Source of the DNA: Monocercomonoides exilis PA203
Lineage: Eukaryota > Protista > Preaxostyla
Reading direction: 5' to 3'
Assembly (NCBI GenBank): GCA_001643675.2
Contig: LSRY02000015.1
Coordinates: 310,001-374,000 of the forward strand
DNA: 64,000 nt
Each line of letters begins with the position of its first letter. Within the stretch, counting starts at the first letter, position 1. Below, one piece after another: positions 1 to 64,000 of the stretch. Below the pieces are notes generated by a model. It was not told where the DNA came from, made no database searches, and was given only the letters and a program-made list of their open reading frames with translations. A program made the translations under genes and the position numbers.

Positions 1-313
1 CATGTGAATGGCAAACCTTTGTCTCTCAACTTTACGAAAATGTTAGCACAAATCTGTTTCCAATCGCTGAATTCCTTCGAAAAGTCTCCAAATCCCTCTT
101 CCTCCAACTCCTGTGAAAAATGCGCATACCAGAAGGTTTGTGAAGACCAGGTTGTGGAAGTTACACAGTTACCAGACTCGAAGATAATGAGATCGGAAAC
201 ATTGAACATTTTCAGTCCTCTCGTCCACAATTCCTCCCCGATATCCATAACAAATGTCGTCTCCCCGCAATGGAACCTCCTGGAAGGAGAGATGCTCTTG
301 TTCTCTTTAAGCT

Positions 314-1990
314 TTATCCTGCTTGAAGAACGATTTGTGAATTCTTCCAATATGCAAAGCGTTTCATCATTCTTTTCAACAGAGGTGTCCAGATTTGATC
401 TCTCCAGGCAGGAATTAGAATAACTGCTCTTGCTCTCTTTCTCCAAATCTTCCTCAGACTCGGAAGAATAAGCGGAATGGGAAGATGAACAAAAGTCACT
501 TCGTATTTCCATCTTTCCACCAATACTTCCTTTGAGAAGGGACTTCCTGGTCCAAACCATATTTTTGCTTTGTTGTTTCCTTGACTTTCGAATTCATCCT
601 GCTCTATTTCGACATTCAACTGCTTCTGAAGCTCCTCCATTCCCTTCCGTGTGATCTGGTAATCTCCTGATCTTTCTTGTCTTGAAAAGAAATCTGCTGC
701 ACTGTTCAAAACGCCTGGAAGATGAATCGCTTTCACATTGATCCCCTTCTGGAGAATTGCTTGTCTGATCTTTCTTATGATGCAGATTAAGTTTCTTCTT
801 GCAGCCCAGCGGTTTATGTTGAAGACAATGCTTGAGTTGTCCGATCAAAGAAGCAAATTCTTCATCTTGAATTTCTTGATATAGGCTCGAAATGGTTGAG
901 ACAAATGAGAACTGTCAGTGTTTCCTTGAAATATGAACTTTTGGAAATGAATCTTCGATTGAGAGGCTGATGATAATGGAAACATGTTCAGTTGACTTCA
1001 AAGATGGCTCCACAGGCACGAGGAGCTGCATCTGTTGTTAATATCGCATCTGGAACTGAGTAAATTTCCAAATCTCTTTTTTCTTCCTTCTTCAAGCATG
1101 ATTCACAGTATGAGATTTGCTTGAAAACTCTTTAATTCATTGCGAATTCTCTATCCCATCCATTTTTTCGAACAGTCCTGTTGAGCAGAGCGTATAATCT
1201 GCTCATTTGAAGCCCTTCTTCTTTGCACACAAATCGCACTGCACTTATTGAACTGATGAATGAGGCATAGTCTCTTGTTTTCACTTTCGCTCCAATTTTT
1301 GCCTTTGTCATCCACCGCTTGCACTCCTTGTTCAATGCCTTCCTTCTGTTCCTTTCTAATGCCACTGTCATCTTTGTTGTTCTCCAAGTCCAACCCAAGA
1401 AGTTGAAGACTTGTCTCGGAGTTACACTGCTTTTTTCCCCACTGATAATAAGACCAAGCTCTGGAAAACCATTTTATCACTTTGTTTGTCACTTCTGCTA
1501 GACAAATAGGATCTTGATGTATAAGGATAACATCGTCCAAGAACGCCATGCAATTTTCATCCCATTGATTTCTGACACCTTGCAATTCCTTTCTCATCAG
1601 TCGTGTGAAGATTCGTGGAGCATTCTTGTTTCCTAAGGGAATTCCCGAAAAGCGAATGTTTCTTTGTGAAAGGAGAATGTGAGAAAAGGAACCAACAAAT
1701 CGTGAACTGAGACGAGGAAAAATTCTTTGGATAAATCCAACGTGGTGGAGAAATCGTTATTCTTGAGTAGTCTTTCGACTGTTCGGTGATCTTCCATTTT
1801 GAAATGGATGTTCTTCACAGCGGCATATAATGGATAGCAATCTAGTATTTGTCGGTATCTTCCATCTTTCTTTGGTTAGAAAAATATATTGCTCAGGCAA
1901 CGAACCTTCTTTCTGTCTATTTTTGATATGACGCCTATTGCTAAAGCTTCTTTTATCCAAGCGGAACAGGATAACTCCTCCTTCAAAACT
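314..1990 (-). pseudogene. DIRS pol (reverse transcriptase, RNase H, adenine-methyltransferase-like domain), disrupted
   Basis: ORF pieces 1633-1818, 1151-1597, 1132-1398 and 314-736 carry the RT [F]LDD motif, the RNase H C-terminal N..AD.FSR motif and the DIRS MT-type tail. Confidence 0.85.
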
Positions 1991-2138
1991 CAAAAAAAGC
2001 ACTTGTTCATTTGCACTTCTCTCATCAGTCTGTCCTTTGCCTGTTTTCCCTTCCAGACCTGGCATATTCCATCTGATATTGCATTTGTCACACCTAACTT
2101 CTTCTTCTCCGCGGAGAACAAACACGTTCTTCCACTCA

Positions 2139-2993
2139 TTATTGCTTCTTTCCCCAAGCTTTCCTGTGAAAGGTTTCTTTTCGAGGCCCACTGCTGATGA
2201 CCTGCACGCGAAAAAATCTTGTTCTCGTTATTCTTCTTTTTGGGTGTTGTTTCGGAGTTGAGCGTTTGGCTTCTTGAGAAGGCTTGATGATCTCGAGTTT
2301 GTCACAAGAAACAAGAGGATCTTCTGAACCGTCTTTCAGAACGCAGGCTGCTTTGAAACCATATTCAGCCTGAATGCGTGAATGTCTTGCCTCATGCAAC
2401 GCAGCAATGATCATAAGCGTAGCTTCAGTAAATCCATCAGGTTGCTAAGCTCCATCGTCTTGTAATAGGATCAGCGCTTTTTGGGCATGGAATACATATT
2501 GCTCCACTCTCCAACCGCTTGAGTCCAAAACATCCTTTATCCAACTTGAAGATCTTGAATGGGCATGCGTTTGCGATGGGATGAATGGGACAAATGATAA
2601 GGATTCATAAGCATTCCTGGTTTCCTGAACGTCTGCGCGATCAAGCTGAAAAATATTGAAAGGAACAGACACAACTTCCCCGAAGAGTTCCGTTGATAAA
2701 GTTGCAAGTTTGTTGGTTGACGGGATAACCTGTGACCCGCTGTGACTTTGGCTAGATTGAGTTTGTGAGAAGGGAGATGTTGAGCTGCTCGTGGAGTTGG
2801 ATTGAGATTGATCAAAACCACCCGTCGATCCGCTCGCAGAGAATATACTGCTTGGTTCAGACACAGATCCAAAATTAGTAGCTTCTATTTCCATTGATCT
2901 GTTGAACAACTGAGCCCTTAATATAGAGCTAACTCCAGAAATAAGGAGGTGTTGAAGTTCCTGATTGTTCTCGACAAAAAAATTGTGAAACAC
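2139..2993 (-). pseudogene. DIRS gag-like ORF1 with an in-frame stop at 2445
   Basis: ORFs 2445-2993 and 2139-2414 are in the same frame, upstream of RT, and end in a basic Arg-rich tail. Confidence 0.55.
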
Positions 2994-3207
2994 TTTATCA
3001 AATGATCATATATCAAATCAAGTGAAAAACTTATTAATTGTATCAAATTATCATAATTCAGCAATGGACTACTAATTTCACACAAAGACTTTATTTCGAA
3101 CATTTCACTCATTTTGTTTCCTTTATTTTTGCCATTATTTAAAAACCATAAAATAAATCAGATTTCTGTTTGTTTGTTAAAATATTATGAAATGAAAAAA
3201 ATACCAT

Positions 3208-3208
<1 letters not shown>

Positions 3209-3252
<44 letters not shown>
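3209..3252 (+). repeat. 44-nt poly(A) homopolymer
   Basis: Direct read; lies next to the 5' side of the DIRS element. Confidence 0.95.
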
Positions 3253-3254
<2 letters not shown>

Positions 3255-4386
3255 GTTTTAAAATCTTTTGAATATTTTTCAAAGATAAATAGACAAAAGT
3301 CAATATTTTTCAAATCTCTGTTTCAGATTTTTGAGAAAATCTTTGTTGGATGTTTAGAATAACTTTGAAATTAACAAAAAACAAAAAAACACCTCAATTT
3401 CGAAATGGATAACAAACAAAAACAAAAAAATAACTACCTTGCAAATAATAGTGTAAAAAAATTTGATTTAAAAGGTCAGTTAGGGCATTGAAACTAATTT
3501 GGAATTCTCGCTTGATTGGCACATCAAAACAAATAAAGTGCCAATAAAGGAAAGTGTCCCATTAAAAAGTCCACCCCAATCGCAATCACCTATATCTCAA
3601 AAAAATCGTGAAAAATTCAATGTGGTCATCAACAATTTCAACTGCACCAACAAATCTTTGCCTTCCAATGTTGTATTCCTCTCATTCCTTGAGAAGAATG
3701 GAATGCTGTACTTCCATTCGGAAGAGTTAATAGATGTGCCAAAACTTGTGTTTATGCAGACAGGATTATGTGGCCCTATGCTGCCAATTGTCTGGACAAT
3801 TGGATAAATGACCATCCACCTTGGCTGCGCTCCAACTTTAAGTGCAGCCGTTTTAACATATTCTGAAAAATGGAAATCAAATACTCTGTGATTATCCCCC
3901 ATAATAGATGTGCTACGGAACTGTTTGCTTTCAGTGGAAATAATCAGTTTTCATCACATAAATATTCTTGTTCTGATGATGCTTAACTTTTGTTTCCCTA
4001 GGCGTGATCAAAACAACTCCAACTGCTCAAAGAAATAACGAAAGAAACACTGAAAGAAAAAAAATGGTTCTTTTTCTTTTTTTCATGTTACAATTGCTTT
4101 GAATAGCTAAAAAGATTCAGGTTGATCGTTAAATCGCAATCTTTTTCTCTTCAAAGCATGTGTTTGCTCAATCAAGCAGAGATGCAACATTCAAAGTTAC
4201 ACATTCTCAAAATCTTTCATCAGAAAATCGCTTCTAAATCCGATTCCAAATCCGATTCTATCCATCAATCATTCCTCATAATTGCATGCATCGTTTCTTA
4301 TCTTTTATTTTTATTTTTATTTTTTTTTTTTATTTTTATTTATTTATTTATTTTTTTTCATTCTTCATTGTCTTTTTTCATTCCTT

Positions 4387-7300
4387 TCAATAACTCACAA
4401 TACTTGTTTCTCCATCTCCGCTATTCCCGCCTCCATGCTCCTCTGATTCTGTTTCATAGTCCACAGCATCTGACATCGTAATCATTTGCCCTGATTCAGG
4501 AAATAGCTGGATGAATACTCGCTTTATGCCTTGCAATGAAGGTCTGCTATTCACGTGATTCGACAGACAATCCCTGAGTATCTCAAACAATCGCGTTTGT
4601 CTAACATTATCCAAGATCGGTCTTTCTCCATTCACTATCTTCTGCCCAGCCACCTCTGCCTCATACTCTCCAAACGGGATTTGAAGGGTCAGGCACTCCC
4701 ACAGCATCATCCCAATCGAGAATGACACCGATTCCTTTGTTGCCCCCATCTTCTTGTTCATCTGCAGCTCTGGCGCCTTCCATCTCAGACATTCTTTTTT
4801 GAAGTCATCTTCATCCTCAAACGCTGATGAGGGCAGAGAGTCGCTTTCACTATCATCACTGGCAGATGTCACAACAGTTGATGATGAGATGGAGGATGAA
4901 TCAGAATCATCTTCTGACAATAAGTCTGAATGCATCACAATGCATATCACCATGTGTTCAGAAAACAACACAATGTGAGGGCTCAAATTGGAAAGAGATT
5001 GAAGAGGGTTTTCCATTTCATCAAACGAATGGAGAGCGAGATTTGCCACCCAGAACAACACCTGTGCAGCTGTTTGCTCTCTTTCTTTCAATGTGCCAAT
5101 CGGCATTTCCTTTGTCTTGTTCAGCCCATGAAGCAGCATGAACAGCGAATCCCTCAAATCCACTATCAACTTCTCATGAGGGGATGAACAGGCCATTGCA
5201 TCCACCAAGTTCGACATTGATGAGGTGGTTGGGCACAAATCCTCCCCTCGAACAAATGTGGAATCTGAATCAGTTGAACATGTCGAAGAAATTGATGGTG
5301 ATGGAGTCTGTTTTCTAATTTCCTCTTCTTCAACCTTCTCCAATGCCCATTCTGGGATCTTGTCTGAATCTTTTCCCAAGATGTATTCAGTGGAACCACT
5401 CTCAGAAAGAAGATGCTCTGATGACTCAGAGTGCTGCATGTTCGTATCATATATTCTCTTCTTCATCCTCTCCTCATTCTTCTTCTCTGCCTCTCTCTCT
5501 GCCCTTCGCCACTGCTCCTCAGGTGACATCTCCATCGTCACCATCTCAATCAGCTTCGGATCCTTTTTCACTGTGTCATTCACAATCTCTCTCAGATCTT
5601 CTGCTTCATTCTTTGCCTTCCTCCACCGAACAGCCAGAACAACAGAAACAACAAGAACAATCAAAAGTATTATTGCCATGATAATAACAATCAACAGCCA
5701 ATACGATTTCCATTCTTTCCCTCCTTCAACAATCCTTTCATCTCCATTAGCCTTGAGCTCACTTCTGTTCTTCACAATGAAAGAATCAGTGGATGATTGC
5801 TTGTCAGCATCCCCAAACAGAATGCTCGCTCTCACTTCCACCCCTTCTCCTGCCTCACTTATCATCTCCCTTGCCAATCTCCCTCTAACTTTTGTCTCCG
5901 ACACATATCCACTCTCATCAAACTCATATTTCTCTATCTGCTTTTCATCACCTATCTGCTTCACAATCATGAATGACAAGTTGCAAGGCAGCAGCAGCTT
6001 CCCTTTGAATACAACCTCCATTTCTTCTCCTTTCTCATTTGCTTCCACACTCTCCAATACTGGAATGAAAAATGGTGATGCTCTTTCAGAAACAATCCCT
6101 TCAAAGATGCACCCATCATTCAACATCCAAAGTGATGTATTTCTCTCCAATCCATCTCCTCCTTTCAAACTGGAAATGGTCATTGAAGCAGAATCAGAGC
6201 AGATGATATTTCGACGAAGCGAAGGATATTTCTCAATGAAAGGATTGTTGTTGCTGAAGTTTCCTGCTTCAATCATCACGGATCCTCCGCTCACTGTTAT
6301 CCCTCCCTTTGATGAGTTGCAGATTGTTGTATCTTTCATCATCGCAGAACTGCTTAAGAAATCAACAACCGAACTATTCCACTTGCAAAGTTCTTCAAAT
6401 GCATTATTTCTCTCACTTTCACTTTCTTTTGCAAGAACTCCAACAAATCGACACGAATCCATCAAAACATCCTTCGTATTGTTCATCTCCATCATGCTTC
6501 CTTTGCTTAACAGAGAATTACAGGCTGAACAGGAACAGTTGGAAAGAACAATTTGAGCAGAAGTTGAAGAAGCGGAAAGAACAGAAGCTCCTTCTGAATT
6601 CCTCGAGCAGTTCTTGAATGAGGAGCTTCCAACCGAAACACTTCCCGAAGCTGAACTGCCAATTGAAAGGATGCAACCTTCAGGCAATTTCACTCCATCT
6701 GCATCAATTCCATTCAGCACAACACTTCCACATTGCCCAATCTCAACAACATTTCTTGTTGATTCAATCTGTTCCAGCTTCATATTTGTCATCGAAATCT
6801 CATCTCCATTCAGCAGAAATGAAGGTTTCTTGAATGAAAGCATTGATATTGAACAGTTGTCAACATGCAGAATCCCTTTTGCAATGCTCAGCAAGGTCGA
6901 GTTGAGAACAACAACAAGTTGATTGATGTTTGACTCTCCAACAGAAGAGAAGTCAACAAATGAAAGAGATAATTGGCCGCTTGCCTCATGGATAACAGAA
7001 CTGCCTGAATACGAAAGCTATTGATCAAAGTTAAATTTCACACTCTCCATCCGAACTTTCTCTGAGGTTTTGAGAAGACTTCCCTCATTGACATTAATCG
7101 TTGAGTTCAGATACACCAAAGCTGTTGAGGGAGACTCAAGTGAGCGGATGATCACATCATGCACATCACATTCCCCATTGATGATCGTCTCCTCTGAGAT
7201 CAACAGCTGAGAATATGATGAAGGAATGATGTGTTGAACTCCAACATCCAATGAGTGGCATGGAGCATTGAACTCTCCGCATTGCTTGCTGTCTGTGTGA

Positions 7301-10300
7301 TTGCCTGTTGCTGAAGAAACAAATATCGTCTCACTCTGATATTTCACAACCCTCAGCAGAAGATCCTCTTCCCCAACAAACGAGTCTGTTGTGGCACCCC
7401 ATATTGCACGCTCCTTCACAAACGGTGTTCTGAAATCCAAAAGGAATTGCTCATCAACAATTTGTGTTTCGATTGAATGGCATCTCACATACACATCTCT
7501 TCCCCTGAACGCAGAGTTGTCTTTGAATGTGATATTCGACAACACAAAATTCAGAGGCTGTTCAACCACCGAGGTACATTCCAGAAACAGCCACCCGCCT
7601 CTTCCTGTGGTGGAGCAGAAGCACTCAGAAATCGTGCAAAATGAGCAGTCAAACTTTCCTCCCTCATTCAACACACAAAACATCCCTCCTCCCTTTCCAC
7701 ACCTCGTTCCGCCACACTTCTTCATCGTTGTGTTTCGAATCACCATTTTCAATGTCTCGTCATCGTTGTCATTCCGGATGACGGGAATATCATCTGTTGT
7801 ATTTTGGGTGACTTCTTCGAATGAACTCCACTCAATTACAACATCTTGTTCAACTTCATTTTTTCTCTCCCTGAACTCTTTGATATCCTCAATCCGCTTG
7901 CTCTATTCAACTCAATATTCTTCATTGTCAAATTTTTAACATTCAGAATCGTTGAAGATAACACAGAAATAACATCCTTTGAAAAGGATAGTGATTGCAT
8001 TGACACAAATTCCAATACAACCGTCCCTCCATCTGCCTTTATCAACCCAAAATTAGTAATTTGTCCTCTGCTTTCTTCATTTTTTGAGAATGAACAGTCT
8101 TTCAGAGTCAACAATCCTTCACTTGATCCAACATGCATCAAATAATTGACTCCACTTGTGAAGGATGATGGAATAACAAAGTCAATCAGTTCGAAATTGG
8201 CAATTCCAGAAATCTTCATTGCTGCTCCTTCTGCTCCTTCAAGTGATGAGAGACATTCCAAAGAGCATATGTCTGTATTATTTGAGCTTATTGAAAACCC
8301 ACTCACATCAACACTCTTCTGAAGAATCCCCTTCCCAATGATGTTAATATTCTTTTCATTTCCTTCAGGCAATCGATCCAATGAATAATCGATTGATAAA
8401 CAAGGATAATCTGAGAACCCGCAAGTGCAAACATCTTTTCCATCATCTCTGATAAATATCTCTGAGCCAAATGCTCTCCAGAAATAAATCAGTGGAATAG
8501 CATTCACTGTATCATTCCCATCAAACCCTCTCATAGAATCCAACGAAATATCTGACAGATGACCAGACACAAATGGAAGAGAGGTGTTTGTGATGCTCTT
8601 CGTCAAGTCGGATGATTCAACAAACAGATCATTTCCATATTTCGCAACATTTGGTTTGTCTTCCTCAAAAACAGGTGATGAGATCACAAATGAAGAATCA
8701 TCATCAATCAGCTTCAGTGCCATCCCTCCTCCAAAGCCAGTTTTTCCTTCTTCAGCTGGTGCTGTGCATCCTGTGAATGTGCACAAAATAACATTCAATT
8801 GAGTATTCCCTTTCAACTGAGCATTGATTGCCCCTCCTCTGCTTTCATCAGCCAAAACAGAACATTCATCAAAATCACATTCTTCAATATTTATTTCTCC
8901 ATTTGAATCTTCATCATTGCTGTTATCGATGCTCACACAGCCTCCACTTCCTGTTCTTCTTTCTATTTTTGTGAAATTGCACTTCGTCATGTTCAGCCAT
9001 TTGGTACTCATTGAATCGGTATTTGTGCTGCTTCCAGTCAACAAGATCAATGGATTTCCATTCAAAGTGATTGAAGAAGCCGAAAACGATTCAATGGTCA
9101 ATGTCCCAGACTCAACAGATAAGAATAGAAATGTCAATTCAGATAAAGGATTTTGAAGAGAAAGAGAACATTGAGACAAAGTCAGTTGTGAAGATGAAGA
9201 AATAAAAGTTGAATGTGAAAGAGAAGGAGGAATAGAGAAGATAAGTTTTGACAATTTTGTTTCAACACTTGCTGTTATCATCGTTGAATTGGATGTTGAA
9301 CTTGCATCAGAGACTGTCCAGCCACTTTCATCATCATTTCCTTTGATTTCATGTTTCTGTCCAACAAAAGCCAATTCATCGCTCATCAAAATCATTCCAC
9401 TCATAACAATCTTCTTTTCTTCTTCTTGTCTTGTCAAACAATGCTTCAGTGTCAGGCAGGGAAACTCGGAAAATCCACAGAGAGAGTGATTGAATGCATC
9501 AACATTGCTCACAAATATCTCATCTGGCACAGGAATCAGATAAACACACAAAGGAATCGGAATCGTTTCATCACCATTGTCGTATCCTCTCACCTTATCA
9601 AAAGAATCCAAAGAAGCTGTCAGGCATGTTATCTTTCCACTCTTTGCTGTTGACTCCAAGTTGATCGAGTCAACAAAAATGTCACTTCCCCATTTGGCTC
9701 TGTTCCCCTCAAATCCTGATGAAATTTGAAACTCTGCATTTGTGTCTCTCACTTTCAGCCCAACCCCTCCTCCTCTCCCTTGGATGGTTGAGGCATAACA
9801 GTTTTTCACAACACCTCCATTCATTGTCAATGAACCAACATTCCCCATTTCAACCATCATCCCTCCTCCAAACTCAGAGGCTTCACTCCCACACCTATCA
9901 AGTGTGCATCCCTCAAGAGTTATTGAATATGACCCTTCACCCACACTTATCAGCGATGATCCTGCTGTTGTCCTCACAATGTTGTTGAATGTGCAGTTGT
10001 TCAGAGTCAACGAAACTGAAGATCCTTGAGAAAATGAGATCACACTTGTGGTGCTGAATGTTTGTGACAATCTCACATCTTTCATCTTCAAACTTCCCCC
10101 ATCCATCTTCACAAGTGAGTTCTGAATGCTCCTCTCTTCTGAATGATCTGCATCCATCGAAATATTCAATCTCTTCACATCCATCAACCCACTTCCCTGA
10201 ACCTGAAATAATCTGCTTTTTCGATTATTTTCAACTGACGAATTGTGAATCACAAACAGATCACTCACACTCAACTCCCCTGTTCCAACACAAAACAGAC

Positions 10301-12041
10301 TCATTCCACTTGCCTCAAATTTTGTTTCAATGGCTGAGCCAGCTGGCGAAACTCCATTCACAGAGATCGTTTTCTCCCCAATATCAACTCCTTTGCCTTC
10401 CACAACTGTTCCACTCAGCACCTTGATTTCCTCCACGAACCCCACAATCATCTGGGAAAGGCAATGGCTGATTGTGTGGCATGCACAGCTTTCATTCAAT
10501 CCACAGCTGAATGTGTCCTTTGCATTTGTTTGATTTTGAACCGAAGCAACAAATCTGCATTTTCCTCCATTGTTAGGCAGCCATTCACTTTTGTCTCCTC
10601 CTGCATAATATCTCACTCCTTCTACTCGCGTTGAATAGCACCAAACAACTTGAGAATCTATGGAGTTATCTGCAATATAAACATCATTTCCTTGAGGAGC
10701 ACTATTGTTGTGGAAAAAGCAAAACCACAAAAGATTTCCGTAATATTCTTTTATTTGAATACTAACAGCACCTCCATGATAAGCTGAATAGCATCCTTGA
10801 AACAGGCAATTTCTTGTGACCACTTTATCAATAAAAAACCAGTTAATAAAAGCTCCTCCATCTGTGCTCTTTGGATTGTTCCCGCTGCAATTTATAAATG
10901 AACAATCCAAAATGCAATCTTTTGTTTTGTTTGCTTTCGATTTCCAAATTCCAAGCCCACCTCCATCATCTCTCGACCATCCATCTTTGAAAAAGCAATT
11001 TTCAAAAAATACTTGAATTGACAACCTATCCATTTCTGCTCCTGCTCCTCCCAGTGTTGTTGATGCAACGCAATAGCACTCAATAAATGTGGAATGTTTC
11101 ACTGTGCATTCAGCAAAATTGTCTGCAAATATTCCTCCACCTCTTGTTGATGTTGCGTTGCATTTTACAAACGAGGAATTTTCAACTGTTAATGTGGCAT
11201 TTGGATTGTCATGCACATACAACCCTCCGCCACATGGAGCAGAGCATTCATTCCATTCAACATTCGTGAAATTCTGAGATTGGGTTGTATCCAAATGCGC
11301 ATTATTTCTTTTTTTCCAATCCACCCTTTCGTTGCGAACGAATGTGCAATTGTTGCAAGAAAATGCAATGGATCCTTCTGTTCCACTCACAATCCCTCTC
11401 TCCAGCACATTCATCGATCTTTCAATTTGACAATCTTCCATTGAACTCGTTTTCATCATAGATTCTTTTCCAATTGGCATTTCATCTGTCTCCATGAATT
11501 TCATTGTGATATTCGAAAAAGCACTGTTTTTGATTCCTTCAAATGACCCTTCTCCATTTCTCAAAATGCTTCCACCCCCACAAAACACTATGTTCTTCCA
11601 CTCACTGTTTCTCACAAGCAACGATGAATCTTCTTCTTCCATCTTCACAAGACTCTTCATCATCAAATCACAATTGTTATTTCCTTTTTCGATGTTCAAA
11701 GTGGTGTTCATCATTTCGCATGTTCCTTCATTGAAGATAAATTGTTCATTGAAACCTCTTTTTCTCATCAACATGCAGTCATCAAGGCCCAGGAATGACT
11801 TTGCTCCAACATCAAATGCTGCACCATCATCTGCATTTTTCAACATTATTTCCTTCAATTCGACTGAGGAATTGTGCATTTCGCAGAACAGTCGAACAAC
11901 ACTTCCCTGCTCCAAAATATGACTTTCTGACTGAGCAGGAATATGATAAATGAGATGTTCATTCCGTTGTGCATCATTTCTTTCTGTGCCACAAAATGTG
12001 AAACACAAACACTCAGCCAAAACAAAAAGAATCATTATCAT
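4387..12041 (-). pseudogene. Giant receptor-like protein: signal peptide, beta-helix/GGA-repeat ectodomain, TM helix, degenerate TKL kinase; one frameshift (~7860) and one stop (7018)
   Basis: Three collinear ORFs (7836-12041, 7018-7752, 4387-6894). Hydrophobic N-terminus, repeated GGG/GGAI and CG....PC motifs, TM WLLIVIIMAIILLIVLVVSVVLAV, and C-terminal LRWKAPE...SFSIGMMLWECLT...RPS kinase lobe without HRD or DFG. Confidence 0.8.
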
Positions 12042-14035
12042 GAGAATTATTATGGGTCATAATTAACCATATTTCATAAAATTTATAATAATTTTGAACA
12101 CCTTTCAATTTTAATTCTTCCTGTTAACCTTTCATTTGTTAAATTGATGGTCATTCCAATTATTCTATCAAGAGATAATTTTATCATTTAGCTGTAAAAG
12201 ATTGAATTTTTCTTTTTCTCCACTATTGAATCGCTTTAATTTTGTTTTATTCTGTGTGAATGTGGAATGTTAACATCTTGAGGTCATTACCAACAATGTA
12301 TTCTTCAAGGGGAAATTACCTATCCATGAAAAGAAGAATAACAATTAAAAAAGATATTTTTATGAGAAATATTTGAAAATTGAAATTGGAATAAAAAAAG
12401 AACTATATTTTCACAAACTTTAAATGTTCTGAGAGAGGCGTTGATTCGTTTGATAAGTGCATTCAATTTCCATCAATAATTCTTTCATTTCAAAACTGTT
12501 CTTGTTTCGAAAATTTCATTTCGAATTTCTTTAAAAGTTATTTTTTCCTCTTTTCTCTCTTCCTTTTCTTTCATTTTTTCATTCTCTATTTCTAAATCTT
12601 CATTTTTTCTTCTGAGTTGTTTTGTGGAGTCAATTTTTCTCTTCTCACTTTTTTCCATCTTTCTTTTGTCGCTCACATTTCATCTTCAAAGCATTCAGTA
12701 TTTCCTAAAATAACTTCCGAATCATCAATGGTCTTCCTCCAAGCGCAGCGCTAATCTTTCATTTTTATGACTTTTCTTCTTCCAATCCTCCTTCATGATT
12801 CTTTGTTTATGATTGTTTTGCTATATCCTGGAAAACATCTCATTTCGAGCTTTCGTTTCTTTTTTCGCAAAATAGTCATCGTTCATCAATGAATCTTTCG
12901 GTAAATAAAGATTGTCCAACAGCATTGACTCAAATTCTTCATCACTTTTCCTGAAAGTCAAATATCCTTTGGTTTGAAAATCAATAACTTCAAGGCTTTT
13001 CATCAAAAACGATGGAAAGATGAATCAATGAAACAATAAAGAAAATGATAAAATACCTTCAATTTTGTTGGTGAGTCCATTGTTGCCAAAGGATAATTTC
13101 CTTTTCATTCTGTTTTTAAGTCAAAGGCATCATTTGTCATTGCATCCCCTTTTTGCAAGCGAACTTTTTCCATGGATGCAAATCATCATTGAAAAGACAC
13201 TTGAGTCAGAAAATTTATCTGTTTAATCTCCAAAGCGCTTTGGGTCTTTCTCAACAAACGTTGTTTGTTCAAAAAACTCTATAAAACTGAACTGCTAATA
13301 TTTCAGATAAAAATTGAGCCTCTATTAGAAATCAAAAAGGAATATTAAATTCAAAATAAATAAAGACTTTAAAGTCTTTCATGCCTCAAAATCATCCATT
13401 TTCTGCTGATAAAATATATCCGGCAAAGACAAAATAAAACTCTTTAGCATTCAAAGAAGAGCATGCCTAAAATATTTATTTGCGTTATAGAAGCATTTAA
13501 ACGTTCATCTGAGTCATAAGACCAGAAAAAAATAGAAAATATAAAATGCAGGAATAGAAGTTTTATTATGGTCTTCAAATGTTTTTTAATTTTTTTTTGA
13601 ATGTTTAAAATTTCAGAGAAACATCAATGCAAATATAAAAAATGAAAATTTGTATGTCGAAAATAAATTCAATCTTTTTTTAATTAGGGTCATGTTTTAA
13701 TTAGATCCTTATTTTTTTTATTCGATCCTTTCTTTTTGAAATCAATTATTTTGCCACCCACATTTCGATTTATTAATAGTATTTTTGGTATATAAGAAAA
13801 ATATTTGCAACTGAATAAATACATTAAAATGCATAACCTGTTTCTTTTGGGGAGGGAAATGGAGGGGGTTAAAAGCCTCCCGTTGAAATTCTATCAGTTA
13901 CAGGTTGGTTCCAATGAATTAAATTCAAAAAAAATATGAATTTAATATGCAAAAAATAAAATTTCAATGAAAAAAGAAATATATTATTGTCAAATAAATA
14001 AATTGGCTTAATGATCGTTACCAAAATAATAAAAA

Positions 14036-15390
14036 ATGAAAAAGGAAGTTGCAAGGAAATCTACTGCGAGTCAGCTGAAGCTGTGGGAGGAAATGCTGTC
14101 CCTCAAATACAGACAATTTCGGAATCCACTGGAGCGAATAAAACATATTGTTAACGATGGAGCTGTGCGTATGGTATATGCTCACAACAGGAAAAAATTT
14201 TTCAAAATTCGAATCAAGCGTATGGTGAAGGCTGTTCGGCAAGGCAGATAGGTTTCTTTAATTGGAAGACCAGCTGTGGTCATTGGCGAAAAGGAGCAAA
14301 CAGTACTGGACATAATTAAAATGAATCACTCTCTTGAGCAAGCTTAACCATCAAGAAAATTCGTGAACTTGTTTGCATTCGTATTCTTTGATATAAATAA
14401 CAAGATATATATTGGATTGATAAATATTGCAAATGATTTGGACCCAGAAAACATTCCAGATGAGAAAGTTTCTGATTCCGTTGCCCACGATTTCATCAAA
14501 AGACATTCCGAGCTGAAGATATCAAAACCGAAAATCGTTGAAACAAGCAGGCTTGCTGTATCATACCAACAAGTTCAAAAGTCCTGGTATGATGTGCTCA
14601 ATGGATTGCATCAAACAAATAATTACAAAAATGCACTGATTTTCAACGTGGACTAGTCATCACTCAGGGTTCCCTACAGCTCCAATCAGAATGTTGTTCA
14701 TCAAGCAAATGCAAAACCAGATTTCGTTTTATCTGCTGAGCGAATGGTAAATTCAGCACTGATTGCTGCTGTTAAAGCTGATGGTCAATCATTTCCTTCA
14801 GTGATCCTGTGTCCGAATCTCAAATTTCCTGATGACTTAAAGCCTCTTCAGTCTTCTAATCTTCAGATTTGGAAGAACAAATGCTGATGGATGGAATCTT
14901 CTACGTTCAGAAAATATGCTCTGACAATTCTTTTCCTTTCGATCAAAGAAATAAGACATCGCTTGTCAATTGACAAATTGCACTGCTTGCTTTTAATCGA
15001 CACACACGTTTCTCGTGCGGATCCCACAATCTGGCAAGAATTCAAAAAAGAAAATGTGGATGTTGTGACGTTCATCCCTCACTGCACACACATCTGCCAA
15101 CCACTTGACCGAGGCGTATTTGCAGTCATGAAGTCTGAGATGAGTTCACAGTTCAAATCATTTTATCGTTGTCTTCAGCAGCAAAAAGAATAGTTCTGGT
15201 GAAGCTCTTCAACAATCAATTCATTCTGTGCTATCACCTTCTGTCATCAAAAGAGCATTCAAATGCAGCGGCGTGCTGAAAGACTCGTCTGGGCCAGTTC
15301 TGATAAAGCTTCCTCAATCATCAACTTATCCTCTTCCTTCACATAAAAATAGATTTGACTTCTACGGTAAATAAATAACAGAATAAAAGC
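14036..15390 (+). mobile_element. Decayed pogo/Tc5-like (CENP-B HTH + DDE_1) transposase
   Basis: Motifs HDFIKRHSELK, IFNVD*SSL, LLLIDTHVSR and FIPHCTHICQPLDRGVF; in-frame stops at ~14251, 14656 and 14888. Confidence 0.85.
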
Positions 15391-15911
15391 TTTTAAAATG
15401 AGTGGGATTATTATTTGAAAAAGAAAAATGAAATGGAAAATGAAAAAGAAAACATTTGGGATAAAGAAAACGAAGTAACTTTTAATTTCACAAAAAAGCT
15501 GAAAAGATAATTCGTAATTCGAAAGGATAAAAACAAAGTTGAGAAAGAATCATTTGATGAAAATGAACGAGGAAAGGACAAAAGAAAAGACGTTCGCAAA
15601 CATGATTCCAGTTTAAAACAAATTTCATTTCCATTCCTTTTCATTCCTTTCGATTTCTTTTTTTGCCACTCAATGATGATATATTGCTGAAACAAAAGTA
15701 CATCAAATTTGCAGAAAAGTGACGACCAACAAACAACCCCATTTGCTGGAGAAAGATTTTTTATTTCGATTCAAAATAAAAATGACTTTAAACAATTCAC
15801 AAAAAAATAAATACTAAAATGAAATGGAAAAAATATAAAAGTCACAAGGAAAAGAACTTCATTTTTCATTTTTAGAATTGAATAATATTGCCAAACAGTT
15901 GTTTGTTCAGA

Positions 15912-17159
15912 TTAGAAGCAATAATCTCTTTCTCTTTCATCATCATCATCGTCGTCATCATCGTCATCTTCATCATCAATGTCCGGATCAAAAACATAAC
16001 CGAATTTAAATTCTCGTGCCTTGCATCCTTTCATATGTTTTGTCAAAACCTCTGATTCAAATGTTCGATGACAGTTAGGACATTCAGCAAGACCTCTTAA
16101 AAAAAGGAAGATGAAATGACAGAATAGATTCAACACAAAAATTTAATAGCAAATAAAGCTATTCATAAACGGCGCGTCAAACTCTTTGTATGTTTTCATT
16201 GCATTTTCCCTCTGTTCATCAATTTCTGCTTGAGTAATCTTCCCGTCTGCCTTTATTTCTTCAATCTCTTTAAGAAGCTCATCCAGGTCTGGTACTGGCC
16301 TTCTTGCATATTCTGGTACATGCTTTTGATCATTGCCAAATTGCTCCAAGCATTGCTTTAAATGCCTTTCAATCGACGCAGTTCCATACTCCCTGCAAAA
16401 AGTCATAAAATTATTGAATAATTGTAAATTCAAAATGAACAAAGAATAAAAAATTTTTTATACCTTCCACAAATTCCACATATGAAAAATCTGGGCTTAG
16501 AAGTCACTTTTTTCTTATTGGATAAAAGTGCATCAACATCAGCATCCTTGGGCTTTTTCGGGCAAACATGAATGTGCTTTACAATTTTGTCAGAGAAAAA
16601 TCCTCTATTGCAATAAGGACATTTATTCCTATTGTTCATAGCTATCTCATAAGCCTCCTGATAAGAAAAGAAAAATTAGAAAAAATAAAAAGATGCTCAA
16701 GTAGTTATTAAGTTAAAAACCAGACATCATTCCAAGCTTTGCATTCTAAAATGCATTAGAAAAATTGAACATATTTTCATAAAAAGAAAATTTCAAAATG
16801 GACAGCAAAAAAATAGATTCATTTATAACTTTTTTGATCAGTTAAAGATGTTGGTAGCTCGGCATTTGGTGGATCTGGAACTGGAACTTGAAGTTTGATT
16901 GGAAGATGCTTATCGTGACAAAAAAATCAAAAATTCGTTAAAATAGCATAACAAACAATTTTTCAATACCTTTTGTTCGTTATTCCAAGTTTCAGGACAA
17001 GCTAAAAAGATATAAATAACGAAAGATATGCATTTTCAGTTAAAAGCAAAATTTTGTGTCTCACAAAAAACACAAACTTCTCATATGTCGTTCAATACTA
17101 GCAGATCCATATCCTTGACCACATATATAGCAGTATAGATGGATAATTCGTGAGCTCAT
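15912..17159 (-). CDS. ZNF474/475-like C2HC zinc-finger protein, multi-exon
   Basis: Paired motifs CYICGQGYGSASIERH / CPYCNRGF...KHIHVC / CGICGREYGTASIERHLKQC / CPNCHRTF...KHMKGC, split by short AT-rich introns; ATG at 17159. Confidence 0.8.
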
Positions 17160-17229
17160 AAATCTTTTTAAAAACAATCACAGAACGTTAATTTGACCCA
17201 CAATTTAATTAATTTATAAAAAATAAAAA

Positions 17230-17993
17230 ATGCCTTTATCTTCCGTTCAAAATGCCGAGGATAGCGCTCGGTCCATTGAAAAAATGAAAATAATTCTTGC
17301 TTCGCAAAGTCCTCAGAGAAAAGCACTTCTTGAAGAAGCAGGTTTTCACCCAACAATAATTATATCAAATGTTTGTTCTTGTTTCTTCGATATTGTTAAA
17401 GTGGATATTTTAGGCGGATGAAGTCGAACCAAAAGATGGTGATGTAAGTGATGTTGAATCTGCGTGCTGCATTAATGCAGAAAAAAAGGCAAAGAAAATT
17501 TTATCTCAAATCAGTAACAATGTTTGAAAAAATAATTTTGAGCTTGTACAAAACTGAAAACAACGCTTTGCATTTTATCGTTAAATAAATTCGGTAGGAT
17601 GCTGATTTCTTAATTGCAGCGGATTCATTGGTTGTTGTTCCAGGTGTAATGACGGCAGGAAAGCCAAAAACCATCGCACAGGCACATGAAATGTTTCAGA
17701 TATTTGCAGAAAAAGAAATTCTCGCAATAAGTGGAGTTCATCTCATTGATTTGAAGACAGGCAAAGGAAAAACATTTTTTGAAACAAGTAAAATCGTAAT
17801 GAATAGTTTATCCTTTGATGAAAGAGATGCATTATTCGAAAGAGTAACTCCCTTAAATAAAGCAGGTGGATTCAGTATTGCGTTGATGCCAGAATTAATT
17901 AAAAGCATTGAAGGAAGTCGATCAAACATTGAAGGATTACCAATGGAAAGGATTAAACTTGAAATGCAGAAAATAATAGAAGCCAGACCATAA
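17230..17993 (+). CDS. maf: Maf-like nucleoside triphosphate pyrophosphatase (2 introns)
   Basis: IILASQSPQRKALL, AEKKA, LIAADSLV, GKP, KAGGFSI and IEGSRSNIEGLP are Maf family motifs; introns at ~17370-17413 and ~17522-17597. Confidence 0.9.
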
Positions 17994-18187
17994 AACATTT
18001 GTAATATGGATGTTTTCACATTTTTTTTACAAACTTTTTTTAATTAAATTCAAAAATAAAAATCACGAGAAAAGATGATAAAGGATTTAAGATCAAATAA
18101 TATTTCTATTTTTCAATTGCTTTTGATTGGGTATAAACAGCTTTTTGTGAAATTTTTAAAATTGAATTGCTCATATGTTTAGTAGTT

Positions 18188-21100
18188 ATGTGTGCTCAAA
18201 AATTCAGGGCACGTCCAATCATCCCGGACCGTCAGTATCATATCTACACAAAAGCAGATATTTTTGCGGAGGAAACTGGAGAAGTTTCTCGTAATTTGCA
18301 ATCAGAATCGACAGGGATGGAAAAGGATGAGGAAAAGGTATTTTGATGCTTTTAAATAGTTTTGGAGAATTCGTTATTCCTTGTTCATTTCAACAAAAAA
18401 GGAAACTCACATTCAAAAAGCACTTAGCGCTCTTACAACGGGACGAGCGCAACACATTGAGGTGCCAACTCCACCTTTTATTGAGATTCCTATCGAAGAG
18501 CAATATCATACGCAATTTAACAAGCCTCAGTTCTATTATCATGCAAGTGGTTTGGTGACATTCATCTTTTCTTCCTATAAAAAATATTTTTGTTCTGTTC
18601 ATAGAAAAGCAAGCTGAAATAATGTCGGAAGAAGTTGAATATACTCTTGATGACGAAGATTTTGCATGGTTTGACAGACATAAAGATGAGGACACTTTTG
18701 CAAAATTAAACTTCAATGAAGATGACCTTGAGTATCTGTTTGATCGTCTTGAGAAAAAAACAGCATATCAAGAAAATCATCTCATATCTGAAGTTGACTT
18801 TTATGAATATCTTCGAAATGAGACTGAGACAAGACCAGAGATTAAGAGGCTTCTAGGCTCAAAAATAATACAGCTTGTGTATTTTTTGTGGAGAGGGAAG
18901 AGACAAAAGAGGGGAAATGCACTGCTGCGGAGATTTCAGACTCCGACGCCTGTAGACAACAGGGATTTGACGCTTTGTTTTAGACCTCGCGGATCACGTG
19001 CTGGAGGAAGGAGACAGATGAGGCGAAATGACTGCTCGTCATATATGCGGCTTTTGAAGCTGTACAATGAAATGAACCAGTTTTTAAAAATTGTAAGACT
19101 TATTGAGAGGAGAGAGAAGAAGAAGAAGATCGAAGCAGAGCTGATTTACACTATCTACCTATACAAAGCACTCGAAAAGCAGACAATTGGAGAACTTGAA
19201 ATTCCTCTCTTTCTTTTTCCCCAGAAAATGTTCGAGTCTCCAGCGTCTGGCGACTCGATGGAGTCCGGCGAGGCAGGCGCGGCTGGGGCAGGCACAGGAG
19301 CAGGCGAATCTGGGCGAGGAGCGGTGGTGGTGGCATCATCTTCGCTGGTCTCGACATCTTCATCATCGCATTCAGAGAAGTCGCAGCAAAGCGGACTGAG
19401 CAGCCGCAACAAGCAGGAGCGCTCCAAGCGCCGCCCGCACAGGCCAGTGATGCACAGGGGGAGCATGGCAGCACCAGGTGCCTCCTCTTCTGTACTGTCA
19501 GCACCGTCGTCTGCGTTCTCTCGCTACGGCGTCTCGTCTTCTCCGTCGTCGATGGTCATCGGCCCTGTCTTCCCCGAAGACACAGAAATGGAAAAGGACA
19601 CGCTGCGACGGAACGAGGAATACGAGCGCTCGTCAAGGTATGCACCACGCGGGAGAGGCGAGGCGAGGGAGGAATCTGAAAGCGAAGAGCTTTCGCTGAG
19701 TAGCGAAGATGACAACAAACAACAACGGAGCGGGCTTTCTCCGTCAGGCGCATCGAACTCGAGCAGTGAAGAGTCGTTTGTTTCACAGACGTTCTCAGAG
19801 GAGTCGCCAGCGTCGGAAACGAAAGTGAAGAAGAAGGAAAAGAAAGTGAAGAGGCTGAAGGAAGGGAAGCAAAGATTTGCGGCGCATGTGTATGATGGTT
19901 TGTCTTCTGAGAATGAAGAAGACGAGGAGCAGGGAAGAGGAAGAGAGCAAGCATCGAGAGCAGAGAAGAAAGATACCGCAGCAATAGGAGCTATCTCAAT
20001 GACAGGCTCAGCCGCAGCTCCGAAGACGGAAGAAGGAAGGAGTGTTTCATGCGAGGTTGAAATAGGAGCAGAAACAAGCAAGCTTTTCGGGGTGGATGGA
20101 TTGGATTCGCTGGCTGAAGAAGCAAAGTACATCGAGGCGCTTCAGCGGAAGACGAGGCAGCTTGTGCTGCGGTGGAAGTCGGTGGAAGGTGCACCGATGA
20201 AGAAGCTGGAAGAGGAGAGAAAGAAGGACGGAGAAGAAGATTACGACATTTACGATGCACAGGATGAGCTTGTTTCTGATGCGTCGAGCGAAGAAGAAAT
20301 GGAAGAAATGGAAGAAAGTGAGCAGAAGGAAAACAAAGGGACAGATGGAAGCGAAGGAAGTGGAAGTGAAAGAAGGGAATCGAAAAGACAGGAATTGATT
20401 GGGGCTAAAGTTGAGGGAAAAGAAAATGCAAAGACAGCCAAAGAGGAGTACTTAGGTGACGAAAATTCAGCAAACTTCAGTTCGATCATACAGAAGCAAG
20501 CAGAGCAAATGATGAATGAAAGGCCATCATATCCATTTTCAGTCAACTCTGCAATGGAAGGCTTTCATTCTCGTTATTATCCATCGCAATCTTCTTTGTT
20601 CCCAACAAGAACAGAACGAGAAGTTCTGATGAGCCGCAGAAAGGAAGAGGAAGAAAGAGAATGGCTCGACCGGCGGAAGCTCTGGAGCAAGATGGAATGC
20701 TACGAGTTTGACGATGCACTCACAGAAAACGGCAAAGAAATGGAGGAAGAAAGAGGAGAAGGAAAAGGAGGGAAAGGGGGGAAATCACATCAATTTGGCA
20801 GGCTTCAAGAGAGAGGAATGTACGAAGCGGAGGAAGAGGAGCAGCAGATTATTCGCTATACAGATGCAGAAGGAAGCAACAGAGTAGAAGAGAACAAAAA
20901 TCGCACTGGAGATTTTGAGGGAGAAGGAGGCGAAGAGGAAGAAGACGAGAGAGAGAAAGCAGTGCAAAGTGCGCTGTATCTTCTTCGGAGGGATTTCCGA
21001 CTGGTTGTTGAGACGCTGACAGAGACGGAAGAAACAGAAGGGATAAAATTGCCTCAGAAATCGAAGCTGATGAAGGAGTTTTCGGTGGGTGAAGGAGACG

Positions 21101-23745
21101 GAAGTGAGTTGAATGAGGAAGAAGAGAGGAAGGAAAGAAATTTAGCAGAGAAGGAACGTGAAGAGGATGGAAAAATGCAGAAGGAGAGGAGAGGAAAGAG
21201 GGAAATGGCTGAAGGTAAAGGGGAGGATTTGAATGAGAAAGGCAGTGCGGCTATGGGAAACAAGATGGAAGTGGATCAAATTGAAAATGAAGAAAGAAAG
21301 AGAAGGAGAAGCAAACTGGAAGAAGAAGAAGAAGAAGAAGAAGACATTATGATGGAGGATGATAATTCAATGAAAACTAATGACTTAGCCACATTTTCAG
21401 AAATGGGTCAAACAAGATCCAAAAAGGGTGGTGACAATGACGTTGATGGCGATGTTAGAGATCAACATTACAGGCAGTTCAGACACATAAAAGAGGAAGA
21501 GATGCTCAGAGAACTGTCTTTACTGCAGTTGGCGCCCGGTTTGGGCATAGCGAATCCGAATTGTTTGTACTTAGATGATGACGATGATGGCGGAGATGAA
21601 GAAAACAAAGGCGAAGCTGATGAAGGAGTCAAAGAAAAGAATGAAAAGCGGAATGAATCAAAACATGTTGGTGAAGATACAGAAGACAAAACAGAAACAC
21701 ATTCAGAAGGAAAGCATTTGGAAGAAGAAGTTGAAGAAGAAGAACCGATTCCACCATCATTTTTGTCTGGTGAAAATGCCTTCTCATTCCAACCACTGCA
21801 AATTGGAATACCGCGAAGAGCTGGAATGAAAGGCGAGTTTGACGATGAAGAAGCCGAAGAAGCAGAAAAGAGGAGTTCGAAAGAAGGTTCATCAGCAACA
21901 TTTGATGAAAGAAAGCACAGTGGCAGAAGGAGAGAAAGAAGAGAAGAAATTGGTATGTCACAAGCAGGCGATGACTCAGAAGAAGAAAACGAAAGCGACA
22001 GGGAGTTCATTTTGGAGGATGAGCTGCCACTTAAAGAGAACGGAGACGAAATGTGGAGAAATGTGAAGTCTGTTGAAGACGTTGCATGCATCCGCAACTT
22101 GCTCAACGAGCTGCTGCCGTCAATAGACAGCAACCCAAACAGCCCTGTCCGCCAGCTCCTCTTCCAATATTTGTGGGAGAATGCAAACACAATACAGATG
22201 ATGGAGCAGAATACTCTGAGTGACTCGCAACAAGAGCAGAACATGACAAGCGATGCAGACGCTGCGTCTGAAGACGAAGACAACGAAGACATTGGCAGTC
22301 AGCCAAATGTCTCGGAGAAGGCAGACGCAACCACAAAACCTGCTGCTATGCCGCAAAACGAGAACACACCTAAACACGAAGACTCTTCTGACTTGACACA
22401 CAACAGCGTCACCAGCAACGAAGAGAGCGATATTGACAGCCCAGCTGATGTTGATTATGAGGCAGACAGCGCCACAGACGATCTTGTCGACTCGGCAGCA
22501 GAAAGCAACACAGCAAGTGAGTATTTGAGCAGCGACGAGGAGGAAATTGCAGTGAAATATGGCTATTTGTCTGCGGGAGATGCAGAAATCCTGAGGAGAA
22601 GGAGAAAGTTCTTTAGACTTCATAAGCACAGATTGAGAAGGCAAATTAAAAAGGAGAATGCGAAAAGAAGGAGAAGAGCGCTGAGGCTTTTTGAGATTGA
22701 AGTTCAGAACGAGTCAGATTCACTCAGGCAAAAGTTGTCTCAACTCAAAGAAAATCTCCAAAATGACAACAAAAAGGAAACAGAAAAGGAAGCAAAGCAA
22801 TTACAACAGACTTCGAAAGAGCAACAAGAGCAGACACAAACAGAGGTGCAATCAGAAGCAGCAGCCAATTCTCATTCGACTTCAGCGACACCAGAAGCTG
22901 CTCCGCTGTCTCCGATGTTTTCTCCTCTTTTGACGGCACAAGTTCCTTCAGAAGCTGGACAGGCGAATCAAAAGGATGGATCAAGCGCTTCATCTTCTTC
23001 TCTGTTCAAGCAGCCTCTTTCTTCTGAGGAAGCTTCATCTTCTGCTTCTTCCAGTTCATCTTCTCAAGTTACCAATGAAAGTTCATCTCAAACAGTAGCA
23101 CACAAAAGCAAAAGAGCATCTCATTCTCCACTTGACTCTGTTCCAGTTCCTGTGAAGCAGTTTCTGCTGACGATGTACGATCCACCAGAGATCGAATCTT
23201 TGGCAGCAGACTTTCTGAGGCTCTACAAAAAGGCACGAAAACAAGCAATTGAAGAGGAGAAGCAGGAGAAGATGGGCGAATGCAAAAAAATTGCTTCGTA
23301 CACACTTTCATACAACACGGCACTGCACAATGTTTGGAAGCAGCTGAAGAAAGTGGAGAAGGAAAGGCGAAAAGATCCGAATGTTGCGAGTGCTGACGAT
23401 GATTGCACAGCTTTTGAAGAGAATCCGTTTGCGAATGACGACAGGCTGATGTCGTTTCTTGTGGCAGCAGAGGCAGGAAAGATGAATGACAGAGCAAACA
23501 GAAGGATTATGCCATCAGATAGAGACAATCTGCACATGATGGCGGGGATGCTGTCGAGGAAAGGGGAGGAGGAGCTATTGTCAAGAGAAGCAATGGGGAA
23601 AGAAAGAGAAGAGGAAGTGAAGAAGATTAGAGATGTTAAGTTGAGCGGGCTTGTTGGTGCTCCTGTGAAGATTGTGGAGTCACTCATCAATCAACATGTT
23701 TCTTATGTCAAAGCACAGGCTGCTTCTGTCTTTGAAGATGAATGA
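18188..23745 (+). CDS. EPL1: Enhancer of polycomb-like protein (NuA4 subunit) with a very long acidic low-complexity C-terminus
   Basis: KFRARP, TGMEKDEEK|ETHIQKAL, EVPTP, EYTLDDEDFAWF, LFDRLEK, W..KR...LLRRF, CFRPR and MRRND..SY.RL are EPC/Epl1 motifs; two short 5' introns. Confidence 0.9.
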
Positions 23746-24091
23746 TTCATTTTTCAAATATAAACTTCAATTTTTGTTTAATTTTTTTTTAAAAATATCT
23801 TTTCATTTTAATTTTGAAAATTGTTAAAATAAAAATAAAAATGCCTGATTTCCAATACCTTCTTTCTTTTGTTATTTAAAATGCAGATGGCATTGAATGA
23901 AATAATTTTTGACAGGAGAAGATGAAATAAGAAGACGAAACAAGAAGTGAGCTTTGTGAAGTGATAAAGAAAAATTTCAAACAAGAAGCGCGATGAAATG
24001 AAATGAAACAATGGTCATAAAATGAAAAAAGAAATAGAAATAAGATTAACAGTGAAGAAGAAGCAATTGCAACACAAAAATAACAATCCGT

Positions 24092-27000
24092 TCAGCTTTC
24101 AGAAGGGAAGATTGCATTCCAGTCCTTTTTGAAGAGCTCAAAGTTGTTGGCGAAGTAATCAACTTCGCGTGGCTCGTTGGTGAAATTGATGCGGAGGAAA
24201 AGTTTCACTTGGATGCGCTCGCGAAACGCGTTCTGCTGCCCAATCGGCACGGTGCTCACAATCTGCTCGCTGAATTGCTTGAATAGCTGGAGGAAGAAGG
24301 AACGAAAGAAAATAAATAAAGAGTTTAATTGAAAGACAAAGAAATTGAGGGAACATGTGCAGATATAAGGAGAGGAAGGAGAAATCCATAAAAGAATACA
24401 AATTTATAAATATAATAATAAAATAGAGAGGAAGGAAAAGGGAAAAAAAAACAAGCAAACATTTTTGCGGAGGGAGATGAGAGAGAAAAGAGGATAGACA
24501 GCTGCGCTTTTGGGCTCTGGGTCTTGCACAGCTGTCTTAAACAGCTCAGTCATAAAAGTGGGAAGGATGTTTGGACACTTTCATTGAAAATAATGTTAAA
24601 TGTTTATGTTAAATGATTGCAGGATAGAGAGATAGATAGAGATTGAGATAAGGAAAGAGAATGTTTGATAAGGAAAAGAAAGAAAAGTAATGTTTATTTA
24701 AATAATAAATATATATAAGCAGAGAAAAAATGAAGAATTTTATAATCATTAGTTGAATATAAAACTAAAAAAAACCTGAGTTTCGAGTATTCTGAACATC
24801 TGAACGGCGGGTGTTTCCTTTGGTTCATTGTAGAGGATATAAGCGAAGAGATTGTTAAGAATACTGCACGCATAGCGACACGCAGTTTTATCTGGAATGA
24901 AATGGAGAAATGTATTTGAAGTTTAATAAAATTAGTTTAATCAATATTAGGTGAATGAAAATACAAGTATTGAGTTGATCGAATATTATACAAGAAATGT
25001 TAAGAAAAGAAAAGAAAAGAAAAGAAAAGAAAAGAAAAGAAAGATATTTACATTCCAAAATTTTCAATAAAAAAAGAAGAAAAGAAAAGAAATAAATAAA
25101 AAATTTTGCAAGCAAACCAAAAGAATTAAGGGCTTCATCGACTTTCTGCAGAAAGTCCAGAAATTGCGGAAGTTGTATCTGCATTGCAATTGTTGGCTGG
25201 TCGCGGAAGACGACGTCGCAGAACTCCAACAGCTGGGCAGTCAGCTTCGGATACAGCTGGATGTGTTTGAGAGGTTGAGTGAAGAGATGATGGGGACCAT
25301 TTAAAAAAGAGAAAGAGAAAGATAAAGAGAAAGAAGATAAAAATGAAAAATAATATTTGCAGCAAAATTAATCAAAATGAATATAAACAGTTGATATAAC
25401 ATAACAATTAATACATTGAGCGTTCATTCATAATAATAACACAAAATCCAATTATTTCACACCATCCACTCCCTCTTCGGGATAAACTGCAGCATCTTCA
25501 TCGCCGTCTCCATCGCCGCATTCAGCGACAAATCCTTGTAGAACGCACAGAACGTAAAGGGAACATATCGTCCACTGATTGTATGCTCCAGCGCCGTCAG
25601 CAGATGGCCAATGGGTTTGTATCTCGACTCGACCACGTCTGCCGAGCCAGCTGGCGCGTCGATGGGAGCAATGAGCGACTCGCCCAGCGTCGTTACGAGG
25701 TTGCACGTGGCTCGGAAGATGACAATCGGGTTTGGGCTGTTCTGGTCGAAGCACAGTCGAGACTGGCGGGAGTTTGTCATCTCTTCCCAGAACTTCAGCA
25801 CCACATTCAAAACTTTGCTGTCGCCTTTCCACACAACCATGATTTTCGTCACGACAGGCAAAAAGCCGATGATCTTCTCGAAGACGGTGCCGTAGTACTT
25901 TGTCGAGTCGCACGACTCCAGAATGCCCCGCAGCTGCAGAAAGAGAGCGATGAGGGGGTCGCGGAAGCTCTCAGAACGAAGGCTCTCGTCGCTCATGTCG
26001 TGGATGTAGCGGAGGGAGGTGGCGAAGGGAACAAAGAACTCGTTGAAGAGAGTGAAATGTGCATCGGAGAAGAGAAGTCTGAGTGTGAAGAAAGGAAATG
26101 AAATTGAGGGGAGGAGAGAGAGAAAATATAAGATTCATAACGAAAGACGATTGAAATTCATTAAAAATCACAAAAAGAATTTTCATTTAAAAAAATGAAA
26201 AAAAGTTGATAAGATTTTCAAGCACAATGAAATACGAGGAAGGGTTAAAAAATTAAATAATCCAAAAAAAGAGCTAAGATAAATAGCACACTTTCCGATA
26301 GTTCCGTAGAATTCTCTGTGAAGCGAGGAAGAAGTGTTTAAGAACGGGAAATACTCCTTTGTGTGTCTGGTCAGTAATTGACGTGTCTGTAAGTTTCAAT
26401 GAATATATAAAATAAATAAACAAATACGCCATTCAAATAAATAAATAAATAAATATGCACAGTAATATCCAATAAACAAAATTAAAAGAGAAAAAAAAAG
26501 CAATATAAAATAATTCACACTCAAACCCCATTCCTCCACCCCCTCGATAAACACACCATCTCGTTCTTCACCAGCAGCCTCGGTGTTGAATAACCAGACA
26601 GCAGCGTCCTCAGCAGCATCAGCGCCTTCTTCAGAATATTCTTCGCGTCGTCGTAGTCCCAAAACCGGAGTGTGTTCAACGTGCACAGAAAGATCAGCGC
26701 AATCACTTCGCTTTTGTCCTTCAGCCCACACAGCTCATTCAAAGCAACAAACACCTTAGCAAACGAGCTTGACATTGTTACGAAGGCTCTGTCAGTGAAC
26801 TTCTCCATAAACTGCAGCAGCGCCACAGTCAGTCTTTTGCTGCCGTCTGTGTTCTCCATCTGCATCGCACAGAACTTCAGCAGGTCGAACACGAGGCTGC
26901 TCAGCTGCCCGTCGGCGTTGTCAATGTCTTCGTTGAAATGCGCACCAGGACGCACATCAAGCACCTCCCCCACAATATGCACCATCCACGCCAGCTGCGT

Positions 27001-29382
27001 CTTCGCCAGCTCCAGAAGCCTCACTGTCTCGTCGCTGTGGTCTGCCAGCGTCTGCTGAGTGAGCGACTTGAATGAAGCAACAAGTGGCTTGATGATGCTG
27101 ATGAGGTGCTGGCTCATCCGGTCGTAGCGGAAGCGGATCAGCACAGCGATTGAGGTCAGCTGCTGGAGGAGGACTTCTTCGTTGTCAAGGGGATCTGAGA
27201 GGAGATGGGAGAGGAGAAGTGAGAGGAGAAGGGGGAAAGGAGGAAGGAGGAAGGAGATGATGGGATAGAGAAGAGGATACAATGAAATGAAATTGAAAGA
27301 AGAAATGACATAATTAGCATAAAATATTAATAGATTGGGCAATAAATTGAACATTTCACCAACAGTAATAAAGTTTGAAAAAGTGAAAAAAAAAATATCA
27401 AAAAATATTTTTTTATATCATCTTCTAAGCAAACCATCAAAATTCGTTGCTCCATCTACCACAGCCTTAGCGATGTGGAGTCGTGTATTGATGTACTGAA
27501 TAGCGATATCTGGCACATACTGCTCCCAGCCAGGGCTTGTCTGAGAGAGGCTGCTGTTCTGCAGCGAGGGATCAGAGCCAGGTGTGACTGAATCCATCGT
27601 CGACGGGGAAGATGCAGACATCGGCGATGCAGAAGAAGAAGGAGAAGGGGAAGGCGAAGGAGAGCCAGAAGGAGAAGCAGAAGAAGGGAAGACGATCGGG
27701 CGGGTGACTAAATGCCCTCCGATTTGCAGCCCTCTCGAGCGCTGGCGCATGTAGCTTTCCTTCGCGCCTGCTGCATTGACCATCTTCGACCAGAGGCTGA
27801 GGAGGTAGTAGGCGCTGTTCTGCGACCACTGCCAGTGCTCGAACACTTTGAAGGTGAGGGCAGACACTTCTTTGATGTAGAGAGGGTAGATCGGCAGGCA
27901 CGTCAGCTCTGCGTGGGTGAAGTTGCAGCGTGTTCGAAGGAGCAGGCGGCACAGCTGGTGGAAAATGTCGTGGTCGGATAGGCCTGAAGGAGAAAAAAGG
28001 AGGATGAGAAGGAGGAGAAGAGAGGAAGGAAGATGTGGTTTATTGAATGAAGGTGAATTTATAGATGAATTTTTGAATTTATAAAATACAGTTTGCATTG
28101 AAAATTCAAAGGAAGACGGCAAAAAATTGTGTGTGAGATGAATGAAATTCAAGAAAATACTTCAGGAAAATTAAAAAAAAAATCGCAAACCGATTTTCTG
28201 CTGCATCACAATAGTCGTTCTTTGTATCACAAACTCGACAAACTTCACAGCTCTTTCATTGCTCGAAAAGATGTCCTTTCTGATCAGTACGATCAACCCC
28301 AACACATCCAAAATCGTCGCCCGCGCCATCGCATTCACGTCGTTCTCTGCCACATACAAGTCAAACAGCAGCCCCGTCAGCTCGTCATTCTCCACAAAAG
28401 GTGCCCACGAGGCTGGCGCATGCACAATCGCTGTCTCGTTCTGCTGCTCGTCGTAGTACGAGTTCACAAAGTCGAACGACCAGCACAGACGCATCAGGGA
28501 AAGAGCTTGGTTCAGCAAACGAAGCGTGAGGGTTTCTGTGATTGGAGTGATGTGGTTTTGAAGTAAACATTTGATTTAAGTTTGAAAGGAGAAAAAAGAA
28601 AAAAAAAATACATACTATCAAAAGACGCATATGTTTTTGCCACATAAGCCTTTAAGTATTGTAGAGAAACTTGAGTTATTTGAAGCAAAGAACCTGATCT
28701 GAATTGAAGTTGAACCTTTCAATTAATAAAAAAACAGAATTAAAACACATGTGTAGAAAAAAGGATTAAGCAAGCACACTCTCCTATGTTCAACCACAGA
28801 AAACACATTATCAGATCGATAATTAACTTCTTGCAAAATTGCATTTAATAACTCAAGGCCAACTAAACTGAGGTATATATTTCCCTCCAAAAATGGAGCC
28901 AATTCTGCTGTATCGACAGATTCTTGTCCAGCTGACCATGAGAGCTTGAACAATCTTGCTAGAAGTGTGCAAACATTTGTTATAGTTGCAGTAACTTGTT
29001 GTTGAGTTTGATTGTCCTTTGGCTCGGATAAGAGCTTTGGAGCTTTTGTACAAAGAAATTGAATAACAAGAAGTCCTAAAAAGCAAACATTTAATTCAAC
29101 AACAGAAATTTATTTGATTTATTGCAAACGATGTGTTTTTCTATCTGAAACGGATAAAGTGCTCCAAATTTTTGGGGCAATTTCTTTAAATTTTGTTGAA
29201 GCAAATAAAATAGCACTAGGGACATTCGAATTTAATATGACATATTTGCACTGGTCCAAAAAATTAGGAGTTTGAGAAATAGCCTGTAGTTGTCGATGTA
29301 TCTCGGAACGGTTCACTTCTGCTCCACCAAAAAGTAAACTATTGGTCAACTGCTCTATCGTTTGCAATTCTTGTTCGTTCAT
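24092..29382 (-). CDS. XPO7: Exportin-7 / RanBP16-17-like karyopherin, multi-exon
   Basis: Exons read FDFVNSYYDE...HAPASW, FHQLCRLLLR..NF..AEL, WQWSQNSAYYLLSLWSKMV, DPLDNEEVL.QQL, QLAWMVHIVG, LFLQLRGI and NSRQSRLCFDQNSPNPIVIFR, all typical of exportin-7. GC-rich exons, AT-rich introns; the 3' end is approximate. Confidence 0.9.
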
Positions 29383-29582
29383 GGGATTTTGTTAATAATA
29401 TCACTTGCTAATTTGTGTATAACAAGTAATGGAGAAATTATGTTGATCTTTTTGGCAGATGCCCATTCTATATAATTTACAAATACATTTGACTAATTTT
29501 GTAAGAATTTGATTTCATTCCCAGCAAATATTAATTTTGTTGCAAAGAACAAATAAAATATATAAAGATTATCAAGATTTTG

Positions 29583-32111
29583 ATGGCAGAAAGTTCTTCA
29601 TCTTCTCAATTTTTATTTGAGAATCCTGAGAGTAAAGAGTTATCTTCTCATCATGCATTTGTCCTTCCTTCACCTCTTATCAAAAGTGTTGTTTTAAATT
29701 CTCATCTCAATGAAATAGAACAGACTAATGGTGTTAACGTTGGAAATGACACGCGCAACAAACAATCAGAGAATATTTTAGAAGAATCTCCAGTTCGGCC
29801 AGCACCTGAAGATTTTGGAATACAAAAATTTGAACAAATGATTGACGAAAAGATGAAAGAAGAAAAGGAACAAGAAAATGTACTGAGAAACTTTGGAATT
29901 GAATCACCAGAAACTGCAGAAATTTCTCTCGTTAATTGTTCGTTTTGCTCAAGATCCTTTAGATCAGATAGAATTGCAAAACATGAACTAGTGTGCCAAC
30001 ATCAACGAAAAAAAGAGATTGCAAAGCATAAGACATTGAGTAACACTCAATCATCAACTCTTTTATTGAAACCAAAGAAAAAAGGAAAAATGAATCTAAC
30101 AAATGTTTCATCAAAACCTCCAGCTTCAGCTGGGACCGAACATAAAGAAGAAACTTCTTTAGCAAATGCTCCTAATGTCAGTGATTTATGTGCATCTTCT
30201 TCCGAATCTTTTGATAACAACGATCGAATTGATAATGAAGATAATGCGAAACTTGGAGAATCAGACCAACAAATTCAGCCGAGCAGCTCGGAGAACATGG
30301 AATCAAGCAATGAATTTCTCGAGCCATTTCCGCCAGATGCCACGGATGAAATGATCTTCTCACAGATCAGTGCGCGGCTTGCTTTGCTCGACAAGAAGCA
30401 GCGTTCATCTTCTATTTCTCCGCCACATTCGCAGTTTCTCCGAGGCACTGAAGAGAATCAAGCTCCTCTTGCTGCTACTGCTGCCACAACAAGTTCTTCC
30501 AACACTTCGCCATCTCACAACAGTCCACTCAACAAACGGCCTTCTTCAACCACATCATCACCTCGTCAGTCGCATATTCCTCATCTTTCTGGAAGAGCAA
30601 GCTCATTCACTTCACACTCCAATAAAAGCTCACCTAAAATCATTAATCATGATATTTATTCATCATCATCATCATCCTCTTCTTCTTCTTCTTCTTCTTC
30701 TTCTTCTTCCTTTTTAATATCACCTCGCACGTCATTCAACCGCAGAGGGCATCATCGATCTGTTTCAGCTGCTGATGCTTCTTTTGCTGCCATTTCGTCT
30801 TCTCAATCAGCATCGTGCGAAGCAAACAATTTGAATGCAAAAGATGAAAACGCAAGCAAAACAGCACAGAAAGAATTCAAATCTGTATCAACTTTTTCCC
30901 TTCAAAATGCTTCGCCCTCACGAAAAGATCTTTCTCTTCTCAGAAATGGTGTCACCTCTCTTCCTCCTTCTTCTTCGTCTTCTCCTTCTTCATCCCCTTC
31001 TCCTTCTCCGTCTTCTTCTCCTTCTCATTCTCCTTCTTCGTCTCCTCCTCCTTCTACTACTACTACTACTACTTCTTCAAAACCCTTGTCTATTCCTTTG
31101 CTCCGCCTCAACAGCATCAACAGCGTTTCTCGTATTCCTCGTCTCATCAAATCAGCCAAGTCTTCTCATTCTGCTCGGACTGTCTCTTCTTTCTCTTCCT
31201 TCTCTGCTGCTGACAGCAACACCAACACCAACAGCAACATAAACAAAAATGAGAACAAGCCAGCTGCTTTGAGCTCTTCACTTTCCCCAACTGCCATCCG
31301 AACTGGTCTGAAAACAGAACAAGAAGAGCAGATTCAGATGGCAAAGAACGCTTCCTCAGCAAAGCTGGGGCAGACGATGAATTCGATTCATTCAACAAAT
31401 TCATCTCATTCAACACATATGTCACACAACACGCTGAACAAGACAGCAGAAATTGGAGTTGGGCTGTTTGGGAGGAGGATGTTGAATGCGCCAGACAAAG
31501 TTCAATCAAAAGGAGTGACAGGAACAAAAGAAGGGAAAGAAGGAAAAGGAGAAAAAGGAGCAAATGAGCACAGAGCAGCAACAGCAGCAGCAGCGACGAG
31601 GTCGTTTCGGAGGCAGAATTCGTCTTCAGTTCTGAGCGCGAGCAAACAGAGAGGCAATGCAACAACAGCACTGGTTAGAGGGAACAGCAGCTGTTTGCTC
31701 CATACGGCAAAGTCAGCATCTGCAATGGCTAACGCGTCTTTGGGCGACTCTGCCGAAAGGAAGACGAATGTTGCTTCGGTTAAACGAGATTCTTCGTTTT
31801 CTGATGCTTCAAAACTTTCATCAACTTCTTCTTCTTCTTCTTCATATCCTTCATCATCATCATCTTCTTCTTCTCTAATTGCAGAAACATCTTTATCTCC
31901 AACAACACCCACTTCATCGTCTTCTGATGTGCTGAGCATCTCTTCATCTCAGCAAGCAGCACCTTCACAGGCAGAAGTGAATGAAAAACAGGAAGATAAC
32001 ATTTCTCCTTCGAATGTCACTGAAAATTCTATCTGTCCATCGTGCAAATGGAAAAAGTGCTGTCCGACTGCTAAATTCTGCTGCCAATGTGGTTACAAAT
32101 TCGAAACTTGA
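29583..32111 (+). CDS. Ser-rich protein with a C2HC zinc finger and a C-terminal zinc ribbon (ZC2HC1-like)
   Basis: CSFCSRSFRSDRIAKHELVC and terminal CPSC...AKFCCQCGYK in an 842-aa open frame. Confidence 0.8.
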   Translation: MAESSSSSQFLFENPESKELSSHHAFVLPSPLIKSVVLNSHLNEIEQTNGVNVGNDTRNKQSENILEESPVRPAPEDFGIQKFEQMIDEKMKEEKEQENVLRNFGIESPETAEISLVNCSFCSRSFRSDRIAKHELVCQHQRKKEIAKHKTLSNTQSSTLLLKPKKKGKMNLTNVSSKPPASAGTEHKEETSLANAPNVSDLCASSSESFDNNDRIDNEDNAKLGESDQQIQPSSSENMESSNEFLEPFPPDATDEMIFSQISARLALLDKKQRSSSISPPHSQFLRGTEENQAPLAATAATTSSSNTSPSHNSPLNKRPSSTTSSPRQSHIPHLSGRASSFTSHSNKSSPKIINHDIYSSSSSSSSSSSSSSSSSFLISPRTSFNRRGHHRSVSAADASFAAISSSQSASCEANNLNAKDENASKTAQKEFKSVSTFSLQNASPSRKDLSLLRNGVTSLPPSSSSSPSSSPSPSPSSSPSHSPSSSPPPSTTTTTTSSKPLSIPLLRLNSINSVSRIPRLIKSAKSSHSARTVSSFSSFSAADSNTNTNSNINKNENKPAALSSSLSPTAIRTGLKTEQEEQIQMAKNASSAKLGQTMNSIHSTNSSHSTHMSHNTLNKTAEIGVGLFGRRMLNAPDKVQSKGVTGTKEGKEGKGEKGANEHRAATAAAATRSFRRQNSSSVLSASKQRGNATTALVRGNSSCLLHTAKSASAMANASLGDSAERKTNVASVKRDSSFSDASKLSSTSSSSSSYPSSSSSSSSLIAETSLSPTTPTSSSSDVLSISSSQQAAPSQAEVNEKQEDNISPSNVTENSICPSCKWKKCCPTAKFCCQCGYKFET

Positions 32112-33160
32112 GGAGGAAAAATTATCTTTTTTTTATAACTTTTTCTCCATTTTTAAGTTGTTTATTGAAACTTTATTTTTTTTTTTTTTCTTTTTCTGTT
32201 TACAAATGTATGAATAAAATGCTTCATAGTCTATGTTTTATTTTCATGTAATGTTTCGCTTAGCGATTTTTCTCTTGTATCACACTTTTCTGTTTTCGTG
32301 CTCTGTGTATTTATTTCCTCTCCTCTTCAGAGCTTTGGATAGCATGAAAACTCTTCACATTTTATTTGGTTTATAAGAAAACGAATGAAAACTCGTTGAA
32401 TCTTTCTTTTAAGAAGAAGAAAGAAAGAAAGAAAGAATAAATGAATAAATGAAAGAAAAAACGATTTTTTACTATTGTTTTTTCATTTATTATAATAATT
32501 ATGTACAACGTTGCTTTCGTATTTCAGGCTTTCAAAGAGCCCAATCAAAAAAATAGAACAACAAAATAAAGTGTGGCCTCCGAAATGACATAAGAACAAG
32601 GGCAACTGGTGCGAAAATGGGGTGACTCCATGAAAATGACTGGGTGTGATGAAAAATGCAGTGAAAACGTTCGTATAAAATATCTGGGATAAAAATTAAA
32701 AAATTGATGTAATAATTTGAAAAATACACAAGAAAGACGAAATATAAATAAATAAAAATAAAAAATAAAATAAAATAAAAATGAAGGGAAAATTTTAATT
32801 AATGACAATTTCAAAGAGCAAAATGTATACAAAGATAGTGTGATAACAACAACAACTTGAGCAAAAATTGTTTGAAAAGAATTTTTATCATTAATAAAAT
32901 GATTGAATATGACTGATAAAGATGAAAGAATTCAACAAAACTCAAAAAACTTACAAAACAGAAAAAAGAAAAAAATGAATAAAAAAAAGGAAAAAGACGC
33001 AAATGAAGAGAAAAGTCAAAAATAAGTTATCAGATAAAATGTCAACAAGTCGTTCAGATAAAGTCGCAACAAACAAGAAAGACCAGCAATTCATTAAATA
33101 ATTCATCCAAAAATCTCACAAATTTTCTTCTCGTCATCACCTCATCTTTCATCCACATCT

Positions 33161-34936
33161 TCATCTCATCCTCTGCTCAATCTCTCTCATCAGCTGGAAA
33201 GCGCTGGGGCGGTAGTTCGGGTCATACAGCAAGCAGGAGCGCACAATCGAGCGCAGATGATGGTCAGGAATCTCCTCTAGCGGCGGCTTGTCTCCTCTTT
33301 TGATCCTCCTCAGCGCCTCTGTCGGCGCAAACGTGGCATACGGCACACGCCCCGTCGCAATCTCCCAGAGAACAAGACCCAAACTGAACACGTCGCTCTG
33401 CGGAATGGCTGACGTTGTGATCGTCGGCAGCGGTGATGTGATCGGAGGCAGCTCCACTTCTTCTACTTCCTCAGCCTCGTTTGTGATTCCTGCTCCTTCT
33501 GCACCCACACCCACACCCACACCCACTCCCATTCCCATTTCTGCCGCAACCCCTTCATCTCCAACCACGGGTCCTTCAGCTGTTGCTATCATCCCAGCTT
33601 CCAGCGCTGTCGGAGAAGCTGCCTGTGGAATGCCTCCGGCTGCTGTGTTAAGCGCAGCCTCGTTCAGGTTGGTTTGTTTGACTTCGCCTGCTGAGTCGCT
33701 TGCCTGATGAAGGTGCTCCTGTGAAATGACATCATACCCAGGCTTGCTCACTCCATCTCCTCCTCCTCCTCCTCCTCCTCCGATTTCTTCTTCTTCCTCA
33801 ACCAATTTCTTTTCTTCTTTCTCTTCTTTTTCGTCTTCTGAATTGGCGTCAGATTGCAAAGGAAGTTCCCTCAATTTCGTCAAATCTTCATGCGCTTTAA
33901 TCAGCGCCTCCTCATCTTCGTTCATCTCTTCTTGACTTTTTTGTTTTTTCTTCTTTTTGTCTTTGTCTTTGCTGTCTTTCGTCTCATCCTTTTCATTATC
34001 CTTTTCTTTCTCCTTCTTCTTGTCCTTTTCTTTCTCTTTCTTCTTCTTTTCTCCCTGTTCTTTTTTGATCGCTGATAGTTCCTTTGTCATATGCATCATC
34101 AGCTCCGCTTTCATTTCCGGCGGATCTTCTTCTCCCAAAACTGACATCCCAATTTCCGGAGCGCACCATCGCTGTGTATCGTCTCCGCCAAATGGATGTG
34201 ATGATTCCCCTTGCTGAACAGGAGGAATAATATACAGAATGTCCTTTTCATCAATCAGGATGTTCAAAGGAGAAAGAACTCCGACGACTGCGGGCGGATG
34301 ACTGCCGTGAAGATATACAAGAGCACGTGCTAATGCAAGCCCAACTCGGTACGGATCTAACGGAGGTCTCCCTGCTGATATCGCTGTGTTATCAAAAGTG
34401 CCATCAGAAGAAGTTGAATAAGACGTTGTTGTTGTTCCCGTCGTTGACCCATGACGCCCCTTCTTTGGCACAGATATGTAGTCGTACATATTCACAAGAG
34501 AGCGATATGGTTTGTTGTGGATCCGTGTGAATAATGATAATGATGAGTGAATGTAAAATACGTTGAAAGGAGGGATTGTTGACATCGCAACTATTTCCTT
34601 ATGCTGAATCATTTCATATGGAAGGGAAACGGTGTACCAAAGAGTTATAGGTTGGTTAGTGTTTCTTCTCTCTGGTTGATCCATGCTTTCTTTTCTCATT
34701 GCCTCTGTTAAAAGCGCATATTGATCGCCAACAGCGCCCTGAATACTCCCTGGCGCTACAAGTGCGTTTGCATCATCAGAATTGCTTTCAAAGTCGTCTT
34801 TATTCCCTGAAGACGTCTTGTGAAAACGATTTTTGCAATTGCGGAAAACTCTGCGTAAGCATAGAACGCCAATCCCACTTCCTACTCCGACTATTAACGT
34901 CCCTAGAATTGAGCTGATAATAATCAGCGCCTTCAT
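33161..34936 (-). CDS. Single-pass membrane TKL-type pseudokinase
   Basis: N-terminal TM; LARALVYLH, VLSPLNILID (HRD lost), WCAPE, SDVFSLGLVLWEIATGRVPY and C...DPNYRPS; a ~250-aa charged insert follows APE. Confidence 0.8.
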   Translation of the reverse strand: MKALIIISSILGTLIVGVGSGIGVLCLRRVFRNCKNRFHKTSSGNKDDFESNSDDANALVAPGSIQGAVGDQYALLTEAMRKESMDQPERRNTNQPITLWYTVSLPYEMIQHKEIVAMSTIPPFNVFYIHSSLSLFTRIHNKPYRSLVNMYDYISVPKKGRHGSTTGTTTTSYSTSSDGTFDNTAISAGRPPLDPYRVGLALARALVYLHGSHPPAVVGVLSPLNILIDEKDILYIIPPVQQGESSHPFGGDDTQRWCAPEIGMSVLGEEDPPEMKAELMMHMTKELSAIKKEQGEKKKKEKEKDKKKEKEKDNEKDETKDSKDKDKKKKKQKSQEEMNEDEEALIKAHEDLTKLRELPLQSDANSEDEKEEKEEKKLVEEEEEIGGGGGGGGDGVSKPGYDVISQEHLHQASDSAGEVKQTNLNEAALNTAAGGIPQAASPTALEAGMIATAEGPVVGDEGVAAEMGMGVGVGVGVGAEGAGITNEAEEVEEVELPPITSPLPTITTSAIPQSDVFSLGLVLWEIATGRVPYATFAPTEALRRIKRGDKPPLEEIPDHHLRSIVRSCLLYDPNYRPSAFQLMREIEQRMR

Positions 34937-35162
34937 CACAGGGCTCAATTTCAATTCCAAAAAATTGTCTTCTATCCCTTATTTAAAAAATGTGAAAGAT
35001 GAAAATTGATATTTTATTAGAAACGAATATTTAATCATTTTTTATTTATCCAAAAAAAGAAAATGAAAGAAAGAAAAGATGCTTTATTTATTATGCACTT
35101 TTTTTTTAAAAATAATGCATCTCTGTAATTATCAAGATGTGATTAGTATGTTTTGAAAACTA

Positions 35163-35753
35163 GGCCTTTGCGACGGACCGACTTTTATGAAAGGACCTCG
35201 ACAAGTCCACCGACAAGAATGTTTCAAAACTTATGAATTTTTAAATTCAAATTTTATTTAAATGAATATCGTTTTTTTGTAATTCTATCGATATTTTTTT
35301 ATTTATTTCATTTTTTTTCAAATGAACAAATCTTTTATATGGGGCAATATATTTCTCTTCAGGCGTTTTCATTGAAAAGATAAGCACTTTTCTTTGACTT
35401 TTAGAGAACAAAAAACACGATAAAAATGTGTCCATTTTTTGTCATTCGTGAAATGTTGGAAAATATTTTGTTTTGATTTCAACGATGCATGTTTTCTGAT
35501 ATGAAAATCAAATTTATTTTGAAATCTGAGAAAGAAAAATAAAGTTAAGAGAGAAGCAATTTTTCTATGCTTTTTGCAAAAAAAAGCTTGAAAGTTGGTA
35601 TTTTTTACCATATCAACAAATTATTTTTCGAAAATTGATGATTGTGTATTTTTTTATGGGTTATCGACAGATCATTGTCAAGATCTGTCAATCGACAAAG
35701 ATCAGTTAGTCGAAAGGTCTGTCGGTAGAAAAGATCAATCTGTCGTATGTGTC
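35163..35753. mobile_element. Putative MITE with degenerate CGAC-rich terminal inverted repeats flanked by TA
   Basis: The left end ta|GGCCTTTGCGACGGACCGACTTTT...GACCTCGACAA resembles the reverse complement of the right end (ta|GACACATACGACAGATTGATCTTTT...GACCTTTCGACTAA); the interior is AT-rich and non-coding. Confidence 0.4.
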
Positions 35754-37497
35754 TATTTCTTTTGTCATTTATTTTTTTCAAAAATAGTGCTGAATAACGA
35801 TTGTGCAAGGAAAAAATTCATTAATTAAAAATTTATTGGAAAAACAGTTGCATGAATTGTGTCAAATGTGCATTTTGAACAATTGTTACCAGAATGAAAT
35901 AAAAAAACATTTTGTTTCACATATTTTTTTTCTTCTCATTTTTGTTCGCAACATCATTAAAAAGATAAGATTTAGTTGAAATTCCTAAATAATAATTCTT
36001 CAATAGTTTTCAAAACAAGCATCAAATTTTTGTTTATAAAAGGTGAATATGCATAAAAGGTTTAACAAAGATCATTGCTTTTTTGTTATTAAAAATTATG
36101 AACAACGATAGATGTTCGATAGAATTATTTATTCTGCTGATGAAGATATAACATTTTCCGGCGAGATATAATCTAGTTGACAGACGAGTTGAGCAAAAAT
36201 GCAAACAGTATATGAAAAGCTCACTATTTCTAATTATTTTAAAATTATTGTTACTTGGCGAAACTTCGTCTGTCATGTTCAGTTTTAAAAATGCGAAAAA
36301 TAAAAAAATAATGGGTGAGATCATTGATTTCATTTGCGTTTGTCCGTTTCTCCACATATGGGAAATTTTTTTTGAGATGATAATCTCGTTCAATGTTTGA
36401 TCTTTTTTTGAATCTTTGTGGGACAACTTTTTAAACGCATTGGAAATTAATTAATATGATAAAACATCATTTTCTGTAATATTTTTAATACGCAAATTTG
36501 GATTGATTCAATTTTCGAAAATAACCATAATTGTTCGTATGTAAAGCATTTTCTTTTTTGCTGAGTATTATTCGGTCGTGCAAACTTTTTGATGTTCGAA
36601 AAATATAAATTTTCAATCTTTAATAAGTTTCATTTTCTTAAAATATATAATTGTTCATGAACACACATGAATGGAAGCTTTTCATTCTTTTCAAATTTTT
36701 TTAAGATTTCTCGAGATAAGCAATATAGCAACGACAACAAGCATAGAAGATCGGAAGAAGAATTAGAAGTTTCCACAGGTGTTGCATGCTGGATATGGTT
36801 TTGTTTTTGATTTTTGATGATTTGAACTTTTTTGTATCGTATTATTTTCCTTCTTTTCATTTGTCTTTTATTTCATTCAGCATTTTACATACAATATATA
36901 TTTCAATCATTCTGTTTGAAACAAATAGCTTTGATCTTTGTAATGATTTAATTTTTGTTTTTTATTGAAAATTCATAAATTTATTTTTTTCCCGTGACAT
37001 TCAATGACTTAGTTAATGAAAGATTGAAAAATTTGAAGCCGAAAAGAATGAATGAATCTTTCGAACAATTTTAAGGGGATGTCGTTTTTTTTTAATTGAA
37101 GTTTAAAGGAAAAAAAAATATGAAGAAAAAAAAACAAGATTAAGGAAAAGATGAGAGAAGAAAGTATTAAATGAAAGATGCTTGAGGTTTAATAGTTGAA
37201 TTCACAAACATATGGAAATAGAATAGCTGCATAAAAAGAAGATAATAGGAAAGAAGTTGAAAGGAAAAAAGATAAAGAGAGAAGAAAAAGAAAGAAGAAT
37301 AAGAAAAGAGAGAAAAAAAAAGAAAAGAGAGAGAGAAAAAAATAAAGAGAGAAGGAAAAGAAGGTTGAAGCAAAAAGAAGAAGTGGAGAGAAGAAGAAGA
37401 AGAAGAAGAAGAAGAAAGAGGAAGAGCAGGATTTGTGGAAGAAGAGACATTAGCGAAGACATTTTGAGTTGAACACAAAGAAAATCTTCCATTTGTT

Positions 37498-37560
37498 GAA
37501 GAAGAAGAAGAAGAAGAAGAAGAAGAAGAAGAAGAAGAAGAAGAAGAAGAAGAAGAAGAA
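37498..37560 (+). repeat. (GAA)21 microsatellite
   Basis: Direct read. Confidence 0.95.
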
Positions 37561-38171
37561 AGAGAGGAGAGAAAGAGAAAAAGAAAAAGGAAATAATAAA
37601 AAAAAGAATAAGAATGAAAAAGAAGAAAATGAAAGAAAAGAAAGATAAATAAATTGATAGATAGAAAGATAGATAGATAGATAGAAAGGAAGATTGAAAG
37701 ATTGAAAGAAAGACTTCGAAAGGAAGAAGAACAAAGAAAAAAGGAAGAAGAAGAAGAGGGAATCAAAGAAGTGCTTGGAAATTGTGTAGGCTGATCAGCA
37801 GAGTTATCATTCCCATTCTGTTTAGACTGTCCAGCCAGCATTCTTCCATCTCCAATGTCTCTTCCTTTGAGCGAGTGCAGCACACTTTCGTCGTCCATCG
37901 ACAGCTCCTTCCTCTTTTCCCTTTCGATTGCTGCCTTCTCTTTCTCCTTCCGCTCCATCTCCTGCGCCTTCTCCAGTAGTGTCTGCAGTTGCGAGTGCAC
38001 TCTCGTGTCCTTGGGTTCAGCCACGGCTATCGAACGAGCAGAAGACTCCTTCAGAGCATCTCTGCTGAGCACAGCTGTATTCCTACCAAAGTTCGGAGGC
38101 AATGGATAATCATCATCGCCTTCGTCGTTCTTCCCTTTCTCCTTCGAAAGCATTGCCAGCGATGCTTTCTG

Positions 38172-38174
<3 letters not shown>

Positions 38175-38234
<60 letters not shown>
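38175..38234 (+). repeat. (CT)30 microsatellite
   Basis: Direct read. Confidence 0.95.
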
Positions 38235-38237
<3 letters not shown>

Positions 38238-39626
38238 TCTCTTTCTGCTCCTTCTCTCCTCCTTTCGTCCAGCATTTTTCCATACAAAAACTGCACATTT
38301 TCCGCAAACACACTTCTCACAACTGCTGCCTCGCCTTTCCCATCAGCCACAATTCTTTTCTTCCTCAACAAAAGCACTCTTTCCTTCGCATAGTACTCGA
38401 TATCTGCTTCTTCCTCATACACTCCACTCACTCCATACACACCCCATTTCCTCCTCATACGTTCCGCAATGTCTTTTTCTCCACTTCTCTCTTTCTCCTG
38501 ATGCACCCAGATCGCCCTCTCTCTATCTCTCTCCTCTCTCTTCTTCCCCTCCTTCTCTCTCGCCTCCTCTCATTCCTCCTTCCTCTCTCGCTGCCTTCAT
38601 CCGCTCTTTGTCCATTGCTGCCTTCGTGTTCTGCTTAAGCTTCGCCTGAAGAGACTGCAGATAGCTCGTCTTCAGTGTCTGTGCACCCGAACTGCCTCCA
38701 ACAGAGAGAAGAGGACCTGTTTAGAGAAGCTTCCGAGTGAAGAAAGACTCACCACGTAGTGTACCACCAAGGAAGAAGGAAGAGGAAGTTGAGAATGAGT
38801 TGGAAGAGGAAGTGGATAAATGTGCAGCAGGAGAGGAAGAAGAAGAAGAAGAAATAAGAGATGTCTTTGGGGATCTCAATGCAGATGCAGCTGCTTGTGA
38901 CGAGTTGATTGAGGCATTTGAGCTGTCGGCTGTTCCTGTGCTTGCATAGCTCTTCACACTTCCTGTGTAACTTGCACCTTTCTCTTCATTCTCTTCTGCT
39001 GCTTTCTCTTCGGCCTCTGCTCGTCTTTTCTCTTCTTCTTCTCTTTCTTCTTCTTCTTTTGCCTTCTCAATCATCTTCAAAAGCGCTGTTTCTTCCTTCT
39101 TGTCTCTGTATTCAACAGCCAAATGAACATTCTGGTAAATTTTTTTAAATTTATTTTGAAAATAAATAATTTGAAAATGTTAATCTGTGTTCTATTTTGT
39201 ATAGAGTTGTTTTCAAATTTTGTATAGTTGAATTATCTTTTCAAAATAGACAATTAACTTGTTGATGTTTGTGTTGATAATAATTCTCAAGGATATAAAC
39301 TTCTAAAATACAAAATTGTGAAAAGCAATTCGCTTTGTAAACAAGTTCAAAAATTCTTAATATTGGAAGATATAATTGCCCATCCAGTATTTTGTTTCAG
39401 ATTAAAGAGATAAATTTGACTTTCGCTCGATTTCATTTCTTATTGGAAAACTCATTCATTCTTTCTTTTTTGTGTGAGAAAAAATGGAAATCTTTTTATG
39501 CAGAAATTACATATGTCCAAATAATAGAAATGAAAATTTTCATAATGAAATTTTAATATCCCTTTGTTTGGTTTTCAACTTATTGTTATTTGTAATACTA
39601 ATTCAGATAAGATAATTTCAACAAAA

Positions 39627-42600
39627 ATGTTCACAACTCCTGAATCAACATTATCAACGAGAGCATGCAGTGCGTGGAATGAATTAAAAAGAATTGGTGG
39701 AGACAAAGTTGATGAGCTTTTATTATTTTTATTAACAAAGAACAAAGCAGCTGCTGATGTGGCAAATACAATTCGTCAACAATTAAATGGTAATTGTCAA
39801 TTGATTTCAAGTGAACTATTACCGATTTTTAACTGTGTTTTTTTGGTTTTTTTGTTTTCAATGTTTCACTTTGAATTATCAGAGTCTCTGAACACACTGA
39901 TGAATGATCTGGCTGTTGTTTACAATGCCTCACAAAAACACACACAGACAATGATTTTGCAAGCCGTTGCTCGTGATTATACACTGAAAAAACTTCAAAA
40001 TTTTGGCTTCGGTATATCAAGAGGACAGCACAGTTACGCTTAAAAAACTTTGCAAAAAAACAATGATCAAATTATACCTCCCCAAAAACCAACACTTCCA
40101 ATGTGCAAGCGTGGTTTGAATATATATTCTGTGTTTCTTTTATGAAGATAATAATTCAATTTTAAAAGGACTTGAAGAAGATGCTTGGCACAAAGGAAAC
40201 ACGTGGATGATTAATCATTCAACCGAAATGTTTGCATCGATGATTTGCAATCAAAAATCCTCAAAGCACTTAGAAGAAGAACAGTTTTTGGATGAATCTG
40301 CCTGGGATGATTTGATTTGCATATCATCAAATGACAAAAGACAGGAACAACCAAATAAAATAGGAGAAGAGTTATCAATAAAGTATCAGAGAATTCCTTC
40401 AAATGAAGCATCCGACTTTCAATCTCATTTTGACGATCGTTCAATATCAGCTGATTGCGAAACTGAACACGACTCTGCTGGATTTCGAAAAAAGAAAATT
40501 CATTTTTTGAGAGAAAATACAGAAACATCATCAAAAGTGATTCAAGGGAAAATATTCATGACAAACAGAGCAAATAATTCTCCCACATTTATTGCTGATT
40601 CAATTATTGAGAAAGCAAATATCGATTGCGAAAATAATAGAAACATTCCGTTTCAAACTCGTTCTGAAAAAAACTCATTGTCTCCACCAATAATTCCTCC
40701 TTATTGTCTAACTCACTTTATTGATTCTTTGGATCAGAGACAAGAAGCCAATGAATCATGTCTGACAACATTGATGAAAACAGCTGACAATTCAAACGCT
40801 AGCTTTCATGCAACATCAGAGACATGTCCTGTTAATGAATTTCATTCAAATATAAGGGTGAGCAAGAAATCCTGTTTAGGAAATTTAGCAATCCAAATGA
40901 ATTTGCCATCGATTGAGAAAAGAACAGATCAAAGTCACATGGAAAATCCTGATCGAGAAGATTTGACACATATTAATGAAGAAAGCGTGGAACTCAATTC
41001 TCAACCAAATAAAAAGGACAACAGCAAAAACCAATATGATTCAAAATGTCAAACAATAATTCGCATTCACAATCCACAAACAAAAAAGTTATCAGAAAGA
41101 AAGGGATTAATAAATTTAGGAAATACATGTTATTTATCATCGTTATTGCAAAGCTTTTCTTCTATCATATCTATAAATCCTTCAATGATCAAAGAACCGA
41201 ATTGCAAGACGTGTCTTTTAAAAATGTTGTTGGATGTTTGCTCTCAAATTCAAGGAAATTCAAATTATGTGAAGGAATGGAAGCCAGTCCTAATTGATGA
41301 ATGGGAGTCATTCTGTGGTTTCGGAAAAAGAAAACAACATAATGTTTCAGAATCATATGATTTTCTGATGAAACGGCTCATAAAAGACAATGCATTTCGT
41401 TAGGACAATATTAATATTACCACTTCCAACCACACAAAATGCAAATTTTGTGTATTTTCTTCAATTATTGTAAGCACTTCCAACAATATAATCATCAATT
41501 CAAATTCAGTGGAAAGAGGGCTGAAGAAATATTTATCGAAGGAACAGCTTTCAAAAAACAATTCAGTTTTATGTGGCAAATGCGGAAAACTTAATGAAGC
41601 GATAAAATGAACAGAGATTCGTGATTATCCACAATTATTAACAATTGAACACGAATGTTCATCCATGAAGCTATCAATTCCACCAAAACAATTATTCTTT
41701 TTTGTCAAAAATCATCACAGAACATTTGCAACTACTTCAATTGAATTTCCAAACTCGAAATCTTCAGCTCAACTTCAAACAAAAAGAAGTTATTCTTTAA
41801 TTGGACAAATTTTATTCAGGCAAACTGATCAATTTCATGGACATTATATTTCATTTGTCAGAGATTCTTGCATTGATAAAGAATCCTGGTTCATTTGCAA
41901 TGATGCTTTCGTTTCAAAAGTCAATGCTCAAAGTTGGAAACAAGCATGGGAAAATTTATTTAAAGAAGGATATATACCATCATTATCATTTTACATTGAA
42001 GATAACACAAATAATAGAAAAAATTCAATTCAAAAAGGAGGAGCACTTTCATATGTTCAACTATATGAAAAGCAAAGCAAAAAAACTGTTAACCAAAATG
42101 CACTTGAAGGAGCTATGTTAAGAGCTAACAATGACGAAGCATTTTCAATATCCTCATCAAACTTCAACAATAATTTCCCATTAAAACGGAATCAAAAATC
42201 AACTCGAATTTTTTCGCCAAATGAAAAAATACTTATTTTCAAGCCGAAATCAAGACTATGGAAAGAATTTCAGGAAGAGACAAACATTAAGTTATCACTT
42301 TCTTATTTCTACAAACTTACGACACAGTTTTATCGAGCAAAAAAGAGAACTGATGTATGTGAAATGTGTGAAAAACTTGATCATTTGGAAAGAAAATTGA
42401 GGTCTGTTCCTTTTTCAAAAAGAAGCAAATCGGATATGAAAAATTTTTCAATTTTGAAAATGCACAAAACATACGCGGAATGGCAACGAAAAAATTTTCA
42501 AGAAACAGTTCATGATTTGAAGGAGAATGAAGTGATATTGCTGTTTGATTTCAAAGAAAAATGGAAATTGCCGATCAGATTTCACCAGCTTCAGCAAGAA

Positions 42601-43491
42601 TATTATGATTACAAACAATTATCACATTTCACAGTGATTTCTATTCAAAAACAAAATGATCAGTATATAAAAAAAACTTTCAACTTTCTATCAGAATGCC
42701 TATCAAATGATTTTCGATTTGTAATAGAGTGTTAGCAATCGGTTTTGAAAAGATCATTCTACAAAAACTCTTCGACTTTCAAATTTTTCTGTGATTCCGG
42801 TCCTCATAACCGGAATCGCTTTGTGCTTCACTTTCTATTGCGAAGCAAATCTTCTTTTCTGAAAGGGAAAAAATGTGAAGTGAATTATTTCACAGAACAT
42901 CACGGAAAGAATCTTTGTGATGGTGAATTCGGTGTTCTGGTCAACTCGGTTAATAATTTCCTTTCTGATGAGAATGTTTTATCATTGCAGGATTTAATTT
43001 CTTTTTTCAAAAAGCATGTTGAATCTCATACAGTTTCACAAGTCCCTATTTCACAAAGGCAAAACCAATCAACTTCAACAAATATTTCTTCATCAGAGAA
43101 TTCTCAACTTGAATTATCAGTGAACGACAGATATTTTGAAGAATATATTTCATCACAACAGAAAGTTTGGCCTTCTTTTGTCATTCCACACATGAAAGAT
43201 TTCTTGTTTTTTGAAAGCGAGAATAATCATGTATTCGGATCTGCAGTCGGCTATTCTCCACAGCGCTGTTTAATTGATCTTCAAGGAACAATAAAGAATG
43301 AAACAGTTTTGAATGAAAGAAAAACATGTTCAAAGCAGCAAAACTCACAAAATGTCATCAATGTTCCACAATCTTCAATTGAAATGATTTGCAGACGTAA
43401 CAGACTTTTGCGCAATTCATTAACATTTGATTTCTGTAATTGTCCCATATGGGTGATTTTTTTTGATATCATAAAAAATTCCGACGTTTGA
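39627..43491 (+). pseudogene. USP-deubiquitinase / Sola-like DDD transposase fusion, copy 1 (four in-frame stops)
   Basis: Exons 39627-39789, 39883-40110 and 40169-43491. USP Cys box GLINLGNTCYLSSLLQ, His box GHYISFV and WFICND. Transposase LFDFKEKW, FFCDSGPHNRN and EHHGKNLCDGEFG. Stops at 40041, 41401, 41608 and 42733 align with K, K, W and L of copy 2. Confidence 0.85.
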
Positions 43492-45519
43492 TCATAAAAA
43501 ATTATCATTAAGGGTGAGGTTGAAAAGATTAATTTTATTTGTAATTGCATGAAATTAAAGTTTAATTAATAATAATTATTATTTATATGTTGATTTTAAC
43601 TTGATTTTTATAGCTTTTATTACAAAATTTGAAAAAAAACATTTAAAAATTTTTGAAAATATCGACAATTCAATAAACACAACAAAACATTTTTTTAATC
43701 GTTAATATAACATGAAAACAACAATAACAATATATTATCAATCATTTTTTTATATAAAAACTTGTTTAATGAGTTATAACAAAGAAATTTTTATAATTGA
43801 ATTGAAGATCTTAGAACTTTAGTTGAAAACAATCAATTTTTAAAAGCACACATAAAAAAATATAATAGTTAAACTAGATATTCATCAGATATACAAATAT
43901 TTGCTGTTTATTTTTCTATAAAAGCAAATAATACTTTGAAGAAGTTATTAAAATAAATTGATTAAAGTTTTTTTAAAAAATTACAAAAAAATATTTCAAA
44001 AAATGAAAAGTAATACGAGAATTTCTGCTTTTTATTCTTAAAAAGCTCGCAACTTTTATGATCTCATCTTTTTCATCCTCTACTCTTCTTTTTGGCATTG
44101 CCTCAGTTGCTCGGCGAACATTCCACTCAACTATTTTTCTGAATATGCTTCTCTGTGTAATTTCTTTTTCTTCGCAAATCACTTTGAAAGCTGCACAGAT
44201 ATATCACTAAGATTCATAGAATTCTTCAACAGCCATGCTTGGCTCAGTTTCAACGTTGATTTGAGGATGCATGGGTTCTTTTTGAAAGTGAAGAGGATGT
44301 TTTTTGGGCTGATAACAATCAGATCTTGGAGGCTGATGCTGTGCAAGTTCGAAACACTGGGCGAAGTGGAGAGCATAATGTTTTCACAGATCAAGTGCAC
44401 CGGGTGTGTGATTGTGGGTGGGGAGAAGGGGAGCGGAGACGGTAGATGTGTAAAGATCGCAGCGAGGCCAGAGGAGGTTAGCGAGGCCAGGCACAGACAC
44501 ATGGATTGAGCAGCTGGGTGTTCTTGGGGGAGGTTGATGCATCCAGGCAGTTGACCCCTCGAGCACGTGGTGTTGGCGGTGGTAGATGCAGTCCATTTCA
44601 ACTGAAACATGCCCAGCGCCGACCTCCTCCTTTCATTTTCAACCTCCACTTCGCCTCCCACTCCTCCCACCGACCCCAACCTCGATGTCGACCTCCTCCC
44701 CTTCATCACTTTTTTCCGCTCCTACTAGATAATCTTCAACCAGGACACTGGCTTTTCTGCTCGCCAGGTCAGCTTCCTGCTTGACCCCTGCATCTCCCTT
44801 TCCACTGTTGTACTCTGCATCTGCCGCTCAATAGAAAACTCCCTCTGGATCAGCCCACTCTTCCCTCTTCTCCCTCCTCGACGGATAACTAGCTGTGTCC
44901 TCCTTCCTCTTTTCCGCGGCTGACCAGCTCGTCCGCCTCATCAAACCCCTCAATTGTTCTTGACGAGAAATCCTTCGCCTCTCCAACATAACTGTCCATT
45001 CCCTCCCCCCTCACCTGCCCTGCTCATCATGCTCTCTCCACTTCCTCCCTCTTTCCATCCCATGCCAACCTCTCCGCCCTCAGTGCTGCCTCGCCTGTGC
45101 TCCTATTCGACGATGACATCAGCAACTTTATTGAGTATCTCATCACCACAAATCTCTTCATCGGAGGTTTCAGCGTTGTAATTCTCATCTCACTGTGTTG
45201 AATCACTCAATAAGCTCCTTCACTATGATGCGTTCCATCTTCACTACCATCTCGCTCGACAAGCTCTGTTGGAGTGTGCATACCGACAACTTCCAGCTCA
45301 CCAGCAAAAGCCATTCCATTTGTATATTTTCCCACACCACCAACTGCAACCTCGTCTACTCCAACTCCAGTGCACTCAATATCGCCTCGTTCAAATGAGG
45401 AGGTGGCGGCATCCTTCCAGGCACCTCTTGGTGGCTCCTCAACTGTTGATTCACTCGGCGCTGAATTCACAATCATCTCTCTCCTCTGCCTTTCGTATCG
45501 ATGCTTTCAGGCTTTCGTG

Positions 45520-48500
45520 TTAAGGAAAAAACAGATGAAACGACAAACCTTGAAATCTGTCATTCTTTGCTCTGAGAGAAAGAGAGATAAGAAGGGGATA
45601 TGGGAGAATTGAAGAAGGGGAAGAAGGAGAAGGAAAAGAAGAAGATGAATCGAGTTGTGAAGATAAAATAAGAGGATGGGGAAGAGAAAGTTGAAAAAGG
45701 GGATACGAAGAAGAGGAAGAAGAAAAAGAAGAAGAAGAAAAAGAGGAGGAAGAAGAAGAAGAAGAAGAAGAAGAAAAAGAGGAGGAAGAAGAAGAAGAAG
45801 AAGAAGAAAAAGAGGAGGAAGAAGAAGAAGAAGAAGAAGAAGAGGAAGAGGAAGATAACATTGACAATCTGTTGAGAAGGAGAGGAGGAGAAGAGGGAGA
45901 AGGAGATGAAGAAGGAGAAGGTAAATGTGATGGTACAGGAGAAGGAGAAGGCAAAAGAGAAGGAGAAGGGGAAGAAGAAGGGGAAGAAGAAGAAGGTGAA
46001 GAAGGGGAAGAAGAAGAAGGTGCATAGGGGAGTATGGAAGAAGTTGTTGAGAGGAGAGCAGAGGCATTGAATTGAGTTTGAGTGAAAAGAAGAGGAGGAG
46101 GAGGAATATTCAGAGGAGGTTGAAGAAAAGCATCATCAGCTGCATTTGTTGTGTATGCATTCACATTCTGTTCTTCAACACTTTCTGTTGAAGAATGTGA
46201 AGAAGAAGATGATGACGACGAAGGAGAAGATGAAGGCAACGTTTGTGAGTTAATTTCAACATTACTTGCTTCTGTGTTTGTATTTAGCTTATTTCTGGAT
46301 TTATCATCCTCTTCTTCTTTTCTTTCTCTTCATTCTTCTCCTTTTTTCTCCTTTGACTGCACAGACACTCAGAAAACATTCCACAAAATGTGATGCTAAA
46401 TACATAGCCGTATCGCTTCCTAGATGTTCATCAAACACTCCATAAATGCCACATCCCTTCAGCTTCTTGTCAAAATATGGAATTGGAGGAATTATTCCCT
46501 TTGATTCAGTGGATAAAGGTTGTGAATTATGTGAAGGTCTATTTGCAGACGAAGAATTCAGAGCTTCTGAAAGAGAGGCAGTTTCGTTTGAAGCAGGCTT
46601 CTGTGTATAAAGAGACTCTGTTTCGTCGACGAGCTCAAATTCATCCGTGTCGAGCGTTTCTTCATTGGATTGACCAGAGTTTTCCTGGTTTTTCTTTCCA
46701 TCCTTTCCTTTTCTTCTCCATTCTTTTCTCTTTCTTTTCATTCTTTCCTTCTTCCTTTTCTCCTTCTCTCTCATCCTCCTTTCCCAGATCTCAGCCACTC
46801 TGTCCTCCAGTGCCTTCGTTCCTTTCTCAGTAAACATCAGCTCCTGCGGATTTTTCAGTATGTGAGCCAAAACCCCCACTTCTCCGTCGCACAAGCTTCT
46901 CTATGTCACATCCATCAACAGGCAGCAGCAACACGATGTCTTCCATCGTGCTTCTCCTTTTGCAACTCTCAACACAGCCGACCCAGTGGTGGAGAAGATG
47001 TCGAAATAGTCAGTCAAGTCTTTGCTGAAGAAGACGAAAGAGACCAGTTCCGCTTCTAACTTGCTTCCGGCTTCTTCTTCTGCCTTTTGATTTCAGATGC
47101 ATTTTGCGAGAGAGTTGAGCATGTATGTGCAGTAGAAATCGGTTTGAGGGTGTGGCCGCTGTGCTTCTTGTGTGTCTGTGCAAGTGGCTGGTTGAGATGA
47201 GGAGATTGTTTGAAAACAGATGTATTTTGAGAGGATGATGAAGAAGATGAAATAGAAGAAGATGATGATGACGACGACGATGATGAAGCAGTTGGTACAG
47301 CTGTTGAGGAAGGAGATAAGGTTGTTGTTGATGAGCTGGATTTTGAATGGGATGAATTTATGGAATGAGAGTGTGAGTGAGGCTTTGAAGAAGAAGAAGA
47401 AGAAGAAGAAGCAGAAGCAGATGTGCTTGGAAATGGCAAATAAGGCTGCGAAACTTCAACTTCACTTCTATTAGGAGAAAAAAACGAAACATTAAGACCT
47501 CTCAAATTTATTATTGAATAACGCCTTCACATTTTCACTTTGCGTTTTCTCCGAATGTTTTCGTTCTTTTGAAATACAACTCTCTTCTTCATCTTCTTCT
47601 TTTGATGTTCTTTTGAAGGAGACAAGTTTTCTGAAATTTTATCTTCTCCTTTTTCTATAGATAGAAATGTGATTTTATTCTGAATGACATCTGCAAAGCT
47701 TCCATATTGAACAGCTTGCCAGAAAAAATTATTGATCTTTTCGAATCGACAGCTCTTTCATCATCCAAACAACAAGAGGAGATTCAACATTCTCCTTCAT
47801 CCGCACCTTCCTCTACTTTGCTCCACTTTTGAAATTCGATTCGCTTCTCTCAATCTTCTTCTTCTTCAGATACGAGGCAAATGCCTCCCGCTTCTTCTCA
47901 GCCTGCTCCAGCGCCTTCTTCTGCTCGTCTTCGAGCTTTTCACGTTTTTTCTCAAAGTTCTTATTCTCTTCCTCCAGCGGCTCCTTTGTCTCCTTCTCTG
48001 CTTTTTCCTTCTCCATCTTCTCATCTTCGTCTGTATCGCTTTCTCCAACTCAGTTCGTTCGATGCGGCTTGGAATAGCTGACAATTTTGGCTCAGGAATG
48101 CACAATGACGAAGAAGAAACAGGATTAAATATTTGATTGGTGAAAGTTGGTGTATTGGTGGAAGATGGAGATATAGATAACTTTGAAAAAGGAAGTGAAA
48201 GTGATGGTGATGAAGAAGGAAAAGCATTATCAATGTGATTGTCATCAGATGGAATTTGTGAGGATGACGAAGAAGGAGATGATGATGATAAAGAAGAGGA
48301 GGAAGGAGAAGAAGAAAAGGATGCTGATCTAGTTGATTGGAGCGTTGGCTGAAGAGTCTGATTTGGTCCATTTAACGTTGTGTTAATTGCATTTTGCTGG
48401 TTAAAAGGCAAGTTTTTCATTCTTTCAGCTTCTCTTTTTATTTCGTCTCTCAGCTTCCTTTCTTTTATTCGCCTCAATCTTTCATCAAATTTCTGTCTCA

Positions 48501-49500
48501 CCTTCATTCATTGCTCCTTTCACCACATCCACATCTTTCATTTCCTCCTCAAACAACTTGTCATCAGTAGACGCAATGTCACCCTCCGATTTCAGAGTCA
48601 GCATCCTTTCGCATGTCAGCGACGAATACAGCGAGAGAAAATCTGTATTCTTCTTCTTCTCTTTCCTCCTCTTCATCCCTTCCAGCGTGGCAAGAATGCT
48701 GCTTCGTAGATCCTTTGCGTGTTTGTTGGAACTTTGTGGAGGGATCAATAAAGAAATCTGATTGAAGATGAAGCAGATGCCTGTGATTGAGAAATAGATG
48801 AGGGAAATGTTTTGTTTGAAGTTGTTTTCTTTAACCAGAAGAAATAATCTTCGTCTTCTTGGAATAGAACCATGTCATCTTTGCTGCATTTCTTCCCTTT
48901 CGCTGTCATTTTGGATTCATCTTTTGGATCCCGGAAAAACGTCTTGCTTCTCCGAGACGAGGAAGAAGACGTTGAAGAAGAAGAAGAAGATGATGATGAT
49001 GATAATGATAAAATCACTGAAGACGTATCACAAGCGCACTTGCTTTCTTCAAGCTGATTTCGATGCTTCTGACGAGCTGCCATATAGCACTTTCAGCTCG
49101 CTTTTCCTTCTCTCTTCGTTCTCTTCGTCCTCCACAGAAAATAGTCCATCTCCTCTTTAGCACCTTCTCATTGAGTTCGCATTGCCCACCTCTGCTTATC
49201 TTCATTACGAAATAAAACCCAAATAGTCTTTGTGTTCAACTAATTTTCCATATTACAGCCATTTCAGCAGGAAGGAATTACAAGAGATGTTCTGCCTTAA
49301 TCAAATGACTCCAAATGGATCACTCGATCTACTTTGCTTTTGGAAGTGCCATCTTTCTCTTTCTTCAAAGAATCCTCATGTTCAATTCCTTTATCTTTCT
49401 CTCTTTCTCTCTCAATTAGCGATGTCAATTTCCCTTCCATATTATCTCCGCTGAACAATATTTCATTCTTCTCTCTCATTCTCCATCTTTTTGCAGTTCT
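45520..49500 (-). pseudogene. Disrupted PP2C (PPM)-phosphatase-like gene with long low-complexity regions
   Basis: ESCKRRSTMED (~46930-46970) and GIYGVFDEHLGSDTAMYLASHF (~46385-46450) match PP2C motifs 1-2. They lie in different frames, with many stops and no later PP2C motifs. Extent approximate. Confidence 0.55.
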
Positions 49501-49561
49501 CATTGTCTTCATCTCCTTCTATTCCTTCTCCCTCTTCCACTTTCTCTCTTCCATCAACTGA

Positions 49562-49927
49562 CTCGCAAGCATCGTCTCGCTCATCTCCATTGCCCTCCTC
49601 TTCGCGTTCTTCTCTCCCAGCTTTCGGTTCAGCCCCCGTCTTGTCTCCCGCATCTTCACTGCCCCTTCCCTCCGCTCCCGCTCCTTCTCGTCCTCCCGCA
49701 GCATCACTGACACCTTGTACCCTTCCCCCACATTCATCTTCTTCTGCACCGTCGTCAGGCACGAAAGCTCCGATTCCTTAAAGAACTCCCCCCGCGACTT
49801 CAGAAGCAGCGTCGGCGACATCCCTTCTGCTTCCCCAGCTGCACACCGCCTCCGCAGCTCCTGCTTCCCCGACAATGCCCGTTCTGCCTCCCACAACTCA
49901 AACAGCCCAATCGACTCCTGCACTTTG
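49562..49927 (-). repeat. 366-bp GC-rich coding-like block; inverted copy of 61181-61546
   Basis: Both translate identically (VQESIGLFELWEAERALSGKQ...MSETMLA); the boundaries are sharp. Confidence 0.95.
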
Positions 49928-50780
49928 CACTTCGACTGTCAACTCTCGGCACGCTATGTTTCAGCTTATCACCAACCAAATGGACGCACACCAACGCCGC
50001 ACCATCTGTTTTCTGCTCGCAATTCTGAGACTAGCATATTCAACAGACTCGTCTGCTTCGTCAAAATAAGCCATGTGAGAATGTTTTCTGTATCTGAATC
50101 AGAGAAAAAATAAAATAAAATTATGAAATGGCCTTAAAATTATAATTATTAAGTTCAAAATTAATTTTAAAAAAAAATGAAGATTTAATTAGATAGATTG
50201 AACAAAATAACCTTTCTAATTTTCTATTCTGCCCCTTTCTATTCTCATTCCTTTATCTCTCCTCCTTCTTTAGTTCTCATTCGTTTAATTTCTCTGCAGT
50301 TCTGTTTCTGCAACAAATATCTCCCTTTCGCTGCATAAGACATGAGCATTCTTTTGCCTTTCTTGCTCTTCCGCTGCTGTCTCCAGCCGACAAACAATTG
50401 AATTCCCCGTCTCATTGCGTTTGTAACTTAGCGCTGTGAAAGCACTTTCACATTAAAAATATGCCACTGCTTCAATAATAGCTGCAACTCACCAAGAAAA
50501 TGAATGAATGAATGATGTTTCATTCGTCTTGTTGGTGCACGAGCAGCAGAGTGAACTTAATCAGTGCCAGAGAATATGTTCGGTTGAAAGCAGAATCTGA
50601 TGAAATCTTTGATTTTTTAAAAACCATTTCTCATAAAAGCCGCAACGCAAGATAAATACAGGCCAACAGTATAAGAATCAGATATTACTGACAAACAAAT
50701 ATAAAATAAAAAGATTTTGATTATATTTTGACATATTTTTTAAAAAAAGTGGAAAATAAAAAATATATTTGAGAAATAAT

Positions 50781-51257
50781 AATATTACTTCAAACATTAA
50801 AAAATAGAAAGTTTAAGCAAGCTGGTTAAAAGTTGGAAAAGCAAGTGGTTTTGAAAAAATGAAAGAAACAAAACTCCAGCTTTAATCAGAACCATATCTT
50901 TTTGAATTCTTGAGTGTTAATCGTAAAAAAACAAATATCAGAAAAAAAAATTGAAATGTACATTTTGTTGTTGTGCGTGCAATAAGAGTTAGCAAACGAT
51001 TTTTTTCAGATTTTAAAACGCCGTATTCGAAGAACAAAAGCTCTGTTTCTTCGTCCAATCAATGAAAATGACTGAAATGACAGAATCCTCAGGGGTCTTT
51101 TTTTTGCATAAAATGATTGCTTTCACAATTTTAACTTCATCTATTGCCAAAAAACTGCATTCTTCTACCTGCAATTTTCGCCCTTTACAGCTTATTTTTT
51201 TGATCTTTTTTTCGCAAAAAAAATAAAATAAAGGGTTGGATCCTTTTTTTCATTCAA
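50781..51257 (-). repeat. Left inverted-repeat arm (pairs with 58804-59259 and 56144-56341)
   Basis: The reverse complement of 50844-51236 reads the same as 58804-59196, with a degenerate extension to 50781/59259; 51060-51257 pairs with 56144-56341. Confidence 0.95.
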
Positions 51258-51919
51258 ATCTGTCGTTAATTACATGTCATATTTATTTATTTTTCATGCA
51301 TTGCTGAATGATTTAATGAATGATTGTTTCAAAAATGTGTTTATTTTATGTTATTGAGTTTTGCTGAAAATCATAGAAAAATGAGTGAAATGAAAGAAAA
51401 TACGTTTAAAAATAACAATTGTTCACCAATCAAAATGACATAAAAAAACAAAAAGTACTTCATGATATTAATCATTAGAAAAATAGAAAACAATCAGAAT
51501 ATTTTTGATCAGATTCAATAACTTTCAAAAAAACATAATTCTATCACTTAATCATAAAACTATCTCCAAATGTCAACTAAATATCAACAATTTTGAACAA
51601 TGAAAAATATAAGAAGAAATAGCACTATTTCAACAAATTCATGGAATCAAAGACAATTCCTAACAAAAAAGAATACTTATATAAAAAGTTCAAAAACTAA
51701 CTTGTCTATTTTCCCTTTGTTTTCCATCCACTCTCCACTTTCTGATATTTCTCTCACTTTGACTCTAAAAGATCAAATCCAACAAAGAAAAAAGACAGAC
51801 ACAATGATAAAACAACATTTCACACTCTCGTCAACTCTCCCTTCCAAAAACCTCACACAAAGATCAATGAATTCCCTCACAACTCTCTCTATTAATGAAT
51901 CTCGATATATACAAATATA

Positions 51920-51963
51920 ATAGGGACAATAACCAATTTAATAATAGGGACATTATAGGGACA
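51920..51963 (+). repeat. Three ATAGGGACA direct repeats
   Basis: Copies at 51920, 51944 and 51955; a related AGGGACA at ~52137. Confidence 0.85.
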
Positions 51964-51988
51964 AAAAGCACAAGAAAACAATCGGATT

Positions 51989-52126
51989 CTAACTGTTGTG
52001 CACCTAGGAGGCTGTTCGTCGTATCCAGGTCCGGATATTGCAGCCCAAAAACTGCAATATCTAATACGAACAGTCATGTCCAGCACCCTTCCGATAGAGT
52101 GCCAGCTAAGCATACACAACAACTAG
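51989..52126 (-). ncRNA. Putative structured RNA (multi-stem) immediately 3' of the USP-transposase stop codon
   Basis: Hand-folded on the minus strand: outer stem CUAGUUGUUGUGUA/UGCACAACAGUUAG, CUUAG/CUAGG, hairpin GCACUCU/AGGGUGC, CUGUUCGU/ACGAACAG and GAUAUUGCAG/CUGCAAUAUC. The non-Watson-Crick pairs within these stems are G-U only in this orientation. Confidence 0.6.
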
Positions 52127-52130
52127 TTTC

Positions 52131-55100
52131 TTAAAAAGGGACACCATTAATACAATTTTGAGATTCATTAATAGAAGAAGAGTCAAGAAGAAGCTCAAAT
52201 CTCCTTGAAAGAAGATCTTGAGAAGATTGAGAAAGAAGAGAAGAGTTAGATGATGTGATATCAGAGTGAAATGACTTTCTTGATCTTTGGACTTTTTCTT
52301 TCATTGTTGAAGATTCGAGGGCAACCAGAGAGCGTTGAGGAAGATATCCAACAGCTGAAGCACAGACAAATGAGCCTTTGCGCTCAAAATACAAATAGTC
52401 TTTCATGTGAGGTATTGAAAGTGATGGCCATGAGATTTGTTGAGATGGTACATATTCTTCAAAGTACCTCTCATGTTCAAAGCTATTGACAGATGTTGAA
52501 GATGGTGAAGAGTTTGATGATGATGTTGGGAAAATGTTTGATTGTGAAGTTGAAGAAGCTGATGTCGAAGTGTTCATATTGTTTTCGAAGAAGTTGATCA
52601 AATCATGAAGTGTGGTGATGTGTTCTGTCGAAAGATTGTTGTCGATTGCATTCACTAACGCACCAAATTCACTGTCACAGATATTTTTTCCATGGTGCTC
52701 AGCAAAGAAATTGAGTTGAGTGTTTTTCTTTTTTAGAAGTTTTGATTGTTTTGAGAGGATGAAGTGAAGAAGGAAGCGATTTCGGTTGTGTGGACCCGAA
52801 TCGCAGAAGAACTTAAAGGTGTGAGTGTCTGAGAAGAAGTGTCTTTTGATCACAGATTCCAGACACTCAATAACAAATCTGTGATCATTTGAGAGGCAGT
52901 CGGAGAAGAAGTTGAAAGTTCGTTTTATTTGTTGATTATTAATTTTTTGAAGAGAGATGATTGTGAATTGAGAAACCTGTTGATAGTTGAAGAATTCTTG
53001 TTGAAGTTGATTTTTTCGGATAGGGAGTTTCCATTTTTCTTTAAAGTCGAAGACGAAGACTGCTTCTCCCTCTTTCAAATTATCAACAGTTGATTGATAA
53101 TGTTTTCGTTGCATTTCTGCAACAAGACGATGTTGTCGAAGAAGTTTGAGTGTATGAAATTCGGCAGAAGAAAGTCCATTTTTATTTTGTGAAGACTTCA
53201 GTTTGTTTTCGAGATAGTTGAGTTTCTCGCACATTCCACAAAGATCTGTGCGTCTTTTCGCTTTGGAAAAGTTGGTAGTGAGTTTGTAGAAATGTGACAG
53301 AGAAACTTTGATGTTTGTTTCTTCTGTAAACTCACTCCATAATTTTGTTTTGGGCTTGAAGATTAATCTCTTTTCATTGGGAGAAAAGATGCCCGTTTTC
53401 TTTCTTTTATCTTTCAAAGCTTCCAATCCATAACTTGTTGAAATTGACGAAGAAAGTGGAAGAATGAAAGTTGAACGATGAGGTGGAGTGATGAATGGAG
53501 ACGATGATGATGATGTAGTCGTTGTTGTTGTGTTATTTGAAGTGTTTAAATTTGAAGTTTCTGAAGAAGATGATGAACCACCAAATTGAAGAGTTGACAG
53601 TGTTGGCTTTGTTTTTTCTTTTGAGTAGAAAGAAAGGGAAGGAGTGTAACCCTGGGAGTAAAGATCTTTCCATGAAGAACTCCATTTACCACTATCGAAT
53701 TCAGTCACTTCAGCATCATTGCAAATACTCCAAAAACTGTTGATACCACTCTTCCTTTTCACCACAGCTATATAATGTCCATTTCTTTGATCCAGACGTT
53801 TGTATAGTATTTGTCCAGAAAGATGATAAATAATCGTTTCCTTATTGCTCTCTTGAAGATGTTGAATGTTTTCTGTTGAAAACCCTTTGCAGAAAGTGCG
53901 CTGGTTAACACGATCTGTTTCAATCAGAAGCGTTCTCGAAGGAGCAGAACTAGTAGCATCAGTGCATTCATGACAGAGGGCTAGCACCTCTGGAAATGCA
54001 GCCATTTCCTCCCATCGAGCAGCACAGCATTTCTCTTCACATTCATCGCAATAAACATTGTTCTTTCCGTTCAATATCTCAGTAGAAAAGAGAGAAGATA
54101 GACCTTTATGAGGAGAAGATGAATTAATAACTACATTGTTGACAATTTCATTGAAACGTGATGAAATTTTTTGGCATTTTTGGCATTTGAAATGAGTGAT
54201 TAAAACAGGATTGAAGGTGTCCTTATTTATCAACTCATCTTTTTGAAGAAGTTGGTGAAGATTGTCAAATGCCTCAGCCACGTTTTGCTGCTGTCTGCTT
54301 CCATAGTTGCAGAAATCTTCCCATTTGTCAATAAGAGATGGGACCCATGAACGCACTGCCGTTCCATCTTTAGCCAGTTGTTGACAAACACTTATAACAC
54401 GCGAAGATGTGTTCTTCAAAGATGTTTGTTTTTTGAATAAAGATGGTTTTTGAATAGTTATTGAAGAGAAACATTGAAGAAGAGAAGCCAAATAGCATGT
54501 GTTGCCTAAGTTTGGCAATCCTTTTGTTATTTGTGATGTTTTGCTTGAAGAGTTTAATGAATTTGAAGAAGATTGAGAATGAGAAGAATTTTTTGTTGAA
54601 TTTTCTTTGGCATTCTTTTTTGAAATATTTTTTGAAGAATTATTTTGTGGAGATATTTCTTTATTTGAAGATTGAATGCTTTGTTGTTGAACTGTTGAAG
54701 TGTCATTCTCTTTAGAAAATGAAGAAAAGAGAGTTTGAAATGCTTGAGGTGGAATTAATGTGGGTGAAGTGGCATAATCAACTAATTGCTCACTCACAAA
54801 CACATTATCATTATGAAATGATGAAGAATTTATTTTTTCTTTCAATTTTTTTGTAATTGAAATTTGTGAAGAAGAAGTTTTTGATTTGAATATTTTGTGA
54901 ATTGGTATTGGAGATGGAGAAGAGTGACGTTTGTGATTTGAATTTTTATTTTGATTTTTTGTTGAACCCCTTTCTCTCCTTATTGGAGTACTGATAGGGG
55001 CATCAACGGCTTGAGATGGAGAAGAATTTGTTGAAGAAGAATTTTCATGTGAAATGGTTTCAGATTTTTTGTTGAGTTGAGATGATGTTGAAGAAGAAGA

Positions 55101-55838
55101 AGATTGTTTTTTATTTGAAGAAGAATTTTCCGTAATTATTTCTTCATCCCAAGCTGCTTCGTCAATATATCTGGCGTAATCTGGCTCAGCTCGCTGCTTT
55201 TTCTTTGCTGACTGAAGAGAAGTTGAGGCTTCAGTCGAATGGGCTAACATCCAGTTGTTGCCCTTTTCCCAGTCCTGTTCATTTAATCCTTAGAAAACAA
55301 TGAAAATAAATAAAAAAAAATTTTTGATAAAAACAAACAACTTTTGCAAGACGGAATGTGAGGTTTCTGAGGCGGAATGATAAATCCTTGGTTTTTTTTT
55401 AGCGTTTGCTTCGCGTAAATAAATTTTCCCTCTGTGACATCATATCCATAGTCCTGTAAATCGGACAATGATGTGTTGCGGGACAGCGCTTGTAGCATTG
55501 TTGTCTGAGTGTGCAACGGAGCGTTGTTGTACACCACAGACAGGTCTTCCAGCAGCTTCATGTGATATTCTGTTTTAAAAAAAAATAATTAATCAACAAA
55601 TCAAAAAGAAAAAAATCACAGAAAGGAAAAAATAATATTTTCTACACAATACAAAAAAATAAAAAACCAAACCATTCAAAGACTTCAGTAAATCATTTAT
55701 TACTGAAGATGATTGCCTGTAAGTGTAAAACAAATAGGCAAGCAACGAATCCACGTCATTTCCGCCTATTCGCTTTATTTCTTGCCATAGAACATTGCAT
55801 CGAGAATTTAATGTCGATTCGCGTTTAGAAAACGACAT
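52131..55838 (-). CDS. Intact USP-deubiquitinase / Sola2-like DDD transposase fusion, copy 2 (~1180 aa, 3 exons)
   Basis: Exons 55838-55673, 55569-55342 and 55288-52131 splice in frame (GT-AG). USP: GLPNLGNTCYLASLLQ, QQNVAE, CQKC...CDEC, GHYIAVV, CND. Transposase: KRLIF...LWSEF...VSLSHFYKL, CGMC, VFDFKEK, CDSGPHNRN, EHHGKNICDSEFG. Confidence 0.9.
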
Positions 55839-56143
55839 TTTTCTCTAATAAATGTTTTCTTATGGTTAATCACAATCATTCTAAAAAAAATTTTTTTTAA
55901 TTTAAAAAAATATGTATTGTTATTTTTTCATTATTAGACTATTTCCAAAATCGTATAAAAAATTTTTAACGTGATTTGAATTAGTAAAAAAAATATAAAA
56001 AAATCTCTTTTCAGAAAAAAATTTAAAAATATTATGAATACTTTTATTGAAGTTTTATTGAAAATTCATCACATAAATGAATATGTCTTATGAAAAAAAT
56101 CATTCTCATATAAAAATATTTTAAAAAATATTAAATATCTTTC

Positions 56144-56341
56144 TTGAATGAAAAAAAAAATCCAACCCTTTATTTTATTTTTTTTGCGAAAAAAAGATCA
56201 AAAAAATAAGCTGTAAAGGGCGAAAATTGCAGGTAGAAGAATGCAGTTTTTTGGCAATAGATGAAGTTAAAATTGTGAAAGCAATCATTTTATGCAAAAA
56301 AAAGACCCCTGAGGATTCTGTCATTTCAGTCATTTTCATTG
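56144..56341 (+). repeat. Internal ~200-bp copy of the repeat arm, located between the divergent genes
   Basis: Inverted relative to 51060-51257 and direct relative to 58804-58979. Confidence 0.95.
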
Positions 56342-56491
56342 TTTCATTGAAAAATTCTCGTTTTTGATTATCACATTTTCTCGATAAATAATAAGATTTT
56401 GAACTTTATTTTAAAAACATAGATCATAATTAATTTTAAGATTAATAGTTTTATTTTATTTTATTTTAAAAATTATATCAATGAAAATCTG

Positions 56492-58389
56492 ATGTGTCCC
56501 ATTCATCGGAATTCTTCAATGTCTTGTCAGAAGTTGTCTTACTCTCGATCTTCTCGGATTCATTCAAGCTTGCGGAAAAGCAGTATCATGAATGATGTTG
56601 ATTCATTATCAAACTTTTTTGGACAAATGTCGATTGATCATGCGAATAAAGTGCTCTTTGAGTTTTTTTGCAAATCTTCAAACGGAAATATTTTTCTGAA
56701 TAATCTAATGAAAAATTTTGGATGTTTGTTTCTTGTTTTATTTTTTGTTTCTTTGTTTTTGTTTTATTTAACATTTAATTTCTTTATTATTATTTTTTTT
56801 TTTATATTTTTTATATTCATTTAAAAATAAGCACCATTACACAAAATCGTACAGAAGATGAAGCTCCCTTTCAATGAATCGAACCCGCATATCCAAGAAA
56901 AAATGCTGCTGTGCCTGACTGAATGGTTTTCACAACAAGAACTTGAGCAGGATTTTTCTTACAGAATCAAATGCATTGGAGATAATATGATGGAGTGTGA
57001 AAAAGAAAAATCGACAAATTTGACATTACGGAAGCCGTCTTCAACTTCATGTTGCAGTGTCATTTCTTCAGACGAAGATGAGGCTGCTGATCAAATGTAT
57101 GAAGAAGAAGAAAGTGATGAGGAAGAGTCAGAGAGTGATGAAGATTTTATGAAAAGAAAAGAAAAGAAATGCAATGATATTAAAGGAGGAAAGATGGAAA
57201 TAGAACTCGAGGTTTGTTTTTTTTTATTTTTTTTGAACTTGCCTGATTCATTTTGACAGGCAAATCAATAATTTTTTGATAAATTTTTTTGTGTGTTGTT
57301 CAGAAGCGACAGACACCAATTGAAGCTTTAGGAAATCCTTTTTCCATTTTATCAACAGTTCCTCAGATTGGAAGTTTTTTTCAATTTCCTCCTTCTTTGC
57401 TATTCCCGACTCGACCTTGTGCAAAAGAATCTCGCTCATATGTTCAAGTGTTGTGTGATTGTGGAAGGGAATTGTTCAATTTTGGAGCGTCGTGTGCCTT
57501 GGCATCAGTTTGCCAGTGTTTGGCTTCATTTGGGGTGACTTGCGACGTCAAAAGGAAGCGTGGAGGGGCATTTATTTTTGGAAGACTGTTCAGAGCAATC
57601 CGTTCATACAGCGTGACCAGTAAAATCTGGGGAACGAAATCATTCAAATCATTCATCGAAAGAAATGGTGGGAGCATTACTGATCCAATGGGAATTACAA
57701 CAGCTTATAATTCTGTTTTGAACAGTGCAGCAACGGAGGGGTGCAATATCAAGAAGGATTTCACTGTGAAGCAGTCATCATTCAAATTGTGTGGGAGTTG
57801 CAATCATGTTCGTGTTCACAATCAGTGCCCTTCACTGTATGTGGCAATTCATCATCCATCAATAATTGAGGGGCTGAATCAATATTTAACAGCGACGGAG
57901 CAAACGGTTGATAAAGAATTTTGTATTGATTCTTACTGTGGGAGGAGAACAGTTTTTTGGCAATGGAATCAAATAGACAGATTTCCCAAGATTCTTTCCA
58001 TCTATCACAGTTTTAAAGATCATTGTCCATTAATTCCGCCTCCAAAAACTATAACTTTCAACGGAAATGGATCGACTCCAAAATCAATGGTGGTGAAACC
58101 TGGCTCAGCGAAACAACAGACATATGATTCGTTCAACTTTCCTCAGACAGAGTTTTCCTTCATTGGTTATATCCTTCATTCTATGAAGCCTTTGCCTATT
58201 GGACATTTTATTGCAGTTGTCGTTGATGGAATAGATGAATCAACTGGGGAGCTAAGACTGTTGGAGTGCAACGATGGACTAGTCTCACGTGTGAATTCGA
58301 AGTTCTTCGATGCATATTGGAAAGCGATGGCAAATGAAGGATGGAGCGGAGCAATGTGCTTTTGCAGAATAAACCAAACGATTGAATAA
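56492..58389 (+). CDS. Stand-alone USP-like cysteine protease sharing the N-terminal domain of the fusion transposase (3 exons, ~565 aa)
   Basis: Exons 56492-56723, 56832-57211 and 57304-58389 splice in frame. Cys box LFNFGASCALASVCQCL, CGSC...CIDSYC, FPKILSIYH, GHFIAVV and ECNDG. FNESNPHIQEKMLLCL...ELEQDFSY resembles YNNAPLHTQTTMLQAL...DLQDYGY of copy 2. Confidence 0.75.
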
Positions 58390-58803
58390 TTTGTTATTTA
58401 TTTATTTTTATTTTTTTTTTTTATTTGAAGTTCTCTTTTTTATTTGTTTCTCTCTTTTTTAACATTTCAGTTAATTTTCATTTTTTTTTATTTTTGTTTC
58501 CTTTTCAATGAAGTTCTCAAAAAACCAAATTTTTTTGACTCTAATTTTTTTTCATTTGATATTATTCTTCTGAAATAAAAAATTGTTTGAAATCTTAGAA
58601 AATTGAAGGAAAAAAATAAAAAATAAACAAAATACAAGAAACTCAAAAAAACAGACTTTTGATTAAAGTAAACATTTTCATTATAAACATCTGATAACTC
58701 TTCACAAATCAAATTATTAACAATAACATTGCATAATATATTAAAAAAATAACAAATCATCAAGTATGAATATTCATTAATTTCAATGAATTTGAAGATC
58801 ATG

Positions 58804-59259
58804 CCCTTTATTTTATTTTTTTTGCGAAAAAAAGATCAAAAAAATAAGCTGTAAAGGGCGAAAATTGCAGGTAGAAGAATGCAGTTTTTTGGCAATAGAT
58901 GAAGTTAAAATTGTGAAAGCAATCATTTTATGCAAAAAAAAGACCCCTGAGGATTCTGTCATTTCAGTCATTTTCATTGATTGGACGAAGAAACAGAGCT
59001 TTTGTTCTTCGAATACGGCGTTTTAAAATCTGAAAAAAATCGTTTGCTAACTCTTATTGCACGCACAACAACAAAATGTACATTTCAATTTTTTTTTCTG
59101 ATATTTGTTTTTTTACGATTAACACTCAAGAATTCAAAAAGATATGGTTCTGATTAAAGCTGGAGTTTTGTTTCTTTCATTTTTTCAAAACCACTTTCTT
59201 TTCGAACTTTTTACAGGTTTGTTTTAAACTTTCTATTTTGTAATATTTATGATAATATT
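58804..59259 (+). repeat. Right inverted-repeat arm (pairs with 50781-51236)
   Basis: Reads as the reverse complement of the left arm over ~390 bp, then becomes degenerate. Confidence 0.95.
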
Positions 59260-61169
59260 ACAGTTTTTTCATTATGTTGGAAAACTGCTCAGTTTGCTTC
59301 CTTTTCAAAGAAAAGGAACCTTGCTTATTGATCATTTGACAAATCTTCTCGTTGGCGAGCATCATAATGAGAAAGGAGCAGATTATTATATAGTCATTGG
59401 GAATCAAATAAAGTTACGGAAGATACATGATATTTGGTGCAAGAGATGAAAACAAATTTGGCTGATGTTTCATTGAATGAAGACAAAAGAGGATGGAATT
59501 CTGTGAAGGACAAAATCTGCACAATATTATATAGCATTTTGGAATGTTAGGCAGGGAGAGCAGTTTGGGGTATTTTTTTTGGCAAGGAAAGTGGCTGGCA
59601 ATATCAAGGGAAGGATATTTATCACAAAAAAGGCAACAATTCATTGGAAAAAAGAAGAACCCTAAAATATAGGTTATATTTAAAAGGTTTTCCTGTTGCT
59701 CAGACTGGGAAGACAGACATGGAAAGCGACGAAATTCTATTTCTGATTCCGCAATTGCTTCAAAAGAGTGGAGAACAGCCAACAACGAGACATTCAATTA
59801 TTGAATACTTTTCGGACATCAAACAATTTTTTGACCAGCTGCATCTGAATTCTGCTCTGAAACAATTTTTTAATTTTTGCGAACCACAAGCTTGACATTG
59901 ATAATTTGGTGTTTCTGTTTGCCAAACATTCATTTGACCATCAAATGCATCTTCTCTTGCAATTCCTCCTCCTCTTCTTTTTCCTGGATATCTGTGTCTT
60001 CTCCGTTGCGTGCCAATCTCTTCAAGGGTAATCTCGAACTGAACAACCTGGCGAATGCGAATTCTCAACTCTTTTCAATTGCGGCAGGTGCATGTAATCA
60101 GAGCACATTCAGCATGCTTCTCATCAACTATCACTCTTCTTTCACCATTCCTTATCTCTGCCTTCTCACATTTTTCCCTTCGCTGATTGCAAGATCCTCC
60201 TCTTTGTGTTCTTCCAGCTTGCCTCGATGCAGCTATTTCCTCTTCATTTTGTGAATGTGTTCACAAGCAGAGTTTTGTTGCAGCTCATTGGGAAGAGTGA
60301 GAAGTGTGAATGAGAGAGAGGGAGGGAGGGAAAAGAATAAAGGAAGGAAGTTGATCAGGGAGGTGGTTTTTGGATTTGATAATTAGGATGCCACCGTAGA
60401 AGAAGAGGAAGAGAAGAAAGAAAATTGAATCGATGATGATTAATTTGTTTCAATTCAAAACACTGGGACTGAAGCATTCAAAGGCATGAATTAATATATT
60501 TACAATTTTTTTTTTATTATTTTCTTTTGATTTTTGTGTGAAATAATGTGTATCCTCTTTTTTTAGTCTTGATGGAAGCCCGACGAATAGAAACATTTGT
60601 GCACACTTCTGCCTCTTCTTCGACTTCTTCGTTTGTGTTCTCTACAGGGATAGTCATTGGGACAGACGACATAGCACAGCTAAAGGCACTACCACAGGAA
60701 GATATACCGACTGATGTTGGGCTGCAGATGTGTGGAACATGGGAGCGGAGTATGTGCGCGTCCCTGGTTGTGAAGCATGTGTTCCAGCCGCTGTCGATGC
60801 AACTGAATGCGCCAGCAGGAATAATGATATCTTCGTTTGTTGCAGTGGTGCTGATGGTGCGCGTATGTGGAGAGGCGCTGCACCCTGCAGCACCTGGTCA
60901 ATTCCATTACGCAACGATCTTTTGAGCGCATGGGGTTGCAGAGTATCTGGAGGCAGTGACGCACATAATATTGGCTGATCTATTTTTTGGTGAAGGTGAT
61001 GTTGATGCCAAATGTTGTGCTGTCATGTGATCTGTCTGTGATGGCGGCGTATTTCGTGGTGGGGAAGGGGGGAATCACCTGAAAGAGAAGCTGATGAAGT
61101 TCAGTGGTATCTGTCCATTGCGATTCCACTACTGAAAAGAGCATATTGTGGAGATGATGATAATGGAGA

Positions 61170-62592
61170 TTGCGGAAGTTCAAAGTGCAGGAGTCGATTG
61201 GGCTGTTTGAGTTGTGGGAGGCAGAACGGGCATTGTCGGGGAAGCAGGAGCTGCGGAGGCGGTGTGCAGCTGGGGAAGCAGAAGGGATGTCGCCGACGCT
61301 GCTTCTGAAGTCGCGGGGGGAGTTCTTTAAGGAATCGGAGCTTTCGTGCCTGACGACGGTGCAGAAGAAGATGAATGTGGGGGAAGGGTACAAGGTGTCA
61401 GTGATGCTGCGGGAGGACGAGAAGGAGCGGGAGCGGAGGGAAGGGGCAGTGAAGATGCGGGAGACAAGACGGGGGCTGAACCGAAAGCTGGGAGAGAAGA
61501 ACGCGAAGAGGAGGGCAATGGAGATGAGCGAGACGATGCTTGCGAGGCAGAGGAGAGAAGAAGCGAGGATAAAGTTCTATTTGGAGCAGAGGCAGAAAGG
61601 GCGAGTGTGGAGGGGAGATGGGTGGGGTGTGGAAGAGCATGCGAGAAGACGATCAGAAGCAGAAGCAGACGACGGAAGAGAGGAAGGGGAAGAGGGGAGA
61701 AGAAGGAGAAGAAGGAGAAAGGAGAGAAGGCAGCGAGAATTGCGGCAGGATGGAGGATGAGAGAGGAGAATGAAAGGAGGCAGAGGGAAGAACAAAGATT
61801 GGAAGAGGAAGGAGAGATGAGGAGTTTGAGGAGGATTTTGAGGGAGAGACGCCGAGAGGGAGAAGGTTTGGAAAAGGGGTGGAGAAAAGGGCGTCTGCAT
61901 CTGCAACTGCGAAAAATCAAAAGGAGATGATATTTCTGTATTCGCAGCCATTCAATGTTTTCATCGTTAATCCGCACCGAATGGAGGAGAGGATGGTGCT
62001 GAGGGATTCTGTACAGTCAGGAGAAGAGGAGGAGACGTTGCAAGTGGATGACGATGAACATTGCCACAGCCTCCGCCAACAACACTACTACCACCGCCAT
62101 CATATTTTGAGATACGAGCGGACTAGCGATAGCGAAGATGCAAATGAGAGTGGAAATGAAGATGGAGAAGACAGAAGTGGAGATGAAAAAGAAAGTGGAA
62201 CGGGAGAGAGCATGGAGCATGAAGAGCAGGGTGGAGCGAGGCAGAGCAGAATGACGAAAGAAGCGGAAAAGGAAACACAGCAAAAAGACCAAGACAATGT
62301 CCAGGACGAGGGGCACGGGGATGAAGGGGAGAAGGAGCGAGAGAAATTTGAGGGGGAAGCTGAAGCACAAAATGGATCCACAGGAGACGGATTAGGAGAG
62401 CCGCTGCAGGCAACGTCTCCGAGCTCACCAGAACTGGATGAGCTTGAGCCATATCGCTTCCATCCGCGGCCAGTGCGGCACAAAGCAAGCGAAGAGAAGG
62501 GGCAGCGTCTTTCATTTATCACGACATTGGAGCCATCGGCAGCCACAGTATCTCATTTTCTGTTTGGCTCGCTGACATCGTGGACAAGTTGA
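61170..62592 (+). pseudogene. Fragmented charged/low-complexity hypothetical gene
   Basis: ORF pieces 61170-61760 and 61879-62592 with E/R-rich composition; no domain recognised. Confidence 0.3.
61181..61546 (+). repeat. 366-bp block; inverted copy of 49562-49927
   Basis: Reverse-complement match with identical translation. Confidence 0.95.
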
Positions 62593-64000
62593 TTTGGCGT
62601 GGAGCCGAAGATAGGACTTGGGGCATCAGATGGATGAAAGAGCGGAGGAGAAGGCCAAGAGCGTTGGACAGAGAGAACGAGCGGAGAGCAGACGGAAAGA
62701 AGTGATGGGTTCGGGGGATGTCCCACTTCTGCGCCTGAGCCAGGTGAAGCGGGCTGAGAAATCGCATCGGGAAAAGAGAGGAACGCCAGAATGCAGAAGG
62801 GCACTGACGCCAATGCGGGAGAGGGAGAAATTTCAACAAAAACGAGGCAGAAACAGACATGATAAAAACAACAGTTGGGAGTTTTTTCGCACACGTATTG
62901 TTCATAAGCTGCTTCGAACATAACTTTCCACAGCGACATGCACATTTTCAGATCAATAGACAATTTCACTTATATTTTGAGTTTTTCTTATCTCGATAGT
63001 GGAATTTGAATCTACACAGAACAAATGCTTGAAATAATCTGAAAACGCGAACTTATAAACTTTTTCTTTTGCAAATACGAGCCAATTGAGCAGGCATTAT
63101 CAATCATTTTTCCTGCGCACCTGTCTTTCTCACATTGCTCCCACCTTTTGCTCTCCTTGAGCATTTTACTGCATCTGATATCGAAGGCATTGCTGAACAT
63201 ATGGGGAATTAATGGAAGAACACTCTTTTTAAACTCGCCAACGACAGCATTTCTGTTGGCTCTGCTGACAGACGCTCTTTCACAACCTCTTCAAGATTCC
63301 ACCACTTATCTCCCATCCTCGGCCTCTTCATATTACCGATCTCCCTCCATGTCGCGTCCACTCAAATTCGCCAAACAATATTTTCAGCATCGCATGCACC
63401 TGCATCGTCTACTCAATTGAAAACTCTATCTCCTTCTTTGTTTCATGTTTTAAACGTCTTGCTTAAAGAAGAGGAAGTTGCAAAAAAGGTTGTTAGAACA
63501 CAATGTTTCAAATTAAAACGTGAACCGAATGCCGTTATCAAAGATAGGCAAAGTGAACACATCTCGGAGAGGGAAAAATAATTTCTGAGCTGTGGAGAAT
63601 AGGAGCAATGAATATATATAAATGTGTATGAATCAATGTTTGATAAGAATAAGAAGAAGAAGAGAAGAAGGAGGTGGAAGGAGCAGCAGAAAGAGAGATA
63701 TTGAACGTAGAAGAAGTGTATGAAGCTTGCAGCAGCTCTGGATAATATACACATCAAGCTTGCTTATTGGTGCGAGAAGATAGCAAATCTTGAAGAATAC
63801 GCACTGAAAAAGGAAGAAAGAAGCATTGCTGGACAGCTGGATATGGAAGTGACATGGGAGAGATGGAAAAAATGGATGATGGCTTGCTTTCGAGCAGAAG
63901 AAACAGAAAAGAAGAGACGGAGGAGGATGGGGATATGGCTTGATATCAGAGGGATTGGTATAAAAATTGGCGTCATGGGCGAAACGGGAACAATTTTGAG

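Follow-up and report, generated by a model that had tools for sequence, protein, structure and literature searches.

This locus raises two questions: why a transposase of the gut protist Monocercomonoides exilis should be joined to a predicted USP (peptidase C19) domain, and what has become of the copy of this fusion (copy B) described here. The window, by which we mean the whole stretch of 64,000 nucleotides that was analysed, also contains a paralogue, copy A. The original prediction, made from the sequence alone, had regarded copy B as a recently inactivated member of an old family of USP-transposase fusions, and had explained its closeness to copy A by local hopping or by a target preference. 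In our assessment, copy B is probably a copy, inactivated by four stops, of a second multicopy and likely Sola2-type subfamily, and the predicted USP most likely aids transposition by removing ubiquitin.

The features of the locus are collected in Table 1. In copy B an N-terminal domain is followed by a USP (C19) domain and then by a DDD transposase. The N-terminal domain of exon 1 matched no known family and no Atlas feature. The catalytic codons of the USP domain are Cys 41128-30, His 41842-44 and Asp 41902-04, and the transposase motifs are DFKE (Asp 42547), CDSGPH (Asp 42793) and HHGKNLCD (Asp 42919); copy B thus retains the catalytic motifs of both domains, with Cys, His and Asp in the USP and three Asp in the transposase, as had been claimed. 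The predicted convergent arrangement at about 9 kb was also borne out, with copy A on the minus strand, copy B on the plus strand and about 8.6 kb between their stops. The two copies have the same domain order and two phase-1 introns aligned in register, those of copy A (103 and 53 nt) lying at the same aligned codons as those of copy B. The shared intron positions therefore stand, while the reading of the first junction as L-N-G needs correction: it is L-N-E after splicing, and the G comes from unspliced read-through. Both intron junctions of copy B recur in P0006 (MONOS_15350), a public gene model that represents a different copy of subfamily B. The reading frame is intact in copy A and broken in copy B.

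Table 1 Coordinates of copy B, copy A, paralogue C and associated repeats. Positions are those of the window.
Feature	Position	Strand	Evidence or remark
Copy B, USP-transposase gene	39627-43491	+	coordinate splicing, 1,238-codon frame
Copy B exon 1, N-terminal domain	39627..39789	+	same junction in P0006
Copy B intron 1, 93 nt, GT..AG, phase 1	39790..39882	+	aligned position common to copy A and paralogue C
Copy B exon 2, nonsense TAA 40041-40043	39883..40113	+	contigs X1 39962-40113 and X3 39950-40113, zero differences
Copy B intron 2, 55 nt, GT..AG, phase 1	40114..40168	+	aligned position common to copy A
Copy B exon 3: linker, USP domain, transposase, C-terminal domain	40169..43491	+	
Copy B USP/C19 domain, two CxxC pairs	41095..42000	+	Pfam UCH; PDB USP12/USP46 E 2e-9
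Copy B Sola2-like DDD transposase, CxxC, broken by TAG 42733	42199..43029	+	motifs by eye; Atlas
Terminal part of another repeat, of very high copy number, starting ATAT/GGG	43447..43515	+	depth spike; unrelated left flanks in many contigs at 43446-43450
Copy A, intact 1,183-aa USP-transposase, other subfamily	52131..55838	-	public model MONOS_13149, P0016
Copy A exons	55838-55673, 55569-55342, 55288-52131	-	
Copy A USP domain, hypervariable among A copies	53220-54140	-	also P0001-P0013, P0020
Paralogue C, intact 565 aa, N-terminal domain and USP, without transposase	56492..58389	+	shares intron 1
Inverted repeat left arm, 480 bp, encloses A and C	50780..51259	.	95% identity to 58780-59260
Inverted repeat right arm	58780..59260	.	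pairs with 50780-51259
Partial third copy of 480-bp repeat, between genes A and C	56144-56344		

In order to check the stops, we used contigs at 97% likeness or more from four DNA runs of one sample and one study, which is possibly the window's own source. The four in-frame stops are TAA 40041, TAG 41401, TGA 41608 and TAG 42733, the middle two of which break the USP domain. Every one of them was bridged by zero-difference contigs with 31 bases or more on either side, covering 39962-40113 (X1), 41169-41448 (X1; also X2 and X4), 41573-41669 (X2) and 42693-42787 (X2), which confirms the four nonsense changes. Siblings of copy B read sense at two of the four positions, with Lys at 40041 in P0006 and Leu at 42733 in an X4 contig (4 differences in 309 bases), and one sibling variant has a separate stop at 42421. 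The independent stop in a sibling and the Leu at 42733 indicate that B copies decay independently. M. exilis is reported to be monoploid in the available part of PMC6759080; we therefore took divergent contigs as paralogues and rejected the possibility that they are alleles. An alternative genetic code for copy B was rejected as well, all three stop types being present. The reported absence of frameshifts holds for the interior of the gene and may fail at its end: the V-P-Y with which proteins of the family terminate is found out of frame shortly ahead of the stop of copy B, so that a frameshift in the last codons is possible.

Roughly 5-6% of random substitutions in the frame of copy B give stops, and four stops then correspond to a decay of 1.8-2.2% substitution (0.6-5% as Poisson range). 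The near siblings differ from copy B by 1.3-3%, which matches this value and agrees with the recent death that had been proposed. Among the sibling differences listed 11 of 25 were synonymous compared to 20-26% expected (p 0.01-0.04); for coding sites among the 40 rows listed, with 917 more beyond these, the count was 11 of 31 (p 0.04-0.22). This weakly suggests that the siblings diverged in part at a time when their lineage was still active.

Pfam named no transposase family. In the Atlas, DUF7869 clusters, which we take to be linked to Sola, ranked first for the transposase with a score of 0.96. A low-confidence model of copy A (pLDDT 58) has the strand and helix order of RNase H, and its best Foldseek matches were integrase, RNase HI and Hermes, with E values of 1.6e-3 or worse. 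The Sola2 motifs and the three conserved Asp (DFxE, xDG/xDS and HGKxxxD) were all found by eye in A, B and P0005, an assignment made by visual motif comparison with Additional file 10 of PMC3627910. As far as the available part of that paper goes, the closest parallel is with the amoebozoan Sola2 elements DFa-2 (Dictyostelium fasciculatum) and PPa-1 (Polysphondylium pallidum), whose motif order (FY..R-T-D-x-C-x-x-C, H..F/Y...RK, DFKE, W/F-x-D-x-x-x-H and HGK-x-x-x-D, with three aligned Asp) is the same as in A and B and which, like copy B, lack the long Cys-rich insert of animal Sola2. Unlike copy B, which has a USP domain and two introns ahead of its transposase, these elements carry Fanzor. 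We describe copy B as Sola2-like; on purely protein grounds, membership in Sola2 is probable.

In the available part of PMC3627910, Sola2 elements have short inverted repeats and AT-rich 4-bp target duplications. For copy B, unlike DFa-2 and PPa-1, no 12-21-bp inverted repeat with an AT-rich 4-bp duplication was found: the scan for a terminal inverted repeat with a 4-bp duplication around the gene returned 0 candidates (0-5 in 12 control scans), and the inverted-repeat search stayed at chance level, with a score of 78 against a shuffle maximum of 90. At its 3' end copy B meets the high-copy repeat of Table 1, whose depth is about 1000 times that of single contigs and whose other end lies outside the window. 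This repeat is likely inserted in the last codons of copy B, and the insertion could have removed the right terminus of the element. We also weighed the GGG-starting end at 43451 as a candidate for the right terminus of copy B itself and rejected it for the variable flanks on its left; a look-alike at 36355 did not exceed chance, its score being reached at 6 of 300 random places. On the other side, the sibling homology of copy B continues to 39087, into the upstream neighbour gene. Other B-type copies also have this divergently oriented neighbour (38300-39400, minus strand), with about 87% identity. It has in-frame stops and may belong to the element or to a duplicated segment.

Both subfamilies are dispersed. 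For subfamily A there are 21 public gene models, some of them being fragments of one copy, on at least 14 contigs as told apart by length. Subfamily B is multicopy, with B-type contigs at 85-99% identity and with P0006 on another contig (91% identity to copy B over 328 residues; P0006 ends at residue 338); the more distant B copies are contigs with a difference of 10-14% throughout, from the upstream region through the linker and USP to the transposase. Every B copy that was observed is broken, namely copy B, P0006 and the sibling with its own stop. Local hopping finds no support as the cause of the clustering, because A and B are too diverged (38-63% protein identity and saturated dS) for either to be parent or local offspring of the other, and subfamily A is spread over many contigs. 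With regard to a target preference, the chance of finding an A copy within 10 kb of a B copy, a rough and post hoc estimate from 21 copies in 82 Mb, is 0.5% if there is a single B copy and 2.5% if there are five; the adjacency would also follow from repeat-rich regions. In protein word-based searches the homologues were named M. exilis proteins and one relative outside the species, P0005, which has 35-42% identity to the transposase, no Pfam match, and a contig of 2.5 kb that is too short to judge a USP. Searches of metagenome, viral and prokaryote contigs for related loci found none.

The USP domain was recognised by Pfam UCH in copy B (E 7.7e-15, 55.6 bits) and in copy A (E 1.7e-14, 54.5 bits), with a cut-off of 23.9; paralogue C scored 20.3 bits, under the cut-off. 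The boxes NLGNTC, GHY and CND align to USP12. The Cys box, the His box, Asn-Asp and the finger CxxC pairs of the copy B USP are common with cellular USP12, USP46 and USP1 (PDB). Unlike these proteins, the element's USP is fused into a transposase, has about 25% identity or less to them, and evolves fast at its surface. Predicted structures were of low confidence (pLDDT 58 and 56; USP TM about 0.23), and the best matches of the domain, in sequence and in fold, were all USPs.

With regard to age, the synonymous difference between A and B is saturated, with a pS of 0.71-0.83 in each of eight regions. At the protein level the DDE core has 63% identity, the N-terminal domain 45%, the USP 38% and the linker 26%, and dN from a pairwise maximum-likelihood codon model is 0.27 in the transposase, 0.49 in the N-terminus, 0.67 in the USP and 1.05 in the linker. 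Per-domain pairwise dN/dS gave an omega below 0.15 for the USP, not near 1, in a test that is inflated because of the protein-guided alignment and the saturated dS and in which the linker control also rejects omega=1. The conserved catalytic residues are the firmer evidence of selection. Despite saturation copy B keeps Cys452, His690, Asn709-Asp710 and both CxxC pairs, which align with USP12, and all three paralogues (A, B and C) retain Cys, His and Asn-Asp. The catalytic residues, domain order and introns that A and B have in common in spite of saturated synonymous sites uphold the proposal of an old fusion under selection.

The intact copy A lies head-to-head with paralogue C, both inside one pair of long inverted repeats. 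P0016 is identical to copy A across all parts that the public model covers. In this model an in-frame 624-nt stretch with the USP Cys box (about 54370-54990, minus strand) is called an intron, and in the model of P0002 the Cys box is spliced out from the same donor; this is probably a prediction artefact, the alternative being a protease-dead isoform. Paralogue C has an N-terminal domain that matches the A/B type (17.6 bits; 0 of 1000 shuffles as high), its intron 1 at the same codon and in the same phase, and a divergent USP with Cys, His and Asp kept. Because paralogue C shares the N-terminus, intron 1 and the USP, the N-terminal-plus-USP unit is at least as old as the A/B split. The 480-bp inverted repeats are near identical over their inner 400 bp and differ over the outer 60 bp; we looked for a clear target duplication around them and found none. 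Further out, the A/C unit is flanked on both sides by coding-like host sequence that is duplicated in inverted orientation over 387 bp (49547-49933 and 61175-61561; 98%). Elsewhere in the window, 314-2227 (minus strand) contains decayed-looking reverse transcriptase/RNase H fragments in several frames, presumably DIRS-like.

The copies of subfamily A are much less alike in the USP than in the transposase. For copy A and ten public A-type models, compared as proteins, mean pairwise identity was 63% (50-89%) in the His half of the USP, 68% in the Ser-rich linker and 93% in the start of the transposase. Tree lengths for the six copies covering both were 0.91 in the USP half, 0.82 in the linker and 0.16 in the transposase, and the contrast between USP and transposase was seen in 10/10 A copies (Fisher p 0.02 to 2e-16). 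His636, Asn655 and Asp656 were invariant in all 11 sequences covering these sites. Minor states were common to several A copies in 83 of 166 cases, and 92 of 325 informative site pairs were incompatible. Invariant columns numbered 20 of 65 in the linker and 17 of 74 in the USP half. Diversifying selection or shuffling fits this variability; a relaxed surface would give it equally.

Other readings of these data concern either the fate of copy B or the role of its USP. That copy B is still live, its four stops being recoded codons or errors of the assembly, is extremely improbable: no internal frameshift accompanies them, as such a reading would have it, but zero-difference contigs bridge all four, three stop types occur, and the opposite residues of copy A differ (K, K, W and L). 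We give little credence to the possibility that B, instead of being a recently mobile subfamily, is a family of host genes that descends from the transposon and was once domesticated or was duplicated segmentally. Inverted repeats and a target duplication were not found around B, host-like genes flank it about 0.5 kb away, and paralogous contigs reach into the upstream neighbour as a segmental duplication would give; against this, all the observed B copies are broken, and the right terminus could have been lost when a repeat inserted at the 3' end.

As for the USP, it is improbable that the domain is a passenger, or a self-processing protease that cuts the polyprotein, with no action on ubiquitin. 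The low identity to cellular USPs, the flanking of the domain by two low-complexity linkers, and a Q-box of QxNVxE in place of the canonical QxD would suit such a role. However, the triad is kept in three paralogues across saturated dS, which argues against a passenger; paralogue C retains its USP with no transposase to release, which argues against self-processing; and the top sequence and fold matches are all USPs. Another possibility, which we hold only tentatively and consider unlikely, is that the USP serves in counter-defence and is subject to diversifying selection, its surface varying so as to act on host substrates or to evade a host defence based on ubiquitin, while the transposase is fixed. 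The differences in identity and tree length between USP half and transposase, their recurrence in every A copy compared, and the common minor states and incompatible site pairs are in its favour, but these numbers come from protein data, and a nearly neutral USP surface beside a strongly constrained transposase fits them too. Moreover, the linker has no smaller a share of invariant columns than the USP half, and distant subfamily B contigs differ uniformly over linker, USP and transposase. An ubiquitin arms race, with a near-invariant transposase, a diversified or shuffled active USP and a USP-only paralogue in the same inverted repeats, seems to us doubtful; if true, a cut-and-paste transposon would here be equipped with a varied set of deubiquitinases directed at a host defence based on ubiquitin.

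We favour the reading of copy B as a dead member of a subfamily that a USP had helped to transpose. One spliced protein would carry the predicted USP ahead of the transposase as a tethered deubiquitinase, captured once, before the split of subfamilies A and B. Copies of B would then have spread and decayed independently, copy B drifting by about 2% since its insertion. Judging from USP catalysis and from published hypotheses, the USP most likely strips ubiquitin either from the transposase, which would thereby escape degradation by the proteasome, or from proteins present where the element inserts; a de-ubiquitination role of transposon proteases is hypothesised in the available parts of PMC2836005 and PMC9741609. 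Copy B itself gives no full-length protein. Among the observations against this reading are the pace of change of the USP His half in subfamily A, which equals that of the Ser-rich linker and would be expected under relaxed constraint too, and the public models of copy A and P0002, in which the Cys box is spliced out.

Fusions of a transposase with a USP are already in print for other superfamilies. In the parts of these papers that were available, the metamonad Trichomonas vaginalis has transposase_11 and Peptidase C19 in one protein, XP_001314237.1, as here, in a different transposase family (pfam01609) and as a single protein noted in passing (PMC2836005). HLE2 Helitron-like elements with UCH share the same Pfam family (PF00443) and are rolling-circle, not DDE, elements (PMC11417382); Helitron VTD deubiquitinases are likewise transposon-borne and rolling-circle, not DDE, and of another protease class (PMC9741609). 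Ginger1 and Mutator transposases with OTU or Ulp1 combine, as here, cut-and-paste transposition with an ubiquitin/SUMO protease, but of a different class, and that of Ginger1 is C-terminal whereas the USP here is N-terminal to the catalytic core (PMC2836005). Our literature search found no report of a Sola2-USP fusion; older Sola supplements or Repbase entries may already list Sola with C19. The available parts of the M. exilis genome papers PMC8767320 and PMC6759080, and of PMC5751038, PMC4455052 and bioRxiv 10.1101/2021.09.26.461848, contain no Sola-USP report.

On its own, the dead copy B is ordinary. Ubiquitin/SUMO proteases recur in several unrelated transposon superfamilies. This locus adds a Sola2-like case, in which three paralogues show that the USP was kept over long divergence. 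It also offers an intact copy for assay and about 20 copies with a USP far more variable than the transposase, and so makes testable the question of whether ubiquitin restrains transposases.

Follow-up and report, generated by a model that had tools for sequence, protein, structure and literature searches.

A probable structured RNA element behind the transposase stop codon of a Sola2 transposon in Monocercomonoides exilis

A 138-nucleotide fold directly behind a transposase stop codon in Monocercomonoides exilis is a real, family-conserved feature of a Sola2 transposon and probably a structured RNA element that has not been described before. We judge it likely that the fold is an RNA-level structure under selection. 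By analogy with known RNA elements, we tentatively propose that this family-conserved part of the Sola2 element acts in cis, in the 3'UTR, on the stability or translation of transposase mRNA. Eukaryotic cut-and-paste transposons are usually viewed as systems of a protein and its DNA ends, and the descriptions we found of structured RNAs in them concern two kinds, ENEs that bind poly(A) and the guide RNAs of Fanzor. If the proposal is right, the fold, which is neither of these, would add a new point at which RNA controls the expression of a transposase, and would do so in a lineage whose members elsewhere have captured Fanzor.

The fold and its place behind the transposase gene

The window is the whole 64,000-nucleotide stretch of DNA analyzed here. 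Its transposase ORF (52131-55289, minus strand) ends with a TAA stop at 52133-52131, and the fold follows after a 4-nucleotide spacer. Specifically, pairing begins at 52126, five nucleotides past the TAA, which agrees with an initial annotation of this DNA that placed a fold on the transposase sense strand, 5 nucleotides past the stop. The same annotation described a GC-richer island in AT-rich DNA; the GC content is 48% in the 138-nucleotide fold versus 27-36% in the flanks. The predicted parts of the fold are these:

51989..52126, minus strand: branched RNA fold as a whole (predicted), with an outer three-way junction of P1, P2 and P3 and an inner arm of P4 with or without P5
52112..52126, minus strand: 5' arm of the closing stem P1, paired to 51989-52003 over 15 bp in the majority version
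51989..52003, minus strand: 3' arm of P1, from folding
52080..52105, minus strand: hairpin P2, 10 bp with 3 G-U pairs, loop AUCGGA at 52095-52090
52012..52073, minus strand: arm P3, which encloses P4 and P5 and has 8 Watson-Crick bp between 52066-52073 and 52012-52019
52040..52055, minus strand: apical hairpin P4, 6 bp; in most copies a C-G pair closes its UUCG loop
52022..52037, minus strand: alternative hairpin P5, 6 bp
51981..51986, minus strand: UCCGAU, a perfect complement of the P2 loop, 2 nucleotides past P1, a predicted pseudoknot candidate

As minus-strand RNA, the region has a minimum free energy of -54.4 kcal/mol and a z-score of -4.71, with 0 of 200 shuffles as good and with 10 G-U pairs among the 51 pairs of the structure. 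The plus strand, folded as RNA, reaches -42.0 and z -3.65. With DNA parameters, the fold drops to -24.6 and -21.7 kcal/mol on the two strands. The initial annotation had proposed a shuffle test of both strands, and its outcome is mixed: the minus strand stands out from its shuffles, but the plus strand also folds well and other windows do equally well. For that background, 2778 windows were folded and ranked by their residual after correction for composition, and the top 40 were then shuffled; 7 of the 40 show z <= -4.7, so the z-score of the fold is not exceptional and proves little alone. The transposase ORF itself contains windows with z -3.3 to -4.3. Other strong folds (z -4.3 to -6.5) lie at 53260-53406 (minus), 13847-13984 (minus), 35559-35788 and 55615-55752 (plus).

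The architecture drawn in the initial annotation stands in outline, with changed counts. The closing stem is present, with 13 + 6 bp in the window copy where 14 + 5 had been given; its first 13 bp include 3 G-U pairs, and its 5' arm carries no variant at 2% or above. The side hairpin, P2, is present too, although it has 10 bp, 7 of them Watson-Crick pairs, instead of 7 bp in all, and a minor variant at 52103 converts a G-U pair into A-U. The long arm comprises 8 bp and 12 bp, with the perfect 10-bp Watson-Crick core in the window copy. That perfect hairpin, however, is peculiar to the window copy and one subfamily, and most copies possess a 6-bp stem on a UUCG loop, then UU/UU. In the window copy, P4 has a UUUG loop and two U-G pairs; where the RNA has AA at 52038-39, P4 is extended to 52034-52061. 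P5 has a pair probability of about 0.5 in the majority version versus 0.1 in the window copy. Finally, the G-U pairs that read as A-C mismatches on the plus strand exist, at a count of 3 + 3 + 2 + 1 in P1, P2, P4 and P5 against the earlier estimate of about seven.

The pairing of the P2 loop with UCCGAU has a chance probability of about 0.008 for 40 sites and was noticed post hoc. In the model, it would probably require opening of the G-U-rich base of P1.

Conservation of the fold among copies

Variation among copies was read from Logan contigs of six public runs, out of 15 candidates, placed on the window, from which Logan drops rare variants. Runs X1-X3 represent one sample, and X5 and X6 come from two other studies. 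Between 51975 and 52140, contigs of other copies vary at 2% or above at 10 of 166 positions. The window copy departs from the majority at six (52006, 52038, 52039, 52047, 52050 and 52051), and minor variants occur at four (52048, 52057, 52103 and 52108). In X2, 7 of the 166 positions vary at 5% or above versus 291 of 2835 in the surrounding stretch (Fisher p 0.010). Unpaired positions account for 7 of the 10 variable sites and for 48 of the 138 positions overall (binomial p 0.025), a tally that leans towards the model because the structure was predicted from majority letters. At the stem sites 52050, 52051 and 52103, the variants only exchange a G-U pair for a Watson-Crick pair or the reverse when read on the minus strand, whereas on the plus strand each exchange involves a mismatch. 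The contigs show no double compensatory changes, because the copies are too similar to give one. The variation among copies favors the sense strand and is in this respect consistent with the initial annotation, which had preferred an RNA structure to a DNA palindrome.

Conservation rises sharply at the stop codon. Specifically, contigs fork at 52134 into another ORF end, which differs at 6 of 30 nucleotides and encodes the CSFGVPY terminus of paralog P0003. The majority version of the sequence folds to -53.0 with z -4.7 (plus strand, -45.2 and z -3.7) and has a P1 of 15 bp, P2 of 10, P3 of 8 and P4 of 6 (cUUCGg), followed either by P5 or by an extension of P4 across UU/UU. Mean pair probabilities of P1-P4 are 0.86-1.0 in the three versions tested, and seven G-U pairs in P1, P2 and P5 occur both in the window copy and in the majority version. 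Folding of the plus strand is good in all versions too, with z -3.0 to -4.4. In the unchanged window, cUUCGg matches 14 times but never on a 6-bp stem; the best stem has 5 bp.

The fold is part of the element and no chance insertion, which the initial annotation had named as a way for its reading to fail. At most 0-5% of the contigs on the fold continue into unlike sequence. Contig depth over the fold is as deep as over the ORF, and no contig joints skip the fold (both for 50600-53600). Contigs bridge the fold and the ORF end (X2 record 14, 52033-52139), others join the fold to downstream DNA (X1 record 4, X2 record 14), and cover by other copies extends downstream to about 51400, more than 500 nucleotides past the fold. 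An independently inserted small repeat, such as a MITE, a Helitron end or a SINE, is rejected on the grounds that neither varied flanks nor copies without the fold appear among the contigs.

One X2 contig over the apical hairpin has a depth of 5292, and many others have about 80-120; the high value suggests tens of identical copies, with the proviso that summed depth is not copy number. The majority letters recur, at the covered sites, in single low-depth contigs of X5 and X6. The 3' UU reads AA in about 28% of the depth in X1 and X3. Six X1 contigs carry the apical loop inverted, a sign either of hairpin events in the DNA or of an effect of the assembly graph. In the RNA run X13, one contig of depth 4.4 overlaps 52107-52140, or 34 nucleotides of the stretch 51975-52140; it shows neither strand nor ends, and the library may contain DNA.

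The Sola2 transposase and the flanks of its gene

The gene and the features that flank the fold are as follows:

52131..55289, minus strand: last exon of the Sola2-type transposase, with a USP/UCH domain at amino acids 257-535 and a DDD core
DFKE 53048, CDSG 52805, HHGKNICD 52697, minus strand: motifs of the DDD core, aligned with PPa-1
55334..55838 (55674-55838 and 55334-55570), minus strand: earlier exons of this gene, identified by comparison with paralog P0003
52160-52175 / 51888-51903 (span 51888..52175): perfect 16-bp inverted repeat, E 0.004, extendable to about 23 bp
51923..51963, minus strand: three TGTCCC repeats directly downstream of the fold, with a fourth at 52138-52143 and one at 43441 in copy 1
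51340..51346, minus strand: first AAAUAA/AAUAAA signal 3' of the stop, about 785 nucleotides from it, with copy cover falling nearby

The initial annotation had pointed to reports of Fanzors in Sola elements; this link and the assignment of the transposase to Sola2 are both borne out by homology to the PPa-1 transposase of a Fanzor-carrying element. The window protein is a DDD transposase with Sola2 motifs, its DFKE, CDSG and HHGKNICD align with those of PPa-1, and it is 28% identical to the PPa-1 protein (E 7e-24). A Heterostelium (Polysphondylium) protein, P0049, one of ten relatives looked up, matches the PPa-1 sequence of PMC3627910 additional file 10. Across 47 aligned sequences, D167, H203, K205 and D209 are invariant. 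According to part of PMC3627910, PPa-1 and DFa-2 are amoebozoan Sola2 elements with Fanzor1 in their variable 3' halves; they share with the window element a DFKE / D / HGK..CD triad and a TD.C..C motif. The window element differs from them in its N-terminal USP (UCH) fusion, its RNA fold and the absence of a Fanzor ORF. The homology to PPa-1 together with the motifs makes the element Sola2-type and related to the Fanzor-carrying group.

The UCH/USP domain in the transposase ORF is recognized at E 1.7e-14, and the Cys (GNTCY) and His (GHYIA) boxes of the fused domain look intact. In M. exilis, four paralogs are 93-96% identical to it and another seven are partial; Blattamonas, a related oxymonad, has a homolog as well (P0112), and a profile search returns 3204 relatives at E <= 0.001. 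No longer fused homologs occur among 7077 candidates, which is weak evidence, and we found no description of a USP-fused Sola transposase in the open-access literature. Copy 1, at 40120-43491 (plus), contains the same USP-transposase fusion (39628-43491), but broken by in-frame stops, and has 44% amino acid identity with the window copy. No equivalent fold was found behind copy 1, just as first reported. A stand-alone UCH-like gene at 57283-58389 (plus) adjoins copy 2. In both copies, a hairpin can form across the codons of the second catalytic motif, DSGPHNRN (52775-52810, minus; 42790-42820, plus), and may reflect only codon constraint.

The 16-bp inverted repeat encloses the last codons, the stop and the fold, and it may represent either a long-range helix in the RNA or a feature of the DNA. 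The TGTCCC repeats are possible transposase-binding sites. Sola2 elements end in terminal inverted repeats (TIR) flanked by a 4-bp AT-rich target duplication (TSD); a scan for element ends turned up no credible pair of this kind for copy 1 or the window copy, and the long inverted repeats at 51057-51257/56144-56344 and 50780-51259/58780-59260 show no matching TSD by eye. A repeat present in three copies that are 95-99% identical (50780-51259, 56144-56344 and 58780-59260) brackets the transposase and UCH genes; these copies may be the element's own ends or neighboring elements. In the contigs, 50947-51168 is apparently absent from other copies. Outside the bracketing repeats lies a 387-nucleotide GC-rich inverted repeat (49547-49933/61175-61561) with 98% identity.

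Possible roles of the fold, and distant loci

Comparison with known RNA classes yields likenesses and no match. A search of Rfam 15 with the window copy's sequence, a check that had been suggested at the outset, found 0 families at the gathering score in the window and 3 matches at E <= 10 in 51600-52400, all outside the fold. Likewise, we found no description of the fold, or of a Sola2 3' RNA, in the open-access literature. The initial annotation drew an analogy to omega-RNAs (fRNAs). The likeness is that, in a DNA transposon of a eukaryote, a conserved structured sequence begins close to or directly at the stop of an ORF, and that the transposase has its relatives in Sola2 elements that carry Fanzor. 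The analogy fails on other counts. The upstream ORF encodes a USP-DDD transposase, not a RuvC nuclease of the Fanzor/TnpB kind, and 15 stop-masked frames of the flanks (50599-52130, 43400-44103 and 58400-60201) hold 0 matches to TnpB or Fanzor, so that the initial remark that no Fanzor ORF is visible extends to remnants. Omega-RNAs, in the sections of PMC10432273 and PMC10530073 drawn on here, span or abut the right end of the element and have a variable guide. Here, no right end abuts the fold and no variable guide stands behind it; conserved DNA runs hundreds of bases downstream, so the geometry fails.

The ENE and dENE elements provide a closer analogy. Parts of PMC13541005 and PMC12501189 place ENEs behind the genes of transposons, among them the gene for the hAT transposase of TWIFB1. 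Like the ENE/dENE elements of Evade and hAT TWIFB1, the fold is a structured element directly behind an ORF, presumably acting in cis, and by analogy it may have a role in stability. It is nonetheless no ENE: it lacks the U-rich, poly(A)-binding internal loop, offering only a 2 x 2 UU/UU in a minority conformer, and it is instead a branched junction that bears a UUCG cap and a candidate pseudoknot and that belongs to a metamonad's Sola2 element. Viral xrRNAs, as portrayed in part of the literature on them, likewise combine a compact fold behind a stop with a junction and a pairing of a loop with the 3' tail. They differ in that P1 of the window fold is much longer (15 bp), that the first, not the last, hairpin loop pairs downstream, and that the window fold has no Rfam match and resides in a cellular transposon, not a virus.

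Other classes were tried and rejected. A SECIS element has a core of tandem G-A pairs from which a helix of 11-12 bp rises to an A-rich apical loop; here, AUGA precedes P3, but the opposite strand has no GA, P3 has 8 bp, and Rfam reports no SECIS. The plus strand of the fold bears a short likeness to what we take to be an SRP RNA helix motif, yet the apical pairs do not form and no Rfam SRP match exists. An intron in the variable last codons was examined by hand, and plausible splice phases hit a stop within 5 codons. Pol III box matches near the fold are weak by eye. M. exilis does possess Sec machinery, according to part of PMC6759080.

The reading we lean towards, that of a cis-acting 3'UTR element, draws its mechanism from position and analogy. 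The poly(A) signals of M. exilis are AAAUAA/AAUAAA and its 3'UTRs average 312 nucleotides, as given in part of PMC8767320. With the first such signal about 785 nucleotides from the stop, the fold would head a long 3'UTR, and the transposase mRNA would run about 0.8 kb past the stop. Behind the terminating ribosome, the element would fold into P1-P2-P3-P4, with P5 variable, and the pseudoknot between the P2 loop and the 3' tail might lock it. The notion is that the compact fold, or a protein on it, could shield the long-tailed message from decay and so set transposase output. Such a mode of working would be akin to that of the ENE/dENE stability elements, with a different fold. NMD-protective elements such as RSE are also compact folds right behind a stop codon.

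Several rival explanations bear on the same observations. That the fold is a DNA-level or neutral feature, a subterminal quasi-palindrome without RNA function that is kept by recent amplification, transposase binding or template switching, we regard as unlikely. It would suit the good folding of both strands, the similar z-scores of other windows, the nearby perfect inverted repeat and TGTCCC repeats, the inverted apical loop of some contigs, and the UU/AA switch at 52038-39, which perfects the palindrome. It does not suit the G-U pairs kept in P1, P2 and P5, the stem variants tolerated on the minus strand only, the weak DNA folding, the cUUCGg cap, or a fold more conserved than the adjoining coding sequence that amplified along with it. 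Doubtful to a greater degree is a small RNA in its own right, either processed out of the mRNA or remaining as an xrRNA-like exonuclease-block product, that binds the Sola2 transposase or acts as an orphaned scaffold for a Fanzor encoded elsewhere. The compact closed fold with its pseudoknot candidate would fit such a product, as would the homology to PPa-1, from a family with Fanzor1 in its variable 3' part (per part of PMC3627910), and the Fanzor-less "ghost" omega-RNA loci mentioned in part of PMC10432273. Nevertheless, the flanks hold no Fanzor remnant, copies have their downstream DNA in common for more than 500 nucleotides, and no stand-alone copies of the fold are seen among the contigs. 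In a further and distinctly improbable version, the transposase of this Fanzor-associated Sola2 lineage would encode its own RNA cofactor, either a pseudoknotted scaffold bound to the transposase or an orphaned omega-type scaffold that the transposase has taken over, and this RNA would regulate or direct transposition.

Three further readings are less probable again. We think it very unlikely that an undescribed self-cleaving ribozyme or processing signal makes the 3' end of the mRNA, an idea to which the nested junctions, the pseudoknot candidate, the conserved single-stranded linkers and the absence of a poly(A) signal near the stop lend themselves. Retrotransposons, unlike DNA transposons, need ribozyme end-processing; moreover, no Rfam family lies over the fold at E <= 10, and by eye the junctions contain no known catalytic core. 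The spacing of the fold behind the stop is typical of recoding stimulators, and in the window copy a slippery heptamer, C CCU UUU, immediately precedes the stop. Stop readthrough or a -1 frameshift that extends the transposase C-terminus nevertheless strikes us as barely credible, since the heptamer is lost from other copies, which end VPY, VHF or VHY, and the -1 frame stops after a few codons, at 52125-52123; readthrough adds 18 residues, then UGA, and 8 of 10 variants change the residue in that frame. Least probable of all is that conservation stems from a 73-codon ORF at 52113-51892 (minus) overlapping the fold. Shuffling yields such an open frame in 3% of cases, and 6 of the 10 variants leave its residues unchanged (single-frame p 0.077), but a plus-strand frame also gives 6 of 10. 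In addition, one variant creates a stop, the codon score falls below 98% of coding pieces, and the ORF is absent from the protein collection, has no Pfam match and reaches a best Atlas score of 0.78. For the favored 3'UTR element and its rivals alike, the many genomic copies provide a natural mutational series, and long-read transcript data of M. exilis exist (noted in part of PMC8767320).

Searches for more distant loci returned 3 from 546 metagenome candidates, 1 of 114 from genome contigs, and 0 of 134 and 0 of 4 from viral contigs; exact scans for the fold pattern in the genome and viral contig collections gave 0 matches. Loci L001-L004 have no sequence in common with the fold, and L002 and L004 stop short of usable 3' flank. 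About 380 nucleotides past the stop of the L001 transposase (28% identity), a perfect 17-bp inverted repeat is crossed by a 9-bp one. These crossed repeats (5671-5797) have z -5.7 on both strands and no G-U asymmetry; they hint at most at a pseudoknot-like structure or a DNA repeat, unrelated to the window fold. Positions 1-2250 of L004 encode a transposase closely related to that of L001; the contig bears the title of a bacterial MAG but is probably mis-binned eukaryotic DNA. Farther along L001, a 1.4-kb stretch (5811-7204) has 19-bp terminal and about 350-bp internal inverted repeats. Finally, an ORF that starts within 7800-8756 (plus) of L001 has Walker A/B-like motifs by eye and is a possible D5-type primase-helicase.

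Follow-up and report, generated by a model that had tools for sequence, protein, structure and literature searches.

DNA transposons that are unrelated to one another repeatedly carry deubiquitinase domains; MULEs bearing Ulp1 exist as well. The HLE2 Helitron-like elements carry UCH (the Pfam name for USP), OTU, Ulp1 and Herpes_teg_N domains (PMC11417382). Helitrons and Helentrons possess VTD deubiquitinases, in some cases two VTDs or a VTD plus an OTU, which have been proposed to counter proteasomal degradation (PMC9741609). MULE transposases with a C-terminal OTU protease have also been described (PMC1702500), and VANDAL elements contain the accessory genes VANB and VANC, of which VANC counters silencing and has been traced to a captured host protein that is no protease (PMC13547354).

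The locus described here lies in a window of 64,000 nucleotides from Monocercomonoides exilis and combines a gene for a USP-transposase fusion with a divergent gene for a stand-alone USP. As in HLE2, a DNA transposon stably carries a USP-type deubiquitinase domain; HLE2 elements are, however, rolling-circle, their domains lie near RepHel, and the accessible part of their description mentions no paralogue gene of their own transposase-protease fusion (PMC11417382). The likeness to the Helentron VTDs consists of two protease domains per element and of domesticated stand-alone offshoots, whereas the deubiquitinase and the transposon class differ, and, as far as the accessible text of that report goes, both domains sit in one polyprotein and the offshoots are described outside the transposon context (PMC9741609). 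OTU-MULEs resemble our locus in having a papain-fold protease on a cut-and-paste transposase (PMC1702500), but the Monocercomonoides protease is a USP, is located N-terminally to the core and has a paralogous second gene. VANDAL elements, too, move by cut and paste and possess a separate accessory gene that evolves fast; according to the accessible part of its source VANC is a non-protease of host origin (PMC13547354), whereas the stand-alone USP is a putative protease from the lineage of the element. In the largely open-access literature covered, no accessory gene paralogous to the element's own protease-transposase fusion was found. Such a gene is the new part here, while transposon deubiquitinases and accessory genes as such were already known.

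With a probability of about one half, we think that the stand-alone gene encodes an old transposase-derived USP that would serve as an optional, trans-acting helper deubiquitinase of a small transposon sub-lineage. It is regarded as an optional accessory because the enzyme appears to be selected, the transposase family spreads in its absence and in one sub-lineage it stands head-to-head with the transposase gene. A protease of one lineage that occurs both fused and separate, in copies with and without it, provides a natural with/without comparison, and the separate form is a small enzyme with which transposase protection, counter-silencing or polyprotein processing can be tested. The existence of the stand-alone gene argues against polyprotein processing alone. 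Also, some of the repeat content of M. exilis, most of which is unclassified, thereby receives a name.

Structure of the stand-alone USP gene

The first-pass annotation of this DNA had described, head-to-head with the fusion gene and about 650 bp away from it, a three-exon gene with an acidic linker, a divergent USP that keeps its N, C, H and D residues, an ending W..M..EGWSGAMCFC and no transposase core. This description could be reproduced throughout: the two ATGs diverge with 654 bp between them (56492 for the stand-alone gene and 55838 for fusion B on the minus strand, the latter having been given as the start), the three exons join into one frame of 565 aa (Table 1), and the motifs NFGASC, GHFIAV and CNDG are found in it together with the mentioned ending. 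A ~120-aa N-terminal region is followed by the acidic linker and the C-terminal USP domain, and no similarity to transposases was detected within the gene or downstream of it. Both introns are T-rich and have GT..AG borders, and two alternative in-frame acceptors for exon 3 would result in proteins of 564 or 562 aa. The public annotation of the gene, P0001 (464 aa), begins within exon 2, so exon 1 is supported by homology and by the intron position, not by RNA.

Table 1. Features of the stand-alone USP gene, its fusion partner and the surrounding repeats (positions within the window).
Feature	Position	Strand	Remarks
Stand-alone USP gene	56492-58389	+	three exons, 565 aa, single open frame
Exon 1 of stand-alone	56492..56723	+	77 codons + 1 nt; absent from public annotation
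Intron 1 of stand-alone	56724..56831	+	phase 1, 108 nt; same aligned column as fusion intron 1
Exon 2 of stand-alone	56832..57211	+	shared N-terminal region ends ~56968; acidic linker ~57065-57145
Intron 2 of stand-alone	57212..57303	+	phase 0, 92 nt; no counterpart there in the fusion
Exon 3 of stand-alone	57304..58389	+	divergent USP domain; finger region with two Cys pairs
Catalytic residues of stand-alone (exon 3)	N263 (57478), C268 (57493), H505 (58204), D528 (58273)	+	
Divergent intergenic region	55839..56491	.	19% G+C
Fusion gene B	52131..55838	-	1183 aa, open frame: N-terminal region, USP, transposase core
Fusion gene B, exons	55838-55673, 55569-55342, 55288-52131	-	
Left arm, ~480-bp inverted repeat	50780..51260	.	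perfect over 393 bp, degenerate in the outer ~60 bp
Right arm, ~480-bp inverted repeat	58780..59260	.	
Third partial repeat copy	56144..56344	+	between the two genes
Outer inverted pair	49558-49933 / 61175-61550		376 bp

The partner fusion and its transposase core

The USP domain of fusion B matches Pfam UCH with an E value of 1.7e-14. The public fusion model P0034 (975 aa) splices out 54368-54978 on the minus strand, which is the stretch that holds the USP Cys box. The frame is open across this stretch and the Cys box is conserved in P0018, P0019 and P0042; the splicing in P0034 is probably a mistake of the annotation, by which USP-transposase fusions are concealed.

The transposase core (52131-53460, minus strand) contains the motifs DFKE / CDSG..N.N / HHGK..CD, which resemble the DDD motifs of Sola-type transposases. 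No match to it was obtained in Pfam, NCBIfam or the PDB; in the ESM Atlas 21 of 30 matches belonged to clusters of DUF7869 (score 0.93), a Pfam family that is presumably linked to Sola. The putative likeness to Sola-type DDD transposases consists of core motifs and of the DUF7869 Atlas clusters, while the USP on the partner and the absence of a Pfam transposase match by HMM set it apart. Sola elements produce a 4-bp target duplication and have typical termini; a candidate duplication, ATAT, is present here but lies within an AT-rich palindrome. No description of a USP-bearing Sola element was found in the largely open-access literature covered, and the accessible parts of two reports served as background on Sola elements only (PMC5751038, PMC10294476). 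L001, a weak metagenome match to the transposase, was discarded as an unrelated bacterial-type transposase locus.

A further fusion gene, copy A (39627-43491, plus strand), lies 9 kb to the left. It encodes a USP-transposase of a distant subfamily with 55% identity in the core and 37% in the USP, has in-frame stops and also possesses a phase-1 first intron. Its surroundings were found to contain neither a stand-alone partner nor long repeats.

The shared N-terminal region

A weakly homologous N-terminal domain with a phase-1 first intron at a similar position had been proposed for the two genes, and both proposals held. The first ~120 aa of the stand-alone protein give a nearly gap-free alignment to the fusion N-terminus at ~20-25% identity, and Smith-Waterman comparison with three fusion N-termini gave z values of 8.2, 6.0 and 8.3; of 2000 shuffles each, 0, 1 and 0 scored as high. 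Exon 1 by itself is not significant (z 0.9 and -0.9), and its addition raises the score against an HMM of the fusion N-termini from 9.1 to 16.1 bits, with 6.7 bits as the best value among 1160 decoy frames of the window. Intron 1 has phase 1 in the stand-alone gene as well as in fusions A and B, and in one-gap alignments to P0014 and copy A it falls into the same column (residue 78 of the stand-alone, residue 56 of the fusion).

This homology stops at QDFSYRI / QDYGYDV. Fusion residues 101-165 have no counterpart in the stand-alone protein (z -0.9), whereas between the fusion copies A and B z is 19.6 and 13.4. As the stand-alone protein lacks the half of the N-terminus that is best conserved among the fusions, the suggested targeting to DNA by a shared domain is doubtful, and for the remaining ~100 aa protein contacts are more likely than a reading of DNA. 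The shared piece presumably resembles the front of Sola-type transposases. In a model of the fusion relative P0014 (mean pLDDT 44; residues 51-110 at 69-82 and helical), the shared part is helical and the part absent from the stand-alone opens with a further helix; fold searches with this model resulted in weak USP matches by Foldseek and in nothing at Z of at least 8 by VIA. A helix-turn-helix may be supposed in the N-terminus, to which the two fold searches added no confirmation.

Truncated transposases act as repressors in other elements, and it had been considered that the stand-alone protein is a repressor of the transposase, in which case the N-terminal remnant would poison transposase oligomers or block the ends. 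The protein is in fact a truncated paralogue without the catalytic core, and the version of the element with this gene has few copies. However, the part in common with the fusion is ~20-25% identical and is devoid of fusion residues 101-165, and the signal of selection described below concerns the protease domain, which is dispensable for a dominant negative. A pure repressor role does not explain this selection and we consider it very unlikely.

Kinship and class of the USP domain

The stand-alone and the fusion USP domains are colinear (hhalign probability 97.5%, E 7.7e-12, 297 columns, ~20-21% identity), and the distance from the Cys box to the final motif amounts to 301 residues in all four stand-alone and in four of five fusion domains, with 299 residues in the fifth. 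A profile of the stand-alone USP searched against 1.84 billion (1.84e9) representatives gave five matches at E<=0.001, namely the stand-alone itself, P0044 (E 2.7e-38), the fusion USP P0018 (E 2.3e-8) and two artefacts, P0045 and P0046, which are Listeria-Bacteroides repeat proteins; against the PDB it found no USP at E<=1. Fusion USPs score 37-52 bits, and none of 60 giant-virus USPs (dereplicated from 74 usable ones among 120 loci) exceeds 6.2 bits. In a tree with 30 of these viral sequences, the stand-alone USP, P0044 and the fusion USPs stand on one side with a support of 100/100 and the stand-alone groups with P0044, which was reproduced with 20 other viral rows; the outgroup of this tree is viral and not made of host USPs, and long branches meet in it. 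P0044 itself is a protein of 888 aa whose long N-terminus is rich in Ser and whose USP, located C-terminally and belonging to this clade, is 26% identical to the stand-alone, and neither a transposase, nor the shared N-terminus, nor a Pfam match was detected in it.

On account of the deep USP split, the tree grouping and the profile matches, the stand-alone USP is, judging from its sequence, an ancient sister of the fused USP and not a recent truncation of the neighboring fusion. From the shared N-terminal piece we infer that descent probably went from the fusion to the stand-alone form. The claimed origin from the same family as the fusion is thus borne out by the nearest-neighbor USP, the N-terminus and the intron column. 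An ordinary host USP that came to lie beside a transposon by chance is largely refuted and retains a very small probability: N-terminus and intron are common to the fusion, the nearest relatives are the fusion USP and P0044, no ordinary USP was among the profile matches, and there are 12 copies and a second linked locus; in its favor is that the tree with its viral outgroup does not place host USPs directly.

The residues N263, C268, H505 and D528 are shared by every one of the 65 rows in alignment A4. With Pfam UCH, the stand-alone of the window reaches 20.4 bits and so stays below the cut-off of 23.9, and among seven stand-alone proteins scanned three pass (27.1-27.5), three are at 18-19 and one has no match; the first ESM Atlas matches of the stand-alone are UCH clusters (0.95). 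A Q-Q-D-x-x-E-F box is typical of USPs and binds the ubiquitin tail. It is missing from the stand-alone protein, where PMGITTAY is aligned to QQQNVAEAF of the fusion, and in A4 the Q30 and D86 columns of the Cys and Asp boxes are otherwise 90% conserved. The replaced Q/E box marks a divergent member and not a loss of the triad, and it may alter the substrate choice. A fold model of the stand-alone USP from a 4-row alignment had a pLDDT of 32.

Copies of the stand-alone gene and selection

The stand-alone gene is not single-copy, as 12 annotated proteins are found on 12 contigs, a sample that is biased towards intact ones. They fall into three subfamilies with 65-75% identity; six copies on different contigs share 97-99% identity among themselves, and P0004 and P0006 each combine parts of several subfamilies as mosaics. 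The Cys, His and Asp motifs are retained in ten of the 12 copies and the other two are truncated models (P0004 and P0007 are named as truncated), while the His box and the triad Asp are present in 11. Among the matches of the protein and profile searches there was no close relative outside M. exilis, and a metagenome search returned 311 pattern matches, none of which was a relative.

Columns that are identical in fusions A and B are unchanged across the stand-alone subfamilies in 79 of 110 cases versus 94 of 182 for the others (p 5e-4), and with columns defined by P0044 and fusion B the values are 50 of 68 versus 126 of 228 (p 0.005); the columns were defined without the stand-alone sequences. 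Seven of 18 listed coding differences are synonymous, which is uninformative on selection. We take the column tests as a signal that the stand-alone USP domain is probably under purifying selection.

Such selection could also be expected of a domesticated host family, that is, an old offshoot of the fusion that serves the host and was regained as cargo or spread by segmental duplication. The deep split from the fusion USP, with about 20% identity and long branches, is in line with this, as is P0044 as a further transposase-less member. Against it stand the dispersal of near-identical and mosaic copies, the truncated models P0004 and P0007, the lack of a close relative outside M. exilis in the searches made, and the fact that the stand-alone gene adjoins its own ancestral family at two loci, and we hold it to be quite unlikely.

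Linkage and abundance

Whether stand-alone and fusion genes occur together elsewhere was read from the order of accessions alone. Among 31 recovered fusion-family proteins with GenBank accessions, one directly precedes the stand-alone of the window and two directly precede the stand-alone P0002, where consecutive accessions give a transposase piece, a piece with the N-terminal region and the USP, and the stand-alone, which is the order seen in the window. Adjacency was thereby found for one of the 11 other stand-alone copies, with a chance of about 0.036 for random placement over an assumed ~18,200 accessions, a value that repeat clustering would raise. For the remaining ten of 12 no recovered fusion lies within 68 accession numbers. 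By accession order, the stand-alone gene is linked to transposase sequences at a second place too, and the fusions at the two loci are closely related: the USP half of the P0002-linked fusion is the closest of 11 scorable ones to the window fusion (82%), the two are sisters in the tree (99/96), and the C-terminal piece is tied third of 22. The linkage test is insensitive, as most fusion copies, copy A among them, are unannotated or unretrieved. Classified DNA transposons were masked ahead of de novo gene prediction, according to the accessible part of the report (PMC8767320).

Summed contig depth over 49500-58560, which is a rough ratio and no copy number and leaves subfamilies below 80% identity uncounted, amounts to 219-357 single-copy equivalents for the transposase core versus 2.2-4.6 for the stand-alone gene, and to 75-188 for the 5' part of the fusion and 3.5 just upstream of the fusion ATG. 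A single copy was taken as ~92, from unique exon-3 contigs with a depth of 90-98 in run X2; these contigs support that value, and so does an exon-2 variant contig at depth 267 that matches three proteins with this variant. Runs X5 and X6 gave low-depth pieces only and were left out of the scale. The depth suggests that the transposase family comprises some hundreds of copies. From the drop upstream of the fusion ATG it follows that most fusion copies lack this upstream DNA, and the fusion family has multiplied largely without the stand-alone, at least in versions that are at least 80% alike. The idea of a two-protease element therefore stands in part, as the pair recurs at the P0002 locus, but the two-gene form is a minority and not the standard structure.

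Inverted and direct repeats

As had been claimed, the stand-alone gene lies inside outer inverted repeats, and it is in fact enclosed by two inverted pairs. The ~480-bp arms (458 of 481 positions identical) include both genes, and repeated DNA runs on leftwards past the arm at 50780. Between the two genes lies a third, partial copy of this inner repeat, which the first-pass annotation had not mentioned; within it the stretch 56166-56341 is identical to 58804-58979 (176 bp), so that the stand-alone gene is bracketed by a perfect direct repeat. The tips are the least conserved part of the ~480-bp arms, the reverse of fresh terminal repeats, and as target duplication around these arms there are AT-rich palindromic candidates only. 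The depth of the left arm is 6-25-fold, and about 13-fold at 51210, compared to some hundreds for the core. Neither the borders of the high-depth core in copy B nor the surroundings of copy A showed short terminal repeats, and a search within the repeats for tRNA, Rfam matches and unusual folding gave none. The ~480-bp arms may delimit the elements of a small sub-lineage with both genes and have been homogenised by conversion, or they may be a repeat that accompanies the stand-alone gene. The outer pair was rejected as element ends, as it belongs to a coding-like repeat and the sequences that separate it from the inner arms are unrelated on the left and the right. This coding-like repeat with stops occupies 49000-50500 (minus strand) and 61175-61550; its 376-bp piece is inverted with 99% identity and has a depth of about 19-46-fold.

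If the ~480-bp repeat marks the gene and not the pair, the stand-alone could be a non-autonomous deubiquitinase cassette that is mobilised in trans, and the pair would go back to a single composite, of which a few copies were made later. The six near-identical copies on different contigs without a recovered fusion neighbor, the mosaics P0004 and P0006 and the bracketing 176-bp direct repeat speak for this, as does the repeat depth at 51210, which is close to the count of known copies, 12, and far below the depth of the transposase. However, the missing neighbors say little when 31 fusion proteins were recovered out of some hundreds of copies by depth, and the masking mentioned above (PMC8767320) bears on the same point. 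Moreover, seven of the eight members of the near-identical cluster have no EukProt source tag and are read as later predictions, and the fusions linked to the stand-alone at the two loci are mutual closest relatives. We regard such a cassette as unlikely.

Proposed role of the stand-alone USP

Under the preferred reading of an optional helper deubiquitinase, the USP-transposase of the element would have lost its transposase core long ago, which would have left the stand-alone USP. This enzyme could deubiquitinate the transposase, or else a host factor or a chromatin mark by which the element is held in check, and its replaced Q/E-rich box may cause a different substrate or a lower rate than in the fused USP. 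Both genes would be expressed from the shared divergent region of 654 bp, and the stand-alone would be mobile jointly with the fusion in the sub-lineage, for which the accession order provides one further locus. By analogy we favor a helper over a repressor, because Helitron deubiquitinases have been proposed to act against proteasomal degradation in the accessible part of that work (PMC9741609). Two counterpoints have to be considered: the fusion already has a USP and a second one needs a distinct job, and P0044, which has neither a transposase nor the shared N-terminus, raises the possibility that the transposase-free USPs of this clade are host-domesticated.

A more far-reaching version, which we offer tentatively and think unlikely, is that the stand-alone is a split-off arm against the host. 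An ancient USP-transposase duplicate with altered specificity would then reside in two-gene elements as well as in recently amplified cassettes of its own, and would disable a ubiquitin-based control of some hundreds of Sola-like copies.

Other features of the window

Kinase-like genes with Pfam PK_Tyr_Ser-Thr matches are located at 4387-12056 and 33161-34978 (both minus strand), the former including a hydrophobic segment and being very large in its N-terminal part, and a reverse transcriptase fragment is found at 1151-1756 (minus strand; RVT_1, E 1e-8). Further genes are an Enhancer-of-polycomb-like gene, which is a weak assignment (18559-23745, plus strand), an exportin-7-like gene (26521-27417, minus strand) and a C2HC zinc-finger gene (29535-32111, plus strand).
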